Source: Myxococcaceae bacterium (GTDB lineage Bacteria; Myxococcota; Myxococcia; Myxococcales; Myxococcaceae). Taken from it: DNA of 30,659 nucleotides. A model generated the notes under the pieces. That model was not told the origin of the DNA, did not search any database, and saw only the letters and a program-made list of their open reading frames with translations. Made by a program: the position numbers and the translations under genes. The DNA is taken from contig JBGART010000083.1 of NCBI GenBank assembly GCA_044230055.1, positions 1 to 30,659 on the forward strand. The letters are read 5' to 3'. This document shows, one piece after another, positions 1 to 30,659 of the stretch; the stretch's first letter is position 1; the number at the start of each line of letters is the position of its first letter.

Positions 1-1160
1 CGTGGCGCCCTTTCGCGAATGGCTGCGTCCAGGCGCTCTTTCGTGCGCTCGGACAGGAGCACTTCCGTGGCTCCTTCGTACGGCTCACGCCGCAGTCTGA
101 AGCCCAGGAAGTGACGTTCCTCCGGTCGGGCGACGGCGCTCTTGGAGACGTTCACCTTCAGGCGCATGCGCCTTTCCAGGAATGCCGCCACGCTTGCCAT
201 CACCCGCTGCCCCGCTCGTTCGCTGCGGACGTAGATGTTGCAGTCGTCTGCGTAGCGCACGAAACGGTGCCCGCGCTGAGAGAGCTCAGTATCCAGTTCC
301 GTCAGCACGATGTTGCTGAGCAGTGGGGAGAGTGGGCCTCCTTGCGGCACCCCCTCTTCCGTGCGCACCACCACGCCATCCGGCATCACGACTTTCGCCT
401 TGAGCATCGCGGCGATCAGTTTGAGTAGGGGCCGGTCCTCGATGCGCTCTGTGAGCCGCGCCAGGAGTCGTTGATGGTTCACCCGGTCGAAGAACTTCTC
501 TAGGTCCAGGTCCACCACCCACTCGTACCCCTCGCCGAGGTACTTTCGGGCTTCGTCGATTGCTGTATGGCAGCTTCGTCCAGGTCTGAATCCGTGGCTC
601 GAAACGTGGAACGTTGGCTCGTACAGTGGTTCGAGCTCCAGCCGTACTGCCTCCTGGACCACGCGATCGACGACGTTGGGTATTCCCAGCCCTCGTTGGC
701 CACCGCCTCCCTTTGGTATCCACACTCGCCGGATGTTCCCCGGTTCGTATGTTCCTTCGAGAAGTGCGGTTTCCAGCTCCGCCAGCACGCCTGACAGGTG
801 TTGCATCACCTGCTCGACGCTCTGTCGGTCCGGGCCAGGTGCACCCTTGTTCGCCGCCACCTTTTGAAACGCTTCGTACAACCGCTTGGAGACCTTCTCC
901 ATCGTCGGGTGCTTTGCCTGCTCCCTCTTGTGCCTTGGCTTCGGCGCCGCGCGCGTTTCAGGTGCAGGTCCGCCCGTACCCGTTACGCCGTTGGCCCCCT
1001 CGCGGGGCTTTTCTGCTGTCCCAAGATCCAGATTGAGCTGCATTGCCCCTTTGCTGACCGTGACCGCCTTCCCTCCCTCAGCTTGTTCGACTGCCTGAGT
1101 TTGGACCGCCTTTCGGCGGCCTTCCGGTACCTCGCGGTCATCTGACTTCTGCCGGGTCAT
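1..1160 (-). CDS. Group II intron-encoded reverse transcriptase/maturase (intron-encoded protein), 5'-partial in window (C-terminus lies beyond window start). Possible alternative start at 902 (MEKVSKRL...).
   Basis: Hand translation of the minus strand from ATG at 1160 gives an uninterrupted frame carrying the canonical group II RT motifs in order. Motifs: KGAPGPD (RT0), GGGQRGLGIPNVVDRVVQ, SHGFRPGRSCHTAI (RT1/2), DLDLEKFFDRVNH, GVPQGGPLSPLLSNIVL (RT4), RYADDCNIY (RT5, YADD catalytic motif). It is absent from the ORF track only because it is open at the window edge. Confidence 0.85.
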   Translation of the reverse strand, partial: MTRQKSDDREVPEGRRKAVQTQAVEQAEGGKAVTVSKGAMQLNLDLGTAEKPREGANGVTGTGGPAPETRAAPKPRHKREQAKHPTMEKVSKRLYEAFQKVAANKGAPGPDRQSVEQVMQHLSGVLAELETALLEGTYEPGNIRRVWIPKGGGGQRGLGIPNVVDRVVQEAVRLELEPLYEPTFHVSSHGFRPGRSCHTAIDEARKYLGEGYEWVVDLDLEKFFDRVNHQRLLARLTERIEDRPLLKLIAAMLKAKVVMPDGVVVRTEEGVPQGGPLSPLLSNIVLTELDTELSQRGHRFVRYADDCNIYVRSERAGQRVMASVAAFLERRMRLKVNVSKSAVARPEERHFLGFRLRREPYEGATEVLLSERTKERLDAAIRERAP

Positions 1161-1542
1161 TCGCCTTTCGTACTTTCGTTCCTACGGGCTACCCACCTTG
1201 TTGGGTGGGCGGCCCGGCAGATCTCCGTGGGTAAGCTGCGACAGATTCTGTGGCCGGGCCGTCGCCAGTACACCGGCACTTCGAAATGGAAATTGGGTTT
1301 CGTCGCCGGTCGCCGACTCACCCAGTGCCGATGCCTTAACGGCGCTTCACTCTCGTTCGACTCGTCCACACACCTATGACTTCCATCGGACGCAACTCTC
1401 GCGAGCCCCCTTCCCCATTGCTGAACCTCTACAAGCGTCCGGCGTGCCACGCTTCCCGCCTGCGCCCTTGTCTCTTTGGTGTCGGGTTCCCTCCATCAGG
1501 GCCCCGTCGTCACTTCCTTTCTGCCGCGCGTGCCACGCGCAC
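1..1542 (-). mobile_element. Group II intron (likely class C-like), 5' portion. Intron RNA domains I-III would be about 1161-1542 and the ORF lies in domain IV. The 3' end (DV/DVI) is outside the window.
   Basis: The minus-strand sequence at 1542 reads 5'-GUGCGCG..., matching the group II 5' consensus GUGYG. That position is ~380 nt upstream of the RT ORF start, which fits DI-DIII length for compact bacterial introns. It lies directly 3' of a palindromic hairpin (the repeat arm at 1543-1583), the hallmark insertion context of IIC introns. Confidence 0.6.
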
Positions 1543-1690
1543 GACTATGCGCCTGACGGCGCAACGCTCGACACGAACGGGGGTGACCCCGCGATGGTGC
1601 GGAGCCCTGGTGAGCTGTTCTCTAGGAGCGTTGCGCCTGACGGCGCGACGCTCGACGCGAACGGGGCCAACCCCGCGACGTCGCCGCTTC
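1543..1690. repeat. Copy 1 (partial/rearranged) of a MITE-like palindromic repeat family: two direct copies of the ~42-bp arm (1543-1583 and ~1626-1668) separated by the conserved tail motif gagctgttctctagga.
   Basis: Arm sequence cgactatgcgcctgacggcgcaacgctcgacacgaacgggg is near-identical to the arms at 6453-6496 and 12477-12519. Each arm has an internal palindrome (gcgttgcgcc-N4-ggcgcaacgc). Confidence 0.6.
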
Positions 1691-1716
1691 GAGAGGGGAA
1701 ACCGTGCCGCCTCTCG

Positions 1717-3834
1717 CTACCGCCTCGGGTGAGCGGCCGCCCGGCGGCGTGCCAGCACTTGGAGCCCGAGCAGCGCCGCGGCGAGGCCTGAGAGCTCCAT
1801 CCCGCCCGCGGAGCACCCGCCCTGCTTCGCAGCATCCCGGCGCACGACCGTCAGCTCCGCGCGGGCGCTCTCTCCGGCCGCGCCCCTCGCGTCCGCGAGC
1901 AACACATTTGTCCCGGGGGCCAGGCTCACCGTCACGCTGAAGCCCGCGCCGCTCACCTGCGCCGGCTCCCCATTCACTGTCACGGACGCCGGAGTGAACC
2001 CGCTCACCTCGCCGTGGACCTCGAGCGATGCACCGTCCACCGCCTGTCCGGAGGTCAACCCGAGGAAGCGCACCGACGGCGCATCCAGCTCCACATCCAG
2101 CACCGCGCGCGCCTCATCGCTCACCGTCACCGGGAGCGAGCGGCTGGAGAACCCCGCCTTGGCCACCACCAGCGTCGCGCTCAACGGCGCCGCGCTCACG
2201 TCGAGCTGATACGCGCCATCCGCTCCGCTCACCGCACCGGCCACCGGGACGCCCGGGGTCTCCTCGAGCGCCAGCGTGGCGCCCGCAACCGGGCCGCCAC
2301 CCCGGGCGCGTACCGTGCCGCGAAGGCCGGCTTTGAACGTGACCGTGCTGCGCGCCACCGTGGGGTTGCCGGCCCCGTCTACCGCGGAGAGCTCAACGAC
2401 ATTCGGCCCGGCCTTCAGCTTGAGCGCCACCGAGAAGCTGCCGTTGAGCACCGGGAGCGCCTGGGCGGCAGCGCCGTTGAGCGTGAACGACACGGTGGCC
2501 AGCGGGCCCGCGGCGTCGGACGCGGTGCCGGTCACCGTGACCCTGGCCGTCTCCAGCTGCGCGCCATCTTCCGGCGACGTGACAGCCAGCAGCGGCGCCT
2601 GAAAATCCCCAGGACCGACGGGCGTCAGCGGGACGGAGGCAGTCTCCGTCGCGCCCGCCACGAGGAACTTCGACAACGACGCCGACTGGTAGCGCTCGCG
2701 GGTGACGGTGACGGTGTGGCTCCCCGCCGGGAGCACCAGCTGGAACGCTCCGGTGAGGTCGGTGGTGGCGCTCTGACCGGAGGCAGAGACCGTCGCGCCG
2801 GCGACCACGTGCGAGGTGTCCGTCGGCCGCGCCGCGTCCAGCGCGTAGACCGTGCCCTGGAGCGTGGCCGGCGACTGCAGCACGTCGATGTTCATCGAGC
2901 CCCAGATGATGGCGCCGGCGGTGACCGTCCGGCTCACGGAGCTGGTGCTGTAGCCCGCCTTGGTGGCCGTCACGGTGTACGTCCCGGGCGGCATCAGGAA
3001 CGTGTACAGCCCGTCCGCGCCGGTGGTCTGCGTCACGCCGTTCAAGGTCACCGTGGCGCCCACCACGCGGTCGGCGGTGTTGCCCTTCTGGTAGATGGCG
3101 CCGGTCAACGTGCCGGTCTCCGTCGCCTGCGCGGTGAGCGCCTGGAGCTGCGCGAACGTCCCGTTGAAGCGCTCCAGGTCCACGTTCCCGACAATCCCGG
3201 GGACCGCGCCGGTGCTGGAGTACTGATGGAAGGTCCACTTGCTCCAGCCGGGCGGAGGCGGTGGGCAGGTGCTGTAGTAGTTGGCGAGGACGAGCGGATA
3301 GCTCCCGTACGCAGTGGACTGCACGAAGTCGCGCCAGAAGTAGAACTCCGTGTAGAGGAGCGGCGTGCGGCCGGTCCCCGCCTTCACCGCGCTGACAATC
3401 TCCGCCACGCGCGCCGCCACCGTCGCCACCGGCAGCCCGTCCGCGTCCTCGATGTCAATCATCGGCGGCAGGTCCCCCGGCTCCAACGGGACCTGGATGA
3501 GCGTGTCCGCCTGAACCTGAAGGCTCTGCGCCGGGAAGAAGCGCAGGTACGCGCCGCGGATGAGGCCCGCGGCCTTCATCCCCGCCCAGTTCGTCGTGAA
3601 GTACGGATCCGCCGAGGTGCCGCGCCCCGCCTGCGCGATGGCGAACACCTTCCCGGACGCCTTCACCTTCGACCAGTCGATGGCGCCCTGCCACCGCGCC
3701 ACGTCGATGCCCTCCAGCGTGGTGGGCCCCGCGCAGAGTTCCTGCCGCTGCGCCTCGAGCGGACGCTCGCCTTCAGCCGGCAGAGTCGTTCCGCACGCAG
3801 TGGCGACAAGAAAGACGAGGAGCGGTGAGCGCAT
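1717..3834 (-). CDS. Secreted GH25-family lysozyme (muramidase) with C-terminal tandem Ig-like/carboxypeptidase-regulatory-like beta-sandwich repeats and a MYXO-CTERM sorting signal.
   Basis: N-terminus MRSPLLVFLVATACG (signal/lipobox-like), then EGIDVARWQGAIDW...GKVFAIAQAG...GAYLRFFP, typical of GH25 muramidases. Repeated ...GTYTVTATKAGYS... / ...GSHTVTVTRERYQ... beta-sandwich repeats follow. The C-terminus GGCSAGGMELSGLAAALLGLQVLARRRAAA matches the MYXO-CTERM pattern (GGC + hydrophobic + Arg-rich). The ORF track's longer ORF to 3987 uses an upstream alternative start; ATG at 3834 fits the signal peptide. Confidence 0.8.
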   Translation of the reverse strand: MRSPLLVFLVATACGTTLPAEGERPLEAQRQELCAGPTTLEGIDVARWQGAIDWSKVKASGKVFAIAQAGRGTSADPYFTTNWAGMKAAGLIRGAYLRFFPAQSLQVQADTLIQVPLEPGDLPPMIDIEDADGLPVATVAARVAEIVSAVKAGTGRTPLLYTEFYFWRDFVQSTAYGSYPLVLANYYSTCPPPPPGWSKWTFHQYSSTGAVPGIVGNVDLERFNGTFAQLQALTAQATETGTLTGAIYQKGNTADRVVGATVTLNGVTQTTGADGLYTFLMPPGTYTVTATKAGYSTSSVSRTVTAGAIIWGSMNIDVLQSPATLQGTVYALDAARPTDTSHVVAGATVSASGQSATTDLTGAFQLVLPAGSHTVTVTRERYQSASLSKFLVAGATETASVPLTPVGPGDFQAPLLAVTSPEDGAQLETARVTVTGTASDAAGPLATVSFTLNGAAAQALPVLNGSFSVALKLKAGPNVVELSAVDGAGNPTVARSTVTFKAGLRGTVRARGGGPVAGATLALEETPGVPVAGAVSGADGAYQLDVSAAPLSATLVVAKAGFSSRSLPVTVSDEARAVLDVELDAPSVRFLGLTSGQAVDGASLEVHGEVSGFTPASVTVNGEPAQVSGAGFSVTVSLAPGTNVLLADARGAAGESARAELTVVRRDAAKQGGCSAGGMELSGLAAALLGLQVLARRRAAAHPRR

Positions 3835-3889
3835 GAGGGGTGCCCGGTATCTTGCGCGAAGCCCCCTCGAGGACAAGTGCGCAGCAGGC

Positions 3890-4288
3890 TCAGTCGCGCG
3901 GCGGAGACACGGCGCAGAGGAAGCGGGCGCGGTTGTCGTCCGAGGACTGGGGCGGCCCCAACCCGCTCTGCGGCCCACCGAAGACAAGCTCCACCCCCTC
4001 GCGCGGGGCGTCGGATGGGGCGGGTGCCGGCTCGTACAGGAGGAGCTCGCACCCCAGCTTGCGGCCCTCGTCGCGCGCGGCGTCTCGGATGGCGCTCAGG
4101 CGGGTGGTGTTCGAGTGAAAAACCTCAAGCACGCCCACCGTGCGGTAGCCCTCCGGCGCGCTCGCTGCCGCGAGGAACCGCGGGTCCATCGCGAGCTTCG
4201 TGGGCGCGTAAGCCTTATCCAGCGGCAGAAAACGGGTGGTGACGCACGCCGGGAGCAGACACAGGCAGATGGAAAGTCGCAGGCGCAT
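3890..4288 (-). CDS. Small lipoprotein, function unknown (~132 aa).
   Basis: ATG at 4288 gives MRLRLSICLCLLPACVTT..., a lipoprotein signal with lipobox Cys. High GC3 codon usage. The in-frame upstream extension to GTG 4492 reported by the ORF track is probably not translated. Confidence 0.5.
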   Translation of the reverse strand: MRLRLSICLCLLPACVTTRFLPLDKAYAPTKLAMDPRFLAAASAPEGYRTVGVLEVFHSNTTRLSAIRDAARDEGRKLGCELLLYEPAPAPSDAPREGVELVFGGPQSGLGPPQSSDDNRARFLCAVSPPRD

Positions 4289-4617
4289 GGGCGCTCCCCC
4301 TTTAGCACCGGAGGCCGCCCACTCCGGGAGCAGAAACGCTGCCGCGCTCAGGTCCAGCCGGCTTTGAACGAGTTGCATCAGGCGGCGCGAAAGCAACGGC
4401 ACCTCGGCCACCGGAGGAGCGCGGAGCGCAAGCCGCACCTCCCGCGCGCTCTGGAACCGCTGCTCTCGCGACTTCTGGAGAAACCGGTCCACGACAGCCG
4501 CCAGCGCTGGGGGCGCGCCCGCGTCCGCGAGGGACCGGACCTGGCCGAAACCTGGGAGTACGGGCTCCCCTGAACGCGGCCCGCCCGCCCTTCGACAGGC
4601 GGACGGGCCACGTTGTC

Positions 4618-5736
4618 TTACGAGCCCTTGAGCTGAAGCGTAGGGACGGCGCCCTCGCCCAGCACCAGGTGGACTTGGCCCACCTTCGCGGCCAGGTCCT
4701 TGTACGCCTCGAGCTCCTTGAGGCGGACGAGCAACGGGTTCTCCGCCAGCACCTTCGCGGTCTGCGCCATGGACCGCGTGGCGGCCGTCTCCTCACGCCG
4801 GAGGATGACGTTCGCCTCGGCCTCCTTCTGCGCTTCGATGACCCGGTTGAGCAGCGCCTTCATCTCGCCAGGAAGCACCACGTCCTTCACGCCGAAGGAG
4901 ACCAGCGCCAGACCGACCACGTCCATCCGCTGCCGGACCGCAGCCTCCAGCTCCGCAGCCAGCGCCTCGCGGTGCGCGAGCAGCTCATCGAGCGTGCGCG
5001 AAGCCACCGCCTCCCGGGCCGCCAGCTGCATGGCGAGGTAGACGACGTCGTCCGGCGCACGCGCCACCGTGGCCAGCCGCCGCGCGTCAGCCACGCTGAA
5101 CGCAGCGGACAGGTTGAGGCGGAGCGTCACCCGGTCCCTGGTCATCACCTCCTGGCCCGTCACGTGGAGCAGCCGCTCCCGCAGGTCAATCACCGCGAGG
5201 TGCACCTTGCGCACCGTCGTCCAGGCCGCATGACGGCCCGGCGACAGCACGGCGTCGAGGACGCCGTCCACGTACCGCAGCGCCACCGAGCCCTCGGTGG
5301 CCGTGACCTCCACGTAGTCCGTCGCCGGCACCAGCGCCCGGACCGCGTCCCGCAGCGGCGAGGTCACCAGCACCTGCGTGTCGAAGCGCTCGAACGTCAC
5401 GGCCGAAGCGGCCTCACGCTTGCCATTGCCGGCGAGCGTCCGCTCCACCGTCCAGACCTGGTACTTGCCCGGGAGCAGCCAGAGCCACGGCTGCGCGCGC
5501 CAGAGCACGAGCACCCGCTCGTGCACCGCCACGTTCACCACCGCCAGGTCCTCCTCCGGCACCAGCGCGAGCTGCTCCGCGTCCAGCCGGACCACCAGCG
5601 GCTCCACCGGCACGCGCTCCAGCTCCACCCGCTTGAACAGGAAGCGGACGCGGTGGACGCCCGGGCCGAGGTACTTCACCGGCCGGCCCTCCACGTTCAC
5701 GAACACCCGCTCCTTCTGCGTCACCGTCACCCTCAT
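4618..5736 (-). CDS. SPFH/band-7 (stomatin/slipin-like) domain protein with ~190-aa N-terminal extension.
   Basis: C-terminal half (VMTRDRVTLRLNLSAAFSVAD...VVLPGEMKALLNRVIEAQKEAEANVILRREETAA...) is SPFH-like. ATG at 5736 is preceded by GGGAGG RBS (gaagggaggcagtcATG). Confidence 0.75.
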   Translation of the reverse strand: MRVTVTQKERVFVNVEGRPVKYLGPGVHRVRFLFKRVELERVPVEPLVVRLDAEQLALVPEEDLAVVNVAVHERVLVLWRAQPWLWLLPGKYQVWTVERTLAGNGKREAASAVTFERFDTQVLVTSPLRDAVRALVPATDYVEVTATEGSVALRYVDGVLDAVLSPGRHAAWTTVRKVHLAVIDLRERLLHVTGQEVMTRDRVTLRLNLSAAFSVADARRLATVARAPDDVVYLAMQLAAREAVASRTLDELLAHREALAAELEAAVRQRMDVVGLALVSFGVKDVVLPGEMKALLNRVIEAQKEAEANVILRREETAATRSMAQTAKVLAENPLLVRLKELEAYKDLAAKVGQVHLVLGEGAVPTLQLKGS

Positions 5737-6024
5737 GACTGCCTCCCTTCTGTGCTGCGGCCCTGCGTTGAAAAGAAAAAAACCGGCCTCGCCGCTCACG
5801 GGCGCGCAGCCTGTGTGGTGTCAGCGAAGGCGTGCGCGCCCGAGCAGCCGAGAGAGTCCTGCGTCGCGGACCTGCTGGCGCTTCGAGGCGACAAAGCCGC
5901 TCACCTCGTCGTGCGAAAGCAAGCTGGCGGCGCAGGGGTCACCAGCGCGAAAGGGTGCGCTCCACTTCGCCGACCAGGACTGCGCGCCGGCTCACGACGA
6001 GGCCGTCACGACCCAGGTATCGAC

Positions 6025-6101
6025 CTGGCAGCGGATCGATGGATTCGAACCATCACCTCGAGATTAACGTTCTCGCGCTCTACCGATTGAGCTGGATTCG
6101 C
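6025..6101 (-). tRNA. tRNA gene or tRNA-like sequence, anticodon GTT (Asn) by position, with non-canonical features.
   Basis: Minus-strand read: gcgaatc-ca-GCTCaatcggtaGAGC-g-CGAGA-acGTTaa-TCTCG-aggt-GATGGttcgaatCCATC-gatccgc-t. The D-arm is canonical (G18G19) and the T-arm perfect (GGTTCGAATCC). Acceptor stem pairs 6/7 (A4:C69 mismatch). C at position 8 and C at position 33 (both normally U). No encoded CCA. Confidence 0.55.
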
Positions 6102-6315
6102 CACGAGTTTTCATGCTCGCGCGTTGTGGACCTTCGTCGGGAAGCCCGCCCGGCCGGCACCGAAGGTGTGAGAACCGCCGAAGCGATGGACCTGAGCAAA
6201 CGATGGCTCAGGCCAGCCAGGAGGCATCACGGGTAGCCGACGCGGCGAGGGACGGGACCTCCCATGAAAGCCTGACGGCCAGCGCTCCGCTGAATGGCGA
6301 AACACAGTCGGGCCC

Positions 6316-6540
6316 CTCCCCGTTCGCCTCGAGCGTTGCGCCGCCAGGCGCATAGTCGAGAGGTGGCGCAAACCCAGGCACGGCACTTTGCCGGTCTGTT
6401 TCGAGCAGAGCGAAGCGGCCCATGAGCCGAGCTTCGGGAGCAGTGCCGACGTCTCGACTATGCGCCTGACGGCGCAACGCTCGACGCGAACGGGGGCAAC
6501 TCCGCGAGGTGGCAGACCCCTATGAGCTGTTCTCCAGGAG
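6316..6540. repeat. Copy 2 of MITE-like element: ~45-bp terminal inverted repeats (6316-6360 and 6453-6496) flanking a 92-bp core, plus 3' tail ...gagctgttctccagga.
   Basis: Left arm ccccgttcgcctcgagcgttgcgccgccaggcgcatagtcgag is the reverse complement of right arm ctcgactatgcgcctgacggcgcaacgctcgacgcgaacgggg. The core is the reverse complement of the copy-3 core. Confidence 0.65.
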
Positions 6541-6569
6541 CGAGCTGGGGGAGGTTCAAGATCGGAGCG

Positions 6570-7025
6570 CTAGCTGCGAGGACGCCCCCTTCGGCGGGTG
6601 GCGTTCCCACCGAAGAGCTGCGAGGCGCGGGAGAGGTTGGCCTTCACCTTCGGGGCTTCGGTGCAGTCGCTGCCCTCGACGCACGCACAGCGCAGGCTCT
6701 CCTCGAGCAGCCGGCGCATCGTCTGCGCCTGCGCGATGAGCGTGTCGAGCTCCGTCATCTTCCGCGCCATCAGCTGCTGTCGGGCCAGCCGCGCGTCCTC
6801 CGTTCCGGAGGCGGTGTCGATCAACGCCTTGAGCTCCTCCAAGCTGAAGCCCAGGCGCTGGCCGATGTCGATGAGCACCAGCCTCTGCACCACGTCGTCG
6901 GAGTACTGCCGCCGCCCGCTGGAGCGCGGCGGCTCCTGCACCAGACCGAGCCGCTCGTAGTAGCGGATGGCGGAAGGTCGCAGGCCCGTCTTCTGAGCCA
7001 CCTCGGAGATGTTCATCGCCTGCAA
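6570..7025 (-). CDS. MerR-family transcriptional regulator with Cys-rich C-terminus (CACVEGSDC).
   Basis: N-terminal HTH MNISEVAQKTGLRPSAIRYYERLGLV (classic MerR signature), then a coiled-coil dimerisation region and a C-terminal Cys cluster. The likely true start is MNIS at 7016. Confidence 0.8.
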   Translation of the reverse strand: MQAMNISEVAQKTGLRPSAIRYYERLGLVQEPPRSSGRRQYSDDVVQRLVLIDIGQRLGFSLEELKALIDTASGTEDARLARQQLMARKMTELDTLIAQAQTMRRLLEESLRCACVEGSDCTEAPKVKANLSRASQLFGGNATRRRGRPRS

Positions 7026-7068
7026 TTACTGCCGGCGTTGCTCCGGCAGGTCAACCCAGCCCCGACCG

Positions 7069-7683
7069 TCAGCTGGCCTGCGCGTCGGGGGAGCTGGCCG
7101 CGAGGAGGTGACGCAGCCGCGCCATCGCGCGCTGCTTGCGCTTGCGCAGCGTGGTGCTCTTGATGGAGAGCTCCGGCGACTCGCCGAGCAGCGCCTTCTG
7201 GTCCGCGTCGCTCAGGGTGCTCAGCACGCTGCGAAGAACGCCGTAGCGGTCCTCCCGGAGCAGCTGCTGCTCTGCATTGAGCTCCAGGTCCTCTACGTCC
7301 TCCAGCGCGCTCAAGTCACTCTGGCGCCGCCGCGTCCCAGCGCGGCGCAGCACCTGAACCTCGAAGCTGGCGATGGCACGCGCCCAGGAGAGGGGCTGGC
7401 TGTAGCCGTTGTAGCGCTTGACCTGCATGAACATCTTGATGAGCGTCGTCTGCGCCACGTCCTCCGCGTCCGCGCGGTTCTGGAGCAGGCGGGACACGTA
7501 GTTGAGCAATGAGGGCCAGAGCGCACGGAAGAGCTCCGTCGACGAGACCTCGTCGGCGTCTTCCCCATCTCTCACGCGAGCGAGGTGAAGCCGCACATCG
7601 TCCTGACTGCGACGTCGCGGGGCGCGCTCACCCGCGCCACTACAGCTCTCACAATTGATCGGCTTCACGCGGGCAAGCGTCAT
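7069..7683 (-). CDS. ECF-type RNA polymerase sigma-70 family factor.
   Basis: Region 2-like DAEDVAQTTLIKMF...YNGYSQPLSWARAIASFEV and region 4 HTH ...SIKSTTLRKRKQRAMARLR. The N-terminal extension contains CESCSG. Confidence 0.8.
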   Translation of the reverse strand: MTLARVKPINCESCSGAGERAPRRRSQDDVRLHLARVRDGEDADEVSSTELFRALWPSLLNYVSRLLQNRADAEDVAQTTLIKMFMQVKRYNGYSQPLSWARAIASFEVQVLRRAGTRRRQSDLSALEDVEDLELNAEQQLLREDRYGVLRSVLSTLSDADQKALLGESPELSIKSTTLRKRKQRAMARLRHLLAASSPDAQAS

Positions 7684-7728
7684 CGTTGGCGCACCACGTC
7701 TGGTTGGGTTCCCGTCCCTGGAGACACC

Positions 7729-7747
7729 CGCGAATAAAAAATTCGCG
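7729..7747. promoter_or_regulatory. Perfect 7-bp inverted repeat with A5 spacer (CGCGAAT-AAAAA-ATTCGCG), 46-64 bp upstream of the ECF sigma start inside a locally low-GC (~50%) 350-bp region (7690-8040).
   Basis: Read directly from the sequence. Candidate operator or RNA hairpin. Confidence 0.4.
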
Positions 7748-7908
7748 TGTAAATCCTCCTAAGGTAGATGCGGAGCGCCTTAAGTGTGACAATGAACGAC
7801 CCGTGCAATCGCTCGCTTCACATAACTTCAAAGTGAGGGGTCAAAGCTGTGCGCGAACGCTTCGTTGCACAAATACATTCAGAGACGCTTCAGAATTAAC
7901 CGCAGCGT

Positions 7909-9291
7909 TTATTTTTGTGACAGCGCTGCGCTGCTTTCATTCGCACTCCAGCTCAAGTCGACTTCAACAGGCACCGCGCGTGTGGATTGGCTCATCACTG
8001 AGCGCAATCCGAGCGTAGAGATTACGGTGGAGGCCGCCTCTTCACCGGAGCGCACGGCGCCCTCGACGCCAGGGAGCGCGAGGTAGTCCCCAGCGAGGAT
8101 GACCGGATGGCGGTGGGCGCGCCGCGCTGCGAGCTGCGAGAGCCATCCTTCATAGAAGAGCGGCATCGCCTCGGCAATCTGAACAACCGACGACTTCGAC
8201 GGAGCCAGCGCGCGACCCAGCAGCTTCTCCGTTTCGGCCAGCAGCGTGTCCCTCACCACTGCTTTGGACTCCGACAGCAGGCGCGGCGCGGCCCCGACAG
8301 AGGCGATGGTCTCCAGCCCGCCCTTTCCGACAGGCACCTGTGAGGTCCCTTTCGCTTCGACGGCCGCCACCCAACCCAGTGGCGCGTTCGGGCCGAACGG
8401 AATGGCGCAGCGGATACCCACCGGCGCGTCCAGGCATTGATGGAGCTTCACCGTCGGTTGGTAGCGCGCGCGCCGCACCAGGCTGAGCTCCGGGTGGTCC
8501 GAGGGGAGCATCGCCGCCGCGGCGGGCCCCGGGACGGCCATGACCGCCATCTGTGCGTCGAGCACCGCGCCGTCCTGCAGCGTCACGCGCACGCCAGGCC
8601 CCGCCGCCAAGACCTTCGCCACCGGCGAGGAGGGCCGGAAGTCCAGCCCGCGCGCGACGGATTCCCACAGCCGCCCGAGGCCGCCCTTGAGGCAGAGGGT
8701 CTTCAGGCCCGCCACGTGGACCGCTTCAAGCAGCGCCCAGGCGCGCGAGGTTTCGGTCGCCGGCAGCAGCGTGATGCTCTCCAGGACCGGCCGCAGCAGC
8801 GCGTCCACGAACTGCTCGCCCAACGCCCGCCGGAAGAACGCGTCGGCGCTCTCGTCGTCGAAGCGCGCCGCCCGGTGGGGATGCTCCCAGGAGAGGAACG
8901 GGAGCGCCCAGAGGCCCTTCGCGCCGAAGGCCAAAGCGCGCAGCCGCGCTCGCAGGCTGAGCAGCGGCGTCCGGAGGAACCGGGCCAAGGTCAACGGCAA
9001 GGGGAAGCGCTGCCCGTCCCGCCAAAGCTCGATGTCCTGGAAGGGGTAGGGCACCAGCTCGCCGGTGAGCCCCTGCCCCGCAATGAGCGCCAGCGTGCGC
9101 CGGTTGAAGGACGCGATGAAGACCGCGCCGCGGTCGAAGCGCCACTCACCAACGCGGTCGTAGCCGGACCTGCCGCCGGGCGCCGCGGCGCTCTCCAGCA
9201 CCACCACCCTCGCCCCGTGCTGGGTGAGCTTCACCGCGGCCGCCAGCCCCGCCGGGCCGCCACCAATCACCACCACGCGCCTGTCACCCAT
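7909..9291 (-). CDS. FAD/NAD(P)-dependent oxidoreductase of the amine-oxidase/phytoene-desaturase/protoporphyrinogen-oxidase superfamily.
   Basis: N-terminal Rossmann dinucleotide motif MGDRRVVVIGGGPAGLAAAVKLTQHGARVVVLESAAAPGGRS. Length 460 aa. The start overlaps the upstream gene stop (operon). The C-terminal ~40 aa run into the low-GC region and may be an over-extension. Confidence 0.75.
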   Translation of the reverse strand: MGDRRVVVIGGGPAGLAAAVKLTQHGARVVVLESAAAPGGRSGYDRVGEWRFDRGAVFIASFNRRTLALIAGQGLTGELVPYPFQDIELWRDGQRFPLPLTLARFLRTPLLSLRARLRALAFGAKGLWALPFLSWEHPHRAARFDDESADAFFRRALGEQFVDALLRPVLESITLLPATETSRAWALLEAVHVAGLKTLCLKGGLGRLWESVARGLDFRPSSPVAKVLAAGPGVRVTLQDGAVLDAQMAVMAVPGPAAAAMLPSDHPELSLVRRARYQPTVKLHQCLDAPVGIRCAIPFGPNAPLGWVAAVEAKGTSQVPVGKGGLETIASVGAAPRLLSESKAVVRDTLLAETEKLLGRALAPSKSSVVQIAEAMPLFYEGWLSQLAARRAHRHPVILAGDYLALPGVEGAVRSGEEAASTVISTLGLRSVMSQSTRAVPVEVDLSWSANESSAALSQK

Positions 9292-9299
9292 GGTCCGTC

Positions 9300-11612
9300 T
9301 CAGTAGAACTGCAGGTACTGCACGGGAGAGGCGCTCGCCGAGGCGCGCTTGGGCAGAGACGGCAGGATGATGAGCGCCGCCTTCAGGAGTGCAGAGATGC
9401 GATCGTTGTCGATGCCGCGCAGCACCGCCTGGAACAACCCCAGCGCGTTGCGGGTGGTCTGAGGGAACGTGCGGAGGTCAAACGGGAAGGTGACGCTCTC
9501 CGGAGAGGACTGGCTGCGGACGTACGCCTCCATCCCCGCGCCCTCCTGCCGCTCCTTCAGCGCCGGGAAGATGAGCTCGCGCAGGAAGACGATGTCCTCG
9601 CCAAAGTCGATGGCCTCGTCCACCACCAGCGAGGCGAACATGAACGCCGAGAGCAAGGCCTCCCGCCGCTGCGCGCGCTCGTCAAGGCACTCGGCGCCGC
9701 TGAGCATCGCGGCGAAGGCCTCGGTAGGTAGGACGAAGGTGTCGAACTTGTAGTTGAAGATGTCCTCCATCGTCCGGCGGCCGGCGGCGGGCGGGAGGTG
9801 GCCGTGCTCCGCCTTGAACCAGGCGGAGTACATCACGCGGGTTTTTCCCTCGAGGTAGCGCTGGGCCTCGGGTCCGAACGGCGACGCGGCCTTCTCCCGC
9901 GCGAAGATGCTGGCCCACATCGCGCTCTCGTCATGGCTCCAGAGGTGGCGCTGAAATTCCCCCTCGCTGAGCGGGCGGCCCTGAAGCCGCAGGTCCTCGC
10001 GGAAGGAGCGGTCATCCACCACGCGGTCCAACATCACCATGAGGTTCCAGGAGGACGTGAACAGCCCCAGGCCGCCTCTTGCTGCGACGGATTCGAAGGA
10101 GTCCCCGGAGAGCATGCAGTACGCCCAGAGCGTCATCTTCACCGGCAAGCGCCGGTCATGCCGTTCGCCGATGACCGGATACTCGTCGCTCCACGAGCGC
10201 AGCCAGTCCTCCGTCCAGCGCGTGTACTGCCGGTCAAACTCGCGCAGGCTGCGCAGGACGCCGGGAATCTGCGTGAGCTCCGGCAGCGAGAGGGGCAGCT
10301 CATCCCGCATCTCACCCAGGCAGCCCATCAGCGGTTCCACCCGCGTGGTGGCGTAGGCGCGAAGCTCCTCGCGTGAGACCTCCGCCGGCTCGAACCGGCC
10401 GTGGCCCTGGCCCTCGTACGGGGAGCGCGGCGCGAAGAGCTGGAGCGGCTCCGTTGGAAAGACCGTGAAGCTCAACGGGAAGCGCTTGAGGCTGCCCAGA
10501 AGGTGCCGCACCGCGGACCCGCCCTCGCGCAGCCCCTGGAGCGCGGCGGCGAACCGGCCCGGCCGCGGGCGGCGGTGGGCGGCCTGCAGCGCCGGTGCGG
10601 CGCTTGAGCCAGGCTGGAACGCCTCGTCCTCCGGCAGGAGCAGCCGCGCCACCTTGTGGAGCTCCTGGAACGCCACCGTGTCGTTGCGCTCCGACTCCAG
10701 CAGGACGAGTGCCTCCCGGCCGTAGGACTGCGCCAGCTGCTCGCAGTACGCGGGAGCGCCCGAGTCGGCGATGAGGCGCAGGGCGCGCTGGAGCTCCGCC
10801 TCCTCGAGCACCGGCCGCTGCAGCAGCGCCTGCAGCTCCGCCGAGCGCTCAAGCGCGTAGAGCACCGGCAGCGTGCGCTTGCGCCGGACGAGGTCGCTCA
10901 CGCCCTGCTTCTGCAGCTGCTCGACCCGGAAGAGGCCCAGCGCGTCGTCGCGAATCTGGAAAGCCATACCCAAAAGCCGGCCAAAGCGACGCCACTTGTC
11001 AGCGTCTCCGCCCGCCAGCACCGCGCCCGCCTCGGTGGCCGCGCCGAACAACGCCGCAGTCTTGCCTGAGATGAGCTTCATGTATTCGAGGATAGAGACG
11101 TCCTCGCGGCGCTCGTTGCGCAGGTCCTGATACTGGCCCTCGCAGAGCTCCACTCCAGCGGCCTGCAGGATGCGCAGCAGCCGGAGCGCGGTGCGGGGGT
11201 CTACCCCGCGGGCCTCCACCTCCAGCGCCGCGAGGTTGGCCAGCGCGTGCATGCCGTCGCCGGTGTTGATGCCGTGGTTGAGCCCCCAGACTTTCCACAG
11301 CGTGGGATGCCCGCGCCGCACCTCATCCCCGTCCTCGATGTCGTCATGCACGAGCGAGAAGTTGTGCAACAGCTCGATGGACGCAGCCATCGGCAGGGCC
11401 TGCGCGCGCTGTCCCTCCAGCGCTTCGCAGGTGAGCAGGCACAGGGCGGCGCGGTAGCGCTTTCCTCTCCTGCCCGAGCCCGACGCCGGCTCCGCGCCCG
11501 ACCAACCCAGGTGGTAGCGCATCATGTCGTAGAACGCGCCGGTCTGGCTCCGCGAGTCGATGACACGGCGAATCTCCGCGTCCACCAGCGGACCGCACTC
11601 ATTCAGGGTCAT
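9300..11612 (-). CDS. Fusion protein: N-terminal trans-polyprenyl diphosphate synthase (FPP/GGPP synthase family, ~340 aa) + ~430-aa C-terminal domain of unknown function (possibly isoprenoid-synthase-like).
   Basis: First Asp-rich motif LVHDDIEDGDEVRRGHPT and second FQIRDDALG, with KT..LF and GKTAAL elements typical of polyprenyl synthetases. The C-terminal half contains DRVVDDRSFRED and LGLFQAVLRGIDNDRIS, weakly reminiscent of squalene/phytoene-synthase Asp-rich motifs (speculative). Confidence 0.75.
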   Translation of the reverse strand: MTLNECGPLVDAEIRRVIDSRSQTGAFYDMMRYHLGWSGAEPASGSGRRGKRYRAALCLLTCEALEGQRAQALPMAASIELLHNFSLVHDDIEDGDEVRRGHPTLWKVWGLNHGINTGDGMHALANLAALEVEARGVDPRTALRLLRILQAAGVELCEGQYQDLRNERREDVSILEYMKLISGKTAALFGAATEAGAVLAGGDADKWRRFGRLLGMAFQIRDDALGLFRVEQLQKQGVSDLVRRKRTLPVLYALERSAELQALLQRPVLEEAELQRALRLIADSGAPAYCEQLAQSYGREALVLLESERNDTVAFQELHKVARLLLPEDEAFQPGSSAAPALQAAHRRPRPGRFAAALQGLREGGSAVRHLLGSLKRFPLSFTVFPTEPLQLFAPRSPYEGQGHGRFEPAEVSREELRAYATTRVEPLMGCLGEMRDELPLSLPELTQIPGVLRSLREFDRQYTRWTEDWLRSWSDEYPVIGERHDRRLPVKMTLWAYCMLSGDSFESVAARGGLGLFTSSWNLMVMLDRVVDDRSFREDLRLQGRPLSEGEFQRHLWSHDESAMWASIFAREKAASPFGPEAQRYLEGKTRVMYSAWFKAEHGHLPPAAGRRTMEDIFNYKFDTFVLPTEAFAAMLSGAECLDERAQRREALLSAFMFASLVVDEAIDFGEDIVFLRELIFPALKERQEGAGMEAYVRSQSSPESVTFPFDLRTFPQTTRNALGLFQAVLRGIDNDRISALLKAALIILPSLPKRASASASPVQYLQFY

Positions 11613-11670
11613 TCGCAGCTCCTTGCTGCGTAGTAGGCAGATGAGGCGCAGAGGGTGACCTCGCGGTCGC

Positions 11671-11701
11671 TTGACTTGAAGTCGACTTCAACAATTACGG
11701 T
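11671..11701 (+). promoter_or_regulatory. MerR-type promoter: -35 TTGACT (11671-11676), 19-bp spacer containing perfect 16-bp palindrome TTGAAGTCGACTTCAA (11676-11691), -10 TACGGT (11696-11701). It drives the plus-strand gene at 11729 (RBS AGGAG 7 nt before the ATG).
   Basis: Read directly. The architecture (optimal hexamers with over-long 19-bp spacer and dyad operator centred in the spacer) matches Pmer/PcopA-type MerR-regulated promoters. Confidence 0.5.
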
Positions 11702-11728
11702 CCGCAGCGCACCCCCTTCGCAGGAGCT

Positions 11729-12379
11729 TTGAAGATGCGCTCGTCCACTCAACGCAAATCCCTGGCACGCCCGGCCGGAGTGCTCGCCCTCCTCTCTGGC
11801 TTTGGCTTTGTCGGCTTCAGCGGGCTGGCGTGCCTGGGCTGCCTGGTGCCGCTGGTCTCCGCCTGGGGCGTGGGCGCGCTGGCGGAACACTGGGCCGCGC
11901 TGCCCACCGCGGCGGGCCTCGGCTTCGCCGCCGTCGCTACCACCGTCTGGTTCTTCGTCATGCGCCGAAGGGAGCGCCGTACCGGCGCCGCCTGCGGCCC
12001 CGAGTGCGCCACACCGGTGGGCGTCACCGACAAGCCTGTCGCTTGCGACCTCAACGTCTTCACCCCGTCGGAGCGGGAGGAACACGGCTCCCAGTTTCTT
12101 CAGCGGGTGCTCGGCAAGGCGCGGCGGCGGGTAGAGCTCTCCGACGGACTGGCGCTGGAGTACGCGAGCGACCCCGACTTCTTCGTGCAGCTGGCGCAGT
12201 GGACGGTGAACGAGCGGCGCTGCTGCCCGTTCTTCACGTTTGAGCTGGCGCTGGAGCCGGACGGCGGAGCGCTCTGGCTCAAGCTGCGCGGGCCGCAGGG
12301 GACGCGCGAGCTGCTGCTGGCGGGGATTGCGTCGCTCCCTCCCCCGTTCGCGTCGAGCGTTGCGCCGTCAGGCGCATAG
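11729..12379 (+). CDS. Cys-motif membrane protein with MerT-like N-terminal half (two TM helices, CxxC in TM1, CGPEC in cytoplasmic loop) and a C-terminal domain containing a CC pair (ERRCCPFFTF). Candidate thiophilic-metal binding/transport protein. The 3' end runs into MITE copy 3.
   Basis: TM1 GLACLGCLVPLV resembles MerT ASACCLGPLV. The following loop AACGPECA resembles the MerT cytoplasmic Cys pair. The last 14 codons (...PPPFASSVAPSGA*) are encoded by the MITE arm, including the TAG stop. Confidence 0.6.
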   Translation: MKMRSSTQRKSLARPAGVLALLSGFGFVGFSGLACLGCLVPLVSAWGVGALAEHWAALPTAAGLGFAAVATTVWFFVMRRRERRTGAACGPECATPVGVTDKPVACDLNVFTPSEREEHGSQFLQRVLGKARRRVELSDGLALEYASDPDFFVQLAQWTVNERRCCPFFTFELALEPDGGALWLKLRGPQGTRELLLAGIASLPPPFASSVAPSGA

Positions 12380-12598
12380 TCGAGACGTCGGCAGTGCTTC
12401 CGAAGCTTGGCTCATGGGCCGCTTCGCTTTGCTCGAAACAACCCAGCAAAGTGCCGTGCGTGGGTTTGCGCCACCTCTCGACTATGCGCCTGACGGCGCA
12501 ACGCTCGAGGCGAGCGGGGAGGCGCCTGACTGAGAACAGCTGTTTCTCCGACGAAATGGCCGACCGGGGGAGGCGCCTGACTGAGAGCAGCTGTGCCC
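12337..12598. repeat. Copy 3 of MITE-like element: inverted arms 12337-12384 and 12477-12519, 92-bp core in opposite orientation to copy 2, followed by a 2x ~34-bp direct repeat tail (gggaggcgcctgactgaga[a/g]cagctgt...).
   Basis: Direct comparison with copy 2. Located between convergent genes (11729..12379 + and 12599..13762 -). Confidence 0.7.
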
Positions 12599-13762
12599 TT
12601 AGAAGTAGAGCCGAATCTGCAGGTGCCCCATCCTCGGGACCGAGCCGAGCTCACCCGCGCCGACGCTTACCATCCCTCCCGCGGCGACGGTGGTGTTCTG
12701 GTCAAAGCTCCACTCCAGCTCTGGCACCACCAGGCCAGAGCCGTCCGTCAGGTTGGCGATGACCACCAGGTTCGCCGTGAGCAGCGCGCCCAGCTCGTAG
12801 CTGACGGCCGCGCCCGCGTAGAAGCGCCCGACCAGGGCCAGCTCCCCCGACTGCCAATCCAGGCGGCGCCGGACGTCTGCGTAGCCGGCGGGCGTCAGCG
12901 CACCGGCGCGGCTGTAGTGCAGCTCCGCGGTGACGGTGAGCCCCGGCCGCAGCGTGTGCTGCGCGCCGACGGTGGCCCGCAGCAGCGGAATGCGCGAGGG
13001 CGGCTCCTCCACTTCTGAGCCGTCCTGCCGCGCCCGCCAGAACCCCTCCGCGTAGAGCGACGCGCCGCCCACGTCCCCGGAGACATCCACTGCCACCGCC
13101 GGCGACGTGCCGGAGACGCCGGCGTACGCCGCGAGGTCCACGCCCGGGACGCTCACCCGGGCGCGGCCCAGCAGCGCGCCCTGGCTCAGGTAGCGGCGGT
13201 GGCCCACCGCGTACACCTCCAGCTCCACCTGCTCGCCCACCGGCGCAGTCAACCGCACCGCGTCCACGCCGGTCTTGAACTCCCGGTCCAGCGCTGCGGG
13301 GTGGAACGGCGCGAAGAGGTCCGACGCGGCGAACAGCCGCGCGCTGCCGTGGCCCAGCGCCTGACGCCCCACCCGCAGCGTCGCCGCCCCCACCGCGAGC
13401 GTCAGCATCAAGCGGTCCAGGTTCTGGTCCAGCGCGAAGCTGGAGGTGCGCACAATCTGCCGTGGCGCATCCACCAGCCGCAGGGCGGTGTGAACCGAAG
13501 GCGCTGCTTGCAGCGGGAAGACCGCCGACTGGAGCGCGTAGGCCAGCTCGAACGCGCCGTCCTCGCCGCTGACTTTGAGCTCCGCGCGCAGGCCCTGCTC
13601 CACCGCAGCCTGCGCCGGCGCGTCCGGCCCCGCGGGCGCGAGGTAGAGCGTGAGCACCTTGAGCCGCCCGCCGAAGGTGGCGGTGCGCTCGGCCCCTGAG
13701 AGCTCGAACGCGAAGGCGGCCCGGGACGCGAGCAGCAGCGCGAGCCACGCGGCCCGCCTCAT
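12599..13762 (-). CDS. Outer-membrane beta-barrel protein (signal peptide, C-terminal aromatic residue), last gene of the export operon.
   Basis: MRRAAWLALLLASRAAFA signal. Alternating amphipathic beta-strand pattern. C-terminal ...HLQIRLYF. The start overlaps the stop of the upstream ABC ATPase gene. Confidence 0.6.
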   Translation of the reverse strand: MRRAAWLALLLASRAAFAFELSGAERTATFGGRLKVLTLYLAPAGPDAPAQAAVEQGLRAELKVSGEDGAFELAYALQSAVFPLQAAPSVHTALRLVDAPRQIVRTSSFALDQNLDRLMLTLAVGAATLRVGRQALGHGSARLFAASDLFAPFHPAALDREFKTGVDAVRLTAPVGEQVELEVYAVGHRRYLSQGALLGRARVSVPGVDLAAYAGVSGTSPAVAVDVSGDVGGASLYAEGFWRARQDGSEVEEPPSRIPLLRATVGAQHTLRPGLTVTAELHYSRAGALTPAGYADVRRRLDWQSGELALVGRFYAGAAVSYELGALLTANLVVIANLTDGSGLVVPELEWSFDQNTTVAAGGMVSVGAGELGSVPRMGHLQIRLYF

Positions 13763-14472
13763 CGCCGCTCGTCTGCCTCAACCCTCCCGTCGTGGAGCGT
13801 CACCCGCCGGGACGCGGCGGCCATCACCCGCGGGTCGTGCGTGGAGAAGATGAACGTCGTCCCCAGGCGCCGGTTGAGGTCCACCATCATCTCCACGAGC
13901 GCATCCCCGGTCTTGCTGTCGAGGTTGGCGGTGGGCTCATCCGCCAGCACCAGCGCGGGCTTCGGGGCGATGGCACGCGCCACCGCCACGCGCTGCTGCT
14001 GCCCGCCGGAGAGCTCGTTCGGACGGCGGTGCAGCTTGTCGCCCAGCCCCACCTGCTCCAGCGCGTGCGAGGCGCGCTCCCTCCGCTCCTTCTTCTTCAC
14101 GCCCTGAATCCACATCACGTACTCCACGTTCTCCAGGACGCTCATCACCGGCACCAGGTTGTAGGCCTGGAAGACAAAGCCGATGCGGTCTCTCCGCAGC
14201 AGGCTGAGCGCGCTCTCCGGCAGGCGGGTGAGGTCCTTCCCCTCGAGGACGACGGCGCCCTCACCCGGGCGGTCCAGCGCACCCACCAGGTGCAGCAGCG
14301 TGGACTTGCCGGAGCCCGAGGGGCCGGCGATGGCCACCAGCTCCCCCGGCGCCACCCGGAGCGACACCCCGTTGAGGGCCCGGACGGTCTCGCTGCGCGA
14401 GGTGTAGTGGCGGCTGACGTCCCGAAGCTCGACGACGTTCTGCGGGGCGACCATGACGGCTCCCTCCTCCAT
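13759..14472 (-). CDS. ABC transporter ATP-binding protein (LolD/MacB-NBD/FtsE-like).
   Basis: Walker A GPSGSGKST, ABC signature LSGGQQQRVAVARA, Walker B LVLADEPTANLD, H-loop THD. ATG at 14472 overlaps the permease stop (ATGA). Confidence 0.85.
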   Translation of the reverse strand: MEEGAVMVAPQNVVELRDVSRHYTSRSETVRALNGVSLRVAPGELVAIAGPSGSGKSTLLHLVGALDRPGEGAVVLEGKDLTRLPESALSLLRRDRIGFVFQAYNLVPVMSVLENVEYVMWIQGVKKKERRERASHALEQVGLGDKLHRRPNELSGGQQQRVAVARAIAPKPALVLADEPTANLDSKTGDALVEMMVDLNRRLGTTFIFSTHDPRVMAAASRRVTLHDGRVEADERR

Positions 14473-15698
14473 CAAGCGGGATTGAGCGCTTCCACCGGCC
14501 GCAGGCGCGCGGCCCGCACCGCGGCGAAGAGCCCGGTGAGCGCGGTGAGGCCGGCGAACAGCGGCGCCAGCGTGAGCGCGTGCGCGGCCTTCGGCCGGAA
14601 CAGGATGGCGTCCTTCACGTAGACGCCGGAGAACTCCATGCCTTCGATGGGCATGCCCCAAATGGCGAACGGCGCACACAGCGCGAAACCCAGCGCGCAG
14701 CCGGCCGCCGCCCCCAACAGGCCCAGCGCGGTGGACTCGCACAGCAGCAGCGCAGCCAGCCGCGCGGGCGAGGTGCCCAACGCGCGCAGGACACCGAGCT
14801 CGCGCAGCCGCTCCGCGAAGGACATCCGCAGGGTGTTGACGATGGAGAAGCTCGCCACACCGAAGACGGCCAGCGCCAGCAGGTAGATGAGGTTGCGCTG
14901 GAACTGGTACGCGGTCCACAGGAGCGCGTTGAGACGCTGCCACGGCGCCACCTCCACGTCCGGACCCAGCGCCCCGCTCAAGGGCAGCAGCGCAGCGTCC
15001 AGCACCGCCGGGTCCGTGTTGGGCCCCGCAAGCTTCAGCGCCACCTCGTGCAGCTCCCCGCCCTGCCCGCTCAAGGCGCCGGCCTGCGGGAGCGAGGTGA
15101 CGACGGCCTCGCGGTCCAGCAGCGCGTTTCCAGAGGCGATGAGGCCGCTCACCCTCACCAGAACGCTGCGCAGCTCGCCGGTGCGCGCGTCCGCCGCGGT
15201 GAGCACCAGCTTGTCGCCCACGCCCAGCTCCAACCGGGTGGCCAGCTCATGCCCCAGGAGCGCCTGGCCCTCACGGACCGGCCAGCTGCCGTGGAGCAGC
15301 TTCCGGTGGAAGAGCGTCACCTTCGGCTCCTCGGCAAGGTCCACGCCGATAACCTGCACGTTGGCGCTGCGGTCTCCCATCGCCGCCAGCGCCAGCACGT
15401 ACTGCCGCGGCGCCGCGGCGAGCACGCCCGGCGTGGCGCGGGCAGCTTCCAGCGCGCGGGGCCCGTCCGGAAGAACCCGCTCCTGCTCGCGCTCGGCGCG
15501 GTAGGCGCGATGGTGCAGCTGCGCGTCGCCCAGAAAACCTCCGGCGGAGACCTCCACCGCCTGGACGAAGAGCCCCTCGATGTAGCCGAGCAGGAAGAGG
15601 AAGAGCGCCAGGCCCAGGCCAATGGCGGACGCGGTGAGCAGCGTGCGCTGCCGCTGCCGCCACAGGTTGCGGAAGGCGAGCGTGAACATCCAGAGCAT
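14472..15698 (-). CDS. FtsX-family ABC permease (LolC/LolE/MacB-like, four TM with large periplasmic domain).
   Basis: N-terminal LAFRNLWRQRQRTLLTASAIGLGLALFLF and C-terminal FtsX block ...VASFSIVNTLRMSFAERLRELGVLRALGTSPARLAALLL... Confidence 0.8.
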   Translation of the reverse strand: MLWMFTLAFRNLWRQRQRTLLTASAIGLGLALFLFLLGYIEGLFVQAVEVSAGGFLGDAQLHHRAYRAEREQERVLPDGPRALEAARATPGVLAAAPRQYVLALAAMGDRSANVQVIGVDLAEEPKVTLFHRKLLHGSWPVREGQALLGHELATRLELGVGDKLVLTAADARTGELRSVLVRVSGLIASGNALLDREAVVTSLPQAGALSGQGGELHEVALKLAGPNTDPAVLDAALLPLSGALGPDVEVAPWQRLNALLWTAYQFQRNLIYLLALAVFGVASFSIVNTLRMSFAERLRELGVLRALGTSPARLAALLLCESTALGLLGAAAGCALGFALCAPFAIWGMPIEGMEFSGVYVKDAILFRPKAAHALTLAPLFAGLTALTGLFAAVRAARLRPVEALNPA

Positions 15699-15703
15699 GG
15701 GGC

Positions 15704-16903
15704 CTACGTCTCCTTCATCGCGTGAAGCGGAGTCAGCCGCGCGGCGCGGAGCGCGGGCCAGAGGCTGGCGAGCAGCCCGCCTACCAGCAGCACCAGCGGA
15801 TAGAGGAGGTTCCCCTCCGCGGTGGCCAGCCCCTGCACGGTGTGGAAGACGACGCCGGCAATCTCCATCGGCTCATCGCCTATCGGAACTTGAAGGCCAT
15901 TCATCGCGGTGCCCAGGAGCGCGCCCACCGTCACGCCTCCGGCCGTGAGGAAGAAGGCCTCCCAGAGGATGAGGCCCACCACCTGGCGGGGTGAAGTCCC
16001 TAGCGCACGCAGGATGCCCAGCTCGCGCGTCCGCTCGAAGACGGACATCAGCAGCGTGTTGACCACGCCCACCGCGATGATGGCCAGGAAGATGACCACG
16101 CCTGGCCGGTTCGCGCCGCGCTCGGTCCGGATGTAGTTGGCCAGCGCAGGCATCACCTCCGGCCAGCCCTGCAGCCGGTGTCCCTGCACCGAGGGCAGGC
16201 GCGTGAGGAAGGCCTCCAGCGCCGTGGGCTCATGCAGCCGGCCCACCACCCGGTGCGCGCGGTCCGGCAGCTCCAGGAGCTCTCGGGCGTCGGCCAGGGT
16301 CACGAAGGCCAGCGCGCTGTCCGCCTCGTCGGAGCCGGAGGTGTAGACGCCGCGGACGCGGAACAGCTGCGCCGCGACGGCGCCGTCCGCGGCCTGACCG
16401 AGGAAGCTCACCTCGTCCCCCACCTTCACGCGCAGCCGCGCGGCCACGCCGCGGCCTAAAAGGATGTCCGCGCCGGCGCCGGGCGTCAGCCACGCGCCCT
16501 CCTTCACCGCGGCGGGGATGCGCGTCACCTCCGGCTCGCGCACCGCGTCCACGCCGATGAGGCGGACGCCGACAGACCTGTGGCCGGCGGAGACCAGCCC
16601 GGGCGCCTCCACCCGCTCGGTCACCGCGCGGACCTCGGGCGCCTCCCGCAGCGCCTGCGCCACGGCGCCCGCGCCGCGCACCGTCTTGTTCACGCCCGGG
16701 CGCGCGTTGAAGTCGCCCGCCATCACCTGGAAGTGACCGTGAAAGCCCTGCGTCACCCCGTCGGTCAGCAGCGCGAAGCTGCCCTCGTTGACGCCGTTTA
16801 TCCACACCAGAAAGGCGGTGCCCAGCACCACCATCGCCACGGTGAACGCCGAGCGGCGGGTGTTGCGGCGCAGGTTGCGCAGCGCCAGCCCTGCGGTCGC
16901 CAT
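15704..16903 (-). CDS. FtsX-family ABC permease (second LolC/E-like paralogue).
   Basis: MATAGLALRNLRRNTRRSAFTVAMVVLGTAFLV... and C-terminal ...VGVVNTLLMSVFERTRELGILRALGTSPRQVVGLIL... The ORF-track ORF (to 17374) over-extends; ATG at 16903 abuts the upstream gene stop. Confidence 0.8.
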   Translation of the reverse strand: MATAGLALRNLRRNTRRSAFTVAMVVLGTAFLVWINGVNEGSFALLTDGVTQGFHGHFQVMAGDFNARPGVNKTVRGAGAVAQALREAPEVRAVTERVEAPGLVSAGHRSVGVRLIGVDAVREPEVTRIPAAVKEGAWLTPGAGADILLGRGVAARLRVKVGDEVSFLGQAADGAVAAQLFRVRGVYTSGSDEADSALAFVTLADARELLELPDRAHRVVGRLHEPTALEAFLTRLPSVQGHRLQGWPEVMPALANYIRTERGANRPGVVIFLAIIAVGVVNTLLMSVFERTRELGILRALGTSPRQVVGLILWEAFFLTAGGVTVGALLGTAMNGLQVPIGDEPMEIAGVVFHTVQGLATAEGNLLYPLVLLVGGLLASLWPALRAARLTPLHAMKET

Positions 16904-17649
16904 CACCCGCCCCCGGAGGTGAGCGCGGAGAGCGTGAAGAGGGACTCGCTGGCCGGCGTGTCGAACTCCAGCGTGTCGTAGAGGAGCGTCGTCTGGTGGC
17001 CCTGCTTCGTGAGCGGCGTGACCACCAGCTTGTGCGGCGTGAGCCGCTCCCCCACCTTCCTCACGTCGGAGAACGTCAGGCGGCGCGCCAGGCGGCCCTT
17101 GTCGTCGTGGTACTCGCAGGTGACCGGGACCAGCGTCCGCGCGTCCACGCAGGCCACCACCCGCTCCCAGGCGACCGCGGCGTCCGGCCGGGCCTTGAGC
17201 TCCACGCAGGTCTGCCCTTCGGGCGCGGATGGGAGGGTGGTCCCCTCGTAGTCGACGCTGTACTTCACCGCCTGGACGAGGTCGTCGTGGGTGAAGTCGC
17301 TCCCCATCCAGGAGCTCATCAACATCGAGGGCGGGATGCGCACCGTCTTGCCAATCTTCGGCAGGTAGTTCCACATCTGGGCGCCCTTCTTCAGGCTGGC
17401 AGTGCCGCTCTCCTTCTTCGGCGCCAGAATCCTCACCAGCGCGTCATCCGCGCCGCGCGACCAGAAGTCCAGGCTGAGCTCGCGCTGGAAGTCCGGCGCC
17501 TGCACCTGCATGCGCATCCGGCCGTGGCTGGTCCGGGACCGGAACAGCTCATCCAGCCGCGCGCTCACCGCCTTCGCCTTCTCATCCGGCGCCGCCTGCG
17601 CCGCGACGCCCGCCACCAGCAGCGCCAGCACCCATCCCCGGCTCCTCAT
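16903..17649 (-). CDS. Periplasmic LolA-like / outer-membrane lipoprotein-sorting (DUF-type) protein commonly partnered with FtsX/ABC exporters.
   Basis: Signal peptide MRSRGWVLALLVAGVAAQA; ~230-aa beta-rich soluble protein; conserved partner position. The start ATG overlaps the TfuA stop (ATGA). Confidence 0.6.
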   Translation of the reverse strand: MRSRGWVLALLVAGVAAQAAPDEKAKAVSARLDELFRSRTSHGRMRMQVQAPDFQRELSLDFWSRGADDALVRILAPKKESGTASLKKGAQMWNYLPKIGKTVRIPPSMLMSSWMGSDFTHDDLVQAVKYSVDYEGTTLPSAPEGQTCVELKARPDAAVAWERVVACVDARTLVPVTCEYHDDKGRLARRLTFSDVRKVGERLTPHKLVVTPLTKQGHQTTLLYDTLEFDTPASESLFTLSALTSGGG

Positions 17650-18977
17650 CCGTTCGCCCCTCCGTACTCGCGCAGCAGCTCCTCCAGCAGCGCCTCACCG
17701 CTCTCGAACCCCAGCTCCCGCGCGTGCAATTCGACGGACCCGCCGACGGTCCGCACCTGCCGCTGGTAGGTCTCCAGCGCGCGCGCCAGTCGCCGCTCCC
17801 GCGCTCCAGGCTCCTCGGCCGCGGGTGCCGGGCGCTCGCGCAGGTGCGCAAGCGTGCGCCCGAACGTCCCGCGCCGCTTGAGCTCCTGCGACAGCAGCTG
17901 CGCCAGCCGCCCCTCGCCGCGCAGCGCCGCCTGTACCTTGTCGAAGAGCACCTCGAAACGCAGGACTTCGCGCAAGCCCGCGCCCGACAGCTGATTCTCC
18001 TCCAGCCAGCGCCGCGTGGCCTGCGCGCTCACCAGGCCTCGCGCCCGACGGAAGCGCTCACCGGCCGCCGCCACCTCCTGCTCGCTGACGGCAAGCCCCC
18101 TCGCCGCCGCCTCCAGCTCCAGCAGCTGGAGCAGCACCGTCGAGCGCAACAGCTCCTCGCCCTCCGGCCGCACGCGCACGCCCCGCCAAAGCGCCGCCGC
18201 ATCCACGTCTGCAGACGGCGCGTCCGGCAACGCGAGCTGCTCCGGTGAGGTGGAGCGGACCAGCTTGTGCCAGAAGCGCGTCTGCTCGAAGTGAAAGCCC
18301 GGCGCGGGCGCCAGCGCCGGCAACCCTTCAGCGAGCCGCTGCAACAGCGCCACCGCGTCGCTCCGCTTGAGGTTCGGCCGGTGGGCGAGGACGAAGGCGC
18401 GCAGCCGCGCGCGCTCCGCACCCGGGATGGCCAGCGCTTCGCCCAGCCCCTCGCTCCACAGCGCGGGCCAGCTGCGCTCCGGGTAGTGCAGCCCCTTCGC
18501 CGCCTGCTCCAGCAGCGTCCGCGTCCGGGCGGAGATGTCTCCGGCCTGCTCCGCCAGCCGCAGCCCATCCCGCAGGTTGACCATCGCGTCGGAGAGCGGC
18601 ACGTAGCCGTCCTCCGCGGGGCCGTGGACCACGGTCACCTCGTCGTCGTCCTCCAGCACCCCGTCGCGGTAGGCCTCGAAGATGCGCCCCACGCCCTCCA
18701 TCCCGAAGGCACAGAGCTCCGCGGCGCGCAGCGCCCCCATGCTGGAGGCCCCCAGTACGCGCACGCCGCTGGCCAGCGCGAAGAGCAGCTCCTTGTGCCA
18801 GACCGCCGGGCGCTGTTCAAAGAAGCCGTCGATGAGCGCGATGACGGACGGCTTGCGCGTGGCCACCAGCTGGTAGACGTCCCCCATCGCCGCTGGGGGC
18901 AGGAAGTGGGCCGTGGGGAGCAGGGCCTTCGCCTCGACGGGCGGCAGGGAAGGACCCAGGAAAACCCAGACGCTCAC
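17646..18977 (-). CDS. TfuA-like protein (YcaO partner for peptide backbone thioamidation) with ~200-aa C-terminal extension.
   Basis: N-terminus (M)SVWVFLGPSLPPVEAKALLPTAHFLPPAAMGDVYQL...IALIDGFFEQRPAVWHKELLFALASGVRVLGASSMGALRAAEL...GVGRIFEAYRDGVLEDDDEVTVVHGP, a near-textbook TfuA domain. GTG start overlaps the YcaO stop. Confidence 0.8.
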   Translation of the reverse strand: MSVWVFLGPSLPPVEAKALLPTAHFLPPAAMGDVYQLVATRKPSVIALIDGFFEQRPAVWHKELLFALASGVRVLGASSMGALRAAELCAFGMEGVGRIFEAYRDGVLEDDDEVTVVHGPAEDGYVPLSDAMVNLRDGLRLAEQAGDISARTRTLLEQAAKGLHYPERSWPALWSEGLGEALAIPGAERARLRAFVLAHRPNLKRSDAVALLQRLAEGLPALAPAPGFHFEQTRFWHKLVRSTSPEQLALPDAPSADVDAAALWRGVRVRPEGEELLRSTVLLQLLELEAAARGLAVSEQEVAAAGERFRRARGLVSAQATRRWLEENQLSGAGLREVLRFEVLFDKVQAALRGEGRLAQLLSQELKRRGTFGRTLAHLRERPAPAAEEPGARERRLARALETYQRQVRTVGGSVELHARELGFESGEALLEELLREYGGANG

Positions 18978-20209
18978 GCGCGCGCCTCCTGCGTTGCGGA
19001 GGCCTTGAGGTATGCGTTGACGCGTGGGCCCGGCTGGTAGTCGCTGGCGAAGAGCCGCGCCTCCAGCCCCGGGACCACTACCTTCACCACGGGCACCTTC
19101 AGCTCCGGCCGGGAGAGGTTCACCACCGCTGCTTGCGCCAGGCCGATGCGCCGCAGCGCCTGCACGAGGACCTGGAGGTCTCCCTCGAAGGTGTCCGTCG
19201 CCAGGCTGGCGCGCGCGCGGAACGCGGCGGCCGGCGCCGGGGTGCGGATGCGCTCAATGCGGGCGGCCAGGGCGGCGTCACGCGTCCAGGCGCGGTACTT
19301 CGAGTAGAAGAGGTCATCCCGGCTCCCGGAGACGAAGGCCAGCCGGCTCTGCACCGCTTCGCTGAGCGCGCGCATCAGCGCCACCGCGGGGGAGAGGTGA
19401 CAGCCGTAGCCTCCGAAGATGCCCAACCTCCGCCAGCGCGGCCGGTCGGATCCGTCGAAGAGCTCGCAGGCGTACGCCGGGATGCCGGTGTCCGAGGTGA
19501 CGTCCCAGATACCCACGTCGACGTCCGCCAGCCGCATGCGGCGCAGCAGCTCCAGACAGCCGGCGTCATCCACCGTCGCCGGGTCCACCTGCCGCGTCTT
19601 CGCTTCCTCGGCGCTCTGGTACTCCCAGAGCGTGATGGCGTCCCGCTCGATGAGCTCGCACAGGCCGTGGACGGTGGCCTCCACCAGGTGATTGCCAGAG
19701 GCCAGCCCGTTGCTGGAGGGCGGCACGACCGGGCGGTAGCCCGCAGGCCAGACGAAGCTGACGCTCACCGCGTCGTGCGGCACCCAAACGGACTCGCCGC
19801 GCAGGAGGTCCTCTCCCTCCACCCAGAGGCAAGGGCCGGCTTGGGGACCCAGCCCCAGCTCCAGCACCCGGGAGGACTTCGCCAGCAGCGCAGGCTGTTC
19901 GTGCCGCAAGGGCAGCGCCAGGTGTTCGCCGTGCCAGACCTCGATGGACTCCATCAGGGCGGACACCTTGGCGGCGAGAGGGTCCAACCCCTTCCCCTGC
20001 GACGTCGCCAGCGAGCGCGAGTTGGGCCGCACCGCCACGTAGACGGGCAAGCCAATCCGGTCCAACCCCGTCACGTTCGCCAGCCGCGTGATGCCCAGCG
20101 GGCCCATCAGCGGCGAGAAGCGCGCGAAGGTCTCCTCCGGGCTGCACGCGCGGTGCGTCCCGTTGAGGAAGCGCTTGGGCGGATGCGGTGGCTCGCCCCA
20201 GAGGTTCAT
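18974..20209 (-). CDS. YcaO-domain protein (ATP-dependent peptide backbone amide activation: cyclodehydratase/thioamidase type).
   Basis: LNGTHRACSPEETFARFSPLMGPLGITRLANVTGLDRIGLPVYVAVRP...LCELIERDAITLWEY (YcaO ATP/Mg-binding ExxERD-type motifs). ATG overlaps the stop of the upstream HO-like gene. Confidence 0.85.
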   Translation of the reverse strand: MNLWGEPPHPPKRFLNGTHRACSPEETFARFSPLMGPLGITRLANVTGLDRIGLPVYVAVRPNSRSLATSQGKGLDPLAAKVSALMESIEVWHGEHLALPLRHEQPALLAKSSRVLELGLGPQAGPCLWVEGEDLLRGESVWVPHDAVSVSFVWPAGYRPVVPPSSNGLASGNHLVEATVHGLCELIERDAITLWEYQSAEEAKTRQVDPATVDDAGCLELLRRMRLADVDVGIWDVTSDTGIPAYACELFDGSDRPRWRRLGIFGGYGCHLSPAVALMRALSEAVQSRLAFVSGSRDDLFYSKYRAWTRDAALAARIERIRTPAPAAAFRARASLATDTFEGDLQVLVQALRRIGLAQAAVVNLSRPELKVPVVKVVVPGLEARLFASDYQPGPRVNAYLKASATQEARA

Positions 20210-20928
20210 GCGGTCTGCCGGTAGACGTCGTGACCCATCCGCCCCCAGGTCTCCAGGGTGGCGCGCGCGTGGAGCAACACCGCCTCCTGGTCCGCCGGGT
20301 CCGTGAAGCCGCGCAGCCGCCGCCGGGCCGCGTCCATGTGACCCACGTCCGACTCCGCGTGGCCGCCGAAGAAGCTCACCGCGTTGCGGATGTTGGGGAG
20401 CTGCGAGTGGGCGATGAGGTTCTTCACAATCCGTCCCGCCACCTTCTCCCCGAGCGACTCCAACACGTAGGCAATGCCCCAGACGCCCACCGGCGTGGGA
20501 CTGAGCGCGGCCGCCCAGAACATGGCGATGTACGCTTTGGCCGCCGGGCCGGGCTGGCTGCGCTCCAGCGCCTCGCGGGAGACGCCCAGCTCACCCAGGT
20601 CCGAGGCCAGCCACGCGTCATGCCCGGACTCTTCGTCACCGTGCGCGGCCAGCTCCTTCGCCATCTGCTGGAGGTAGGGCGTCTTGAAGCGCGCCCAGCG
20701 CGCGTCCGCGAAGCGCGCATCGTCGCTGCCGTAGAGCCGCATGGACTCGCCGGCGGCGCGGAGCATGGCGGGGACGTGCTTGGCGCCCTGGCGAATCTCG
20801 TCATAGATGCCGATGAGCTGCGCGCGCGTGGGCGTGCCGCGCAGGAGCGGCCCGAAGACCGGGTCCTCCTCCAGCTGGGCCGCCAGCTGCGCGCTCAGCG
20901 CTTCCAGCTGTTCAATCAAGTCGCTCAT
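20206..20928 (-). CDS. Haem-oxygenase-like di-iron enzyme / 'iron-containing redox enzyme family' (TenA/PqqC/CADD-like fold) protein.
   Basis: ~240 aa, all-helical. Recurring E/H/D ligand pattern (...DEESGHDAW..., ...FFGGHAESDVGHMD...). Family assignment is from memory of this protein family and is less certain than YcaO/TfuA. Confidence 0.55.
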   Translation of the reverse strand: MSDLIEQLEALSAQLAAQLEEDPVFGPLLRGTPTRAQLIGIYDEIRQGAKHVPAMLRAAGESMRLYGSDDARFADARWARFKTPYLQQMAKELAAHGDEESGHDAWLASDLGELGVSREALERSQPGPAAKAYIAMFWAAALSPTPVGVWGIAYVLESLGEKVAGRIVKNLIAHSQLPNIRNAVSFFGGHAESDVGHMDAARRRLRGFTDPADQEAVLLHARATLETWGRMGHDVYRQTA

Positions 20929-21010
20929 GGTGTTTCGCCTTCGGGTGACGGGTGGCTTCGAAGCACGGCGCGGGCGACGTGGAGCTCGCCCGCGCCATGC
21001 CGCTACAGGC

Positions 21011-21148
21011 GTCAGTCGTTGATGAGACAAGCGTTGCCAATCAGGCACGCGTCGCCCACCGGGTCGCTGCTGATGAGGCAGGCCGACTCGGCCTTGCTCT
21101 CACCGGCGAGCTCTTCCGCCGTCTTCACGTCGAGATCCTTGATGTCCA
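21011..21148 (-). CDS. Candidate RiPP precursor peptide, 45 aa: MDIKDLDVKTAEELAGESKAESACLISSDPVGDACLIGNACLIND. Acidic helical leader + core with three ACLI repeats.
   Basis: Found by hand translation of the 270-bp gap between the terpene synthase and the HO-like gene. ATG at 21148 is preceded by AGAGAGGAGGGGAAGAGAAAAA (GGAGG RBS). GC3-rich codons are consistent with host usage. TGA stop at 21011-21013. Not in the ORF track (too short). Confidence 0.65.
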
Positions 21149-21200
21149 TTTTTTCTCTTCCCCTCCTCTCTTGGGCCAGGGTCGTCACGGGTGGCCGCCC

Positions 21201-22106
21201 TCAAGAGAACAGGGCACCGGGGACGGTGTCGAAGCGAGCCGTTGCCCATCGGCCCCAGTCGTAAGAACCGCGCATGATGTGTCGCAAGACCTCGGTGAGC
21301 CGTCGGACCGCGGCGTCCGCGGCGCCGCCGAAGCGGGGCAGCGCCTTCTCCCGCTCCAGGAAGAGCTCCACCAATCCATTGGAGACGCGGGCCACCCCCT
21401 CCAGCGCCCGCGTAGAAGAGCAGCCGCGCTCCGCCTTGAGCATCCGCACCACGTTGTTCTCCCGGCAGGTGTCCGGTTTCATGGAGAAGGCCAGCACGTC
21501 GCTGGTGAGCCGCACTGCCAACGCGGCCAGCCGCTTGAGCCGCGCGAGCGCCGGGTGACACCGCAGCTGCGGCGGCACGTCGATGCCCTTGAGCACCTCG
21601 ACAATCCAGACGCAGGGATAGATGGCCACCGCGGACGCCTCCATCTCCAGGTACTGCGCGAAGGACGGGACGCGGGACAGCCGCCGGTTCTCCGCCTCCC
21701 AGCGCCACGAGTCCTGCATCTCCTCCACCAGCACATCGAACTCCTCGAGCGCTGGCCGCTCGCAGAACGTCCCCAGCCGCTGGCGGAGGTCGCCGAAGGC
21801 GGCCCCCAATGCCGCGTCCATCACCCGGGGCTGCCTCGCGCACGACGTCCCATCACAACGGGCGTCGATGGCGAAGACCCAGGCCAGGTAGTCCGCGAGG
21901 AGCTGGAGCCGCTCCGTGGGACCGTCGGGGTACATCATCCCCCCGAGCACATGGACCGCGAACCGGTCGAACTCCCCGACTGCTCCGGCGTCGAGCACGC
22001 CCATCTGTTCCAGCCATTGCAGCATCGGCTGGCGGGTGTGCTCACACCGGACGTTGGACGCAGGCGGGAAGGGATAGAAGAGGTCTGGAAGGCGCGCCGT
22101 CTGCAC
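21201..22106 (-). CDS. Class I terpene synthase (bacterial terpene cyclase family) with degenerate first metal-binding motif. The start is uncertain (GTG 22106, or upstream 22220 overlapping the neighbouring gene).
   Basis: LPDLFYPFPPASNVRCEHTRQPMLQWLEQMGVL...LADYLAWVFAIDARCD aligns with the ...ADYSAWFFVWDDRHD region of bacterial cyclases; here the DDxxD motif is D-A-R-C-D. An NSE-like region RENNVVRMLKAE lies ~135 aa later, and the C-terminus has a W...R(F) motif. Confidence 0.65.
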   Translation of the reverse strand: MQTARLPDLFYPFPPASNVRCEHTRQPMLQWLEQMGVLDAGAVGEFDRFAVHVLGGMMYPDGPTERLQLLADYLAWVFAIDARCDGTSCARQPRVMDAALGAAFGDLRQRLGTFCERPALEEFDVLVEEMQDSWRWEAENRRLSRVPSFAQYLEMEASAVAIYPCVWIVEVLKGIDVPPQLRCHPALARLKRLAALAVRLTSDVLAFSMKPDTCRENNVVRMLKAERGCSSTRALEGVARVSNGLVELFLEREKALPRFGGAADAAVRRLTEVLRHIMRGSYDWGRWATARFDTVPGALFS

Positions 22107-22125
22107 GGGTTCCTGACCTCGCCCG

Positions 22126-22593
22126 CTACTGGCGGCGTCCCCAACCGGTGAAGTTGACGTCCTTGTTGCCCACGCTGACGAAGCGGATTTCCCGCCCGCC
22201 GTCGTCGAGCACGAACTCAATCTTCGAGGCTTCGCCCTCGGCGGTGATGCAGTCCATCTTGCCGAGGCCGCCGCGGCGCAGCTCGTACTTGCAGACGAAC
22301 GCCTCGCGGGCGCTCTGGCCGCCGGGCGCGCTGATGACGAACTCGCCCGTCACGCGGCTGATGCCGTCCGCGTGCAGCCGCCCAATCTCGAAGATGCGGG
22401 CGCCGTTGGCGAGGACACCCTCCACCGAGACGCCGTAGGCGCCCTTGAGGTCATGCGGCTTGAAACAGTCGTTGGCGTTGTTGTTGAGCGCCTGCGTCTG
22501 GGCGGACAGCTCCTCGCCAGGCGTGGCCGCCATCAACAGGGCAGCGAGGGGAACCAGGACGGCCACCGAGGACAGCGCATAGAGCTTCTTCAT
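22126..22593 (-). CDS. Secreted hypothetical protein (~155 aa, signal peptide, beta-rich; calycin/nitrobindin-like guess only).
   Basis: ATG 22593 gives MKKLYALSSVAVLVPLAALLMAATPGEEL... The ORF track's longer version uses an upstream alternative start. Confidence 0.5.
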   Translation of the reverse strand: MKKLYALSSVAVLVPLAALLMAATPGEELSAQTQALNNNANDCFKPHDLKGAYGVSVEGVLANGARIFEIGRLHADGISRVTGEFVISAPGGQSAREAFVCKYELRRGGLGKMDCITAEGEASKIEFVLDDGGREIRFVSVGNKDVNFTGWGRRQ

Positions 22594-22639
22594 GGGTGTG
22601 TTCCTTCGTGAAATGGGTTTTGAGTGTTTCGGTAGGAGT

Positions 22640-24139
22640 TCACTGGAATGTCTGAACAGAGCGCCCGCTGGGGAGCGACGTCGGGATGAGCTGCCTGAGC
22701 CGGACGGGGCTGGCGCGTGGGTCCGCCAGGCCGTTGGAGACGAACGCCACCAGCGCGTTGAGCTCCGCGTTGGTGAGCGACACCGGCTGACCCATGCGGG
22801 AGTCCAGCGTGGTGAGGACAATCTCGTTGACCGGGGTCTGGTTTCGGCAGTCCGAGGGCAGGCCCAGCTTGTTGAACTTATGCAGCGAGTCGTGGACATC
22901 CAGGTGGTGCCGAATGGCGCCCGCCAGGCTGTCGAACGCGCCGTTGTGGAAGTAACGCGGGCTGTAGGCCAGGTTGCGCAGCGGCGAGGTCCGGAACTTG
23001 TAGCGGTCCGCGGCGGTCCCGCTGACCTGCTCCAGCCCGAAGTCCTCATTGCCGCCGGGCCCATCCCAGGTCACGTTGGTGAGCGAGGGGAAGACCGGCG
23101 GGACGCCGATGTTGTGCTGGGCGAAGTCGCTGAACATCTCGTTCGCCTCACCCGAGACCGCATGGCAGCCAACGCAGCCCGCCTTGCCGAAAAAGAGCAG
23201 CGCGCCGCGCTTCTCCTGCTGGGTGAGCGCGTTCTCGTGGCCGCGGGCGAAGCGGTCAATGGGCGCGTTCGCGTACGTCTGGCTGAGCTCGAACTCGGCG
23301 ATGGCCGCCGCCAGCATCTCGTACGTGATGGGGCCGCCGTGCTTGACGATGGAGTAGACCCGGCCGAACAACTTCCGGTACTCCGCGTTGTTGTTCAGCC
23401 GGGCGATGACGTCGGTCCGGACGACGTCGTGGTCGGTGGAGGCGTTCAGCCCGGCCATCTCCGGCAGCTCCGTCGGCGGTATGAAGGCCTGTGCCGTGAG
23501 CAGCGTGGGCATGGCGTCCAGCGAAGAGCCCTCCGGCGAGGGGAAGAGGAAGCCCTGGCTGTTGTCGAACGGGTCCCCGGACTTGGCGGCGAACCGCGAG
23601 TTCCACATCAGCGTCGGGTAGAACGCGTTGTTGGCGATGCCCGGCGCGCGGCGCTGGTTGCGCGGGCCGACGCGGGAGCTCCCCACCTTCTGGTTGTTGT
23701 CGATGCCAATGGCGATGGCCTGCGAGTCACCCCACCCCGCGGTGGGCGCGTGACAGCCGGAGCAGGAGTTGTCGTCCTTGAGCGCCAGCAGACTGTCGAA
23801 GAAGGCCAGCCGTCCCACGTTGGCCAGGTTCGCGTTCAGCTTCCTGCCCAACCGCGGCTCCAGGGTGGCTTGAACCCGCCCGGTGAAGCCGTACTGCTTA
23901 AGGATGACCTTCAAGGCGACGTCGAGCGGGTCCTTGGCGCGCGCGTTGGAGCGGTCCCGCCCAGGCGCCTCGTGCGCCTCTCCGTCGGTCAGCGCTTCGG
24001 GGAGCAGGTCCAGCTGGGCCAGCTCCGCGCTGAGGGCGTCGCTGTCCTCTGACAGCTCGTCCGGCGCCTGCAGGCCCGGGCCGCAGCCCGCCGTCAGCAT
24101 GGCCGCGAAGAGCGCGGCGGTGGTTTTGAATTGAGACAT
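22640..24139 (-). CDS. Di-haem cytochrome c peroxidase (CCP/MauG family), lipoprotein.
   Basis: Two CxxCH haem motifs (CSGCH, CVGCH); lipobox LTAGCG; ~500 aa, typical of the family. Confidence 0.8.
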   Translation of the reverse strand: MSQFKTTAALFAAMLTAGCGPGLQAPDELSEDSDALSAELAQLDLLPEALTDGEAHEAPGRDRSNARAKDPLDVALKVILKQYGFTGRVQATLEPRLGRKLNANLANVGRLAFFDSLLALKDDNSCSGCHAPTAGWGDSQAIAIGIDNNQKVGSSRVGPRNQRRAPGIANNAFYPTLMWNSRFAAKSGDPFDNSQGFLFPSPEGSSLDAMPTLLTAQAFIPPTELPEMAGLNASTDHDVVRTDVIARLNNNAEYRKLFGRVYSIVKHGGPITYEMLAAAIAEFELSQTYANAPIDRFARGHENALTQQEKRGALLFFGKAGCVGCHAVSGEANEMFSDFAQHNIGVPPVFPSLTNVTWDGPGGNEDFGLEQVSGTAADRYKFRTSPLRNLAYSPRYFHNGAFDSLAGAIRHHLDVHDSLHKFNKLGLPSDCRNQTPVNEIVLTTLDSRMGQPVSLTNAELNALVAFVSNGLADPRASPVRLRQLIPTSLPSGRSVQTFQ

Positions 24140-24178
24140 GATTGAGCTCAGTTCAATGTGCTTTTAGACGCTTGACGC

Positions 24179-24616
24179 TCAGCCGCCCTCAGAGCAGCCC
24201 GGAAACGGATTGGTCTTGCAGGAGAGGGGCTCGCAGCCGCAGCCGAACGGGTTCTCGCAGTGGCAGTACGCGTTGTTCCCGCACTGGTTCGCCGGGCCGT
24301 TGGCGACGCAGGGCATGGCGCAGAAGAAGCTGAAGTGCTCGCCCTCCATGTTCTCGATGGAGGAGCAGTAGATGGCCTTGCCGTTGTTCGCGCAGTCAGA
24401 GTGCGTCTCGCAGAACTTCCCCACGCCAAGGTTGTTGCCCTTGTCTCCCCAGCGGCCGCAGCAGGACTCGGAGATGGGACCGCAGTAGTCGATGGCCGGC
24501 TTGGCGAGCGCGGCGCTGCTCTCGTTGACGTGCTCTGAGTCGGCGAGCGCCTGCTCGACACAGCCAGAGGTGAGGAGGACTGCGGCGAACGCTGAAACGG
24601 CAATGAGATGTCTCAC
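24179..24616 (-). CDS. Cys-rich secreted lipoprotein (145 aa, ~18 Cys), function unknown.
   Basis: MRHLIAVSAFAAVLLTSGC lipoprotein signal. Cys-dense mature part (...YCGPISESCCGRWGDK...CETHSDCANNGKAIYCSS...FCAMPCVANGPANQCGNNAYCHCENPFGCGCEPLSCK...). Confidence 0.55.
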   Translation of the reverse strand: MRHLIAVSAFAAVLLTSGCVEQALADSEHVNESSAALAKPAIDYCGPISESCCGRWGDKGNNLGVGKFCETHSDCANNGKAIYCSSIENMEGEHFSFFCAMPCVANGPANQCGNNAYCHCENPFGCGCEPLSCKTNPFPGCSEGG

Positions 24617-24764
24617 GTGTCATTCTCCCTGTTGCGTGGTTCAAGAAATCAGCGCGCGAGCGGCGGGTCGCGAGTCGAAGGCGCCGAGGGTTTGTTGACG
24701 TATGGCCAGCTGGAGCGCCGAGGGTGACATCCGGAATTGTTTTTCCGGCGGGCTCCGGCAGCCG

Positions 24765-26129
24765 CTACTGCCCAGACCCCACGGCGCCGAGCTCCGCCCC
24801 ACCCAGCTCGCGCAAGAGCTCTCGCGCCCGCTCCACCTTCACGTGGCCCACCTTCACCAGCAGGTCCGCCACCTTCTCCACCCAGTCGCCACGCGCGCCG
24901 GCGGTGACGGCGACGCAGCGGGCGTGCAGCGCCATGTGCCCCTGCTGGATGCCGACGGAGCCCAGCGCCCGCAGCGCGGCGAAGTTCTGCGCCAGGCCGA
25001 CCGCGGCGAAGACCATCGCCAGCTCGCGGGCGCTCTGCGCACCGAGCAGCTTGAGGCCAACCTGGACGCCCGGGTGGGCCTGGATGCTGCCGCCCACCAT
25101 GCCCAACGCGAGCGGCAGCTCGAGCTCCCCCACCAGCGAGTCACCGTCCAGCCGCCAGGTGGAGAGCGGCCGGTAGCAGCCCGTCCTGCTCGCGAAGGCA
25201 TGCGCTCCGGCCTCGATGGCGCGCCAGTCCTGCCCCGTGGCCAGCGCCACCGCGTCAATGCCATTCATGACGCCCTTGTTGTGGGTGGCCGCGCGGTAGG
25301 GGTCCGCCTGCGCGAAGCGGCTGGCCTGCACCACACCCCGGGCAATCTCCTCTCCCGACCGTTCGAAGGCGGCCAGGTCCCGCACGGGAATCTGGCAGCG
25401 GGCGCGGGCCAGCCGGCGGTCCGCGTAGTTGGAGAGGATGCGCAGGTGCACCTCGCCACCCGTGAGCGCCTCCACCAGCGGGGCCACGCCCTCGGACATC
25501 GTGTTGATGAGGTTCGCGCCCATCGCCTCCTGCGTGTCGATGAGCAGGTGCACGATGAGCAAAGGCTCCGCGTCCGGCCCCTCCGGCGCGGGGAGGATGC
25601 GGACCTCCACGTCCTTCGCGCCGCCCCCGCGCTGCACCATCCGGGGATGGAAGCTGTTGGCCAGCGCCAGCAGCTCCTCGCGCGCGGACAGCAGGCGTTC
25701 GCGGGCGGCCAAAGGGTCTCCGTAGCTGGAGACCTGCACCTGGCCAATCATGAGGGAGGCGTCGGCCTCCGCGACGAAGCCGCCCGCGGCGCGCACCACC
25801 TTCGCCGCCAGCGAGACCGCGGCGATGACCGAGGGCTCCTCCACCACCATCGGGACGACGTACTCCCGGCCGTTGACGATGAAGTTGAGGCCCAGGCCCA
25901 GCGGCAGGCTGAAGGTGCCCAGGGCGTTCTCAATCATCTGGTTCGCCACCTCCGCGCCGAGCGAGCGCTCTCCGGAGAGCTGCTGCAACTCAACAGGCGT
26001 GAGGCGAAACATCCGGCCGACGCGCGCCAAACGCTCCGCGCGGTCGAGCTTGTGAAATCCCTTCATACGAGATGTCACAGCACCGGCGACGCCATTCTTG
26101 TCTTCAGACATGACTTCGCCCCGCTCCAT
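24765..26129 (-). CDS. Class II HMG-CoA reductase (mevalonate pathway).
   Basis: ...EVANQMIENALGTFSLPLGLGLNFIVNGREYVVPMVVEEPSVIAA..., ...DTQEAMGANLINTM..., ...ATHNKGVMNGIDAVALATGQDWRAIEAGAHA... (conserved class II HMGR blocks). Confidence 0.85.
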   Translation of the reverse strand: MERGEVMSEDKNGVAGAVTSRMKGFHKLDRAERLARVGRMFRLTPVELQQLSGERSLGAEVANQMIENALGTFSLPLGLGLNFIVNGREYVVPMVVEEPSVIAAVSLAAKVVRAAGGFVAEADASLMIGQVQVSSYGDPLAARERLLSAREELLALANSFHPRMVQRGGGAKDVEVRILPAPEGPDAEPLLIVHLLIDTQEAMGANLINTMSEGVAPLVEALTGGEVHLRILSNYADRRLARARCQIPVRDLAAFERSGEEIARGVVQASRFAQADPYRAATHNKGVMNGIDAVALATGQDWRAIEAGAHAFASRTGCYRPLSTWRLDGDSLVGELELPLALGMVGGSIQAHPGVQVGLKLLGAQSARELAMVFAAVGLAQNFAALRALGSVGIQQGHMALHARCVAVTAGARGDWVEKVADLLVKVGHVKVERARELLRELGGAELGAVGSGQ

Positions 26130-26199
26130 AGACGTGAGTACAGTTGCGCTCAGAAATCTCTATGGGCAGTTGCTCGGCATTCAGTGACATCCGGGAGAG

Positions 26200-26556
26200 G
26201 TGAAGAGCCACATGCGCGCGATGGGGCTGTTTCTGCTGGCGGGGGTGCTGGAGATAGGCGGCGGCTACGGCGTGTGGCTCTGGCTCAAGCAACACCGCTC
26301 GCCCTGGTTCGGCGCGGCGGGCGCACTGGCGCTGGTCTCCTACGGCGTGGTGCCCGTCTTCCAGCCCGGCTCGAACCCGTTCGGCAGGCTCTACGCGGCG
26401 TACGGCGCCGTCTTCATCCTCCTGTCTGCGCTCTGGGGCTGGGGCGTGGACGGCCAGCGCCCGGACCTGCGTGACTGGATGGGCGTCGGCCTCTGCCTGG
26501 CCGGCGCGACGGTGATGCTCTGGCCCCGCGCCGCGCTGGCGCCCGTGGGCGCGTAG
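26200..26556 (+). CDS. ynfA: YnfA/UPF0060-family small inner-membrane protein.
   Basis: MGLFLLAGVLEIGGGYGVWLWLKQHRSPWF...RLYAAYGAVFILLSALWGWGVDGQRPDLRDWMGVGLCLAG parallels E. coli YnfA blocks (CEIIGCFLPWLWLK / RVYAAYGGVYV). The true start is probably 26212 or 26221. Confidence 0.7.
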   Translation: MKSHMRAMGLFLLAGVLEIGGGYGVWLWLKQHRSPWFGAAGALALVSYGVVPVFQPGSNPFGRLYAAYGAVFILLSALWGWGVDGQRPDLRDWMGVGLCLAGATVMLWPRAALAPVGA

Positions 26557-26591
26557 AACCCGTCACGCAGACGTGGGATACGTCGCGCCCG

Positions 26592-27246
26592 ATGAGCACG
26601 AATACGCCGATGCGGTGGCCACCCGTCGAGGTCCTGCAGCAGGGCATGTCCCTCCCCGACGGGGTGAGCTTCCGGCTCCTGCGCGAGGGCGAGCTCGACG
26701 GGCTGCCCGCGAAGCTCCTCGAGTGGTACCCCGCAGTCCGGGTGGGAGCGGAGTCAGTCTTCCTTAACCCTGAGTTTCTGCGGCGCGAGGTTGTGCGGGA
26801 GGGCCACTTCGAGCCCAACATCTACGCCATCCTCATCGTCCAACACGGCGAGGGTGGGGTTCACCACGTACGAGCGCCAACCTGCGAGCGGAACGCTGCA
26901 GGGCCGCCTGGGAGCCCTCGCGCCGGCGGCGCGTCAGGGGTTCCTCGGCGCGCTGGCATTCCTCGCCCTGGAGAGGATGGCCGAGCTGACAGGCGCGGAG
27001 CTCATCCTGGCGTGGATCACCCTCGCCTCCCGTCACCAGCAGTTCTTCGCGGAGCGCCGCGGTTTCCAGCTGGTGGGCGTGGCCCCCGGGATTGACCGAA
27101 ACGAGATCTCCGGAAAGCGGTCCTTGCGAGTCACCGAAGCCCTGGTCGCGAAGCTGCGCGTGCCGGAGGAAGAGCTGCTGGCTCCCGCGGCCGACGCGCT
27201 GACGCCAAGAACGGCGCGCCTGTTGGACGCCATCCGGCGCGGGTGA
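26592..27246 (+). pseudogene. Hypothetical protein gene apparently split by a +1 frameshift near 26850 (G-run gagggtgggg). The two halves are ORFs 26592..27095 and 26791..27246.
   Basis: The N-terminal half (frame 0) reads sensibly to ...IYAILIVQHGE. A sensible sequence then continues in frame +1 (RVGFTTYERQ...LILAWITLASRHQQFFAERRGFQLVGVAPG...), while each frame's remainder is low-complexity. This could be a genuine pseudogene, programmed slippage or an assembly error. Confidence 0.35.
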
Positions 27247-27255
27247 CCGCGCCCC

Positions 27256-27453
27256 TCAGGCGTACGGACGCTTGAGCACGAACACAATCTCGCGCGTGGT
27301 CCCGCTGCCGACGTTGGTGTCGAACGAGGACACCAGCTCCCAGCCCTCCGCACCGTAGTGGTTCAGCAGCTCGTTAATCTTGTGGGTGTTGGCGATGCCG
27401 CCGAACCAGCCCTCTGAATCAATCTTCACTGCCTGATATTGCCATCGCGTCAT
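27256..27453 (-). CDS. DUF4177-family small protein.
   Basis: 65 aa MTRWQYQAVKIDSEGWFGG...ELLNHYGAEGWELVSSF...REIVFVLKRPYA, matching the DUF4177 pattern (WEYK...GWELV...KR). Confidence 0.6.
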   Translation of the reverse strand: MTRWQYQAVKIDSEGWFGGIANTHKINELLNHYGAEGWELVSSFDTNVGSGTTREIVFVLKRPYA

Positions 27454-27491
27454 GCCCGCCTCTCCAGCATGCCGACCGGGGCGCGGTCAAA

Positions 27492-28679
27492 TCAGAGCGA
27501 CGCGACGTATTGAGACAACAGGTCGAACGCGGTGTTGAGCACCTCCGGCGGCGGCAGGAACACCACGCGGAAGTGCTGCGTGCCGGGGCGCTGGCCGAAG
27601 CCGGAGCCGTGAACAAACAGCACGCCCGTCGCTCGGAGCAGCCCGAGGATGAACTGTTCGTCATCGGTGACCTGCGGGAGGTTGATGCGCGGCATGGCGT
27701 AGAACGCGCCGGCGGGCGGGACGACGGAGATTCCGCGGATGGACGAGAGTCGCCGGACGGTCAGGTCCCTCCGTTCGCGCAGCTTCTCCATCATCGGCGC
27801 GAAGTGGCTCTGCGGACCGTCGAGCGCCGCGGCGATGGCGTGCTGCTGAGGCGTGGGCGCGCAGAGCCGGGCGTCCGCCAGCCGCTGCACCGCGCCGCGC
27901 AGCTCGCCCAGCTTGGCCCCGTTGCAGAACACCATCCAGCCAATGCGCCAGCCGCAGGCCAGGTACGACTTGGAGAGCCCGTTGAACAACAGCACCGGCA
28001 CATCGCGCGCGAGCGAAGCGATGGAGACGTGCGGATCTTCGTAGGTGAGCCGGTCGTAAATCTCATCCGAGAGCACCACCAGGTTGTGCCGGCGCGCCAG
28101 CTCCAGCAGCCCCTCCAGCGCCTTGCGCCCGTACTGCCCGCCGGTGGGGTTGCAGGGCGTGCCGATGACGATGGCGCGCGTGTTGGGCCGGACGACGCGG
28201 GCAAGCTCTTCCAGGTCCAGCGCCCAGCCGCGCTCCTCATCCAGCTGGTACGGGATGGCCTCAATCCCCAGCTTCGCGGCCACCGCGCTGTAGAGCGGGT
28301 ACCCCGGGCTTGGCAGCAGCACGCTGTCGCCGGAGTCCACCAGCGCGGTGAGCGCCATCTCGATGGCCTCGCTCGCGCCGGAGGTGACCACCACGTCCTG
28401 CGGCGTCACCCCCTGCACGCCGCGCGCGCTCACCTCGCGGGCGATGGCCTCCCGCGCGGCAGGGATGCCGGCCGAGGGCGCATAGCCGTTGTCGCCATCG
28501 CGCATCGCCTTCGCCACCGCGTCGATGAGGTGCGGCGGCGTGGAGAAACCGAACTTCAGCGGGTCCCCGATGTTGAAGTAGAGGACCTTCCTGCCCTGCG
28601 CCTCCAGCTTGGTCGCCTCGGCGACGATGTTCCGGATGGCGTAGCGGACGTTCTCGGTGCGGTGGGCGGGCGGGAGCAC
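27492..28679 (-). CDS. PLP-dependent class I/II aminotransferase (AlaA/aspartate aminotransferase-like).
   Basis: ...NPTGG..., ...LFNGLSKSYLACGWRIGW... (Lys-PLP region). ~395 aa with typical fold-type I length/organisation. Confidence 0.85.
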   Translation of the reverse strand: MLPPAHRTENVRYAIRNIVAEATKLEAQGRKVLYFNIGDPLKFGFSTPPHLIDAVAKAMRDGDNGYAPSAGIPAAREAIAREVSARGVQGVTPQDVVVTSGASEAIEMALTALVDSGDSVLLPSPGYPLYSAVAAKLGIEAIPYQLDEERGWALDLEELARVVRPNTRAIVIGTPCNPTGGQYGRKALEGLLELARRHNLVVLSDEIYDRLTYEDPHVSIASLARDVPVLLFNGLSKSYLACGWRIGWMVFCNGAKLGELRGAVQRLADARLCAPTPQQHAIAAALDGPQSHFAPMMEKLRERRDLTVRRLSSIRGISVVPPAGAFYAMPRINLPQVTDDEQFILGLLRATGVLFVHGSGFGQRPGTQHFRVVFLPPPEVLNTAFDLLSQYVASL

Positions 28680-28692
28680 GCCTCAGGTTGTA

Positions 28693-28923
28693 TCAGACCG
28701 GATTCGCCGGGACCGTCGGCTCCTCGCGGGCGCCGCCGCGCGTCTCCTCCGGCTCCAGCGTCTGACGGATGTCGTCTCGAAGCTCAGGCGTGCGTTCGTG
28801 CCCGTGCACCGCGATGGCGTGCTCGACCGCGCAGGCCAGCACCTCTTCCTCCTCCCCCGCGATGGTCAGCGTGCATCCGACGACGTTGGGAGCGCTTCGA
28901 CAGTCTGTGATGACTCGAGCCAT
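28693..28923 (-). CDS. DUF1059-family small protein.
   Basis: MARVITDCRSAPNVVGCTLTIAGEEEEVLACAVEHAIAVHGHERTPEL..., the DUF1059 signature (C...C...EH...HG). Confidence 0.55.
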   Translation of the reverse strand: MARVITDCRSAPNVVGCTLTIAGEEEEVLACAVEHAIAVHGHERTPELRDDIRQTLEPEETRGGAREEPTVPANPV

Positions 28924-28974
28924 GCTTTCACCTCCGACTCAAGCCTGCGCATCCCCGCCGGGAAACCGGAGCGC

Positions 28975-30171
28975 TCAGGCGTGCGAGCGCGCGGCGGGCT
29001 TCGCCAGGCGCAGCTCGACGGTCAAGAGCAAGGCGCACACCCCGCCCGTCACCAGCTCCGGCACGGGCGTGAACGTCGCCGCCAGGATGAGGGCAATCGC
29101 GCCGCAGAAGGGCAGCAGCGTCCGGAACGAAGGGTCATGCGGCCGCAGGTGCACCACCCAGAGCACCGCCAGGAGCACGCAGACCGGCACGGTCACCAGG
29201 GCGGCGGTCTGGAGCGCGGAGACGTCACCGGCGCGCGTCCAGAAGTCCACCCGCGACGCCAGCCCCGCGCCGAGCGCCGCGCCCGCGGCGAAGATGAAGT
29301 AGTGGCCGAAGCCCCAGAGGTACGTGCCGCGCATGGAGCCGCCGAACGCGCGCTCCAGCGCAGGCGCGGCGCTGCGCGTGAAGTAGAGCCACCAGCAGCT
29401 GAAGAGGATGAGCACGCTGCCCACGACGACGTACAAGAGCGAATGCCCGGCCGCGCCCTCGTTCAGCGACTGCTGGATGGCCACAGTGGTGGACAGGACG
29501 CTCTCGCCGAGGACGATGAGGAACAAGAGGCTGTAGCGCTCCGCGACGTGGTGCGGGTGCCACGGCGTCATGCCCGCGCGCTCCGCGTAGATGACCACGC
29601 CAAACTCCGCCGCGGTGAGCAGGCCGAAGACGACCAACCCCAGCGCCGGCGGGACCCACAGGTAGGCCACCCAGAGCAGCTGCACGAACGCCACGCCCCC
29701 GGCGTAGCGCCGGCAGGTCGTCCTTCGCGCGGGGTCACTCTTCGCCGCCCGCAGCCACTGGATGACCAGGCCCACGCGCATCAGGACGTAGCCAATGACG
29801 GCCAGCGTGAAGTCCCCCTCGAACATCCGGTGCACGCCGGCTGCCAGGACCAGCGAGCCGAAAATCTGCAGCAGCGTGAGCAGCCGGTAGGACGTGTCGT
29901 CGTTGTCGTACGCAGAGCCGAACCAGGTGAAGTTCAGCCACGCCCACCAGATGGCGAAGAAGACCATCCCGAAGGACAGCACACCATGGGCGAGGTGGTG
30001 GGCGAGGACTGCGTGGTGGAGCTCCGCGGCCGCCTGCGCCACGGCGACCACGAAGCACAGGTCCGTGAAGAGCTCCAGCGGGGACGCCACGCGGTGCGGC
30101 TCGTGGGGGTCGCGGGCGCGGAGCGGCTTGAGGAGGCGATGGTGGGGGTGGGGCGAGCTCACGCCCGCCAC
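28975..30171 (-). CDS. LtrA (low-temperature requirement A) family integral membrane protein.
   Basis: ELFTDLCFVVAVAQ..., ...FGSAYDNDD..., 10+ TM helices, ~400 aa. Confidence 0.7.
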   Translation of the reverse strand: MAGVSSPHPHHRLLKPLRARDPHEPHRVASPLELFTDLCFVVAVAQAAAELHHAVLAHHLAHGVLSFGMVFFAIWWAWLNFTWFGSAYDNDDTSYRLLTLLQIFGSLVLAAGVHRMFEGDFTLAVIGYVLMRVGLVIQWLRAAKSDPARRTTCRRYAGGVAFVQLLWVAYLWVPPALGLVVFGLLTAAEFGVVIYAERAGMTPWHPHHVAERYSLLFLIVLGESVLSTTVAIQQSLNEGAAGHSLLYVVVGSVLILFSCWWLYFTRSAAPALERAFGGSMRGTYLWGFGHYFIFAAGAALGAGLASRVDFWTRAGDVSALQTAALVTVPVCVLLAVLWVVHLRPHDPSFRTLLPFCGAIALILAATFTPVPELVTGGVCALLLTVELRLAKPAARSHA

Positions 30172-30389
30172 CGTGCCATGCGCGCGATTCGCCGCCTAGA
30201 AGTTGGAGGGCTTCGCGCAAACCGAACGGAATCACAGCGCCCGCCCTGCATCACTCCCTGACAGTCGCCGGACTTTCAGAAAACAGGCGGGCACGGTCCC
30301 ATTCACCTTGCAGGAGCGTGCATCGCCTTCGGGTTTCACCTTCAGACGAGCATGGGTGCAGGTGGGTCCCCGCTGCTAGAACCCCCGGC

Positions 30390-30659
30390 GATGGGTGGTA
30401 CCCCACAGCCGGCGCCGCGCGAGCAGCCGAGGCCGGAGTTCGTCCAGGTCTACGCGGAGCACGCGGAGTTCGTGTGGCGCACGCTGCGCCGGCTGGGCGT
30501 CCGGGAAGCGGATCTCGAAGACACGTGTCAGGAGGTGTTCGTCGTCATCCACCGGAAGCTGGAGGGGTTCGACGGCCGCTCTGCGCTCTCGACGTGGATT
30601 TTCAGCATCTGCCAGCGGACAGCCTCCGACCACCGCCGCCGCGCGCACGTCCGTCGAGA
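30390..30659 (+). CDS. ECF-type sigma-70 family factor, 3'-partial (runs off window end).
   Basis: MGGTPQPAPREQPRPEFVQVYAEHAEFVWRTLRRLGVREADLEDTCQEVFVVIHRKLEGFDGRSALSTWIFSICQRTASDHRRRAH is a canonical sigma-70 region 2 (ECF). Confidence 0.75.

Follow-up and report, generated by a model that had tools for sequence, protein, structure and literature searches.

What does a group II intron recognise when it lies directly against a member of a dispersed palindromic repeat, and does that repeat serve as its landing pad? The window analysed here is an entire contig of 30,659 bp, and bases 1-1542 of its minus strand very probably represent the 5' part, about 75%, of a class C (IIC) group II intron, with the contig end falling inside the intron. 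The proposal in an initial annotation to fetch about 800 bp upstream of the window start therefore has no object, base 1 being the contig end. The intron segment is marked by an Rfam match, by a splice-site consensus and by covarying domain I helices. At 1238-1408(-), model RF02001 (group-II-D1D4-3) gives a match of 70 bits (gathering score 32, E = 3e-12). On IIC introns that have a CGC triad, in Bacillaceae and at other loci, its scores run from 126 to 146 bits. The 5' splice-site consensus GUGCG, at 1538-1542(-), is a direct reading and aligns with GUGCG or GUGUG in 13 related sequences. On the minus strand the junction reads ...GGCGCATAGTC|GTGCGCGTGGCA..., the first G of GUGCG being 1542. 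The initial annotation placed GUGCG against the repeat arm, which holds with the correction that G1542 is common to repeat and intron.

A gene for a GH25 lysozyme of 705 residues (1717-3834, minus strand) lies upstream of the intron, and its stop codon precedes the junction by 175 nt, so the intron is intergenic and in the same orientation. Rfam match, reading frame and IIC features thus agree with the original description of a IIC-like intron 3' of a hairpin downstream of a lysozyme gene. The G+C content of the intron, 0.61-0.64, suggests a foreign origin: the 3.5 kb that flank it have 0.69-0.73, and values over the contig mostly lie between 0.65 and 0.75. Introns of relatives measure 2033-2075 nt, and the full intron is estimated at about 2.07 kb, 1542 nt of which are visible. 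In relatives, domains V and VI (DV and DVI) end 121-123 nt past the ORF stop; in the window the contig stops within the ORF.

That ORF encodes a reverse transcriptase/maturase (intron-encoded protein, IEP). Its first 386 codons occupy 1-1160(-), with an ATG at 1160(-), and the frame is open to base 1. Homologues of 519-524 aa indicate that about 135 codons, covering thumb/X and the C-terminal region, lie beyond the contig end. The RVT_1 match, at residues 148-356, spans the whole domain model, TIGR04416 (group II RT/maturase) reaches 336.6 bits where 300 is the cutoff, and the YADD motif is intact. The RT0-RT5 motifs seen at first reading are borne out, and the similarity goes further: the fragment aligns with residues 12-298 of the GsI-IIC RT chain, a stretch that we take, from the domain layout of that protein, to reach about motif 7. 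The best 120 homologues, mostly 519-596 aa long, have RVT_1 and GIIM only (one has RVT_1 only), with no HNH or other endonuclease domain among them; their maturase (X) domain is PF08388. The X/En arrangement expected earlier is thus replaced by RT plus maturase (X) with no endonuclease in full-length homologues, as is usual for class C. The IEP also has a conserved basic N-terminal extension of about 86 aa. A scan of GTDB genomes with the IEP gave a best identity of 66%; when the final 123 residues of the fragment were searched against proteins, the best matches had 80-87% identity and no identical copy appeared.

The RNA structure was examined in an alignment of 14 related sequences. Stem I(i) pairs CGUGG (1533-1537, minus strand) with CCACG (1226-1230, minus strand), the latter directly after a conserved CUUAC; 97% of cells are paired and four of five pairs are changed on both sides. 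Stem I(ii) pairs GCGGCAG (1521-1527, minus strand) with CUGUCGC at 1238-1244, with 92% paired and all seven pairs changed on both sides. The EBS1 hairpin, a 4-bp stem with an 8-nt loop at 1302-1317(-), presents EBS1 as GAC at 1309-1311, which pairs with IBS1, GUC, the final three nucleotides of the 5' exon (1543-1545, minus strand). Taken together, the 19 proposed pairs are paired in 95.8% of cases across the 14 related sequences, compared with 33-48% when slid, and both-side changes occur at 17 of the 19, a level reached by none of 500 shuffles. Compensatory changes are seen in all three domain I helices, which are 92-100% paired, and all three IBS1-EBS1 pairs covary. The domain I part of the folding check proposed at the outset comes out positively, for two stems and for IBS1-EBS1 alike.

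The position of EBS1 was settled by fixing it before cognate and non-cognate combinations were compared: a full three-of-three match occurs in 16 of 17 cognate exon-intron pairs and in 5 of 86 non-cognate ones. A free 4-nt scan for EBS1 was uninformative, and an unrestricted loop scan discriminated poorly, giving a score of 3 or more to 35% of non-cognate pairs. Two other candidates were rejected, the conserved CCCGACACC, which does not vary with IBS1, and GUACUG (aligned to GUAAAu in the Rfam model), which lacks complementarity in relatives. No IBS2/EBS2-like complement rises above chance when exon positions -4 to -30 are compared with the 382 nt before the ORF; the longest exon-intron complement, 6 nt, lies below the mean of 6.55 for shuffled sequences and is equalled or exceeded in 466 of 500 shuffles.

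The target is a hairpin, TGCGCC-GTCA-GGCGCA, with a 6-bp stem (1548-1563, minus strand) and its 3' end 5 nt from the junction. Folding of the 48 nt that precede the intron gives -13.1 kcal/mol (z = -3.8). The pattern TGCGCC-N4-GGCGCA is found six times in the window against 0.89 expected, and GGCGCATAGTCG five times against 0 expected. Of 16 related sites, 12 have a clean hairpin, of 5 bp or more, whose end lies 0-6 nt away from the junction, and when 90 nt are folded, two loci (L085 and L089) show a stem-loop ending 4 nt before it. An intrinsic terminator was considered as the target and rejected: no T/U run follows the hairpin, and a terminator scan found 0 sites. Integron attC sites have the consensus core sites RYYYAAC / GTTRRRY and occur in an integron or CALIN context. 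An attC site was likewise rejected, the arm ends GTTCGCG / CGCGAAC not fitting GTTRRRY and no integrase being found in nine neighbouring ORFs. Class C sites include "other inverted repeats" besides terminators (PMC1702495), and structure counts for more than sequence in class C targeting (PMC7306698). The insertion site belongs with these other inverted repeats and is not a textbook case of an intrinsic terminator.

The hairpin lies within a dispersed repeat, an element of 192 nt with inverted arms of 44-47 nt (the 47-nt arms being 94% complementary). Some 30 kb of sequence hold two complete copies and two partial arms, so the terminator-like hairpin does belong to a repeat family, as was recognised from the first. 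Complete element A lies at 6305-6496, with unoccupied cognate sites at 6347-6358(+) and 6455-6466(-). Complete element B, at 12341-12532, is inverted relative to A and 94% complementary to it, has unoccupied cognate sites at 12371-12382(+) and 12479-12490(-), and folds with -81 kcal/mol (z = -12.3). Copy 1 (1543-1630, minus strand) consists of a "tail" of about 47 nt and a left arm cut at the intron, and matches 6455-6543 of complete element A. Copy 2 (1626-1692, minus strand) is a solo arm variant containing the 12-bp palindrome GAGCGTCGCGCC-GTCA-GGCGCAACGCTC. Arm copies are located at 1542-1608 and 1626-1692, and the reading of this region as arm-tail-arm without a core is accurate for 1543-1692. 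The outer ends of the repeat read CCCCCGTTCG....

In being short and non-coding, with terminal inverted repeats and several dispersed copies, the repeat has the features of a MITE; classification as a REP/BIME-type element is equally possible. By inspection, the flanks of elements A and B show no obvious target-site duplication, and no transposase was found among the ORFs scanned in the window. An RNA-family search with the repeat gave a single hit, far below threshold, to a plant microRNA precursor, and we discount it because any long hairpin gives such a match.

Whether the repeat is a landing pad depends on the meaning given to the term. Every arm carries the cognate site, a hairpin followed by IBS1 GUC and then G, and GTC is invariant in five of five arms. 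To that extent the landing-pad idea put forward earlier stands; a stronger sense, preferential homing to the repeat, does not follow, as one of five sites is occupied and relatives sit on unrelated hairpins. Because only one of the five identical sites in the window is occupied, the repeat may be called a landing pad in a weak sense only, as a supply of suitable hairpins.

The hairpin may then be merely suitable, its membership in the repeat incidental and the repeat neither a preferred nor a recurrent target in the source genome, a reading that we regard as evenly poised between right and wrong. The four empty cognate sites in the window speak for it, as do the unrelated hairpins that relatives follow (one intron with an identical IEP occurs at no fewer than seven sites, that is, at least 7), the greater dependence of class C targeting on structure than on sequence (PMC7306698), and the 0 matches to the occupied-site pattern in JGI metagenomes. 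A metagenome scan with the arm pattern gave one chance match, to an unrelated sequence. Set against incidental membership are the fit of EBS1 GAC to the GTC of all five arms, each of which is a ready site, a related intron in a Planctomycetota genome that follows a repeated hairpin family of at least five copies, and the listing of two of nine intron copies in P. putida as REP-associated in one table (PMC1525189). In a bolder and rather unlikely version, EBS1 would be tuned to the invariant GTC of a lineage-specific repeat, so that each arm of each copy, on either strand, would be a cognate site, and the two would proliferate together, the repeat seeding sites throughout the genome and the intron splitting, and perhaps immobilising, its copies. 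The Planctomycetota case hints that partnerships of this kind may arise repeatedly where G+C is high and few terminators have a U tract.

Only the 5' 1542 nt of the intron are visible, and bacterial genomes often contain truncated group II introns, so this one could be a dead or 3'-truncated remnant and not a functional mobile intron. We consider that improbable: all 386 visible codons are open with YADD intact, the domain I helices and the EBS1-IBS1 pairing are preserved, and the sequence stops at a contig end, as is usual when a multi-copy repeat breaks an assembly. A 4.7-kb Logan contig of the same organism, which carries the lysozyme gene, also ends in the repeat, whose arms break short-read assembly. 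Because the contig breaks inside the intron, we infer that the intron is multi-copy in the source genome.

The tests of class that are possible in the window point to class C, an assignment drawn from similarity ranking and RNA features and not from a full IEP phylogeny with reference members of classes A-F. Ranked against solved structures, the four closest relatives of the IEP are all IIC reverse transcriptases (E = 3.8e-93 to 2e-64), led by the GsI-IIC RT at 3.8e-93 and including two gut-bacterial IIC RTs at about 1e-65; the non-IIC enzymes LtrA (IIA) and T.el RT (IIB) reach 1e-39 and 7e-27. The comparison of the IEP called for in the initial annotation thus favours IIC, as a ranking by similarity. 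The IIC-specific epsilon' bulge has 11 nt with a conserved AGGAA (PMC1702495), and AGGAA occurs at 1514-1518(-) inside the 11-nt AAAGGAAGUGA, intron nucleotides 23-33. The catalytic triad in DV of the closest relatives is AGC and not the CGC typical of IIC, which is present in DV of IIC introns at three other loci (L014, L015 and L020). The DV distal stem of the relatives has 3 bp, GUG/CAC; in class C this stem is 2 bp shorter than in IIA and IIB.

The AGC triad, shared with non-IIC introns, and a target that superficially resembles attC in being a repeated inverted-repeat element could suggest another class (IIB-like D/E/F, or IIC-attC) homing sequence-specifically into the repeat. This is very improbable given an EBS1 of only 3 bp with no EBS2, the AGGAA bulge, the 3-bp DV distal stem of relatives, an IEP about 50-55% identical to Bacillaceae IIC IEPs, arm ends of GTTCGCG where the attC core would be GTTRRRY, and no integrase in a scan of nine ORFs from 3.9 to 15 kb.

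The remaining question is whether the intron splits a copy of the repeat. Complete copies run ...GGCGCATAGTC-GAGA(C/G)GT... into the core, and the window copy turns to intron sequence at the same G. The first base of the intron is exactly where similarity to the complete copies breaks off, about 41 nt into an arm of 44-47 nt. Because this break coincides with the junction and lies inside the arm, a copy of the repeat is most likely interrupted by the intron, to judge from the alignment of the copies. The earlier suggestion that the intron had split a MITE is upheld at the 5' junction, where the similarity break and the intron start coincide inside the arm. If the repeat is split, the 3' exon is expected to start with GAGACGTCGG... 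/ GAGACGTCGGCA..., that is, with the core and right arm. Copy 2 is a solo arm without a core, and copy 1 could have been one too before the insertion. An empty-site comparator was sought and set aside; the nearest lysozyme orthologue is 58% identical, and its syntenic locus (L098) has neither repeat nor intron. That a mobile MITE-like repeat, or recombination, instead brought the repeat to a pre-existing intron might account for the unusual arm-tail-arm arrangement of copies 1 and 2, and is nonetheless highly unlikely, the junction lying in the interior of an arm and not at an element terminus, and showing the IIC geometry of hairpin, spacer and IBS1 paired with the intron's own EBS1.

Reverse splicing into DNA is the known route of class C introns, and the locus is very probably to be read as follows. 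A mobile IIC intron has entered intergenic DNA downstream of the GH25 lysozyme gene, presumably by reverse splicing into DNA. The GC stem-loop TGCGCC-GTCA-GGCGCA stands in for IBS2, with 5 nt from there to the junction, the last three of which (GUC) pair with EBS1 GAC in the domain I hairpin loop. This stem-loop is the inner part of one arm of the MITE-like repeat of about 190 nt, with the intron inside that arm. Because the class is En-less, the DNA entered by reverse splicing was probably single-stranded and at a replication fork, and the repeat core and right arm would follow the intron's 3' end.

The locus mainly confirms the known rule that class C introns choose DNA hairpins and not sequences. 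It appears to hold an ordinary IIC intron, unusual only in that its hairpin is supplied by a dispersed MITE-like repeat, apparently interrupted; in this Myxococcota genome of 70% G+C, a hairpin from a dispersed palindromic repeat replaces the U-tract terminator. Were the association to hold genome-wide, it would be a clean natural case of one mobile element supplying the target of another, and would help to explain the spread of class C where canonical terminators are scarce. For annotation, the intron explains both the contig break and the rearranged look of the repeat copy.

The closest relatives of the intron are found in Sorangium cellulosum So0157-2 (L083) and in Polyangium, delta-proteobacterial, Gemmatimonadales and Planctomycetota MAGs. 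Their IEPs are 63-75% identical to that of the window and have its N-terminal extension; domain I is built alike, and a GC hairpin precedes each intron. Their EBS1 triplets and target hairpins differ, and none was found in the repeat family of the window. IIC-attC introns (e.g. S.ma.I2) have as their recurrent DNA target a family of imperfect inverted repeats, integron attC sites (PMC4424553). The likeness is that of a class C intron on an inverted-repeat family; unlike them, the intron described here has no integron context and no attC core sites, and its repeat is about 190 nt long with 47-nt arms. In Pseudomonas putida KT2440, two of nine group II intron copies are tabulated as REP-associated (Tobes and Pareja 2006, PMC1525189). 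There too an intron accompanies a dispersed extragenic palindromic repeat, in another host and with another repeat family, and the likeness to that table entry is one of association. Little beyond this entry was found in literature on IIC introns in MITE or REP elements. Compared with the type represented by B.h.I1 (Bacillus halodurans), GsI-IIC (Geobacillus) and the Oceanobacillus iheyensis intron, the hairpin here lacks a U tract and lies in a dispersed repeat, the IEP has its basic N-terminal extension of about 86 aa, and the closest relatives have AGC in DV. With that same type the intron shares a small ribozyme, an RT/maturase that is probably En-less, the AGGAA bulge, an EBS1-IBS1 pairing of 3-4 bp with no EBS2, a 5'-exon stem-loop just before IBS1, an intergenic site 3' of a gene that has the same orientation, and recognition by RF02001.

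The minus strand at the left end of the window carries a reverse transcriptase ORF that begins with an ATG at 1160 and has no stop codon in the 386 codons from there to base 1. The window is a whole contig, since the longest contig listed for the protein cluster of the lysozyme has exactly its length, 30,659 bp; it terminates within the intron. In a domain search the ORF protein gives a full-length RVT_1 match, and it scores 336.6 bits (cutoff 300) against TIGR04416, the NCBI group II RT/maturase model; upstream of the ORF, the Rfam model RF02001 (group-II-D1D4-3) scores 70 bits at 1238-1408 (-). At the minus-strand junction, exon sequence ending in GGCGCATAGTC is followed by intron sequence beginning GTGCGCGTGGCA, with GUGCG at 1542-1538. 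G+C content is 0.61-0.64 in the intron versus 0.69-0.73 in the adjoining 3.5 kb. Because related introns measure 2033-2075 nt, of which 121-123 nt run from ORF stop to 3' end, about 530 nt of this intron are probably absent from the contig, roughly 135 codons and then domains V and VI.

Both this class C group II intron and the kind of site that it occupies are typical. The initial annotation had placed such an intron just after a repeat hairpin, and this is borne out by the two model matches, a covarying fold, class IIC features and the hairpin itself. In a structure-sequence search, the four best solved relatives of the intron-encoded protein (IEP) are all class C enzymes, with E = 3.8e-93 for GsI-IIC RT and about 1e-65 for the Eubacterium and Roseburia RTs; LtrA (IIA, 1e-39) and the Thermosynechococcus RT (IIB, 7e-27) fall far behind. 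Full-length IEP homologues (63-75% identical, 519-524 aa) have RVT_1 and the maturase domain and lack an endonuclease domain. The RNA features that define IIC were set out by Toor et al. 2006 (PMC1702495), and the window has those that lie within its part of the intron: AGGAA in an 11-nt stretch that follows stem I(ii), an EBS1 of 3 bp, a stem-loop in the 5' exon, and no IBS2/EBS2-like complement above chance in the window.

The 5' boundary is genuine, and so is the fold. The 5' region of the intron plus 10 nt of exon was aligned with 13 relatives drawn from contigs of genomes and metagenomes. Four helices taken from that same alignment (stem I(i), stem I(ii), the EBS1-hairpin stem and the IBS1-EBS1 pairing) were tested for covariation, with partners slid by 1-3 columns and 500 shuffles as controls. 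Together the helices are 95.8% paired, versus 33-48% with slid partners; both-sided changes occur in 17 of 19 pairs, and none of the 500 shuffles reached the observed values. EBS1 is GAC at 1311-1309, which pairs with GUC at 1545-1543, the final three exon bases. At this fixed loop position all three bases match in 16 of 17 cognate intron-exon pairs, versus just 5 of 86 non-cognate pairs whose triplets differ.

Minor features mark a subclade. The closest relatives (L003, L004, L006, L083, L084, L094 and L096) have AGC rather than CGC as the domain V triad, together with a short, 3-bp form of the distal stem. CGC, described as typical of IIC, is found in the IIC introns of L014, L015 and L020, and RF02001, the model matched in the window, gives 126-146 bits on CGC-triad IIC introns from Bacillaceae and other loci. 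In that one feature the clade departs from the IIC definition, as judged from the relatives, since the window ends before domain V. The IEP also starts with about 86 aa of basic sequence (residues 1-86, window 903-1160 (-)) that GsI-IIC RT lacks, an N-terminal extension with the pattern M[TA]RQKS.DR.VP.G.RKA...GGKA..V...QL.L..GTAE...PKP. Identity among homologues is about 47-62% in the extension versus about 75-80% in the RT part, and its coding region overlaps the start of domain IV.

The 5' exon ends in a hairpin, TGCGCC-GTCA-GGCGCA, followed by TAGTC; its last 48 nt have a folding energy of -13.1 kcal/mol (z = -3.8). At 12 of 16 related insertion sites a clean GC hairpin with a stem of 5 bp or more stops 0-6 nt short of the junction, and at two loci, L085 and L089, folding of 90 nt likewise gives a stem-loop that stops 4 nt short of it. 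The target hairpin lacks a trailing T run and a terminator scan gave zero matches, so the site is of the "other inverted repeats" type, not an intrinsic terminator. Folding also permits a longer alternative stem between arms, with copy 2 upstream, ending at the same place. Motifs of the type GAGCG[ACT]AGCG[AG] occur at several of the sites where related introns are inserted, in the 5' exons of L085, L087, L089 and L002 and in the flanks of L004 and L092, and may represent a further dispersed repeat that serves as a target.

The hairpin does belong to a dispersed repeat, with two complete and two partial copies in the window. Elements A (6305-6496) and B (12341-12532) are each 192 nt with 47-nt inverted arms, lie inverted relative to one another and are 94% complementary; B folds at -81 kcal/mol. 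Copy 1 (1543-1630) consists of the tail plus left arm, and copy 2 (1626-1692) is an arm on its own, containing a 12-bp palindrome. In the window there are 6 occurrences of the hairpin motif versus 0.89 expected, and 5 of GGCGCATAGTCG versus none expected. A short-read Logan contig of this organism (L081, SRR28480390) begins and ends inside repeat hairpins, at window positions of about 1636 and 6347; the arms are therefore repeated enough to break short-read assembly.

Complete copies read GGCGCATAGTC-GAGA(C/G)GT-core. Copy 1 is identical to them through TAGTC-G and then continues as intron sequence, so that the break lies in the interior of the element, at the same base as the splice junction. 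This is what insertion of the intron into a repeat copy would be expected to leave, and the proposal that the intron split a MITE-like element is supported on the 5' side, the one junction seen.

Between elements A and B lie 5.8 kb with MerR-family, ECF-sigma-like, amine-oxidase/phytoene-desaturase-like and polyprenyl-synthetase genes, a layout that resembles a composite transposon, or may be chance. To the right of B, at 12518-12595, GGAGGCGCCTGACTGAGA[AG]CAGCTGT is directly duplicated about 50 nt apart; the duplication includes a small palindrome, GAGAACAGCTGTTTCTC. The motif GAGAACAGCT is found as well in the tail adjoining copy 1 and element A. A tRNA gene (55.4 bits) lies at 6030-6101 (-), about 200 nt from A. 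A match of element A (6317-6496 (-)) to the plant MIR918 precursor, at 49.9 bits far below the gathering score of 268, is biologically meaningless and of the kind that any long hairpin gives.

The setting of the intron in a repeat is of modest interest. The repeat had been proposed as a landing pad, and each arm does carry, on one strand, a complete cognate site made up of the hairpin, GTC and a following G. Just one of the five cognate sites in the contig is occupied, and relatives of the intron sit at unrelated hairpins, among them an intron whose IEP is identical at 7 or more different sites. On this pattern of sites the repeat is a supplier of good targets, and preferential homing to it is hypothetical. 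There are precedents for an intron at a repeat family. In Pseudomonas putida KT2440, 2 of 9 group II intron copies are REP-associated (PMC1525189), and integron attC repeats are targets of a subset of IIC introns (PMC4424553). A third is the Planctomycetota chromosome OZ245006, where a related intron, whose common sequence begins UGUUGCG with no clean GUGYG, is present in at least 5 copies. The 5' flanks of these copies are similar and form a repeated hairpin family: long hairpins end at the junction (L007-L010, about 3400-3484, and matching positions in L008), with compensating differences between copies.

Follow-up and report, generated by a model that had tools for sequence, protein, structure and literature searches.

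Three probable insertions or derivatives of one dispersed, non-coding modular repeat of fixed polarity in a 30.7-kb stretch of Myxococcaceae DNA

Background

The BIMEs of E. coli and the BOX elements of Streptococcus pneumoniae are modular mosaic repeats, while the Correia elements (CREE/NEMIS) of Neisseria have 26-nt terminal inverted repeats (TIRs) and a TA target duplication, and are co-transcribed with their neighbours as a hairpin. The Rickettsia palindromic elements (RPE) are palindromic repeats that can reside in frame inside protein-coding genes. A repeat of M. xanthus is reportedly the subject of a 1991 note in J. Bacteriol., which is not relied on here, and no described myxobacterial repeat or MITE of the kind reported below was found in the searchable literature. 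The REPINs of Pseudomonas fluorescens SBW25 have a less conserved spacer and also occur as singlets and in tandem clusters (Bertels & Rainey 2011, PMC3116915).

Here we describe a repeat family represented by three loci in the window, by which we mean the whole stretch of 30,659 nt that was analysed (70% GC). By analogy, its closest kinds appear to be the REPINs and BIMEs in organisation, the Correia elements in size, TIRs and orientation, and the RPE in in-frame residence; no sequence relationship was found to any collection searched. Like REPINs (PMC3116915), the repeat has a pair of inverted units, each a palindrome in itself, on either side of a less conserved spacer of ~70-110 nt, together predicted to make one long hairpin, and it occurs as singlets and in tandem clusters, in extragenic locations and with no target duplication seen. 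Unlike REPINs, it has arms of 47 nt (compared to roughly 20-40 nt in typical REPs), and these carry fixed differences and different outer tails, giving strict polarity; its copies so far number in the tens, as counted through ORF proxies, compared to hundreds, and one of them lies within coding sequence (in the external protein P0024). The mosaic of arm, core, tail A and tail B, which may be complete, partial or tandem and is found mostly at gene 3' ends, resembles that of BIMEs and BOX elements, to which it has no sequence relationship. With Correia elements it shares a size of ~100-200 bp, TIRs, occurrence in either orientation and internal variants, but its arms are 47 nt long and no duplication was detected. 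Like RPE, it is found in frame, in P0024 and at the C-terminus of the gene at 11729-12379, although most of its copies are intergenic.

Results and discussion

Organisation of the repeat in the window

Three copies of a MITE-like repeat had been proposed for the window, and all of their parts are present at roughly the positions given, far above chance; a 23-nt arm motif has six matches in the window at one mismatch or fewer and none in 100 shuffles. The parts are as follows, arms being named L or R by their place in the window and by copy number, and typed by the bases at arm positions 11 and 45.

1542-1692, minus strand: copy 1, a two-arm cluster without a core, arms in the same orientation and 84 nt apart
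1542-1630, minus strand: copy 1 unit a, a coreless solo G11-type arm (1542-1583) plus tail A (1584-1630)
1626-1692, minus strand: copy 1 unit b, a second arm 84 nt downstream, then the start of tail-A-like sequence
6296-6317, minus strand: copy 2, degenerate tail-B remnant on the outer side of the C11 arm; the inverted match reaches 6305, and GGGGAGGGGCCCGACTG is aligned with GGGGAGGCGCCTGACTG
6318-6495, minus strand: copy 2, full unit (arm-core-arm, 47 + 84 + 47 nt)
6318-6364, minus strand: copy 2, C11/G45 arm (L2), the right arm in the element sense, adjoining the GGCGCAAACCC end of the core; 45/47 against the reverse complement of 12473-12519
6365-6448, minus strand: copy 2, core of 84 nt; 76/84 against the reverse complement of 12389-12472, 22/84 in direct comparison
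6449-6495, minus strand: copy 2, G11/C45 arm (R2), the left arm in the element sense; its reverse complement is 12342-12388 (47/47)
6496-6542, minus strand: copy 2, tail A, a module also found after both solo arms of copy 1
12342-12519, plus strand: copy 3, full unit (arm-core-arm, 47 + 84 + 47 nt)
12342-12388, plus strand: copy 3, left arm (L3), G11/C45, encoding the last ~13 codons and the stop of the gene at 11729-12379
12389-12472, plus strand: copy 3, core of 84 nt, from repeat detection and core alignment
12473-12519, plus strand: copy 3, right arm (R3), C11/G45, from repeat detection and arm alignment
12516-12594, plus strand: copy 3, two tandem tail-B units (12516-12543 and 12567-12594) with a period of 51 nt, 96% identical over 28 nt

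The order of a full unit is tail A (reverse complement), G11/C45 arm of 47 nt, core of 84 nt, C11/G45 arm of 47 nt and one to four tail-B units, giving an element of ~180-290 nt. The arm pairs of copies 2 and 3 are inverted, 94% complementary and separated by 84 nt, which bears out the description of the family as MITE-like with TIRs, and the 92-nt core that had been reported as inverted between these copies is this 84-nt core together with 4 nt of each arm. In both full units the C11 arm is succeeded by tail B, as GGGGAGGCGCCTGACTG in copy 3 and as the degenerate GGGGAGGGGCCCGACTG in copy 2, and in copy 3 it stops 4 nt short of the stop codon of the convergent gene at 12599-13762 (minus strand). 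Tail A follows the G11 arm of copy 2 and both solo arms of copy 1, with matches between 1542-1608 and 6455-6521 (87%) and between 1611-1630 and 6523-6542 (95%). Modules can be partial or tandem, as in the two arm-plus-tail-A units of copy 1 and the two tail-B units of copy 3. In copy 1 unit b the inner part of the arm has been remodelled into a perfect 12-bp hairpin (1626-1653).

On the minus strand, positions 1-1408 belong to a group II intron, of which the contig start cuts off all but the 5' part; Rfam RF02001 matches at 1238-1408 (70 bits) and its reverse-transcriptase ORF at 3-1028 (minus strand) has a PF00078 match. The 5' end of the intron lies ~134 nt downstream of copy 1 in the minus-strand sense, just after a GC hairpin at 1526-1541. 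Truncation of copy 1 by this intron was considered and rejected, as ~134 nt of unrelated sequence lie between the two.

The units are inverted relative to each other as a whole

The longest inverted repeat in the window pairs 6305-6496 with 12341-12532, which are reverse complements over 192 nt with 94% identity. The original prediction held that the arms stay constant between copies 2 and 3 while the core flips between them, possibly by recombination in a phase-variable element, and that insertion in either orientation was the other possibility. Of these, insertion in either orientation is consistent with copy 2 on the minus and copy 3 on the plus strand, but constancy of the arms does not stand, because the entire 192-nt unit is reverse-complementary and the arm marks invert with it. 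Within a unit the arms can be told apart by arm position 11, which is C or G, and arm position 45, which is G or C: the reverse complement of R2 equals L3 (47/47) and that of R3 matches L2 at 45/47, compared to 44/47 each for the same-side pairs L2 and L3 and R2 and R3, which differ at positions 11 and 45. Tail B has the same position relative to the core in both full copies. Copies 2 and 3 lie on opposite strands, and thus the core seems inverted between identical arms without any DNA-inversion switch.

The same polarity was seen in copies outside the window, read through translated ORFs. In the main frame a C11 arm gives ...GATLEA and a G11 arm would give ...GATLDA, so a flipped core would read '...GATLDA' and then tail A, a form that the profile used could have detected. 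All 17 external right arms, which follow the sense 3' end of the core, are of C11 type ('...GATLEA'), and all six readable left arms, which precede the core, are of G11/C45 type ('RSRRAL...SRDVG' or 'PVRVERC...VETS'); tail B always comes after the right arm, and tail A before the left arm wherever it is readable. Among these 23 external arms and the window copies, no flipped or chimeric copy, in which the CGGCAGTGC end of the core would adjoin a C11 arm and tail B, was found. The core thus has one orientation relative to a tail, which the original prediction had itself named as a sign of simple insertion polarity, and recombinational flipping, with the phase variation that it would bring, is unsupported as the orientation of marks 11 and 45 and of tail B goes with that of the core. 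Polarity within the unit is fixed, and no flipping was seen.

Folding and conservation of the modules

A palindrome nested in each arm had been predicted and is found as a hairpin with a 6-bp stem and a 4-nt loop (TGCGCC-TGAC-GGCGCA), the stem being extended to 12 bp in the arm at 1626-1653. The stability of these arm hairpins relative to shuffled controls is modest (z-scores of -0.9 to -3.7). Folding of arm, core and arm together, which the original prediction had proposed as a check, gave energies of -160.8 and -154.4 kcal/mol for the full units with z-scores of -9.1 and -9.7, so that the unit, as single-stranded DNA or RNA, is predicted to form one long hairpin of ~56 bp. There is no run of T after the hairpin, and Rfam searches of the element gave only noise hits below the gathering thresholds.

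The arms are more conserved than the core (92/94 compared to 76/84 identical positions between copies 2 and 3), and in the peptide alignment 12 of the 13 arm columns are invariant compared to 7 of the 20 core columns. It is the inverted-repeat arm that encodes the residues conserved best, so conservation acts at the DNA level. No target-site duplication was seen around the elements, whose boundaries are uncertain; the best flanking direct repeats are of 3-5 nt, within the random control (typical maximum 4-5 nt).

Reading frames in the element

It had been predicted that each arm translates as PFASSVAPSGA followed by a stop codon. This reading holds for three arms, the others giving PLASSVAPSGA, PFVSSVAPSGA or SPFASSVAPPGA before the stop. 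The prediction that such frames create ORF-finder artefacts was correct, and spurious ORFs run across the element copies. One of these, beginning MGRF, differs between copies 2 and 3 by eight protein-altering codon changes, one of them with two base changes in the codon, and by two silent ones; the position of its stop is set by how long a poly-G run is, and copy 2 has lost the stop. No ribosome-binding site for it is visible in the sequence and no Pfam family matches the element-derived products. One strand of the element has one frame without a stop codon. As far as its reading frames indicate, the element is non-coding, with no conserved coding capacity.

Position relative to genes and effects on host proteins

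Each copy in the window has a gene neighbour, as follows.

1717-3987, minus strand: glycoside hydrolase (family 25) gene, neighbour of copy 1
6570-7025, minus strand: MerR-family regulator gene, neighbour of copy 2
11729-12379, plus strand: hypothetical membrane protein gene, neighbour of copy 3; its C-terminus, ...PPPFASSVAPSGA and stop, comes from the element, and P0009 is the same protein

All three loci overlap a gene's 3' end or are within ~25 nt of it, and they have the same orientation as that gene, a placement and co-orientation that are at most suggestive at three loci. Copy 2 separates the MerR-family stop codon from the promoter region of a tRNA gene (6030-6101, minus strand; Rfam, 55 bits), which lies ~200 nt downstream of it.

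The ORF at 11729-12379 is a real gene, with a GC3 of 0.88 and a homologue, P0010, that is 54% identical over 98% of its length. The C-terminal fusion proposed for it was confirmed, in that its last ~13 codons and stop lie inside the arm. The C-terminal tail of P0010 differs from, and is unrelated to, that of this gene, and set against P0010 the C-terminus has, to judge by the alignment, been replaced by element sequence. Another case was found outside the window in P0024, a 538-amino acid MenE-like 2-succinylbenzoate-CoA ligase with an in-frame element-derived segment (PRSRRALRRQAHSRDVG...GATFEASGG...) directly before its TSGTTGRPK motif, where it has ~66 residues more than solved MenE structures; PDB 5x8f aligns with P0024 on both sides of the extra segment. 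One copy is thus intragenic (P0024) and one C-terminal (the gene at 11729-12379), and because one stop-free frame runs through the element, copies can be absorbed into coding sequence, as in these two cases.

Copies beyond the window

The repeats are not confined to this locus, as at least 17 external element-derived ORF products were found in public protein sets: eight by a translated-element search, three as their cluster mates, one with a concatenated-frame query and five longer ones by an exhaustive profile search. These represent 20 or more additional copies, spread over about a dozen other NCBI contigs, which are assumed to be of the same or closely related genomes. The first 12 products come from contigs of 429919, 295487, 188401, 169198, 164684, 119500, 93084, 88811, 60779, 47237 and 25361 bp, and since these are eleven differing sizes the family is dispersed. 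The copy number is at least ~22 by this proxy, 2.5 copies having been examined as DNA and all others read through translated ORFs that gene callers had annotated. Among the external long spurious ORFs, P0022 spans two full elements in tandem and then three 78-nt tail-B units, and P0026 contains four tail-B units; in P0022, P0023 and P0026 tail B is present as one to four tandem 78-nt units.

No match to the element was found in IMG/VR, nor by blastn in plasmid and phage collections, and JGI metagenome contigs gave no 29-mer match and, from peptide patterns, no relative confirmed by tblastn. Among the matches listed in a genome-collection scan is an intergenic motif at two loci of Acidimicrobiia MAGs (L001 5123-5145 and L002 4361-4383), which matches the inner arm exactly over 25 nt, TGCGCCTGGCGGCGCGACGCTCGAC. 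The two loci share ~90 nt with each other, contain one copy each and match no Rfam family. With a chance expectation of ~0.5 hits in GC-rich genomes, this match may be either a coincidence or a shared REP-like hairpin.

A Logan short-read contig of 3.6 kb from run SRR28480390 represents the same locus as copy 2, L003 3505-3596 corresponding to 6478-6569 of the window, and carries a polyprenyl-synthetase fragment and CrtI-like, sigma and MerR genes. It ends 18 nt into arm R2, because the repeat breaks short-read assembly, and the run is probably from the organism of the window.

Origin of the copies and alternative explanations

We consider it highly probable (roughly 85%) that each of the three loci in the window is an insertion or a derivative of one dispersed and modular repeat family that is non-coding, with fixed polarity and non-autonomous spread. 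A recombinase flipping the 84-92-nt core between the 47-nt arms, with copies 2 and 3 in opposite states of an invertible, phase-variable segment, would in principle find a possible substrate in the long, 94% complementary inverted arms around a non-palindromic core. However, as the core shares its inversion with arm marks 11 and 45 and with the adjoining tail B, the crossover would have to fall in the outermost 10 nt or further out, and the 17 external right and six external left arms include no swapped arrangement. Domain searches of the 30.7-kb window found no recombinase, invertase or transposase gene, its sole mobile-element gene being the group II intron reverse transcriptase, and there is no promoter-like site in or beside the core; each locus, moreover, was seen in one orientation state only, copies 2 and 3 being different loci. 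We give this explanation almost no credence. Hardly better placed is the idea that the element is a small-protein gene (MGRFALLETNRQSAVRGFAPPLDYAPDGATLEASGGGA, 38-39 amino acids) or a structured small RNA gene duplicated around the genome, which would account for the ORF that gene callers annotate in at least 11 copies and for the very stable fold. The substitutions are mostly non-synonymous and radical, the stop varies with poly-G length and is missing in copy 2, Pfam gave no hit, Rfam matches were sub-threshold noise and conservation follows the inverted-repeat arms, i.e. the DNA level. The element is also found within a ligase gene and in truncated or tandem pieces, which speaks against a gene of either kind; both readings were rejected, and we regard them as very improbable.

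As regards mechanism, the repeat family is best explained as a non-autonomous mobile unit that would be mobilised in trans. Our leading guess is a REPIN/BIME-type process, in which a Y1/HUH 'RAYT-like' transposase would act on single-stranded DNA hairpins and leave no target duplication; the second is a classical MITE, which would derive from an IS element by deletion and be moved by a DDE transposase binding its terminal inverted repeats. Small size, lack of coding capacity, 47-nt TIRs, dispersal and both orientations would all suit a classical MITE, and the tails may carry the inverted symmetry further outward (GGAGAACAGCT ... AGCTGTTTCTCC). Against it, the flanking direct repeats are no longer than in the random control, and REP/BIME-type repeats more typically show solo arms, arm-plus-tail arrays and arms conserved better than their core; searches of plasmid and phage collections, which are weak tests, gave no IS with matching ends. 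The palindromic arms, looser spacer, singlets, tandem arrays and apparent lack of target duplication match REPINs and fit a MITE less well, and so, by analogy, we tentatively favour the hairpin, single-strand (RAYT-like) mechanism, at somewhat short of even odds, and rank the DDE-type MITE below it as doubtful though still a serious candidate. Copies seem to land mainly just 3' of genes, where the hairpin, from its position and orientation, could serve as a transcript-end or stabiliser structure, and the stop-free frame can let copies enter coding sequence.

A more specific reading is that this is an undescribed modular REPIN/BIME-like family of a GC-rich, probably myxobacterial, lineage, with unusually long polarised arms and with copies repeatedly taken into proteins, and this in its entirety we think unlikely, if worth stating. 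The protein cases within it may be the new C-terminus of the window gene and the in-frame insert of ~66-85 residues in the MenE-like ligase, and the sharing of the inner 25 nt of the arm with the Acidimicrobiia MAGs hints at a possible hairpin recognition site used across phyla.

Significance

As bacterial junk or mobile DNA the repeat is of an ordinary kind, and it provides no new phase-variation mechanism. It matters in practice, as the family breaks short-read assemblies, seeds spurious 38-amino acid "genes" and long false ORFs in annotation, and alters real protein ends; the in-frame insertions would be useful examples of repeat-driven protein change. If the mobilising enzyme is found, this GC-rich lineage would join the few with dissected REPIN-type elements.

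Surrounding genes

Several genes around the copies (7069-11612 and 17646-26129) have functions in isoprenoid metabolism or peptide modification. Their products are a CrtI-like amine oxidase, a polyprenyl synthetase of 770 amino acids and an ECF-type sigma factor, and further a terpene synthase, an HMG-CoA reductase and a YcaO-TfuA pair accompanied by a haem-oxygenase-like enzyme. This gene content and the 70% GC together suggest a myxobacterium. At its right end (30400-30659) the contig, read by eye, lies inside an apparent ECF-sigma-type ORF, and its end at 30659 is probably a further assembly break caused by a repeat or a paralogue.

Follow-up and report, generated by a model that had tools for sequence, protein, structure and literature searches.

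The region at positions 11671 to 11701 of a contig from a Myxococcaceae bacterium (JBGART010000083.1) raises the question of whether a MerR-type switch lies there and, if so, which regulator would act on it and what the gene behind it might do. We call the window the whole stretch of DNA that was analyzed, 30,659 nucleotides in length. The original prediction was of a TTGACT-19 bp-TACGGT promoter with a perfect 16-bp palindrome. Direct reading of the sequence confirmed each of its coordinates, and the spacer, on whose length the prediction depended, does count 19 bp (Table 1). A separation of 19 to 20 bp between the hexamers, instead of 17, is a trait of MerR-type promoters (PMC1526738), and the window site shows it. 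The dyad lies within the spacer and overlaps the final base of the -35 hexamer (11676). Its centre contains a SalI site, GTCGAC, and its core is kept in the 22 homologous sites described below.

Table 1. Positions of the features of the locus within the window.
Feature	Position	Strand or length	Basis
MerR-family regulator gene, 148 aa	6570-7016	minus	Pfam MerR_1 3e-16, MerR-DNA-bind 3e-10
op2, second operator-like dyad TCAAGTCGACTTCAA	7953-7967	plus	core pattern, 0.01 expected per window
Divergent neighbour, 770-aa polyprenyl-synthase fusion	9300-11612	minus	profile matches; start 59 bp from -35
-35 hexamer TTGACT	11671-11676	plus	direct read; TTGAC invariant in 22 homologous promoters
Operator, perfect 16-bp dyad TTGAAGTC/GACTTCAA = TTGAAGTCGACTTCAA	11676-11691	none	direct read; fits TnAAG-N4-CTTnAA core
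Spacer tgaagtcgacttcaacaat	11677-11695	19 bp	direct read
-10 hexamer TACGGT (TAnnnT)	11696-11701	plus	19 bp from -35; geometry as in 22 homologous sites
Ribosome-binding site AGGAG	11722-11726	plus	8 nt before ATG 11735; direct read
Target gene, 214 aa	11735-12379	plus	GC3 0.88; no Pfam/NCBIfam match; 2298 related clusters
192-nt palindromic repeat element	12341-12532	none	starts 39 nt before target stop; -132.8 kcal/mol, z = -10.1

A single TTGAC-N20-TAnnnT arrangement is present in the 30.6-kb window; shuffled sequences give an expectation of 0.02. The expectation per window is likewise 0.02 for the operator 16-mer with up to three mismatches, and it is 0.00 for TTGACNTNAAGNNNNCTTNAA. A standard sigma-70 scan allowing spacers of 16 to 18 bp returned zero promoters between 11000 and 13000, which is consistent with the 19-bp spacer being over-long. 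As judged from its sequence, 11671-11701 is a genuine MerR-type promoter with a dyad operator in its spacer, and its assignment to this class of switch is well supported.

The gene downstream, originally predicted to encode 216 aa, is real but shorter by its start. It begins at ATG 11735 and not at TTG 11729, because AGGAG precedes that ATG by 8 nt and the database copy of the protein has 214 aa. It is one of three plus-strand genes called in the window, compared with about two dozen on the minus strand. Topology and fold predictions, which had been proposed for the product, gave two N-terminal transmembrane helices (aa ~14-36 and ~58-85) in a module of ~95 residues. They are followed by a compact alpha/beta domain (aa ~98-200, nt 12026-12334) with the order alpha-beta-beta-alpha-beta-beta-alpha and an AF2 pLDDT >90. 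The cysteine motifs claimed for the protein are all present, with C33xxC36 within the first helix, C87GPEC91 after the second and C163C164 in the C-terminal domain, which also holds C104. RRRERR follows the second helix, and both termini are predicted to be cytoplasmic because positive charges flank both ends of the N-terminal helices.

No match to the 214-aa product was found in Pfam, NCBIfam or PDB sequences. Its closest homologue, P0002, is 54-56% identical (BLASTP/alignment) and has an identical architecture. A metagenome protein scan by alignment, in search of its promoter, gave no hits. The label "MerT-like" did not survive. Pfam scans for MerT/MerF at E <=1 were run on the window protein, its first 100 aa and eight transmembrane-fused homologues. 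Neither the window protein nor its N-terminal 100 aa matched the MerT family (PF02411), and the best MerT score, 16.5 bits in one homologue, fell short of the cut-off of 32.9. Membership of the N-terminal module in MerT/MerF was thus rejected as sub-threshold Pfam noise and kept as a resemblance of cysteine pattern only. The conserved core of the product is an unannotated soluble domain distinct from MerT.

An exhaustive HMMER search with the product (E <=1e-3) matched 2298 clusters at 50% identity, 439 of them at <=1e-10, and all 2298 matches were confined to the C-terminal domain (query residues 98-200). Members of this C-x58-CC family are mostly stand-alone proteins of 100-130 aa. The cysteines are conserved in homologues, as had been predicted: an alignment of 135 sequences shows invariance at C104 and C163 and at least 90% conservation at C164, G138, E160, P165, F166 and G186. 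The ~100-aa alpha/beta domain is recognizable from an N-terminal [A/F/Y]C[D/N] motif and an ER.CCPF motif. The family also includes tandem duplications, signal-peptide (periplasmic) forms, fusions to DinB or MFS domains, and fusions at either end to two-helix membrane modules with CxxxC/CxC clusters. Both cysteine clusters are kept in ten of about fourteen transmembrane-fused homologues. For P0004, a distant one, a separate MerR-type promoter was found (TTGACC-20-TAGCCT around CTGGAGcctgCTCCAG), along with a MerR gene in convergent orientation. Every homologue checked was named "hypothetical protein" in the databases, and the window proteins were nameless. Literature searches, incomplete in coverage, yielded nothing specific on three-Cys SoxR-like MerR proteins or on the C-x58-CC family.

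We gathered 80 genome loci carrying the domain by means of the peptide ERRCCPFF, taken from the alignment of a 24-sequence subset. These loci came from Acidobacteriota, Chloroflexota, Myxococcota and several other phyla. Profile searches of six-frame ORFs found a single conserved neighbour, a MerR-family gene, directly adjacent to the family gene in about 40 loci and mostly divergent from it, with a gap of 50-130 bp. The regular expression TTGAC.-19-TA...T matched upstream of the family gene in 23 loci. The consensus CTTGACTTAAAGyrnACTTnAA…TAnnnT, or TTGACT-TnAAGnnnnCTTnAA with a 19-bp spacer, was strongly conserved also in columns outside the regular expression.

A scoring matrix was built from the 22 non-window sites and scanned over about 1.56 million positions. 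With the window thus left out of the matrix, the window site scored 39.3 bits and was the only such site in the window. Scores of >=12 bits were essentially restricted to positions just upstream of family genes and reading into them, the matrix being partly circular for its own loci, where training sites had been chosen by the -35/-10 regular expression. Exceptions came from the same dyads read on the reverse strand (two cases) and from two Herpetosiphon-type loci, each with two additional sites heading other genes of its cluster. In these Chloroflexia loci (L020 5881-7826, and L019) one cluster holds three operator copies: one precedes the family gene, one the gene of a rhodanese-domain protein, and one the gene of a free-standing Cys-rich membrane protein of 99 aa (GLACLIPC…AACGCGDGQC), which diverges from merR. 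The gene for a membrane protein of the YnfA/UPF0060 type lies divergent to the family gene.

Promoter and regulator were then cross-tabulated over 82 related loci. A site of >=20 bits was found at 27 of the 29 family genes beside a MerR with a C-terminal CxCx5C motif, in every case oriented to transcribe the family gene. No such site was found at the nine family genes beside a different, co-directional MerR type, and six of the 45 family genes with no MerR in the fetched flanks, the window's among them, had one.

The reverse comparison started from the operator. An exact metagenome scan for TTGACNTNAAGTCGACTTNAA returned at least 120 loci, in which 94 ORFs matched the MerR profile, nearly all of them divergent and beside the site. 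Among the matches listed, the merR start codon lies 4-83 bp from the -35 box. Where the regulator was of the CxCx5C type, the family gene follows the site in 17 of 21 cases (among the matches listed, with >=450 bp downstream); a thioredoxin, a small Cys-containing membrane protein or a secreted protein follows in the exceptions among them. Four-Cys regulators were absent from the matches listed for these loci. The promoter is thus linked statistically, in both directions, to one regulator subfamily and one gene family.

A second MerR subfamily uses the same AAGTCGACTT core operator, mostly in the form TTGACCTCAAGTCGACTTGAAG. Its tail reads ECPxFRRxLxAAASGA, without CxCx5C. Among the matches listed, 43 of 46 loci of this type (in the L086-L204 range) had no family gene after the site, and the regulators of the other three were truncated ORFs of uncertain type. 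The gene most often found after an ECPxFRR-type site encodes a ~280-aa SAM-methyltransferase-like protein (at least 15 loci; e.g., L185 2146-3063), and the two appear to form a likewise uncharacterized pair. One ECPxFRR-type locus, L154, bears the window's exact 22-mer, TTGACTTGAAGTCGACTTCAAC; therefore, the operator sequence alone cannot identify its binder, which is the chief reservation about the pairing proposed below.

The original prediction had pointed to a MerR-family gene with a C-terminal cysteine cluster 4.6 kb from the promoter. This gene is real, and members of its subfamily stand elsewhere directly beside the family gene and the operator. Its ORF spans 6570-7025, with ATG 7016 as the likely start, and a profile search found no second MerR gene within the 30.6-kb window. 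The cluster has the form C-x-C-x5-C (LRCACVEGSDC, i.e., C-A-C-VEGSD-C). The window MerR shares with its relatives the SAIRYYE recognition-helix motif and the CxCx5C motif, and their C-terminal tails read, for example, LRCKCLTLEDC or QNCRCTKLDQC. Identity is 35-47% (72-112 bits) to the adjacent CxCx5C regulators elsewhere, 31% to Escherichia coli SoxR and 28-38% to the other MerR type among the genome loci.

Distance speaks against pairing this regulator with the operator, as 4.6 kb and three unrelated genes intervene. The pairing is nevertheless supported because the subfamily, the operator and the family gene co-occur elsewhere; it rests on this co-occurrence, the regulator and operator being non-adjacent in the window genome, and both of the independent comparative tests favour it. 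MerR 6570-7016 is most likely the cognate regulator of the operator. Immediately upstream of merR, at ~7025-7065 on the minus strand, TTGACC-19-GTAATT encloses the dyad TGCCGG-N7-CCGGCA, with scarcely any leader before the ATG. It may be a further promoter of the MerR kind or, for the ECF sigma gene, a terminator hairpin.

The closest known counterparts of this operator and regulator appear to be soxS and SoxR. The E. coli soxS promoter, read from the genome as TTTACC-TCAAGTTAACTTGAGGAAT-TATACT, has the same 19-bp geometry; its spacer agrees with the window's at 13 of 19 bases, and both contain the AAGT-NN-ACTT core. The outer half-site bases of the SoxR box (CCTCAAGTTAACTTGAGG) differ from those of the window, and the box is common to at least two non-SoxR subfamilies. 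Next to AAG, the half-site has G in the window and mostly A or C in the relatives. The alignment of the window MerR with E. coli SoxR is gapless in and around the cysteine cluster, with one 1-residue gap upstream. SoxR carries a four-Cys [2Fe-2S] motif, CX2CXCX5C (PMC8063818). Its last three cysteines are retained in the window MerR, whereas the first ligand, C119, is replaced by Ser (S-L-R-C-A-C-VEGSD-C), at a position unconserved in 29 relatives. SoxR loci resemble the canonical C-x58-CC loci in that regulator and target are divergent. The targets differ, being a SoxS-type regulator, an efflux pump or an oxidoreductase for SoxR and an unannotated Cys domain family here. On the SoxR model (TIGR01950) the window MerR scored 62.7 bits against a cut-off of 116.9, and its relatives scored 58-79 bits, several subfamily members scoring best there. 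A true SoxR was rejected on that score and on the absence of the first cluster cysteine. The CxCx5C subfamily looks like a SoxR relative with a three-cysteine sensor.

The window MerR reached none of the NCBIfam equivalog thresholds. Its scores were 82 bits for CueR (cut-off 147.4), 74.6 for MerR TIGR02051 (150.85), 49.7-54.6 for ZntR (143-168) and 48.8 for CadR (151.5). The comparison of half-sites with characterized operators, which the original prediction had proposed, gave a single shared element: the centre AGTCGACT is identical to that of the ZntR consensus ACTCTGGAGTCGACTCCAGAGT. The MerR, CueR, ZntR and CadR operators otherwise differ from the window's (PMC1526738). Like the putative regulator here, ZntR is a thiolate-rich MerR-family sensor. 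However, its operator is a 22-bp dyad in a 20-bp spacer with different arms (CTCTGG), and the window has neither an equivalent of its C79 nor a P-type ATPase as target. The mer operons of Tn21/Tn501 (MerR/merTPAD) share the 19-bp spacer, the dyad, the three-Cys sensor and, with the canonical loci, the divergent regulator. MerT and MerF are alike in pattern only, as small membrane proteins with a Cys pair in the first helix and a cytoplasmic Cys pair. The MerR operator, TCCGTAC-4-GTACGGA (PMC1526738), is unrelated to the window's. MerR uses C82 plus C117/C126, whereas the three cysteines of the window MerR all lie in one C-terminal loop. No homology to MerT, MerP or MerA was found at the target, and membership in a mer operon was rejected given the different operator, the score on the MerR model and the lack of PF02411.

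CueR gave the best NCBIfam score and has a 19-bp spacer, and the first and last cysteines in the loop of the window MerR are spaced as C-x7-C, like C112-C120 of CueR. A small thiol-dependent metal-binding protein as target would also parallel CueP of the CueR regulon (CopA/CueO/CueP). The loop of the window MerR, however, holds an extra cysteine, and the CueR operator, ACCTTCCC-5-TGGAAGGT (PMC1526738), is unrelated. Membership in the CueR, ZntR and CadR-PbrR groups was rejected, the equivalog cut-offs being missed and the operators being different (PMC1526738). In ArsR-controlled arsM operons, the genes of some C-x58-CC members lie beside those of ArsR and a bona fide ArsM or between the two; the ArsM neighbours of these paralogues scored 301 and 311 bits against an NCBIfam cut-off of 263. 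The window differs from these operons in having a MerR-type control region and no ars genes. ResA-like thioredoxin and CcdA genes are occasional neighbours of family genes.

In the window, the start of the polyprenyl-synthase gene (11612) takes the position that merR holds in the canonical loci (4-83 bp from the -35 box among the matches listed), and the intergenic region between it and the target gene measures 122 bp. The N-terminal ~325 aa of the 770-aa protein correspond to a polyprenyl synthase, and its C-terminal 441 aa have no match in Pfam or PDB sequences. Its best NCBIfam model is the family-2 encapsulin cargo polyprenyl transferase (252 bits, below the cut-off of 450). The idea that the operator also controls isoprenoid genes is positionally reasonable but unsupported by conservation: no polyprenyl synthase was found beside the C-x58-CC family among the compared loci. 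Inspection by eye of the minus strand at 11613-11701 gave no convincing hexamers for a divergent sigma-70 promoter. An amine oxidase, an ECF sigma factor and merR follow the synthase in the same orientation, so the divergent transcript may extend to merR as its distal gene.

The second dyad, op2, shares the 15-mer AAGTCGACTTCAACA with the main site and has no usable -35 and -10 boxes. It falls inside the amine-oxidase ORF, in its 3' tail, with the ECF-sigma/MerR pair ~270 bp downstream of it, and the two operators are direct repeats that flank exactly the amine-oxidase and polyprenyl-synthase genes. We can speculate that these two isoprenoid-type genes were inserted into an ancestral merR-operator-target cassette, with op2 kept for autoregulation.

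The 192-nt element at the end of the target gene is a probable terminator or stabilizer, and it has an inverted twin at 6305-6496, just past the 3' end of merR. Each consists of 47-nt inverted arms around an 84-nt centre. The two full copies are 94% complementary to each other and enclose precisely the segment that runs from merR to the 214-aa gene; partial copies lie at 1542-1608 and 1626-1692. They may be REP/MITE-like terminators or the ends of a mobile or invertible segment. A tRNA-Asn (GTT) gene at 6026-6102 on the minus strand, ~200 bp from the first element, is a possible landmark of island integration. ARAGORN called a second tRNA within a CDS (13285-13363); this call lacks Rfam support and is probably false. 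A D1-D4 fragment of a group II intron was detected at 1238-1408 on the minus strand (70 bits in Rfam). Further along the window, a run of minus-strand genes (13759-22220) encodes MacB/FtsX-type ABC transporter components, a LolA-like protein, TfuA, YcaO, a haem-oxygenase-like iron enzyme and a terpene synthase. TfuA and YcaO are associated with thioamide/azoline-type peptide modification, and this run looks like a natural-product cluster.

The best explanation overall, and a probable one, combines a MerR-type promoter, a CxCx5C MerR and a 214-aa thiol protein, and we have good confidence that they make up a regulatory unit. By analogy with MerR, CueR and SoxR, a dimer of the regulator would sit on the dyad in both states and keep the promoter closed. 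Occupation or modification of the C-terminal Cys loop would then twist and kink the spacer so that RNA polymerase could use both boxes and the promoter would drive the target gene. The product, a two-helix membrane anchor with Cys pairs and a cytoplasmic ~100-aa domain with three invariant Cys, might bind, relay or sequester thiol-reactive species. Between a soft metal(loid), e.g., As(III), Hg(II), Cd(II) or Cu(I), and an oxidant or electrophile, the former would be slightly the more likely. Sets of three cysteines are typical of soft-metal(loid) sites, and a three-thiolate site is the classic As(III) site. The three-thiolate motifs in both regulator and target, the Cys-pair membrane modules and the ArsR/ArsM linkage point to such a signal. 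We hold to a metal(loid) signal tentatively, somewhat short of even confidence, and place it slightly ahead of a thiol or redox signal.

Should the signal be of the latter kind, the promoter unit would be the same, the regulator would sense thiol/redox state or electrophiles, and the product would be a thiol-redox protein, which we regard as a live option though less likely than not. The same reserve applies to its switch, which would be SoxR-derived and would operate by Cys oxidation, persulfidation, or a cluster in which a ligand other than Cys takes the remaining place. The likeness to soxS/SoxR, the best scores of several members on the SoxR model, the thioredoxin directly behind the operator in L126 and the rhodanese in L020 all suggest it, as do the ResA-like and CcdA neighbours and the fusion of some family members to DinB. 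They have to be set against the incomplete SoxR cysteine set, whose first Cys is Ser in the window at a position unconserved in this subfamily, the three-Cys sets in both regulator and target, the paralogues linked to ArsR/ArsM, and the transmembrane Cys-pair modules that resemble, in pattern only, Hg uptake proteins. The small Cys membrane protein found behind the same operator elsewhere would, like the L126 and L020 genes, suit a thiol or a soft-metal role.

It is improbable that the operator is bound instead by an ECPxFRR-tail MerR encoded elsewhere in the genome, of which only 30.6 kb is visible in the window. That type does use the same core operator, down to the identical 22-mer in L154, but it mostly lacks the family gene after its site (43 of 46 loci among the matches listed). 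The family gene goes with the CxCx5C type in both comparisons (27 of 29, and 17 of 21 among the matches listed), and the only MerR encoded in the window is of the CxCx5C type. MerR 6570-7016 would in that case regulate something else, e.g., via op2 or its own upstream dyad, which is just as improbable. A chance palindrome around the SalI site with fortuitous hexamers and no regulatory role would be in keeping with the fact that single palindromes do occur by chance, and with nothing else. With 0.00-0.02 occurrences expected per window and the same 31-bp architecture upstream of homologous genes in Acidobacteriota, Chloroflexota and Myxococcota, the comparative data effectively refute this reading, to which we assign next to no likelihood.

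On comparative grounds, then, the CxCx5C MerR and the C-x58-CC protein probably form a widespread but unstudied stress-response pair. New here are the regulator subfamily, the operator consensus and a main target family of thousands of proteins without annotation. A more far-reaching possibility, which we consider unlikely, is that the two form an unrecognized and widespread module of soil bacteria for sensing and handling soft metal(loid)s, in which the regulator would be a SoxR descendant with its Fe-S cluster exchanged for a three-thiolate site and the target a new three-thiolate chaperone or sequestration domain. If this were true, the regulator would possibly be the first MerR-family sensor of As(III)/Sb(III) (or Hg/Cd), and the target domain would be at work in the cytoplasm, in the periplasm or, as in the window, fused to a Cys-pair membrane relay. 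As switches, MerR-type promoters rank among the best understood in bacteria, and many metal biosensors are built on them. A metal(loid)-specific sensor would bring new sensing chemistry to the MerR family and a new biosensor part, and a redox sensor would show how a SoxR scaffold functions when the fourth ligand of its cluster is missing. In abundant soil phyla, a large group of "hypothetical proteins" becomes directly testable by a simple reporter.

Follow-up and report, generated by a model that had tools for sequence, protein, structure and literature searches.

Does the transport module at the end of a YcaO/TfuA RiPP operon from a Myxococcaceae bacterium serve as the dedicated exporter of the peptide encoded by that operon? 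The question was raised by an earlier note on a stretch of 30,659 nucleotides (GCA_044230055.1 JBGART010000083.1:1-30659, hereafter the window), in which five genes were described as a dedicated Lol/MacB-like export module. As judged from genome comparison, the cassette is one copy of a generic envelope-transport system appended to the RiPP operon and not a dedicated peptide exporter.

The five genes lie on the minus strand at positions 12599-17649, with the content and order originally described: a PF17131 LolA-like carrier, two consecutive MacB_PCD+FtsX permeases, an ABC ATPase and an outer-membrane protein (OMP). Upstream on the same strand are found a gene for a 45-aa precursor peptide with three ACLI repeats (21012..21149, MDIKDLDVKTAEELAGESKAESACLISSDPVGDACLIGNACLIND) and, after a gap of 83 nt, genes for a haem-oxygenase-like (HO-like) iron-containing redox enzyme (20206..20928, Pfam Haem_oxygenas_2 PF14518, E 4.4e-13), YcaO (18974..20209, PF02624, E 5e-74) and TfuA (17646..18977, PF07812, E 1.1e-45), the latter being lengthened by some 220 aa at its C-terminus. 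The HO-like/YcaO and YcaO/TfuA junctions both overlap (ATGA and GTGA, respectively). The proposed coupling of the LolA-like start to the TfuA stop was found as an ATGA overlap at 17646-17649, with a GGAGGGG sequence located inside TfuA, 7-13 nt upstream of the start. Further downstream, the carrier and permease 1 genes overlap by 1 nt (TGATG, 16903-16906; or by 4 nt if read as GTGA), the two permease genes are separated by a 5-nt spacer (stop 15704, ATG 15698, AAGGAG upstream), permease 2 and the ATPase overlap by 1 nt at 14472, and the ATPase and OMP genes share an ATGA at 13759-13762. The statement that every later junction overlaps or lies within 6 bp is thus correct for the genes as annotated, but not if the ATPase starts at an alternative ATG at 14454, which has better Shine-Dalgarno support and would leave a 15-nt spacer after permease 2. 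Since a Shine-Dalgarno-bearing overlap joins it to TfuA, the cassette appears to be the translationally coupled 3' end of the RiPP operon, and would hence be expressed together with the peptide.

The first cassette gene (16903..17649, minus strand) encodes a 248-aa soluble periplasmic carrier of the LolA3 type (PF17131 / TP_0789-like). PF17131 LolA_like is its sole Pfam match (E 9.5e-44), the canonical LolA family not being matched, and the conserved block WNYLP...PPSMM.SWMGSDFTNDDLV is present. The protein has an SPI-type signal peptide without a lipobox Cys (N-terminus MRSRGWVLALLVAGVAAQAAP), cysteines being found only at residues 148, 167 and 178. Structure prediction (AF2, pLDDT 92.5) gave a LolA-superfamily fold for which the best Foldseek match is LolA3 of P. 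gingivalis (PGN0947, PDB 9TP6; E 1e-18, TM 0.8), the closest solved structure at 26% identity, followed by 3BK5, 3BUU and 4Z48; canonical LolA is reached only at E ~1e-8 and TM ~0.45. The P. gingivalis protein possesses a hydrophobic groove (PMC13103446). PF17131 loci of Bacteroidota resemble the cassette in being TetR-regulated transporter operons, whereas the partners of LolA3 in P. gingivalis and Prevotella are an MMPL-family transporter and ABC ATPases instead of two FtsX permeases and a terminal barrel (PMC10434189).

The domain searches confirmed MacB_PCD and FtsX in both permeases and ABC_tran in the ATPase. Permease 1 (15704..16903, minus strand, 399 aa; MacB_PCD 1.1e-13, FtsX 1e-16) is a LolC/E-like type VII ABC permease with four TM segments (hydrophobic segments 20-38, 263-281, 308-326 and 364-382) and a periplasmic domain of about 225 aa. 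Permease 2 (14472..15698, minus strand, 408 aa; MacB_PCD 1e-12, FtsX 3.3e-13) is of the same type and 4-TM topology and is its probable heterodimer partner. The LolD/DevA/MacB-NBD-like ATPase (13759..14472, minus strand, 237 aa, or 231 aa from the ATG at 14454; ABC_tran 2.8e-35) has an intact Walker A (GPSGSGKS), LSGGQ signature and H-loop (THD) by pattern search, while its Walker B (LVLADEP), which the pattern used did not match, was read by eye from the translation. The best NCBIfam matches of these ABC components are lolCE and LolD, all far under the equivalog cutoffs. The ATPase also matches the darobactin export model DarD at 202 bits, under the cutoff of 375, and the matches to YbbA and YbbP are far below cutoff.

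The last gene (12599..13762, minus strand) encodes a signal-like segment at the N-terminus and a C-terminus ending in ...RLYF. No Pfam or NCBIfam family matched the product, for which structure prediction yielded a confident model of an 18-strand outer-membrane beta-barrel (pLDDT 87, pTM 0.84), the closest folds being the uptake channels Occ/OprD, maltoporin and chitoporin. Used as seed, it drew 24 homologues and, at E<=1e-10, 4134 members of an unnamed family, counted as cluster representatives at 50% identity. In other cassette loci, the family HMM matches the terminal position at 7e-32 to 4e-160, and the barrel is always the last cassette gene.

Taken as a whole, the cassette resembles LolCDE plus LolA, as had been proposed, more than MacAB-TolC. 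Like the Lol system, it combines two 4-TM MacB_PCD/FtsX permeases, a separate ATPase and a soluble LolA-superfamily carrier, and lacks a membrane-fusion protein; it differs by its LolA3-type carrier, by an 18-strand barrel as outer-membrane partner in place of the lipoprotein LolB, and by its frequent regulation by TetR. No LolB-like gene is present in the operon. Identity with canonical LolCDE-LolA-LolB is contradicted by the TIGR02212 lolCE scores (114 bits for permease 1 and 111 for permease 2 vs 362), by the TIGR02211 LolD score (228 vs 307.75) and by the non-canonical carrier.

MacB-type pumps export from the periplasm, PvdRT-OpmQ exporting pyoverdine (PMC5985334), and their presence in peptide natural-product clusters is already known from that system and from the DarD model in NCBIfam. 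In PvdRT-OpmQ and darobactin DarBCD, as in the present operon, a peptide pathway is accompanied by genes for a MacB-family permease and ATPase, but these pumps rely on an adaptor of the membrane-fusion type and on a TolC-type duct where the cassette has a soluble carrier and a barrel. The reported absence of a membrane-fusion protein was confirmed, neither MacA/HlyD nor TolC-type proteins being encoded by the nine operon genes and 12 other window ORFs (21 scanned); a MacAB-TolC tripartite pump is therefore rejected in spite of the MacB_PCD and FtsX domains. In the same way, no adaptor was seen among the genes called inside the cassettes of Pfam-annotated loci. The adaptor-type gene present in one locus (L169) is part of a distinct MacB-type operon next to the cassette.

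Other systems are more distant. YbbAP-TesA of E. coli, a type VII ABC system pulling hydrophobic compounds out of the inner membrane, also has a dedicated periplasmic partner, but this partner is a lipid hydrolase and not a LolA-fold carrier, and the system has no outer-membrane component (PMC12646458). The Borrelia BBJ23-BBJ29 cluster, described computationally, comprises an Omp85-superfamily barrel and TPR chaperones (PMC13078400), features that were not found in the window. Finally, the 6-TM ABC_membrane domain of PCAT / ABC-B RiPP exporters, with or without a C39 peptidase, is absent from the operon, whose ABC components are FtsX/MacB_PCD permeases and a stand-alone ABC_tran ATPase.

Conservation of the cassette was followed in 80 genome loci from more than 10 phyla, which carry the closest LolA-like relatives. 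Among the 63 with at least 5.3 kb of downstream sequence, 59 contain all five genes in identical order, the complete cassettes being distributed over Myxococcota, Acidobacteriota, Poribacteria, Gemmatimonadota, Bdellovibrionota, Gammaproteobacteria, Desulfobacterota, Planctomycetota and others. Another six loci, found along different routes (L003, L005, L169-L172), are all complete, giving 65 complete cassettes without the window and 66 with it among 86 distinct LolA-like loci. YcaO, TfuA, the HO-like gene and terpene synthase were each absent within 10 kb in all 80 cassette loci, and RiPP genes were found near none of the 86. The earlier note itself had named wide conservation of the module next to unrelated genes, with no RiPP association, as evidence against its proposal, and this is what was observed. 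The nearest relatives of the five window proteins are stand-alone cassettes, three of them TetR-linked, and five loci (L006-L010) rank among the best five or six matches for all five proteins. In 18 of 73 loci the gene immediately upstream, on the same strand, is of the TetR family, and in three of the four closest relatives (L169, L170, L172) a TetR gene is placed divergently. The window has no adjacent TetR gene, and TfuA occupies the upstream position. In the fourth relative (L171), there is a 4-nt overlap between the cassette start and an unrelated amidohydrolase gene, so that coupling to whatever adjoins upstream recurs. These comparisons indicate that the cassette is a widespread, self-contained Lol-like (type VII ABC) trans-envelope system.

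From the RiPP side, the cassette is missing from all 83 related YcaO-TfuA loci, 35 of which extend at least 3 kb downstream of TfuA; the pairing noted earlier is indeed out of the ordinary for RiPPs of this class. One sister cluster (L086) has a similar repeat-core precursor with six AGF[IV] repeats and no Cys in the repeats; it lacks the five-gene cassette and, together with L087, conserves the C-terminal extension of TfuA. The fusion of cassette and RiPP genes is thus confined to one contig, being shared by none of the 83 YcaO-TfuA and 86 LolA-like loci. Because the cassette is widespread without RiPP genes and absent from YcaO-TfuA loci, it is an autonomous system.

The reading that we favour, and to which we give an even chance, is that an autonomous cassette was fused to the RiPP operon and likely provides second-step export or self-protection for the peptide, not its crossing of the inner membrane. 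By analogy with related transporters, the LolC/E-like heterodimer and LolD-like ATPase would pull a hydrophobic or amphipathic cargo from the periplasmic face of the inner membrane by mechanotransmission and hand it to the LolA3-type carrier, whose hydrophobic groove would convey it to the cassette's own 18-strand barrel for release or insertion. The direction of transport in this scheme is borrowed solely from the family, and the class of cargo, like any connection with the peptide, would also follow from analogy. The cassette is free-standing in most genomes, often with a TetR repressor ahead of it, and would there resemble an inducible efflux system; in this contig the YcaO/TfuA operon takes the position of the regulator. 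The most likely role here would be to clear the periplasm or outer leaflet of small hydrophobic thioamidated peptide(s), releasing them to the outside.

A less probable explanation is that the cassette keeps a function unrelated to the RiPP, such as efflux of a hydrophobic xenobiotic or envelope lipid, and owes its transcription simply to the operon upstream, its own regulator having been lost in a rearrangement. The lack of association in either direction outside this contig, the comparable coupling to an amidohydrolase gene in L171 and a sister RiPP cluster that works without the cassette are all consistent with it. However, the overlap of 4 nt, whose Shine-Dalgarno sequence lies within TfuA, is an evolved junction, expression tied to the synthesis of an antibiotic-like peptide is expected of an export or immunity function, and the TetR sensor of close relatives has been lost in the window.

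It has also to be considered that the cassette may form a second Lol pathway sorting a subset of lipoproteins, with the barrel in place of LolB, a proposal analogous to that made for Borrelia BBJ23-29 (PMC13078400). The lolCE and LolD matches and the LolA-superfamily fold point in this direction, but the distance of the scores from the equivalog cutoffs makes it improbable. Moreover, LolA3 of P. gingivalis fails to bind LolB and has neither the Arg of LolA nor the Leu of LolB (PMC13103446), deletion of lolA3 in F. johnsoniae gave no gliding or T9SS phenotype (PMC11885536), and TetR control is typical of small-molecule efflux.

That the cassette serves the flanking terpene genes, or delivers a lipid, a terpenoid or a prenylated form of the Cys-containing peptide to the outer membrane, appears quite improbable. 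Terpene-type genes do occur on both sides and on the same strand, namely a terpene-synthase-like gene (21201-22220) on one side and a polyprenyl synthase fusion (9300-11612) and an amine oxidase (7909-9291) on the other; the core repeats of the precursor read C-L-I-X and recall a CaaX box, and LolA-fold carriers suit lipidic cargo. Yet a terpene or polyprenyl synthase was found within 10 kb in 0/80 cassette loci and 0/83 YcaO-TfuA loci, the sister repeats contain no Cys, and a convergent plus-strand ORF (11729-12379) separates the OMP gene from the polyprenyl synthase. The lipidated product suggested previously thus found nothing in its support, neither signal peptide nor lipobox being found in the precursor.

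MacB/LolCDE-type (type VII) ABC transporters act by mechanotransmission on periplasmic or outer-leaflet substrates, with no transmembrane substrate path and no cargo carried across the inner membrane (PMC5985334). Because of this mechanism and of a precursor devoid of signal sequence, the cassette would be unable to act as complete exporter of a peptide made in the cytoplasm; the window shows no evident inner-membrane exporter for this peptide. A dedicated RiPP exporter belonging to and co-evolved with the YcaO/TfuA cluster, and moving cytoplasmic peptide to the outer membrane or beyond it, is therefore very improbable, and is largely refuted by the comparative data on both gene sets, despite a single same-strand gene array whose junctions overlap between the HO-like and OMP genes and an operon in which no other transporter gene was found.

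Returning to the autonomous cassette fused to the RiPP operon, the comparison reveals a very common multi-phylum system whose terminal barrel family, with about 4,100 representatives at 50% identity, has no Pfam model. No experimental work on any cassette member was found in the literature searched, the only experimentally solved part being a distant relative of the carrier, the crystallised LolA3 of P. gingivalis. The exporter in the window does not belong to a conserved architecture of RiPP gene clusters and would be a poor hook for mining them. More tentatively, the cassette could represent a fifth, previously undescribed type VII ABC architecture beside FtsEX-EnvC, LolCDE-LolA, MacAB-TolC and YbbAP-TesA, in which hydrophobic small molecules or peptides, instead of lipoproteins, would be shuttled by a LolA3-type carrier between a LolCE-like extractor and the cassette's own 18-strand outer-membrane channel; the fusion would then point to a small hydrophobic thioamidated peptide as the first candidate cargo of the whole family. 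Being concrete and testable, this candidate could help to show what LolA3-type proteins carry.

An unbroken array of minus-strand genes runs through the window from a precursor peptide of 45 aa (21012-21149, -) to an outer-membrane protein (OMP) gene. The precursor is followed by a haem-oxygenase-like (HO-like) iron-containing redox enzyme of Pfam family Haem_oxygenas_2 (20206-20928, -), a YcaO (18974-20209, -) and a TfuA with a C-terminal extension of ~220 aa (17646-18977, -). Behind these RiPP genes lies a cassette composed of a LolA-like protein (PF17131; 16903-17649, -), two MacB_PCD+FtsX permeases (permease 1, 15704-16903, -; permease 2, 14472-15698, -), an ABC ATPase (13759-14472, -) and a terminal OMP of 387 aa (12599-13762, -). 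Inspection of ORFs and junctions confirmed the five genes and the tight junctions described in the earlier note. The TfuA and LolA-like genes overlap by ATGA, with the Shine-Dalgarno GGAGGGG located within TfuA, while the LolA-like gene and permease 1 meet at TGATG and the two permease genes are separated by a spacer of 5 nt. Permease 2 and the ATPase also meet at TGATG, or alternatively at a 15-nt spacer from ATG 14454, which is better backed by a Shine-Dalgarno, and the ATPase and OMP genes overlap by ATGA. Through its overlap and embedded Shine-Dalgarno, the TfuA/LolA-like junction looks evolved. GC is even across it (0.71-0.74, the 30.7 kb window being at ~70%) and both ORFs are intact, so that a chimeric assembly at this point is unlikely and co-transcription of the RiPP genes and the cassette is probable from the sequence. 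A sigma-70 promoter scan of the window gave no match, and terminator-like matches fall mostly within coding sequence, which makes that scan uninformative on operon boundaries. The window proteins are singletons in the protein collection searched.

Both permeases have the MacB/LolC topology, in which a periplasmic domain of ~225 aa is set between a single TM segment at the N-terminus and three at the C-terminus, and the best match of both is lolCE (111-114 bits vs a cutoff of 362). In the ATPase, a pattern search found the Walker A, the LSGGQ signature and the H-loop THD, and the Walker B LVLADEP is seen in the translation; its best curated matches are LolD, DevA, YbbA, the MacB NBD and DarD, every score being under its cutoff. 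The LolA-like protein carries a signal peptide of SPI type and is without lipobox cysteine. Its model (pLDDT 92.5) superposes best on Porphyromonas gingivalis LolA3 (9TP6) and on the structural-genomics entries 3BK5, 3BUU and 4Z48 (E ~1e-18, TM ~0.8), canonical LolA and LolB ranking behind this group (E ~1e-8). The terminal OMP has only distant homologues (best identity 43%) and belongs to a large, unnamed barrel family that is without a Pfam or NCBIfam model and for which a profile search at E<=1e-10 counted 4134 cluster representatives (clusters at 50% identity). In a 25-sequence alignment, the invariant residues of this family include R59, D116-R117, G132-R133-Q134, D148, P152, G165, D167, E280 and D340. 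The earlier note had remarked on the lack of a membrane-fusion protein, and indeed neither a membrane-fusion nor a TolC-type gene was found among the 21 window ORFs scanned. In architecture the cassette is Lol-like rather than MacAB-TolC-like, an extractor being combined with a soluble carrier and an outer-membrane receptor. From the Lol system it differs by its barrel receptor and its carrier of LolA3 type.

Three barrel homologues are found on long contigs (one of a Myxococcales MAG, one of an Acidobacteriota genome, one metagenomic), and all of them end the same five-gene array with neither YcaO nor TfuA nearby. When the LolA-like alignment was scanned against one genome per species (185,579 species), at least 577 relatives were recovered, and the six-frame ORFs of the best 80 loci were searched with HMMs and with phmmer from the window proteins. 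These best 80 of at least 577 are spread over Myxococcota, Acidobacteriota/Aminicenantes, Poribacteria, Gemmatimonadota, Bdellovibrionota, Desulfobacterota, Planctomycetota, Omnitrophota, Elusimicrobiota and Spirochaetota, and include the Gammaproteobacteria Colwellia, Litorilituus, Reinekea and Saccharospirillum. The order carrier, permease, permease, ATPase, barrel is kept in 59 of the 63 loci of this set for which 5.3 kb or more of downstream sequence is available. YcaO, TfuA, HO-like, precursor, terpene synthase and polyprenyl synthase genes were found within 10 kb of the cassette in none of the 80. For every one of the five window proteins, the top five or six matches include the same set of loci, L006-L010, which indicates that the cassette was inherited as a unit. 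In the same way, the four closest LolA-like proteins in a larger protein collection (51-53% identity) all belong to complete cassettes, and no RiPP genes were found beside them. Cassette variants were also seen, in the Poribacteria loci L026, L032, L033, L058, L067 and L073 and in L028 and L069; several Poribacteria carry an insertion of ~2.2 kb between the carrier gene and the first permease, and three permease genes are present at two Pseudomonadales loci.

No LolA-like or barrel-family gene was found in 83 YcaO-TfuA loci, made up of the closest YcaO homologues on long contigs and 80 metagenome loci obtained through a TfuA alignment, of which 35 have at least 3 kb and 22 at least 5.5 kb of sequence 3' of TfuA. 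One of them, L086 from a Myxococcales MAG, clearly represents the sister of the window's RiPP cluster. It is arranged as precursor, YcaO, extended TfuA and HO-like gene, and no transporter was found in it. The HO-like gene, which lies upstream of YcaO in the window, is downstream of TfuA in L086 (12633-13346, +) and was found in none of the other 82 loci sampled. The window precursor consists of an acidic leader (MDIKDLDVKTAEEL...) followed by three ACLI repeats with short, hydrophobic cores, and that of L086 (9719-9898, +) of a similar leader (MFKIEDLRVQDAETI...) and six AGF[IV] repeats. Such repeat-core precursors were found upstream of YcaO in no other of the 83 loci, and the two peptides suggest a small family of multi-core, putatively thioamidated RiPPs with A-x-hydrophobic-hydrophobic cores. 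A lipoprotein-like precursor was considered and rejected, the window peptide having neither signal peptide nor lipobox. The TfuA extension (residues ~220-443) is kept in L086, in a further YcaO-TfuA locus, L087, and in the majority of the 80 TfuA loci from metagenomes, where the match covers query residues 1-438. Given its weak resemblance to TIGR04500 (PpiC-related peptide maturation protein) and SurA_N_3, the extension may be a peptide-binding or chaperone domain.

The array is flanked by genes of terpene type. A terpene-synthase-like gene (21201-22220, -) lies upstream of the precursor, from which its end is 51 nt away, and by eye its Asp-rich and NSE/DTE motifs seem degenerate. On the same strand, 3' of the cassette, are found a polyprenyl synthase whose C-terminus carries a fused, uncharacterised domain of ~440 aa (9300-11612, -) and a flavin amine-oxidase/phytoene-desaturase-like gene (7909-9291, -). 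Between the cassette and the polyprenyl synthase gene lies a convergent ORF of 216 aa (11729-12379, +) with an N-terminal hydrophobic region, several Cys and no Pfam family. The precursor core repeats (21012-21080, -) read C-L-I-S, C-L-I-G and C-L-I-N and fit the pattern of a CaaX prenylation box (Cys-aliphatic-aliphatic-X) next to prenyl-metabolism genes, which is purely a resemblance of sequence. In the window (22640-24139, -) as well as in L001, a cassette relative from a Myxococcales MAG (17594-18910, -), a CCP_MauG (di-haem cytochrome c peroxidase) gene occurs close to the cassette, which may be a coincidence.

Homology to LolCDE and MacB predicts that the ATPase and the two permeases work by mechanotransmission, taking up a substrate that is offered on the periplasmic side of the inner membrane. 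Transporters of the MacB/LolCDE type have no transmembrane substrate path, and their documented peptide and siderophore substrates (STII, pyoverdine) enter the periplasm by other means (PMC5985334). YbbAP-TesA, described recently, is another type VII system; together with its own periplasmic partner, it extracts hydrophobic compounds out of the inner membrane (PMC12646458). The partner in the cassette is a LolA3-type carrier. The crystal structure of P. gingivalis LolA3 displays a hydrophobic groove; the protein does not bind LolB, is without the residues diagnostic of LolA or LolB, and was concluded by its authors to have a separate function (PMC13103446). Deletion of lolA3 in Flavobacterium johnsoniae affected neither gliding nor type IX secretion (PMC11885536). 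In Bacteroidota, PF17131 genes belong to TetR-regulated, iron-responsive operons with MMPL transporters (PMC10434189). The nearest published comparable cluster, Borrelia BBJ23-29, was described purely computationally and differs by an Omp85-type barrel, a single permease and TPR proteins (PMC13078400).

Around the 80 cassettes (best of at least 577), clustering of neighbouring ORFs gave TetR as the sole conserved partner, the other recurrent clusters being generic (histidine kinases, ABC ATPases, TPR proteins). Of 73 loci from this set, 18 have a TetR-family gene immediately upstream in the same orientation, and among the four closest relatives three have one upstream in divergent orientation. 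Taken together, the frequent TetR control, the soluble hydrophobic-groove carrier and the private outer-membrane barrel suggest that the cassette may serve to remove a hydrophobic small molecule inducibly or to deliver it outward. In the reading we favour, at about even chances, the RiPP operon took over a resident cassette of TetR type, which now provides a second export step or self-protection. The captured cassette would rid the periplasm or outer leaflet of the mature peptide, and the peptide would have to cross the inner membrane by another route.

Another reading, unlikely in our view but the strongest of the rivals, is that the cassette is a passenger, co-transcribed with the RiPP genes and functionally unlinked. 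In L171 (4946-7119), the locus of one of the closest LolA-like proteins, the carrier gene start overlaps an amidohydrolase gene stop by 4 nt within a run of dehydrogenase and amidohydrolase genes unrelated to the cassette, so that translational coupling to an upstream gene is not special to the window. That the cassette is a Lol paralogue serving lipoproteins seems improbable. Slightly less credit still is given to a link with the flanking terpene genes or with a lipidated peptide, since in the loci examined elsewhere the terpene-type genes co-occur with neither the cassette nor the RiPP genes, and the sister precursor of L086 has no cysteine. Finally, the dedicated, co-evolved RiPP exporter proposed in the earlier note is the least probable of all. 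The outcome that the note had named as refuting it was obtained from both sides, the module being widespread with no RiPP genes found nearby in the 80 best cassette loci, and being found in none of the 83 YcaO-TfuA loci.

As a RiPP exporter, the arrangement in the window is a one-off fusion of a generic module, and as a system the cassette is a very widespread variant of the Lol/type VII ABC theme. Neither a description of the cassette as such nor experiments on it were found in the literature searched, where TP0789, PF17131 and 'lipoprotein-sorting protein' are mentioned incidentally only. The cassette is of moderate interest for envelope biology, though less surprising than a new mechanism would be.

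Follow-up and report, generated by a model that had tools for sequence, protein, structure and literature searches.

The window (the whole stretch of DNA analysed, 30,659 nucleotides, about 70% G+C and with many long spurious open reading frames (ORFs)) carries on its minus strand five co-directional genes that encode a terpene-synthase-like protein, a small peptide, a haem-oxygenase-like di-iron oxidase (HDO), a YcaO protein and a TfuA protein (Table 1). All members of this five-gene array, proposed in a preliminary description of the DNA, are present; the synthase, HDO, YcaO and TfuA have Pfam matches, and the profiles suggested for the three enzymes (PF14518, PF02624 and PF07812) each match their protein. 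The peptide ORF lies upstream of the HDO gene, 83 nt away, giving the order precursor–HDO–YcaO–TfuA (A-O-Y-T). As had been described, start and stop codons overlap as ATGA between HDO and YcaO and as GTGA between YcaO and TfuA. Translational coupling continues past TfuA, beyond the interval 17646-22220 to which the cluster had been assigned, through genes for a LolA-like protein (overlap with TfuA, ATGA), FtsX permeases (LolA-like/FtsX, GTGATG), an ABC ATPase and a 387-aa protein (ABC/387-aa protein, ATGA). A polyprenyl synthase and an HMG-CoA reductase are also encoded in the window.

Table 1 Features of the cluster and its surroundings
Feature	Coordinates	Strand	Evidence
HMG-CoA reductase	26129..24765		
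Terpene-synthase-fold protein, 301 aa from GTG 22106 (ORF reaches 22220)	21201..22106	-	PF19086, E 8e-24
Precursor peptide gene, 45 aa (stop ends at 21012)	21012..21149	-	Sequence, ribosome-binding site, homologous repeat peptides in five loci
G+C-rich stem-loop, 16-bp	20962..21001	-	Directly 3′ of precursor stop codon
Haem-oxygenase-like di-iron oxidase (HDO), 240 aa	20928..20206	-	PF14518, E 4e-13
YcaO, TfuA-partnered type, 411 aa	20209..18974	-	PF02624, E 5e-74, full model covered
Long-form TfuA, 443 aa	18977..17646	-	PF07812, E 1e-45
LolA-like periplasmic carrier, 248 aa, signal peptide	16903..17649	-	PF17131, E 1e-43
MacB/LolCE-type ABC transporter	13759..16906	-	Pfam matches, overlapping/near-abutting codons
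FtsX/MacB_PCD permeases, two	16906..15704 and 15698..14472	-	Pfam
ABC ATPase	14472/14454..13759	-	Pfam
Secreted protein, 387 aa	12599..13762	-	ATGA coupling to ABC ATPase

The 387-aa protein at the end of the coupled genes begins with the signal peptide MRRAAWLALLLASRAAFA, terminates in ...IRLYF and matched nothing in Pfam, NCBIfam or the PDB; judging by these termini, it is probably an outer-membrane β-barrel. FtsX permease pairs also flank related YcaO–TfuA genes at two other loci (L172 and L174).

A repeat-bearing precursor peptide and its relatives

The small ORF encodes MDIKDLDVKTAEELAGESKAESACLISSDPVGDACLIGNACLIND. It was found where the preliminary description had placed a 45-aa peptide, with its ATG at 21149 instead of 21148, and is preceded by the ribosome-binding site GAGAGGAGGGG. 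The leader, MDIKDLDVKTAEELAGESKAES, contains the motif DLDVKTAEEL, and the core consists of three A-C-L-I units whose codons differ from one another. A six-frame scan of the window returned this ORF as the only one combining an ACLI-type repeat with the leader motif. Its GC3 is 0.87, against 0.88–0.93 in the neighbouring genes, and it has no match among Pfam and NCBIfam models. The 91-nt stretch that follows the precursor folds with −42.6 kcal/mol (z −3.15), a value that 0 of 200 shuffles equalled, and hairpins of unrelated sequence occupy the same position at L001, L166/L168 and L170. The stem-loop probably stabilises the mRNA or acts in attenuation.

Five further loci (L001, L085, L166, L168 and L170) encode HDOs 42–59% identical and/or YcaOs 52–59% identical to those of the window. 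At each of them, a small repeat ORF sits at the equivalent position and encodes 3–6 hexapeptide units of the form A-[C/A/G]-[L/F]-[I/V]-x-x. In most of the five, the leader contains DLxVxxxxEL and a strong hairpin follows the stop codon; the L085 precursor has neither. L166 and L168 encode an identical YcaO protein, yet their repeat counts are 3 and 4, as expected for a core cassette, although assembly collapse of a tandem repeat could also account for the difference. At L173, a related YcaO–TfuA pair adjoins precursors with the same leader motif but a different core. The peptide gene thus persists beside orthologous HDO, YcaO and TfuA genes, the comparison on which its reality had been staked. 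We count the precursor as genuine, more than a chance ORF by sequence comparison, because its position, leader, repeat and hairpin are kept across loci with 42–59% identical enzymes and because its codons are gene-like. With a conserved precursor linked to a YcaO and an adjacent TfuA, the earlier assignment to a RiPP-type cluster is upheld.

Modifying enzymes and the predicted product

Backbone thioamidation, to which the YcaO–TfuA pair had been taken to point, is supported by both model and structure matches. The best NCBIfam model for the YcaO is TIGR03266, the YcaO of McrA-glycine thioamidation (223 bits, compared with 130 bits for SagD/TOMM), and the TfuA matches NF033432 at 199 bits, scores that fall below the equivalog thresholds that NCBIfam has calibrated for the archaeal McrA system. 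The closest solved structure to the YcaO is MJ1094 of M. jannaschii, matched over its full length, and TfuA PDB 6XP8 matches the window TfuA at E 4e-38. TruD and LynD match the YcaO only over residues 163–383, its C-terminal half, and their N-terminal half is missing from it. By these matches the YcaO is placed nearer to thioamide-forming than to azoline-forming enzymes. In the TfuA protein, the TfuA domain (residues 3–216) is followed by a helical C-terminal extension of about 225 aa that resembles TIGR04500, 'PpiC-related putative peptide maturation protein' (E 1.2e-7), and SurA_N_3 (0.002). The extension is kept at L165, L166, L170 and L171 and is missing from L002 and L085.

The cysteines of the core, emphasized in the preliminary description, suggest a different use of the YcaO, in which it would cyclodehydrate the three Cys to thiazolines and the HDO would oxidise these to thiazoles. 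Azoline formation is within the abilities of YcaO enzymes, the partial SagD/TOMM match at 130 bits fits it, and Cys fills unit position 2 in the window, L001 and L166/L168 cores. That position is, however, Ala in 6 of 6 units at L085 and Gly in 5 of 5 at L170, and the enzyme set of both loci matches that of the window despite these cores, so the conserved Cys, Ser or Thr at the modified core position by which azoline systems are recognised is absent from this family. Moreover, the partner of the YcaO is TfuA and not an E1-like/Ocin-ThiF protein, its full-length resemblance is to thioamide-forming enzymes, and the window contains no ThiF/E1 or RRE domain and no FMN dehydrogenase for azole formation. 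Since this Cys varies among relatives, its heterocyclisation does not define the chemistry of the family, and we regard an azoline or azole product as improbable.

The HDO has the complete di-iron site expected of the haem-oxygenase-like enzyme first noted here. By sequence alignment, E99, H103, E157, H190, D194 and H197 coincide with the ligands of CADD, which we take to be E81, H88, E142, H174, D178 and H181, completing a three-His/three-carboxylate di-metal site that is invariant in 8 of 8 family members. An AF2 model (pLDDT 91.3) has the helical haem-oxygenase-like fold, and Foldseek aligned it to 3DDE, CADD and UndA with TM 0.74–0.78; the best folds were 3DDE, CADD, UndA and BesC, with HrmI and PolF among the further structural neighbours.

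The chemical diversity of these neighbours (CADD, UndA, BesC, HrmI and PolF) raises the alternative that the peptide is thioamidated and the HDO does not tailor it as VarO of the thiovarsolin pathway does, but makes a small-molecule cofactor or sulfur-related metabolite, or performs an unprecedented backbone or C–C cleavage. The lack of Arg, the substrate residue of VarO, from the core would fit such a role. Gene context argues otherwise. All loci with an HDO at least 42% identical and a retained flank carry a TfuA-type YcaO, a TfuA and/or a repeat peptide, and this HDO clade, seen in two different gene orders, is confined to loci that have a TfuA-type YcaO and repeat peptides; about 160 loci with HDO relatives of 22–40% identity have none of these partners, L140 excepted, and the next-nearest HDO tier (P0130, 174 bits) lies in an unrelated gene context. 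With the HDO also translationally coupled to the YcaO in the window, we consider this alternative unlikely.

A peptide–terpenoid hybrid had been thought conceivable from the neighbouring synthase, which does lie upstream in the same orientation, its stop codon 51 nt from the peptide ATG (not 52 bp). The synthase-fold protein might prenylate the Cys thiol or thioamide sulfur, or serve as a non-catalytic peptide-binding partner, leaving an isoprenoid on the product. At L001, the only close relative with its upstream flank available, the C terminus of an orthologous protein is encoded 29 nt ahead of the precursor gene; HMG-CoA reductase and polyprenyl synthase are encoded in the window, and Vitiosangium cumulatum has an uncharacterised cluster that antiSMASH labels 'Terpene/TfuA-related' (PMC7321100). 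No terpene synthase was found near the cluster at L085, L166-L168 or L170, four family loci that include Cys cores (L166), and a search for a close homologue of the synthase found none. Neither class I motif, DDxx(D/E) or (N/D)Dxx(S/T)xxxE, is intact in alignment with three solved synthases: DARCD stands opposite DDQCD, DDVCE and DDAFCE, and SDVLAFSMK opposite NDVLSYPKE, NDIYSLRKE and NDLLSYAKE. These atypical metal motifs mean that the protein may be no ordinary cyclase, but the change of DDxxD to DAxxD and the complete loss of the NSE triad (S/A/K) argue against diphosphate ionisation, and a literature search turned up no RiPP on which an enzyme of terpene-synthase fold acts. As the Mg-binding motifs are degenerate, the hybrid stays speculative, and we assign it a low probability; the synthase is an accessory or neighbouring gene of uncertain cluster membership. 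That the small ORF is spurious and the three enzymes modify a larger protein, like the archaeal pair on McrA, is the least credible reading by far: the abundance of spurious ORFs in 70% G+C DNA and the want of a Pfam or NCBIfam match would allow it, but the conserved position, leader motif, repeat and hairpin and the gene-like codon usage have effectively refuted it already.

We therefore consider it likely that the operon makes a thioamidated RiPP from a precursor with several core copies, along the lines of the thiovarsolin pathway. The 45-aa precursor would be translated in excess over the enzymes, as the post-stop hairpin supports. The YcaO/TfuA pair would recognise the leader DLxVxxxxEL, possibly via the PpiC/SurA-like domain that ends the long TfuA; YcaO with ATP would activate a backbone amide in every A-[C/A/G]-[L/F]-[I/V] unit, and TfuA would supply sulfide, so that each unit would gain one thioamide. 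With O2, the HDO would oxidise a side chain of the unit, most likely by desaturation if the analogy with VarO holds. Export would proceed via the co-transcribed LolA-like/MacB-type/outer-membrane module, the peptide leaving intact or being cut by host peptidases into several short thioamidated peptides. Counting against this reading, no protease is encoded, the core has no Arg for a VarO-like enzyme, and L085 lacks the DLxV motif and hairpin.

Relation to thiovarsolins and other known systems

The HDO shares its fold and E/H/E/H/D/H ligands with CADD, UndA, BesC, SznF and HrmI, to which it is only about 12–22% identical. These enzymes act on free small molecules (CADD on its own residues), whereas a peptide is the predicted substrate of the window HDO, as has been suggested for VarO.

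Among solved structures, the YcaO and TfuA are closest to the archaeal McrA-glycine thioamidation pair, MJ1094 (PDB 6PE3) and TfuA (PDB 6XP8), and the same ATP-dependent conversion of amide to thioamide is predicted here. The substrates differ, a 60-kDa enzyme for the McrA pair and a small leader-bearing peptide in the window, and the archaeal TfuA lacks the C-terminal extension. Thioamitides (thioviridamide/thioholgamide type) and thioamidated thiopeptides likewise bear YcaO–TfuA backbone thioamides, possibly several per peptide. The window precursor is unrelated to thioamitide precursors, and the thioamitide tailoring set (HopA1-like/phosphotransferase, AviCys decarboxylase and methyltransferase genes) is missing from the window.

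The preliminary description had put forward the combination of YcaO/TfuA with an HDO as a candidate undescribed class. The thiovarsolin cluster of Streptomyces varsoviensis already has this combination: its minimal set varAYTO comprises a repeating precursor, a YcaO, a TfuA and the PF14518 protein VarO (Santos-Aberturas 2019; PMC6511847), and haem-oxygenase-like genes have also been noted in Sinorhizobium TfuA clusters (PMC8120280). varA, varY, varT and varO are necessary and sufficient for thiovarsolins, and loss of VarO, assigned to PF14518 'heme oxygenase' in Table S2, abolishes Cβ/Cγ desaturation; varL and varS (ATP-grasp ligase and amidinotransferase) are conserved accessories dispensable for production (PMC6511847). 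Pfam scans found neither of the latter two among the long ORFs of the window. The 229-aa P0130, considered as a candidate for VarO, was rejected as an unrelated metagenomic protein.

The differences extend to host (Myxococcota compared with Actinobacteria), gene order (A-O-Y-T in the window), exporter (LolA/MacB-type compared with an MFS pump), the long TfuA with its extra domain and the terpene-synthase-like neighbour. The thiovarsolin core unit is 17 aa with APR/GPR, whereas that of the window is an A-[C/A/G]-[L/F]-[I/V] hexapeptide with no Pro-Arg and thus without the Arg that VarO targets. The two systems nevertheless have the four-part core in common, including PF14518 proteins of 229 aa (VarO) and 240 aa (HDO), likened by family and length; neither has a dedicated protease, and repeat number varies among the relatives of both. 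The cluster is an uncharacterised relative of the thiovarsolin system, with an enzyme set and repeat-peptide layout that were already known, and its product is probably a small ribosomal peptide, sulfur-modified and oxidised.

A conserved repeat precursor in a coupled gene row

The five genes named in the preliminary description, which encode a terpene-synthase-fold protein, a precursor peptide, a haem-oxygenase-like di-iron oxidase (HDO), a YcaO protein and a TfuA protein, are real. All lie on the minus strand, with the reported stop/start overlaps of ATGA (HDO/YcaO) and GTGA (YcaO/TfuA). The initial placement of the peptide was roughly right; its ATG is at 21149, leaving 51 nt between the synthase stop and the peptide start. 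The coupled gene chain extends past the box first drawn: TfuA overlaps a LolA-like gene (ATGA), which is directly followed by the genes for two FtsX/MacB-type permeases and an ABC ATPase, and the ATPase stop overlaps (ATGA) the gene for a secreted protein of 387 aa that has a signal peptide and ends in ...RLYF. This protein is probably an outer-membrane barrel; Pfam, NCBIfam and the PDB returned no family or solved relative. A sigma-70 promoter scan of the window, uninformative for this host organism, gave zero sites.

Features of the window and of related loci in other genomes and metagenomes (identities are to the window proteins)
Locus	Feature	Coordinates (strand)	Match, sequence or identity
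Window	HMG-CoA reductase	26129..24765	
Window	Di-haem cytochrome c peroxidase/MauG-family protein	22640-24139 (minus)	
Window	155-aa secreted protein	22126-22593 (minus)	no known family
Window	Terpene-synthase-fold gene	ORF 22220..21201, gene-caller start GTG 22106 (minus)	PF19086, E 8e-24
Window	Precursor peptide, 45 aa	21149..21012 (minus)	MDIKDLDVKTAEELAGESKAESACLISSDPVGDACLIGNACLIND
Window	Hairpin	20962-21001	16-bp stem
Window	HDO, 240 aa	20928..20206 (minus)	PF14518
Window	YcaO	20209..18974 (minus)	PF02624, E 5e-74
Window	TfuA	18977..17646 (minus)	PF07812, E 1e-45
Window	TfuA C-terminal extension	17646-18335 (minus)	TfuA residues ~215-443
Window	770-aa protein	9300-11612 (minus)	polyprenyl synthase domain at N-terminus
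Window	Flavoprotein	7909-9291 (minus)	amine-oxidase/phytoene-desaturase-like
L001	Precursor peptide		MEANNRDLQVKSAQELCEELASSESACLVSDACLIESACLISDACLITDV; HDO 59%
L001	Hairpin	325-361	
L166 / L168	Precursor peptide	595-738 / 485-646	MDGAFEIHDLKVSSAAELVAGANVSPQS(ACFVET)3-4...VQ; YcaO 55%, HDO 44%
L166	Hairpin (also in L168)	746-788	
L170, Myxococcales MAG	Precursor peptide		MFKIEDLRVQDAETIIAGEARGAETAGFISGAES(AGFVES)3AGFIAAE; YcaO 54%, HDO 46%
L170	Hairpin	9908-9946	
L085	Precursor peptide		...DDGAALVESAALIESAAFIESAALIESAAFVESAALIESAG; YcaO 52%, HDO 47%
L140	YcaO, TfuA, 66-aa peptide and HDO	3253-5528	YcaO 36%, TfuA 43%, HDO ~23-29%
L172	YcaO-TfuA pair and ~52-aa peptide	2431-5693	MARQIGLGMGVGMAIG... 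(peptide, L172 and L174)
L173	Three tandem small ORFs	2071-2792	e.g. ...LKWACVCSTTCKCTSSSCAGWSFSGDA; YcaO 55%
L174	YcaO-TfuA pair and ~52-aa peptide	7138-12938	

Because the G+C content of the window is approximately 70%, long spurious ORFs are plentiful. The small 45-aa ORF is a gene. Its GC3 is 0.87 (neighbouring genes, 0.88-0.93), and it is the sole ORF in a six-frame scan of the window to combine the repeat with the leader. The ACLI units are written in three codon versions (GCC TGC CTC ATC, GCG TGC CTG ATT and GCT TGT CTC ATC), which indicates that selection acts on the peptide, not on a repeat in the DNA. The possibility raised at the outset, that the ORF is spurious and not kept in orthologous loci, is ruled out by its conservation beside related enzymes. 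These relatives were reached through an HDO search and a YcaO search, together with context look-ups; the word-indexed HDO search found only three, missing L085, L166 and L170, which were recovered by the YcaO search and context look-ups.

Across the family the core unit is a hexapeptide, A-[C/A/G]-[L/F]-[I/V]-x-x, present in 3-6 copies and preceded in four of five cases by the leader DLxVxxxx(E/T)(L/I). Ala1, Leu/Phe3 and Ile/Val4 are invariant, and position 2 is Cys, Ala or Gly according to the locus. As all three residues occur at position 2, the family-defining modification cannot need a thiol; Cys-centred chemistry is thereby ruled out as the defining step, and the early emphasis on Cys does not hold. 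The metagenome contigs L166 and L168 encode an identical YcaO protein beside three and four ACFVET units, respectively. The difference is suggestive of a cassette of equivalent cores like those of thiovarsolins and cyanobactins; it could stem from recent repeat expansion or from short-read assembly collapse.

A strong G+C-rich hairpin directly follows the precursor stop in the window, and no shuffled sequence folded as well. Hairpins of unrelated sequence occupy the equivalent site in L001, L166, L168 and L170; L085 has no such hairpin, since 7 nt separate the peptide stop and the YcaO start there. A hairpin at this position is common in RiPP operons that need precursor transcript in excess of enzyme transcripts.

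Thioamidation-type enzymes and a rare oxidase

The best solved relative of the window YcaO, matched over its full length, is M. jannaschii MJ1094, which forms thioamides; for the cyclodehydratases TruD, LynD and MusD the match is confined to the C-terminal half. Among NCBIfam models, the McrA-glycine thioamidation YcaO scores highest (223 bits; SagD/TOMM, 130 bits). In TfuA, the N-terminal 216 residues match both the McrA-type model and the solved structure 6XP8. None of the window's long ORFs gave a Pfam match to an E1-like/ThiF partner, RRE or FMN dehydrogenase. TfuA is a long form, whose helical C-terminal extension of ~225 aa has weak similarity to TIGR04500 ('PpiC-related putative peptide maturation system protein', E 1.2e-7) and SurA_N_3. 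The extension is kept in L165, L166, L170 and L171 and missing from the short TfuAs of L002 and L085; its single-sequence AlphaFold model (pLDDT 44) is unusable. The extension might serve to bind the leader in these systems, and a PpiC/SurA-like domain in the long TfuA may bear on how TfuA-type YcaOs recognize substrates.

The YcaO clade is large (6316 matches below 1e-40), and relatives at 51-56% identity also serve other precursor types without an HDO (L171-L174). In L173, three tandem small ORFs with Cys/Ser/Thr-rich cores lie upstream of the YcaO-TfuA pair; two of the three carry the leader motif DLQIxxxEEL, as in the window family, on a quite different core. These ORFs are a separate precursor family served by the window's YcaO clade, and the common leader motif would fit a shared recognition element. 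In L172 and L174, genes for a Gly/Ala-rich hydrophobic peptide, two FtsX permeases and a periplasmic protein of ~220 aa adjoin related YcaO-TfuA pairs; this module recurs and is similar to the window's LolA-like/FtsX set.

The window HDO has a complete di-iron ligand set (E99, H103, E157, H190, D194 and H197, aligned to the CADD ligands) that is invariant across eight family members; its model (pLDDT 91) is nearest in fold to 3DDE, CADD, UndA and BesC. A profile search run exhaustively over 1.84 billion cluster representatives returned 896 relatives, among which the family level comprises one full-length representative (329 bits) and three fragments. The family, with essentially a single full-length representative cluster, is thus very rare, and because of this rarity its product is likely to be new chemistry. 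The next tier starts at 174 bits, and its top member, P0130, sits in an unrelated context. P0130 (229 aa), the second-best hit of this search, was considered as VarO, the PF14518 oxidase of the thiovarsolin cluster, and rejected as a metagenomic protein in a context without YcaO or TfuA.

Wherever the HDO reaches 42% identity or more and flank is retained, a TfuA-type YcaO, TfuA and/or repeat peptide is present. The window has the gene order peptide-HDO-YcaO-TfuA, and so do L001 and L165 as far as they are visible; L085, L166-168 and L170 have peptide-YcaO-TfuA-HDO. L002, in which the upstream flank is missing, has YcaO-TfuA-HDO as in the second order. In a screen of approximately 160 loci from genomes and metagenomes whose HDOs are 22-40% identical, L140 was the only one with YcaO/TfuA alongside; there the pair is divergent from a non-repeat peptide and a distant HDO in what may be an independent pairing. 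The other loci of this screen are therefore no guide to the peptide.

A terpene-synthase-fold neighbour

The synthase gene lies directly upstream of the precursor in both subclade loci with visible flank, the window and L001. The C terminus of the L001 orthologue (...LMRASYDWGRWATTRY...) is 29 nt upstream of the precursor, so linkage is conserved in the only close relative with a visible flank; the gene is absent at L085, L166-168 and L170. In an alignment with three solved sesquiterpene synthases, the protein has DARCD for the Asp-rich motif DDxCD/E and SDVLAFSMK for the NSE triad NDxxSxxKE, with all three Mg-B ligands replaced; its C-terminal motif is RF in place of RY. A word-indexed search of 5.8 billion proteins for a close homologue returned the query alone. 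The protein could lack activity, be a neighbour without connection to the cluster, or represent something new. The peptide-terpenoid hybrid product first proposed seems improbable. Recruitment of the protein to a thioamidated Cys-containing peptide, for example for S-prenylation or as a peptide-binding scaffold, is a similarly long shot; if true, the product would be the first RiPP known to be tailored by an enzyme of this fold.

The genes for the 155-aa secreted protein, just upstream, and the MauG-family protein are co-directional with the synthase gene. With gaps of 46 and 19 nt in this row, the synthase gene may be transcribed with these two and not with the RiPP operon. Elsewhere in the window, the N terminus of the 770-aa protein has as its best NCBIfam match 'family 2 encapsulin cargo polyprenyl transferase' (252 bits, below cut-off), and its C-terminal part of ~445 aa has no family match. 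The flavoprotein gene comes next, and the two may form a separate isoprenoid module.

Predicted pathway and known systems

TfuA-partnered YcaOs perform ATP-dependent O-to-S exchange, as established for McrA, thioamitides, thioamidated thiopeptides and thiovarsolins. By extension, the YcaO/TfuA pair would convert a single backbone amide in each unit. For the HDO, the most likely reaction is an O2-dependent oxidation of a side chain, and the VarO precedent favours desaturation; because the core has no arginine, the enzyme would have to act on a residue other than that of VarO. The translationally coupled LolA-like/2xFtsX/ABC/outer-membrane set is a probable exporter of the hydrophobic product.

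As a thioamidated RiPP family, the window family would be the first one defined in Myxococcota; as a pathway that pairs YcaO/TfuA with a haem-oxygenase-like di-iron oxidase, it would be only the second. Its Arg-free core offers a second test case for HDO action on peptides. The comparative data point to Ala1, Leu/Phe3 and Ile/Val4, not Cys, as the residues that matter, and delimit a compact four-gene construct for expression. New peptide chemistry by the HDO or the synthase-like protein would make the family more important.

A global survey reported 613 TfuA-related cluster families and 797 precursor families, with HO-like genes in Sinorhizobium TfuA-related clusters; Myxococcales TfuA entries are among those in its tables, none of them described (PMC8120280). 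The portion of the supplements of Malit et al. 2021 examined held no match to the repeat strings. The preliminary description had held that no described class joins YcaO/TfuA with an HO-like oxidase; the thiovarsolin cluster does. In Streptomyces varsoviensis, varA (repeating precursor), varY (YcaO), varT (TfuA) and varO (a 'heme oxygenase', PF14518, 229 aa) are all required, and together suffice, for thiovarsolins, N-acetyl-Ala/Gly-Pro-Arg tripeptides with a Pro-Arg thioamide and a C-beta/C-gamma double bond in Arg that requires VarO (PMC6511847). The window family shares this architecture of repeating precursor, YcaO, TfuA and PF14518 oxidase, the likeness between HDO and VarO being at the domain level. 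It differs in its hexapeptide unit without Pro-Arg, in phylum and exporter, and in lacking ATP-grasp and amidinotransferase genes. The window cluster is a real, conserved, very rare and uncharacterized predicted thioamidated-RiPP family that, by analogy, would work like the thiovarsolin system.

What the first reader, a model, noticed from the sequence alone, without database searches (positions are those of the whole stretch)
21011..21148. Unannotated 45-aa ORF with three ACLI repeats: putative precursor peptide
The ORF is too short for the ORF track. It has a GGAGG RBS and host-like GC3 codon bias. It fills an otherwise unexplained 270-bp gap in a translationally coupled operon. The sequence is MDIKDLDVKTAEELAGESKAES-ACLISSDPVGD-ACLIGN-ACLIND. 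Regular spacing of Cys in a repeated AC(L/I)I context is typical of cores processed iteratively by one enzyme.
Basis: seen in the sequence. Interest (0 to 1): 0.85.

Follow-up and report, generated by a model that had tools for sequence, protein, structure and literature searches.

The report
Repeat-core precursor peptide of a thioamide cluster
The 45-residue ORF is a real, conserved precursor peptide carrying three copies of a four-residue unit (ACLI), encoded beside enzymes that put sulfur into peptide backbones; it belongs to an undescribed family that resembles the known thiovarsolin system and is linked to a terpene-synthase-like gene.

Summary
The ORF exists, one base off the stated coordinates: minus strand 21149..21012, MDIKDLDVKTAEELAGESKAES-ACLI-SSDPVGD-ACLI-GN-ACLI-ND. 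It is the only place in all six frames of the window where a non-trivial 4-mer occurs three times within 30 residues. The three ACLI units differ at DNA level only at third codon positions.

Four other lineages have a homologous small ORF. All share the leader (M..I.DL.V..A.EL.AG) and carry 3-5 cores A-[C/G]-[L/F]-[I/V]. Each lies next to a YcaO, a long TfuA or a PF14518 heme-oxygenase-like di-iron protein, or to all three where the contig is long enough.

It is best read as a multi-core RiPP precursor that YcaO/TfuA thioamidate once per repeat. The closest known system is thiovarsolin (VarA/Y/T/O), but there is no sequence homology to VarA and no curated family matches.

Two corrections. Cys is not invariant, because a sister clade has Gly. 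The peptide is also already a called protein in public data.

A terpene-synthase-like gene that has lost the NSE metal triad sits directly upstream in all three ACL[I/V] lineages. This leaves open a peptide-terpenoid hybrid.

Verdict: new variant of a known kind. No chemistry has been demonstrated.

The parts
21012..21149 (-). Precursor peptide gene, 45 aa plus stop. Leader is aa 1-22 (21084-21149); repeat region is aa 23-45.
   Evidence: Translation. Homologues P0124 (73% id), P0125 (63%), L006/L008 and L010/P0123. Profile E-values against 1.84e9 proteins: 4e-11 and 3e-4.
21072..21083 (-). Core unit 1, ACLI (GCC TGC CTC ATC)
21039..21050 (-). Core unit 2, ACLI (GCG TGC CTG ATT)
21021..21032 (-). 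Core unit 3, ACLI (GCT TGT CTC ATC)
21162..21166 (-). GGAGG ribosome-binding site, 12 nt upstream of the ATG
   Evidence: Sequence. The homologue P0124 starts at the equivalent Met (MEIKDL), which supports this ATG over the GTG at 21188.
20962..21001 (-). 16-bp GC-rich hairpin between the precursor stop and the HDO start. It has no T tract, so it is probably an attenuator or transcript-stabilising structure.
   Evidence: Fold -42.4 kcal/mol, z = -3.6, 0/200 shuffles fold as well. Analogous hairpins follow the precursor stop in L020, L006 and L010.
21201..22220 (-). Terpene-synthase-like protein. Maximal ORF shown; the likely start is the GTG at 22106, giving 301 aa. Metal-binding motifs are degenerate.
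   Evidence: PF19086, 8e-24. Alignment to T-muurolol and 10-epi-cubebol synthases shows DDQCD->DARCD, NDxxSxxxE->SDVLAFSMK and RY->RF. A TS-like gene is directly upstream of the peptide in the P0124 contig and in L020.
20206..20928 (-). Heme-oxygenase-like di-iron oxidase (HDO), 240 aa
   Evidence: PF14518, 4e-13. CADD-like relatives 3dde, 1rcw and 8va9. Orthologues of 44-60% identity in every related locus.
18974..20209 (-). YcaO, 411 aa
   Evidence: PF02624, 5e-74. Best NCBIfam hit is the McrA-glycine thioamidation YcaO, at 223 bits and below its 365-bit cutoff. Nearest solved structure is MJ1094.
17646..18977 (-). TfuA, 443 aa, with a ~220-aa C-terminal extension
   Evidence: PF07812, 1e-45. 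6xp8 covers aa 5-215 only. The extension is conserved over aa 1-438 in relatives.
16903..17649 (-). LolA-like periplasmic carrier, translationally coupled to TfuA
   Evidence: PF17131, 1e-43
13759..16903 (-). Two MacB/FtsX permeases (15704-16903, 14472-15698) and an ABC ATPase (13759-14472)
12599..13762 (-). 387-aa protein with a signal-peptide-like N-terminus and no family hit; last gene of the coupled operon

Best explanation
The ORF encodes the precursor peptide of a YcaO/TfuA/HDO RiPP pathway.

Anatomy: a ~22-residue leader (MDIKDLDVKTAEELAGESKAES) is followed by three tandem core units ACLI, separated by short polar or acidic linkers.

Proposed steps, all inferred:
1. The leader docks the peptide on the YcaO/TfuA pair.
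2. YcaO uses ATP to activate one backbone amide in each A-[C/G]-hydrophobic-hydrophobic unit.
3. TfuA supplies sulfide from a thiocarboxylated carrier, which gives one thioamide per unit.
4. The PF14518 di-iron enzyme oxidises a side chain, as VarO does in thiovarsolin biosynthesis.
5. Host proteases remove the leader and probably cut the units apart.
6. The coupled LolA-like and MacB-type ABC system exports the product.

By analogy with A-P(CS)-R in thiovarsolin and with thioglycine in McrA, the most likely site is the carbonyl of residue 2 (Cys here, Gly in the sister clade).

Shown: the ORF, its conservation, the repeat architecture, the synteny and the enzyme family assignments. Inferred: every chemical step.
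For: ORF and statistics.

Family members:
- P0124: MEIKDLQVKSAQELAGETQADS-ACLI-SNE-ACLI-GT-ACLI-NK
- P0125: 4 x ACL[I/V]
- L006/L008: 3 or 4 x ACFVE
- L010/P0123: 5 or 3 x AGF[I/V]

Genomic context: in L006, L008 and L010 the small ORF is directly 5' of YcaO-TfuA-HDO. In L020 it is directly 5' of an HDO that is 59% identical to the window's. The repeat pattern occurs in no other frame of about 140 kb of fetched DNA.

Repeat number changes in frame between near-identical loci, 3 vs 4 and 3 vs 5. Differences between repeats are synonymous (L020 read).

A hairpin follows the precursor gene in four lineages.

Enzymes: the YcaO is closer to thioamide-forming YcaOs than to cyclodehydratases. It scores 223 bits against TIGR03266 (below that model's 365-bit cutoff) and 130 bits against SagD. 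The best solved relative is MJ1094 at 1.5e-34. TfuA is adjacent.

Precedent: in thiovarsolin, a repeating VarA, VarY (YcaO), VarT (TfuA) and VarO (PF14518) give thioamidated tripeptides cut out of each repeat by host proteases (PMC6511847). The role of TfuA as a sulfide-delivering hydrolase is described in PMC13063428.
Against: No product, transcript or translation data exist. No recognisable leader-binding (RRE) domain or protease is present in the operon.

The precursor shows no sequence homology to VarA: the hhalign probability is about 0.1% (reported as Prob 0.1), E = 0.71.

Linkers are only 2 residues in most homologues. Release of separate tetrapeptides is therefore not obviously easier than keeping one poly-modified peptide.

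I could not compare the HDO with VarO itself, because no VarO sequence was available. The shared Pfam family is the only link.

Only five lineages were found, most on short metagenomic contigs.
Confidence: 0.8

Rival explanations
1. One product rather than several. The whole 23-residue C-terminal region is a single core that receives three identical modifications and stays in one piece, like the multiply thioamidated thioamitides. Only the leader is removed.
For: Linkers are very short, 2 residues in P0125, L006 and L010. There is no protease in the operon. Thioviridamide-type peptides carry several thioamides in one core (PMC6511847).
Against: Repeat number varies between otherwise identical genes, 3/4 and 3/5. 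Linker length also varies, SSDPVGD vs SNE. This is the behaviour of cassette-type multi-core precursors such as VarA, where each repeat yields a separate tripeptide. This rival differs from the main explanation only in the final proteolysis step.
Confidence: 0.3
2. Hybrid peptide-terpenoid. The terpene-synthase-like protein does not cyclise a free terpene. It transfers a prenyl group to the Cys thiol of each ACLI unit (C-aliphatic-aliphatic-x). The lipidated thioamide peptide is then handled by the Lol-like exporter.
For: A TS-like gene lies 29-51 nt upstream of the peptide in all three ACL[I/V] lineages. The window copy has lost all three NSE-triad residues and the second Asp of DDxxD. HMG-CoA reductase and a polyprenyl diphosphate synthase are in the same 30 kb. 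A LolA-like gene and LolCDE-like genes are translationally coupled to TfuA. [quoted passage not shown]
Against: The Cys-containing ACFVE loci show no TS gene within 2 kb upstream or 5 kb downstream. The motif status of the TS orthologues is unknown, and the L020 fragment keeps RY. ComQ and PalQ act on Trp and belong to other subfamilies. No S-prenylating terpene-cyclase-family enzyme is known to me. Adjacent but separate terpene and RiPP clusters remain possible.
Confidence: 0.2
3. Azoline peptide. The YcaO cyclodehydrates each Cys to a thiazoline, as in TOMM or LAP-type systems.
For: Cys sits in every core of three of the five lineage groups. The YcaO superfamily includes cyclodehydratases. 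There is a sub-threshold SagD hit of 130 bits against a 219-bit cutoff.
Against: The homologous L010/P0123 cluster has Gly in place of Cys with the same enzyme set. No E1-like or Ocin-ThiF partner and no FMN dehydrogenase are present in the operon. The partner is TfuA, which to my knowledge accompanies thioamide-forming YcaOs in every characterised case.
Confidence: 0.08
4. Chance ORF, with a non-coding spacer or RNA element occupying the 272-bp gap.
For: The ORF is short, and high-GC genomes produce many spurious ORFs.
Against: The peptide is conserved in five lineages, with synonymous-only variation between repeats, in-frame indels, an RBS and coding GC3. No Rfam family matches there.
Confidence: 0.02

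Closest known systems
Thiovarsolin system of Streptomyces varsoviensis (VarA repeating precursor, VarY YcaO, VarT TfuA, VarO heme-oxygenase-like PF14518; PMC6511847)
   Same: Same enzyme triad: YcaO, TfuA and a PF14518 protein. Both have a precursor with a leader followed by tandem repeated cores, and repeat number varies between family members. Neither cluster has a dedicated protease. Ala (or Gly) is the first residue of the excised unit.
   Different: No detectable sequence similarity between the precursors. VarA repeats are 17 aa with an APR core, whereas here the units are 6-11 aa with an A-[C/G]-[L/F]-[I/V] core. The window cluster lacks the ATP-grasp, amidinotransferase and MFS genes. 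It has instead a TS-like gene and a Lol-like ABC exporter. The hosts differ: ~70% GC with Myxococcales-annotated relatives versus Actinobacteria. The product is unknown.
Archaeal McrA thioglycine system (YcaO-TfuA; MJ1094 structure 6pe3/6peu, TfuA 6xp8)
   Same: Best sequence matches for both enzymes. The sister clade has Gly at core position 2.
   Different: The substrate here is a small leader-bearing peptide with repeats, not a folded enzyme subunit. TfuA carries a ~220-aa extension, and an HDO is added.
Thioamitides (thioviridamide, thioholgamide)
   Same: YcaO-TfuA act on a ribosomal peptide, with several identical backbone modifications per precursor.
   Different: No AviCys-forming enzymes, His modification enzymes or HopA1-like protein were found. 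The core is not homologous, and the repeat cassette architecture is absent from thioamitides.
ComQ/PalQ peptide prenyltransferases (isoprenoid-synthase fold; PMC10853753)
   Same: An isoprenoid-synthase-superfamily gene next to a small precursor gene, with the second metal-binding motif degenerate.
   Different: The window protein belongs to the terpene cyclase family PF19086, not to ComQ or polyprenyl synthases. The peptide has no Trp. Any transferase activity is purely hypothetical.

Membership tests
RiPP precursor peptide (generic) | Small ORF co-oriented with and adjacent to modifying enzymes | tested here: met
   51 nt after the TS-like gene and 83 nt before HDO-YcaO-TfuA, same strand
RiPP precursor peptide (generic) | Conserved leader plus a variable core, retained across homologous clusters | tested here: met
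   Invariant M1, D5, L6, V8 and A11 plus the Ala of each core in 5 lineages. Synteny shown.
RiPP precursor peptide (generic) | Modified product detected | not testable with these tools
   Needs MS of a producer or heterologous host
Thiovarsolin-type multi-core thioamide system | Adjacent YcaO and TfuA genes | tested here: met
   PF02624 and PF07812, 4-nt overlap
Thiovarsolin-type multi-core thioamide system | PF14518 heme-oxygenase-like protein in the cluster (VarO) | tested here: met
   PF14518, 4e-13. VarO is listed as PF14518 in the paper's supplement. Direct comparison with VarO was not possible.
Thiovarsolin-type multi-core thioamide system | Precursor with tandem repeated cores | tested here: met
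   3 units here, 3-5 in relatives
Thiovarsolin-type multi-core thioamide system | Precursor homologous to VarA, with an APR/GPR core | tested here: not met
   hhalign probability about 0.1% (reported as Prob 0.1), E = 0.71. No APR motif is present.
Thiovarsolin-type multi-core thioamide system | ATP-grasp (VarL) and amidinotransferase (VarS) neighbours | tested here: not met
   No such domains among the window ORFs scanned
Thiazole/oxazole-modified peptides (TOMM/LAP) | YcaO with an E1-like or Ocin-ThiF partner, and usually an FMN dehydrogenase | tested here: not met
   None in the operon. The SagD model scores below its cutoff, 130 vs 219 bits.
Thiazole/oxazole-modified peptides (TOMM/LAP) | Cys/Ser/Thr required at modified positions | tested here: not met
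   Gly replaces Cys in L010/P0123, which have the same enzyme set
Canonical class I terpene cyclase (for the upstream TS-like gene) | DDxxD motif, NSE/DTE triad and RY dimer | tested here: not met
   DARCD; S..A..K in place of N..S..E; RF. The fold family itself is met (PF19086).
ComQ/PalQ peptide prenyltransferases | Membership of the ComQ/PalQ sequence families, with a Trp acceptor | tested here: not met
   Only PF19086 and terpene-cyclase NCBIfam models hit. The peptide has no Trp.

The most novel reading that the evidence does not exclude
The ACL[I/V] subfamily makes a ribosomal peptide-terpenoid hybrid. In this reading a terpene-cyclase-fold enzyme that has lost its NSE metal triad has been recruited as a peptide S-prenyltransferase. 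It would act on the CaaX-like Cys of each thioamidated core, and a Lol-type machinery would export the resulting lipopeptides. That would be a new enzyme activity for the terpene cyclase family, and to my knowledge a bacterial RiPP pathway combining backbone thioamidation with Cys prenylation has not been described.
Probability: 0.2. Interest if true: 0.85.

Novelty: new variant of a known kind. Interest (0 to 1): 0.6.

Why it matters
Thioamidated RiPPs are few, and only one multi-core example, thiovarsolin, has been characterised. Its final product and the role of its HO-like enzyme remain unclear.

This family offers a second, unrelated set of repeat-core substrates for the same enzyme triad. 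It has natural Cys/Gly and Leu/Phe variation at defined positions and repeat counts of 3-5. That makes substrate rules for TfuA-dependent YcaOs and PF14518 oxidases directly testable.

The conserved link to a terpene-synthase-like gene with broken metal motifs, inside a region that also has HMG-CoA reductase and a prenyl diphosphate synthase, gives a concrete hypothesis for a peptide-terpenoid hybrid. The related myxobacterium Vitiosangium cumulatum has an antiSMASH 'Terpene/TfuA-related' region with no associated biosynthesis listed (PMC7321100). I did not test whether that region is related to this one.

Tried and rejected
1. A word-indexed search with the peptide alone found only itself. 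With a 4-sequence profile it added only P0123. The exhaustive HMMER search was needed to find P0124 and P0125.

2. A genome-contig scan with the YcaO returned only distant loci, 34-48% identical, from Actinobacteria and Clostridia. None had this peptide.

3. A metagenome scan with an HDO alignment returned four contigs, all from the L006 organism.

4. tblastn of the HDO against plasmids gave only relatives of 30% identity or less.

5. The source organism could not be identified: the look-up of the peptide's contig failed.

6. Other YcaOs 52-56% identical to the window's sit in different cluster types: nitroreductase/M50, ThiF, paired 58-aa ORFs, or an NHLP-type precursor. They are therefore not part of this family.

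7. Homology to VarA was rejected.

8. A motif search of the RiPPER supplementary peptide tables found no repeat-core ACLI, ACFV or AGFV peptides. A single-copy 'RAGFV' group in Actinobacteria was considered as a distant relative, but nothing in the fetched loci supported it.

9. No Pfam or NCBIfam model matches any of the five peptides. The best hit is E = 0.06 for one member.

10. Rfam finds no RNA family in the gap. The one terminator-like site in the region is on the + strand and is at chance level.

11. The longer 58-aa reading from the GTG at 21188 was rejected, because homologues start at the equivalent of the ATG at 21149 and the RBS precedes it.

Full report
**Observation**

The coordinates given (21011-21148) translate to a frame with stops. 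Shifting by one base gives the reported peptide exactly. It lies on the minus strand, 21149..21012: MDIKDLDVKTAEELAGESKAESACLISSDPVGDACLIGNACLIND.

- A GGAGG lies 12 nt upstream of the ATG.
- GC content by codon position is 0.59/0.41/0.85. This is the same pattern as the flanking genes, whose GC3 is 0.85-0.96.
- The long + strand ORFs that overlap the region do not show that pattern.
- The ORF lies in a 272-bp gap between a terpene-synthase-like gene and a run of genes whose stops and starts overlap.

The triple ACLI is not a composition artefact. Among 40,460 stop-free 30-residue windows in all six frames, this is the only locus where a 4-mer of at least three different residues occurs three times. 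At DNA level the three units differ in four columns, all of them third codon positions. Random placement would give this 1 time in 495 (my calculation).

This exact 45-aa protein is already in the public protein collection, from NCBI and without a name.

**Surroundings**

All genes listed here are on the minus strand, in this order:

| Gene | Coordinates | Family |
|---|---|---|
| TS-like protein | 21201-22220 | PF19086 |
| Peptide | 21012-21149 | none |
| Heme-oxygenase-like di-iron protein (HDO) | 20206-20928 | PF14518 |
| YcaO | 18974-20209 | PF02624 |
| TfuA, 443 aa | 17646-18977 | PF07812 |
| LolA-like protein | 16903-17649 | PF17131 |
| Two MacB/FtsX permeases and an ABC ATPase | 13759-16903 | PF02687, PF12704, PF00005 |
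| 387-aa protein | 12599-13762 | no family hit |

The YcaO scores best against the McrA-glycine thioamidation model: 223 bits, below that model's cutoff, against 130 bits for the SagD cyclodehydratase model. Its nearest solved relative is the thioamide-forming MJ1094.

**Conservation**

The nearest YcaO in 5.8 billion proteins is only 59% identical, so there are no close orthologues. Context look-ups of the mutually closest YcaOs nevertheless showed the same kind of small ORF:

| Source | Leader | Cores |
|---|---|---|
| L006 / L008 | MDGAFEIHDLKVSSAAELVAGANVSPQS | ACFVET x3 or x4 |
| L010 (Myxococcales MAG) | MFKIEDLRVQDAETIIAGEARGAET | AGF[I/V] x5 |
| P0123 (otherwise identical to L010) | as L010 | AGF[I/V] x3 |
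| P0124 | MEIKDLQVKSAQELAGETQADS | ACLI-SNE-ACLI-GT-ACLI-NK |
| P0125 | MEANNRDLQVKSAQELCEELASSES | ACLV-SD-ACLI-ES-ACLI-SD-ACLI-TDV |

P0124 and P0125 came from an exhaustive HMMER search of 1.84 billion representatives, with E = 4e-11 and 3e-4. The window peptide is 73% identical to P0124 and 63% to P0125.

In L006, L008 and L010 the small ORF is immediately 5' of YcaO-TfuA-HDO. In L020 (P0125) it is immediately 5' of an HDO that is 59% identical to the window's.

All differences in length are whole codons or whole repeats. The repeat pattern occurred in no other frame of the fetched DNA. A strong hairpin follows the stop codon in all four lineages for which DNA was available, with z from -2.6 to -4.5. 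The sequences of these hairpins are unrelated.

**What it is**

It is a leader plus tandem-core precursor peptide. The conserved core is A-[C/G]-[L/F]-[I/V], flanked by small polar or acidic residues.

The only gene set shared by all lineages is the precursor, YcaO, long TfuA and HDO. This is the composition of the thiovarsolin cluster. There, a repeating VarA is thioamidated by VarY/VarT and dehydrogenated by the PF14518 protein VarO. Host proteases then release N-acetyl-Ala-Pro(CS)-Arg from each repeat (PMC6511847).

I therefore propose one thioamide per unit, installed by YcaO/TfuA. TfuA would deliver sulfide from a thiocarboxylated carrier (PMC13063428). HDO oxidation and proteolysis would follow. 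The carbonyl of residue 2 is my best guess for the modified site. That guess rests on analogy with thiovarsolin and with thioglycine, and it is inference only.

Whether the units are released separately or stay in one peptide is open. Repeat-number polymorphism favours cassettes, while the 2-residue linkers and the absence of a protease do not.

- Cys cannot be the universal target of the shared enzymes, because the L010 clade has Gly at that position.
- A TfuA partner, the absence of an E1-like partner or dehydrogenase, and the Gly variant all argue against thiazoline formation.
- Cys spacing in this peptide is 11 then 6 residues, not regular.

**Comparison with known families**

- The system works like thiovarsolin, but its precursor is not a VarA homologue: hhalign gives a probability of about 0.1% (reported as Prob 0.1) and E = 0.71.
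- It lacks VarL and VarS.
- No Pfam or NCBIfam model matches any of the five peptides.
- I found no paper describing these cores. The library lacks many subscription papers, so this is not proof of absence.

**The terpene link**

In all three ACL[I/V] lineages a TS-like gene ends 29-51 nt before the peptide gene:

- the window itself;
- the P0124 contig, which reads 388 aa - 160 aa - TS (318 aa) - peptide;
- L020, whose first 130 bases encode ...MRASYDWGRWATTRY*, matching the window protein's C-terminus.

Aligned to T-muurolol and 10-epi-cubebol synthases, the window protein has DARCD for DDxxD, S/A/K for the N/S/E triad and RF for RY. It is therefore unlikely to bind the usual trinuclear Mg cluster.

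The same 30 kb also encodes HMG-CoA reductase, a short-chain prenyl diphosphate synthase fused to about 440 residues of unknown function, and an HpnE-like oxidase. A LolA-like and LolCDE-like set is translationally coupled to TfuA.

Together with the C-aliphatic-aliphatic-x look of the cores, this permits a peptide S-prenylation hypothesis. ComQ and PalQ are the precedent for isoprenoid-synthase-fold enzymes that prenylate RiPPs (PMC10853753).

The evidence against it:
- the ACFVE loci have no TS gene in the flanks available;
- the motif status of the orthologues is unknown;
- two adjacent but independent clusters cannot be excluded.

I give this hypothesis about 0.2. Vitiosangium cumulatum has an antiSMASH 'Terpene/TfuA-related' region with no associated biosynthesis listed (PMC7321100). 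It may or may not be the same kind of locus.

**Verdict**

It is a new variant of a known kind: a multi-core YcaO/TfuA/HDO thioamide RiPP. The precursor family has not been described, and the association with a terpene-synthase-like gene is conserved and unexplained. All chemistry remains inferred.

Noticed in passing
window 21201-22220 (-): The terpene-synthase-family protein has degenerate catalytic motifs: DARCD instead of DDxxD, S/A/K instead of the N/S/E triad, and RF instead of RY. A TS-like gene is conserved directly upstream of the peptide in two other lineages.
   Followed up: partly
window 24765-26129 (-), 9300-11612 (-), 7909-9291 (-): Isoprenoid genes flank the RiPP operon: HMG-CoA reductase; a 770-aa protein with an N-terminal short-chain prenyl diphosphate synthase and about 440 C-terminal residues with no Pfam, NCBIfam or PDB match; and an HpnE-like or phytoene-desaturase-like flavin oxidase.
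   Followed up: partly
window 17646-18977 (-): TfuA has a ~220-residue C-terminal extension beyond the solved TfuA domain. Its only hits are weak (SurA_N_3; TIGR04500 'peptide maturation'). The extension is conserved at full length in relatives, including clusters with other precursor types. It is a possible peptide-binding domain.
   Followed up: partly
window 12599-17649 (-): A LolA-like carrier, two MacB/FtsX permeases, an ABC ATPase and a 387-aa secreted protein without family are all translationally coupled to TfuA. This is a Lol-like layout attached to a RiPP operon. It was not seen in the related loci, within the flanks available.
   Followed up: partly
window 22126-22593 (-), 22640-24139 (-), 24179-24616 (-): Upstream of the TS-like gene lie a 155-aa lipoprotein-like protein without family, a di-haem cytochrome c peroxidase/MauG-type lipoprotein, and a Cys-rich 145-aa secreted protein. 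The P0124 contig has a 160-aa and a 388-aa (cut) gene in the matching positions. Homology was not testable because no DNA was held for that contig.
   Followed up: no
L006 595-738 vs L008 485-646; L010 5719-5898 vs L012 294-437: Repeat-number polymorphism between otherwise identical precursor genes from different samples (3 vs 4 ACFVET; 5 vs 3 AGFVES). Some of this could be assembly collapse of the 18-nt repeats.
   Followed up: partly
L001 5728-5874 (+), Actinobacteria bacterium OK074: Another repeat-type small ORF lies directly upstream of a YcaO (48% identical to the window's), a TfuA, an ATP-grasp-like ORF and further long ORFs that I did not scan against any family library: MSVESSSLKHEVKSAGAAVS-LKRDVKSVGVATC-LKRDVKSVGAAVAPR. 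It is unrelated in sequence to the ACLI family.
   Followed up: no
L018 8585-8761 and 8780-8956; L021 331-636: Other YcaO-TfuA relatives carry different candidate precursors. L018 has two tandem 58-aa paralogues rich in basic residues after TfuA. L021 has a 101-aa nitrile-hydratase-leader-like peptide ending GSGYTGVAICALYFWK before YcaO.
   Followed up: no
window 1238-1408 (-) and 6030-6101 (-): Rfam finds a group II intron D1-D4 domain (70 bits) near the left end of the contig, and a tRNA gene.
   Followed up: no
L017 85-1125 (-): An integrase/transposase (rve) gene lies about 1 kb upstream of the ACFVE precursor gene. This suggests that locus may have been rearranged or mobilised.
   Followed up: no

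Follow-up and report, generated by a model that had tools for sequence, protein, structure and literature searches.

A gene coding for a protein with a class I terpene synthase (TS) fold (21201..22106, minus strand) was found to lie inside a rare, predicted RiPP operon of the thiovarsolin-like YcaO/TfuA type. The gene is part of a 30,659-nucleotide stretch of Myxococcaceae bacterium DNA (hereafter, the window), and the order of the genes around it is repeated in two diverged loci. The fold of its product appears to be preserved, while almost all of the residues expected to bind metal and diphosphate are lost, and the protein very probably is not a working cyclase.

Fold and active site of the TS-like protein

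The 301-residue protein, translated from a GTG start, matches the terpene cyclase-like 2 family (PF19086) with a score of 84.9 bits (cut-off, 23.7). In the AF2 model (pLDDT 85.6), the only low-confidence stretches are at a deletion (residues 87-93) and in the region of the NSE helix (residues 211-214); a Foldseek comparison with T-muurolol synthase (9hr0) gave a TM of 0.86. As modeled, the protein confidently has an all-alpha class I TS fold. Structural residues, W31, W136, E137, N140, R141, D203, W284, and R291 among many, are kept, and the gene is an intact, co-linear open reading frame (ORF) with no frameshift and with a coding-like GC3 of 0.88.

In an alignment with T-muurolol synthase, cubebol synthase, and homologues, the position of the DDxxD motif reads DARCD, just as the original prediction had it. 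The prediction also held that the NSE triad was shifted, which was a misreading: no in-phase shifted triad is present in the protein, and all three ligands are replaced, with NDxxSxxKE becoming SDVLAFSMK (Asn to Ser, Ser to Ala, and Glu to Lys). The arginine that senses PPi is Glu156, the C-terminal RY pair reads RF, and an in-frame deletion has removed 17-19 residues after the Asp motif. Residue conservation was counted over the 134 nearest homologues of the protein. At the second position of DDxxD (D2), 131 of them have Asp, and as many have Arg at the sensor position; the NSE positions hold Asn in 132, Ser or Thr in 133, and Glu or Asp in 133, each of the lost positions being 97-98% conserved. 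Phe is found at the Tyr of the RY pair in 12 homologues, and four or more departures at key positions are seen in just one. Judged by these counts, the motif losses are far beyond chance variation. The comparison with characterized TSs and the structure prediction, both proposed earlier as a check, thus gave a confident fold from which almost all of the metal-binding residues are gone, and the suspicion that this is an atypical, perhaps non-cyclase, TS-fold protein was borne out more strongly than first stated.

The TS gene in a RiPP operon

The genes from 26129 down to 12599 form one uninterrupted minus-strand run, as had been stated, since the gaps between them are only -4 to 148 bp. The TS gene is separated by 19 bp from the gene on its upstream side and by 51 bp from the gene on its downstream side. 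The former (22126..22593, minus strand) encodes a small secreted protein of 155 amino acids, whose mature part is an eight-stranded beta-barrel, and is a conserved partner located immediately upstream of the TS gene. It was missing from the earlier list of genes between the HMG-CoA reductase (HMGR) gene and the TS gene; the two genes that were listed, for a di-haem protein and a Cys-dense lipoprotein, are both present. Structurally, the barrel resembles many barrel proteins, the YceI-like polyisoprenoid-binding proteins being one group of these.

The next gene upstream (22640..24139, minus strand) encodes a 499-residue probable lipoprotein of the di-haem CCP/MauG superfamily (PF03150, 99 bits). 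Its signal ends with MLTAGC, two CxxCH motifs (CSGCH and CVGCH) can be read in the translation, and full-length PDB matches include BthA (6nx0) and MauG. Membership in the MauG, MbnH, or His-Xaa-Ser subfamilies was considered and rejected, the superfamily model PF03150 being the only one satisfied; scores with NCBIfam models were below the curated cut-offs (100.7 versus 443.85 for TIGR03791, 106.2 versus 362.85 for TIGR04039, and 140 versus 340 for TIGR03981). The closest relatives of the di-haem protein (47-62% identity) are from Sorangium, Gemmatimonadota, and Acidobacteriota, and none of the cluster genes is found near them. Further upstream, a gene at 24179..24616 (minus strand) encodes a Cys-rich probable lipoprotein of 145 amino acids, with a signal peptide ending with LLTSGC. 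The translation contains 16 cysteines rather than the 18 previously counted. The protein has no match in Pfam or NCBIfam, even at E=10, and is a singleton at 90% clustering, while the GC3 of its gene (0.88) is coding-like.

Downstream of the TS gene, the sequence and the gene call revealed a 45-residue RiPP precursor, MDIKDLDVKTAEELAGESKAESACLISSDPVGDACLIGNACLIND (21012..21149, minus strand), with three ACLI repeats and no Trp. A 16-bp perfect hairpin directly 3' of the precursor gene (20962..21001, minus strand; MFE -42.4 kcal/mol, z -3.7) is likely an attenuator or a transcript-stabilising element. Genes for a 240-residue haem-oxygenase (HO)-like iron-containing redox enzyme (20206..20928; PF14518, 49.3 bits), YcaO (18974-20209; PF02624, 249.9 bits), and TfuA (17646-18977; PF07812, 154.8 bits) follow on the same strand. 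The start and stop codons of the last two overlap by 4 bp. The two genes span 17646..20209, and a match to NF033432 (199.5 bits) is under the curated cut-off of 235.2; judged by their sequences, they are the predicted thioamidation pair. The run is completed by a Lol-like export set (12599..17649, minus strand), in which genes for a LolA-like protein (PF17131, 149.7 bits), two MacB_PCD/FtsX permeases (PF02687/PF12704), an ABC ATPase (PF00005), and a putative outer-membrane protein of 387 amino acids, ending at 12599, overlap or are at most 17 bp apart. The genes expected of a thiovarsolin-type cluster are all there, namely adjacent YcaO and TfuA genes, an HO-like enzyme gene, and a repeating-core precursor gene, with PF02624, PF07812, and PF14518 above their cut-offs.

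When 1.84 billion representatives were searched exhaustively with phmmer, only one relative of the TS protein with more than 32% identity was returned, P0003 (39%). The metagenome contig that encodes it (L082) carries, in the same order as the window, the C-terminus of a homologous di-haem CCP protein, a barrel (47% identity), the TS, a 49-residue peptide with four ACL(V/I) repeats (54% identity to the window precursor), and a partial ORF for the N-terminus of an HO-like enzyme (54%). A longer hairpin (z -5.2) is found at the equivalent position after the precursor gene, and the repeat core of the precursor family is (S/N)ACL(I/V). On a third contig, a partial ORF of 388 residues occupies the place of the di-haem gene and is followed by a barrel (63%), a 318-residue PF19086 protein, a 41-residue ORF, and a partial ORF. 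The order CCP, barrel, TS, precursor, and HO is thus repeated in both additional loci, and the interleaving is kept even though proteins at these loci are only 36-63% identical. Both are short metagenome contigs that end before reaching the positions of the HMGR and Cys-rich lipoprotein genes, and membership of the latter in the cluster is unproven. The shared order argues that the TS, the peroxidase, and the barrel are members of the predicted RiPP operon. The link of the TS to the RiPP genes proposed in the original prediction is therefore upheld, as is that of the MauG-family di-haem protein, which is part of the conserved block; loci in which TS and RiPP genes are separated, named earlier as contrary evidence, proved to be the opposite of what was found. 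The pairing of a cyclase gene with a peptide gene looks both real and unusual.

P0003 has kept the DDLFD, NDVLSLSRE, and RY motifs, while its sensor Arg is Gly. Of the 82 TS columns that are generally conserved, it retains 46 (the median is 64); maintenance of the metal site despite such divergence suggests that selection acted specifically on this site. With a sequence this divergent and Gly at the sensor position, the activity of P0003 itself is not assured. Both cluster TSs depart from the TS consensus at many positions and are unusually divergent.

Origin and possible roles of the TS gene

The explanation that we favor, with confidence and doubt in about equal measure, is that the TS-fold gene is an inherited member of the rare RiPP operon, that the ancestral TS was Mg-dependent, and that the window copy is a relic, still folded but without catalytic activity. 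The operon would encode, in order, a periplasmic MauG-like lipoprotein, a secreted beta-barrel, the TS, the repeat precursor with its hairpin, and an HO-like oxidase, followed in the window by YcaO, TfuA, and a Lol-like exporter. In such a thiovarsolin-like pathway, YcaO and TfuA would thioamidate the repeating core, and the HO-like enzyme would oxidise it. The ancestral TS would most likely have used a prenyl diphosphate as a substrate; the DDxxD, NSE, and RY motifs of P0003 point to a probably metal-dependent ancestor and to a window copy that is most likely an inactivated relic. In the window lineage, the site would have been dismantled by the D2 to Ala, sensor Arg to Glu, and N/S/E to S/A/K replacements and by deletion of the helical segment after the Asp motif. 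With its metal site dismantled, the protein would have lost the ability to bind the Mg3-diphosphate unit and to initiate carbocation chemistry, and its role would be binding or scaffolding at most. Experiments on bacterial TS branches whose motifs are eroded have revealed weak activity or none (PMC10509563). The analysis establishes what the genes are, which motifs are lost, that the fold is intact, and that the gene order is shared; we infer the inactivity of the window protein, the activity of its ancestor, and any link to peptide chemistry. Several points can be held against a relic. Besides the window, the gene order is known from just two short metagenome contigs. The intact ORF, coding-like GC3, and confident predicted fold indicate that the TS may remain under selection for some function, and Lys210, which replaces the Glu of NSE, could conceivably contact diphosphate without metal.

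An alternative is that the TS is unrelated to the peptide: an ordinary sesquiterpene synthase gene would have come to lie beside RiPP genes in an ancestor, been carried along, and now be decaying, leaving two adjacent clusters and a dying gene. TS genes are common in myxobacteria, the window copy bears the hallmarks of decay, divergence of both cluster TSs would be accounted for, and pseudogenising TS branches are documented (PMC10509563). We nevertheless consider this unlikely, for the gene is wedged between the barrel and precursor genes rather than located at an edge, the interleaved order persists among loci this diverged, a useless gene is not expected to stay intact for so long, and P0003 retains its metal site. 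It is distinctly unlikely that the window protein is still an enzyme with a non-canonical peptide chemistry, for example, one in which an isoprenoid is attached or cyclised at the CaaX-like ACLI repeats, on their Cys or on a thioamide sulfur. The donor would be supplied via HMGR and a 770-residue polyprenyl-synthase fusion encoded near the cluster (9300-11612, minus strand), and the lipidated product would be handled by the barrel and the Lol-like system. HMGR, TS, and polyprenyl synthase genes, all isoprenoid-related, do occupy one strand within 17 kb or less, the TS is kept inside the operon in three loci with its ORF and predicted fold intact in the window, LolA-like and LolCDE-like genes are located downstream, and the entire cluster TS clade is off the TS consensus. 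The resemblance of the barrel to polyisoprenoid-binding proteins would also fit, but is generic. To our knowledge, a TS fold without D2, sensor Arg, and NSE ligands has no route to ionise a diphosphate. Since P0003 has a canonical site, the state of the window protein is specific to its lineage and not a new site shared by the clade; in addition, the RiPP prenyltransferases known to date are of the ABBA or trans-IDS-like kinds and do not belong to the terpene cyclase-like 2 family (PMC13290415).

The original prediction, in its strongest form, viewed HMGR, TS, and their neighbors as a dedicated terpene pathway with an active, atypical cyclase. The HMGR gene (24765..26129, minus strand) indeed encodes a stand-alone class II enzyme (PF00368, 363.5 bits; TIGR00532, 390.6 versus a cut-off of 259.95). 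In an alignment of the window protein with 14 relatives, 209 columns are invariant. It is 70-77% identical to Myxococcaceae/Archangiaceae enzymes that are 74-95% identical among themselves (means 76-84%), and no other HMGR compared diverges as much. In five related loci (L083, L084, L088, L089, and L090), the gene is part of a fni-hmgr-mvk-mvd-pmk arrangement, which is seen in full in L083 and L088 and truncated by contig ends in the other three, with L084 showing the upstream side only. None of fni, mvk, mvd, or pmk, nor any other mevalonate gene, is present in the window, where the neighbors of HMGR are a divergent YnfA gene and the Cys-rich lipoprotein gene. Judged by sequence, this is a genuine class II reductase whose gene has been displaced. 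Its detachment from the mevalonate operon, its divergence, and its co-directional position, with 148 bp and no terminator-like site separating it from the next gene downstream, would suit a dedicated pathway. Yet such a pathway is hardly credible, given a TS without five near-invariant catalytic residues, the lack of other mevalonate genes in the window, and a 148-bp gap that is the widest in the run; HMGR is not seen at the L082 and third loci, but neither extends far enough to be informative. That HMGR has the same orientation as the cluster does not count as evidence for a function, and a link of HMGR to the cluster is unproven. The suggested precursor supply was deduced from position and fits poorly with a TS that lacks a diphosphate/Mg site. 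The displaced gene might be a second copy, serving either supply or self-resistance.

A terpene-peptide hybrid as the product of the operon family is a long shot. In copies whose site is intact (L082), ionisation of a prenyl diphosphate by the class I TS-fold enzyme would yield a cation that is trapped by either the Cys thiol or the thioamide sulfur in the CaaX-like ACL(I/V) repeats. Once lipidated and thioamidated, the peptide would pass to the barrel and the MauG-like enzyme in the periplasm and be moved by the Lol-like system. In the window, the step would have been lost or the site re-invented without metals. If true, it would provide the first example of RiPP tailoring by an enzyme of the terpene-cyclase type. 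Class I TSs and RiPP pathways normally belong to different branches of natural-product biosynthesis, and the occurrence of a TS-fold gene between secreted barrel and precursor genes in three diverged loci suggests an undescribed functional link. Since the metal site is intact in L082 and dismantled in the window, the two form a natural pair for probing it. For genome miners, a 'terpene' call at this gene very probably signifies no working cyclase.

Comparison with known systems

The window protein shares its all-helical fold with bacterial class I sesquiterpene synthases of PF19086 (T-muurolol synthase 9hqd/9hr0, 10-epi-cubebol synthase 7zrn, and selinadiene synthase 4okm; TM 0.84-0.87, 25-32% identity). 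Unlike these, it lacks D2, sensor Arg, NSE, and the 17-19 residues that would follow the Asp motif, its RY pair reads RF, and its gene is part of a RiPP operon rather than of a terpene cluster. Absence of the PPi sensor or an RF-for-RY change, the latter in a weakly active enzyme, is also seen in TS branches that were interpreted by the authors as undergoing pseudogenisation (PMC10509563). Those branches keep the Asp-rich motif and NSE, whereas the window protein has lost far more and is encoded in a conserved operon.

The di-haem protein is similar to MauG, MbnH, and BthA in its PF03150 fold, two CxxCH motifs, and full-length likeness to BthA and MauG. The MbnH gene is paired with a gene for a small periplasmic protein, MbnP, and the di-haem gene of the window is likewise paired with a small periplasmic protein gene.

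In a 2026 review of peptide prenylation, the only enzymes listed for RiPPs are ABBA enzymes (those of cyanobactins) and trans-IDS-like enzymes (ComQ/PalQ/ChrPC), the latter targeting Trp and the former other residues (PMC13290415). As in those systems, a protein of the isoprenoid-synthase superfamily is encoded beside a RiPP precursor in the window; in contrast to them, it belongs to terpene cyclase-like 2, has no donor-binding metal site, and is accompanied by a precursor without Trp. Considered as a known RiPP prenyltransferase (an ABBA barrel or a trans-IDS with FARM/SARM), it was rejected, matching TS family models and TS structures only.

As a whole, the cluster parallels thiovarsolin clusters (varA/varY/varT/varO), a type characterized by YcaO, TfuA, an HO-like enzyme, and a repeating core (PMC6511847; PMC8120280), all of which, including the short-core repeat precursor and the HO-like iron enzyme, have counterparts in the window. 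The core here is (S/N)ACL(I/V), while that of thiovarsolin is APR, and the host is related to Myxococcaceae, while the thiovarsolin host is an actinomycete. ATP-grasp, amidinotransferase, and MFS genes are absent from the window cluster, which adds instead a TS-fold protein, a MauG-like di-haem lipoprotein, a secreted beta-barrel, and a Lol-like exporter.

Gene run and conserved operon order

The gene map (window contig G+C, 70%) combines an ORF listing with Pfam and NCBIfam scans and with gene calls made independently on a Logan contig of identical sequence. A run of minus-strand genes starts with that for HMG-CoA reductase (HMGR, 24765-26129) and continues with genes for a Cys-rich probable lipoprotein (24179-24616), a di-haem CCP/MauG-family probable lipoprotein (22640-24139), a secreted 155-aa protein (22126-22593), a terpene-synthase-like protein (TS; 21201-22106, GTG start, 301 aa), a 45-aa precursor peptide (21012-21149), a haem-oxygenase-like protein (20206-20928), YcaO (18974-20209), and TfuA (17646-18977). 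It ends with a Lol-like set (12599-17649) comprising a LolA-like protein (PF17131), two MacB_PCD/FtsX permeases, an ABC ATPase, and a 387-aa protein. From HMGR to position 12599, gaps between genes range from -4 to 148 bp, and GC3 is 0.85-0.96 in all frames. The original prediction was correct on the gene list and on the run being uninterrupted, but it missed the 155-aa protein gene, counted 18 Cys residues in the lipoprotein (there are 16), and misjudged the length of the TS, whose maximal ORF is 339 aa. A σ70 promoter scan found none, and each window protein tested was a singleton at 90% clustering.

In the Lol-like set, located 3' of the TfuA gene, genes overlap or nearly do so; the permeases resemble LolC/LolE, the ATPase resembles LolD, and the 387-aa protein, which belongs to no family, is a putative outer-membrane protein. 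The set hints that a hydrophobic or lipidated product is exported. The window also codes for a large secreted GH25 muramidase with PEGA, glucodextranase-B, and CarboxypepD_reg domains (1717-3987, minus strand), typical of predatory myxobacteria and bearing no relation to the TS.

A 2.35-kb metagenome contig, L082, shares the gene order of the window. It starts with the C-terminal part of a di-haem protein, 40% identical to that of the window, followed in succession by a secreted protein of 156 aa (47% identical to the 155-aa protein), a TS (P0003), a 49-aa peptide, MEFNIEDLEVKSAAALCEVEMGAAESACLVESACLVESACLIGNACLIG (1930-2079, plus strand; 54% identity to the window peptide), and the start of a haem-oxygenase-like gene (54% identity). 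A profile of both small secreted proteins, of which that of the window is a predicted β-barrel, was run against 5.8 billion proteins and revealed one further homologue, P0281 (63% identity). Its 3063-bp contig, from JGI sample 3300071325, contains a partial ORF of 388 aa, P0281 itself (160 aa), a PF19086 protein of 318 aa, an ORF of 41 aa, and another partial ORF. In all three loci the TS gene is wedged between the barrel and precursor genes, and the proteins have diverged to 36-63% identity. Loci with the TS and the YcaO block apart had been named beforehand as the case that would speak against an association; the opposite was seen, with the TS kept in the RiPP locus order. Since this order is kept in three diverged loci, there is good evidence, from two short environmental contigs besides the window, that the TS, the di-haem protein, and the barrel are members of the RiPP operon. 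A scan of a viral collection with the barrel gave no match. A metagenome DNA scan for ACL(I/V)GNACL(I/V) gave a single match, within a glutamine-synthetase-like gene, which was dismissed as due to chance.

The precursors of the window and L082 have cores made of (S/N)ACL(I/V)x repeats and share a conserved leader, M-D/E-x-x-I/K-x-DL-D/E-VK-T/S-A. The cores resemble eukaryotic CaaX prenylation boxes (Cys-aliphatic-aliphatic-X). Directly 3' of the window precursor gene there is a perfect 16-bp hairpin (20962-21001, minus strand; z -3.7), and a hairpin of about 25 bp, likewise perfect but with a different sequence, is found at the matching position of L082 (2083-2140, plus strand; z -5.2). A U-run follows neither of them. 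Both have the look of attenuators or stabilisers, through which the ratio of precursor to enzyme would be set.

State of the terpene-synthase-like protein

The TS matched PF19086 with a score of 84.9 bits and solved sesquiterpene synthases with E values of about 1e-26. Alignments with solved synthases and with the nearest homologues bore out DARCD as the Asp-rich motif. From this motif to the next helix there are 11 residues, versus 28 in P0003 and a median of 30 elsewhere. The pyrophosphate-sensor Arg is replaced by Glu (YLEMEAS), and RF stands in place of RY. In the NSE triad, SDVLAFSMK replaces NDxxSxxKE, with all three metal ligands changed; the triad is thus replaced and not, as originally predicted, shifted, since no N/D, S/T, E/D set spaced i, i+4, i+8 is present around residues 200-213. 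The five positions lost in the TS are conserved in 131-133 of the 134 nearest homologues, and only one of these homologues differs at four key positions or more. The AlphaFold model of the TS is confident (pLDDT 85.6, pTM 0.87) except near both ends, at the deletion, and around residues 211-214 in the NSE-helix region. Its superposition on the synthases of T-muurolol, epi-cubenol, and cubebol gives TM scores of 0.84-0.87. The expectation of an atypical protein with a TS-type fold was therefore upheld: the model is well folded, and according to the alignments the residues that hold the Mg3-diphosphate are missing. Based on the established class I TS mechanism and on eroded bacterial TSs, of which experimental examples exist (PMC10509563), we infer that the TS is unable to act as a canonical cyclase.

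A word-index protein search with the TS returned only the TS itself and one 25% match, and no close relative. An exhaustive search of 1.84 billion representatives revealed one close relative, P0003 (39% identity); other matches were at most 32% identical (33% for two short fragments). Out of 82 generally conserved TS columns, P0003 keeps 46, the window TS keeps 48, and other homologues keep a median of 64. P0003 contains DDLFD, NDVLSLSRE, and RY, and lacks the sensor Arg. In another TS homologue, P0147 (locus L086, 5924-6889), four key residues are lost, namely the sensor Arg, Asn and Ser in the NSE triad, and Arg in the RY pair. Its gene is preceded by a regulator gene of the MalT-like type, an ORF of 31 aa, a DUF5317 gene, and an ORF of 100 aa; this context is unrelated, and P0147 was rejected as a locus of the same type. 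It may be an independent non-canonical TS beside a small peptide gene.

The retention of the metal site by P0003 amid strong divergence argues that the function of the clade needs this site, and the state of the window TS would therefore be a lineage-specific loss. The 318-aa length of the third-locus TS suggests that the deletion is absent there. Both observations favour the view that the window TS has been inactivated and is a relic, perhaps kept for a role in binding; we give this view an even chance. The ORF, which is intact and coding-like, speaks against it, as does the lack of the sensor Arg in P0003. An enzyme without this residue was still weakly active (PMC10509563), so the clade may already be unusual. 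We consider it improbable that the TS is still active, in a non-canonical way, on the CaaX-like ACLI repeats; known RiPP prenyltransferases have folds other than the TS type (PMC13290415). If this held for the family, RiPP tailoring would gain a new kind of reaction.

Di-haem protein and isoprenoid genes

The di-haem protein belongs to the MauG/BthA/bCCP superfamily, with a score under every subfamily cut-off. A genome-collection scan revealed homologues at 80 loci (L002-L081; 47-62% identity) in Sorangium, Gemmatimonadota, Acidobacteriota, Chloroflexota, and others. At all 80 loci, genes for HMGR, the lipoprotein, the barrel, a TS, or a RiPP were absent from the surroundings, and no neighbour was conserved. 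The family is well conserved and widespread and is stand-alone elsewhere; the window protein appears to have been recruited from it. The L082 di-haem segment was rejected as evidence for dating the association, because its 40% identity to the window protein is no closer than that of unrelated stand-alone homologues (median 44%).

HMGR is of class II, as predicted (TIGR00532, 390.6 bits versus a cut-off of 259.95), and its best BLASTP matches (72-78% identity) are from Pyxidicoccus, Corallococcus, Myxococcus, Hyalangium, and Stigmatella, which puts the organism close to the Myxococcaceae. Five related loci were examined, and in each of them HMGR lies within an arrangement of type 2 IPP isomerase, HMGR, mevalonate kinase, decarboxylase, and phosphomevalonate kinase genes. 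L083 and L088 have the whole arrangement, whereas in L084, L089, and L090 it is truncated by the end of the contig. Compared to these, the window copy is unusual in having neither mevalonate-operon flank, which agrees with its description as stand-alone. In an alignment of 15 sequences its identity to the rest is 70-77%, whereas the rest share 74-95% among themselves (means, 76-84%); no other sequence of the set is as divergent. It may be a second copy linked to the cluster or the only copy, displaced by rearrangement; L082 and the third contig are too short to span an HMGR position. A second copy could serve supply or self-resistance. The role of precursor supply fits awkwardly, since the TS would be unable to use the product. 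No terminator-like site was found in the 148-bp gap between the HMGR and lipoprotein genes, and this spacer shows no notable structure (z -1.7).

Near the RiPP operon, a third isoprenoid gene codes for a 770-aa protein (9300-11612, minus strand) with an N-terminal polyprenyl synthase (PF00348, 191 bits; FARM DDIED) and ca. 440 C-terminal residues, for which no match was found in Pfam or PDB sequences. The protein may be an undescribed prenyltransferase-plus-X fusion. Its gene is followed by one for an FAD amine-oxidase/phytoene-desaturase-like protein (7909-9291, minus strand).

Comparison with known RiPP clusters

The original observation holds and is extended here, and its interpretation is supported in part. 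The association of a TS with a RiPP operon, based on two short environmental contigs, is surprising and testable; the window copy is probably inactive. The operon resembles thiovarsolin clusters in its YcaO and TfuA, its haem-oxygenase-like enzyme, and its precursor with a repeating short core (PMC6511847), an architecture noted in Proteobacteria too (PMC8120280), while the additional genes of the window are new to this type. The window operon is thus a variant form within a known RiPP cluster type, with a conserved, here degenerate, TS-fold gene.
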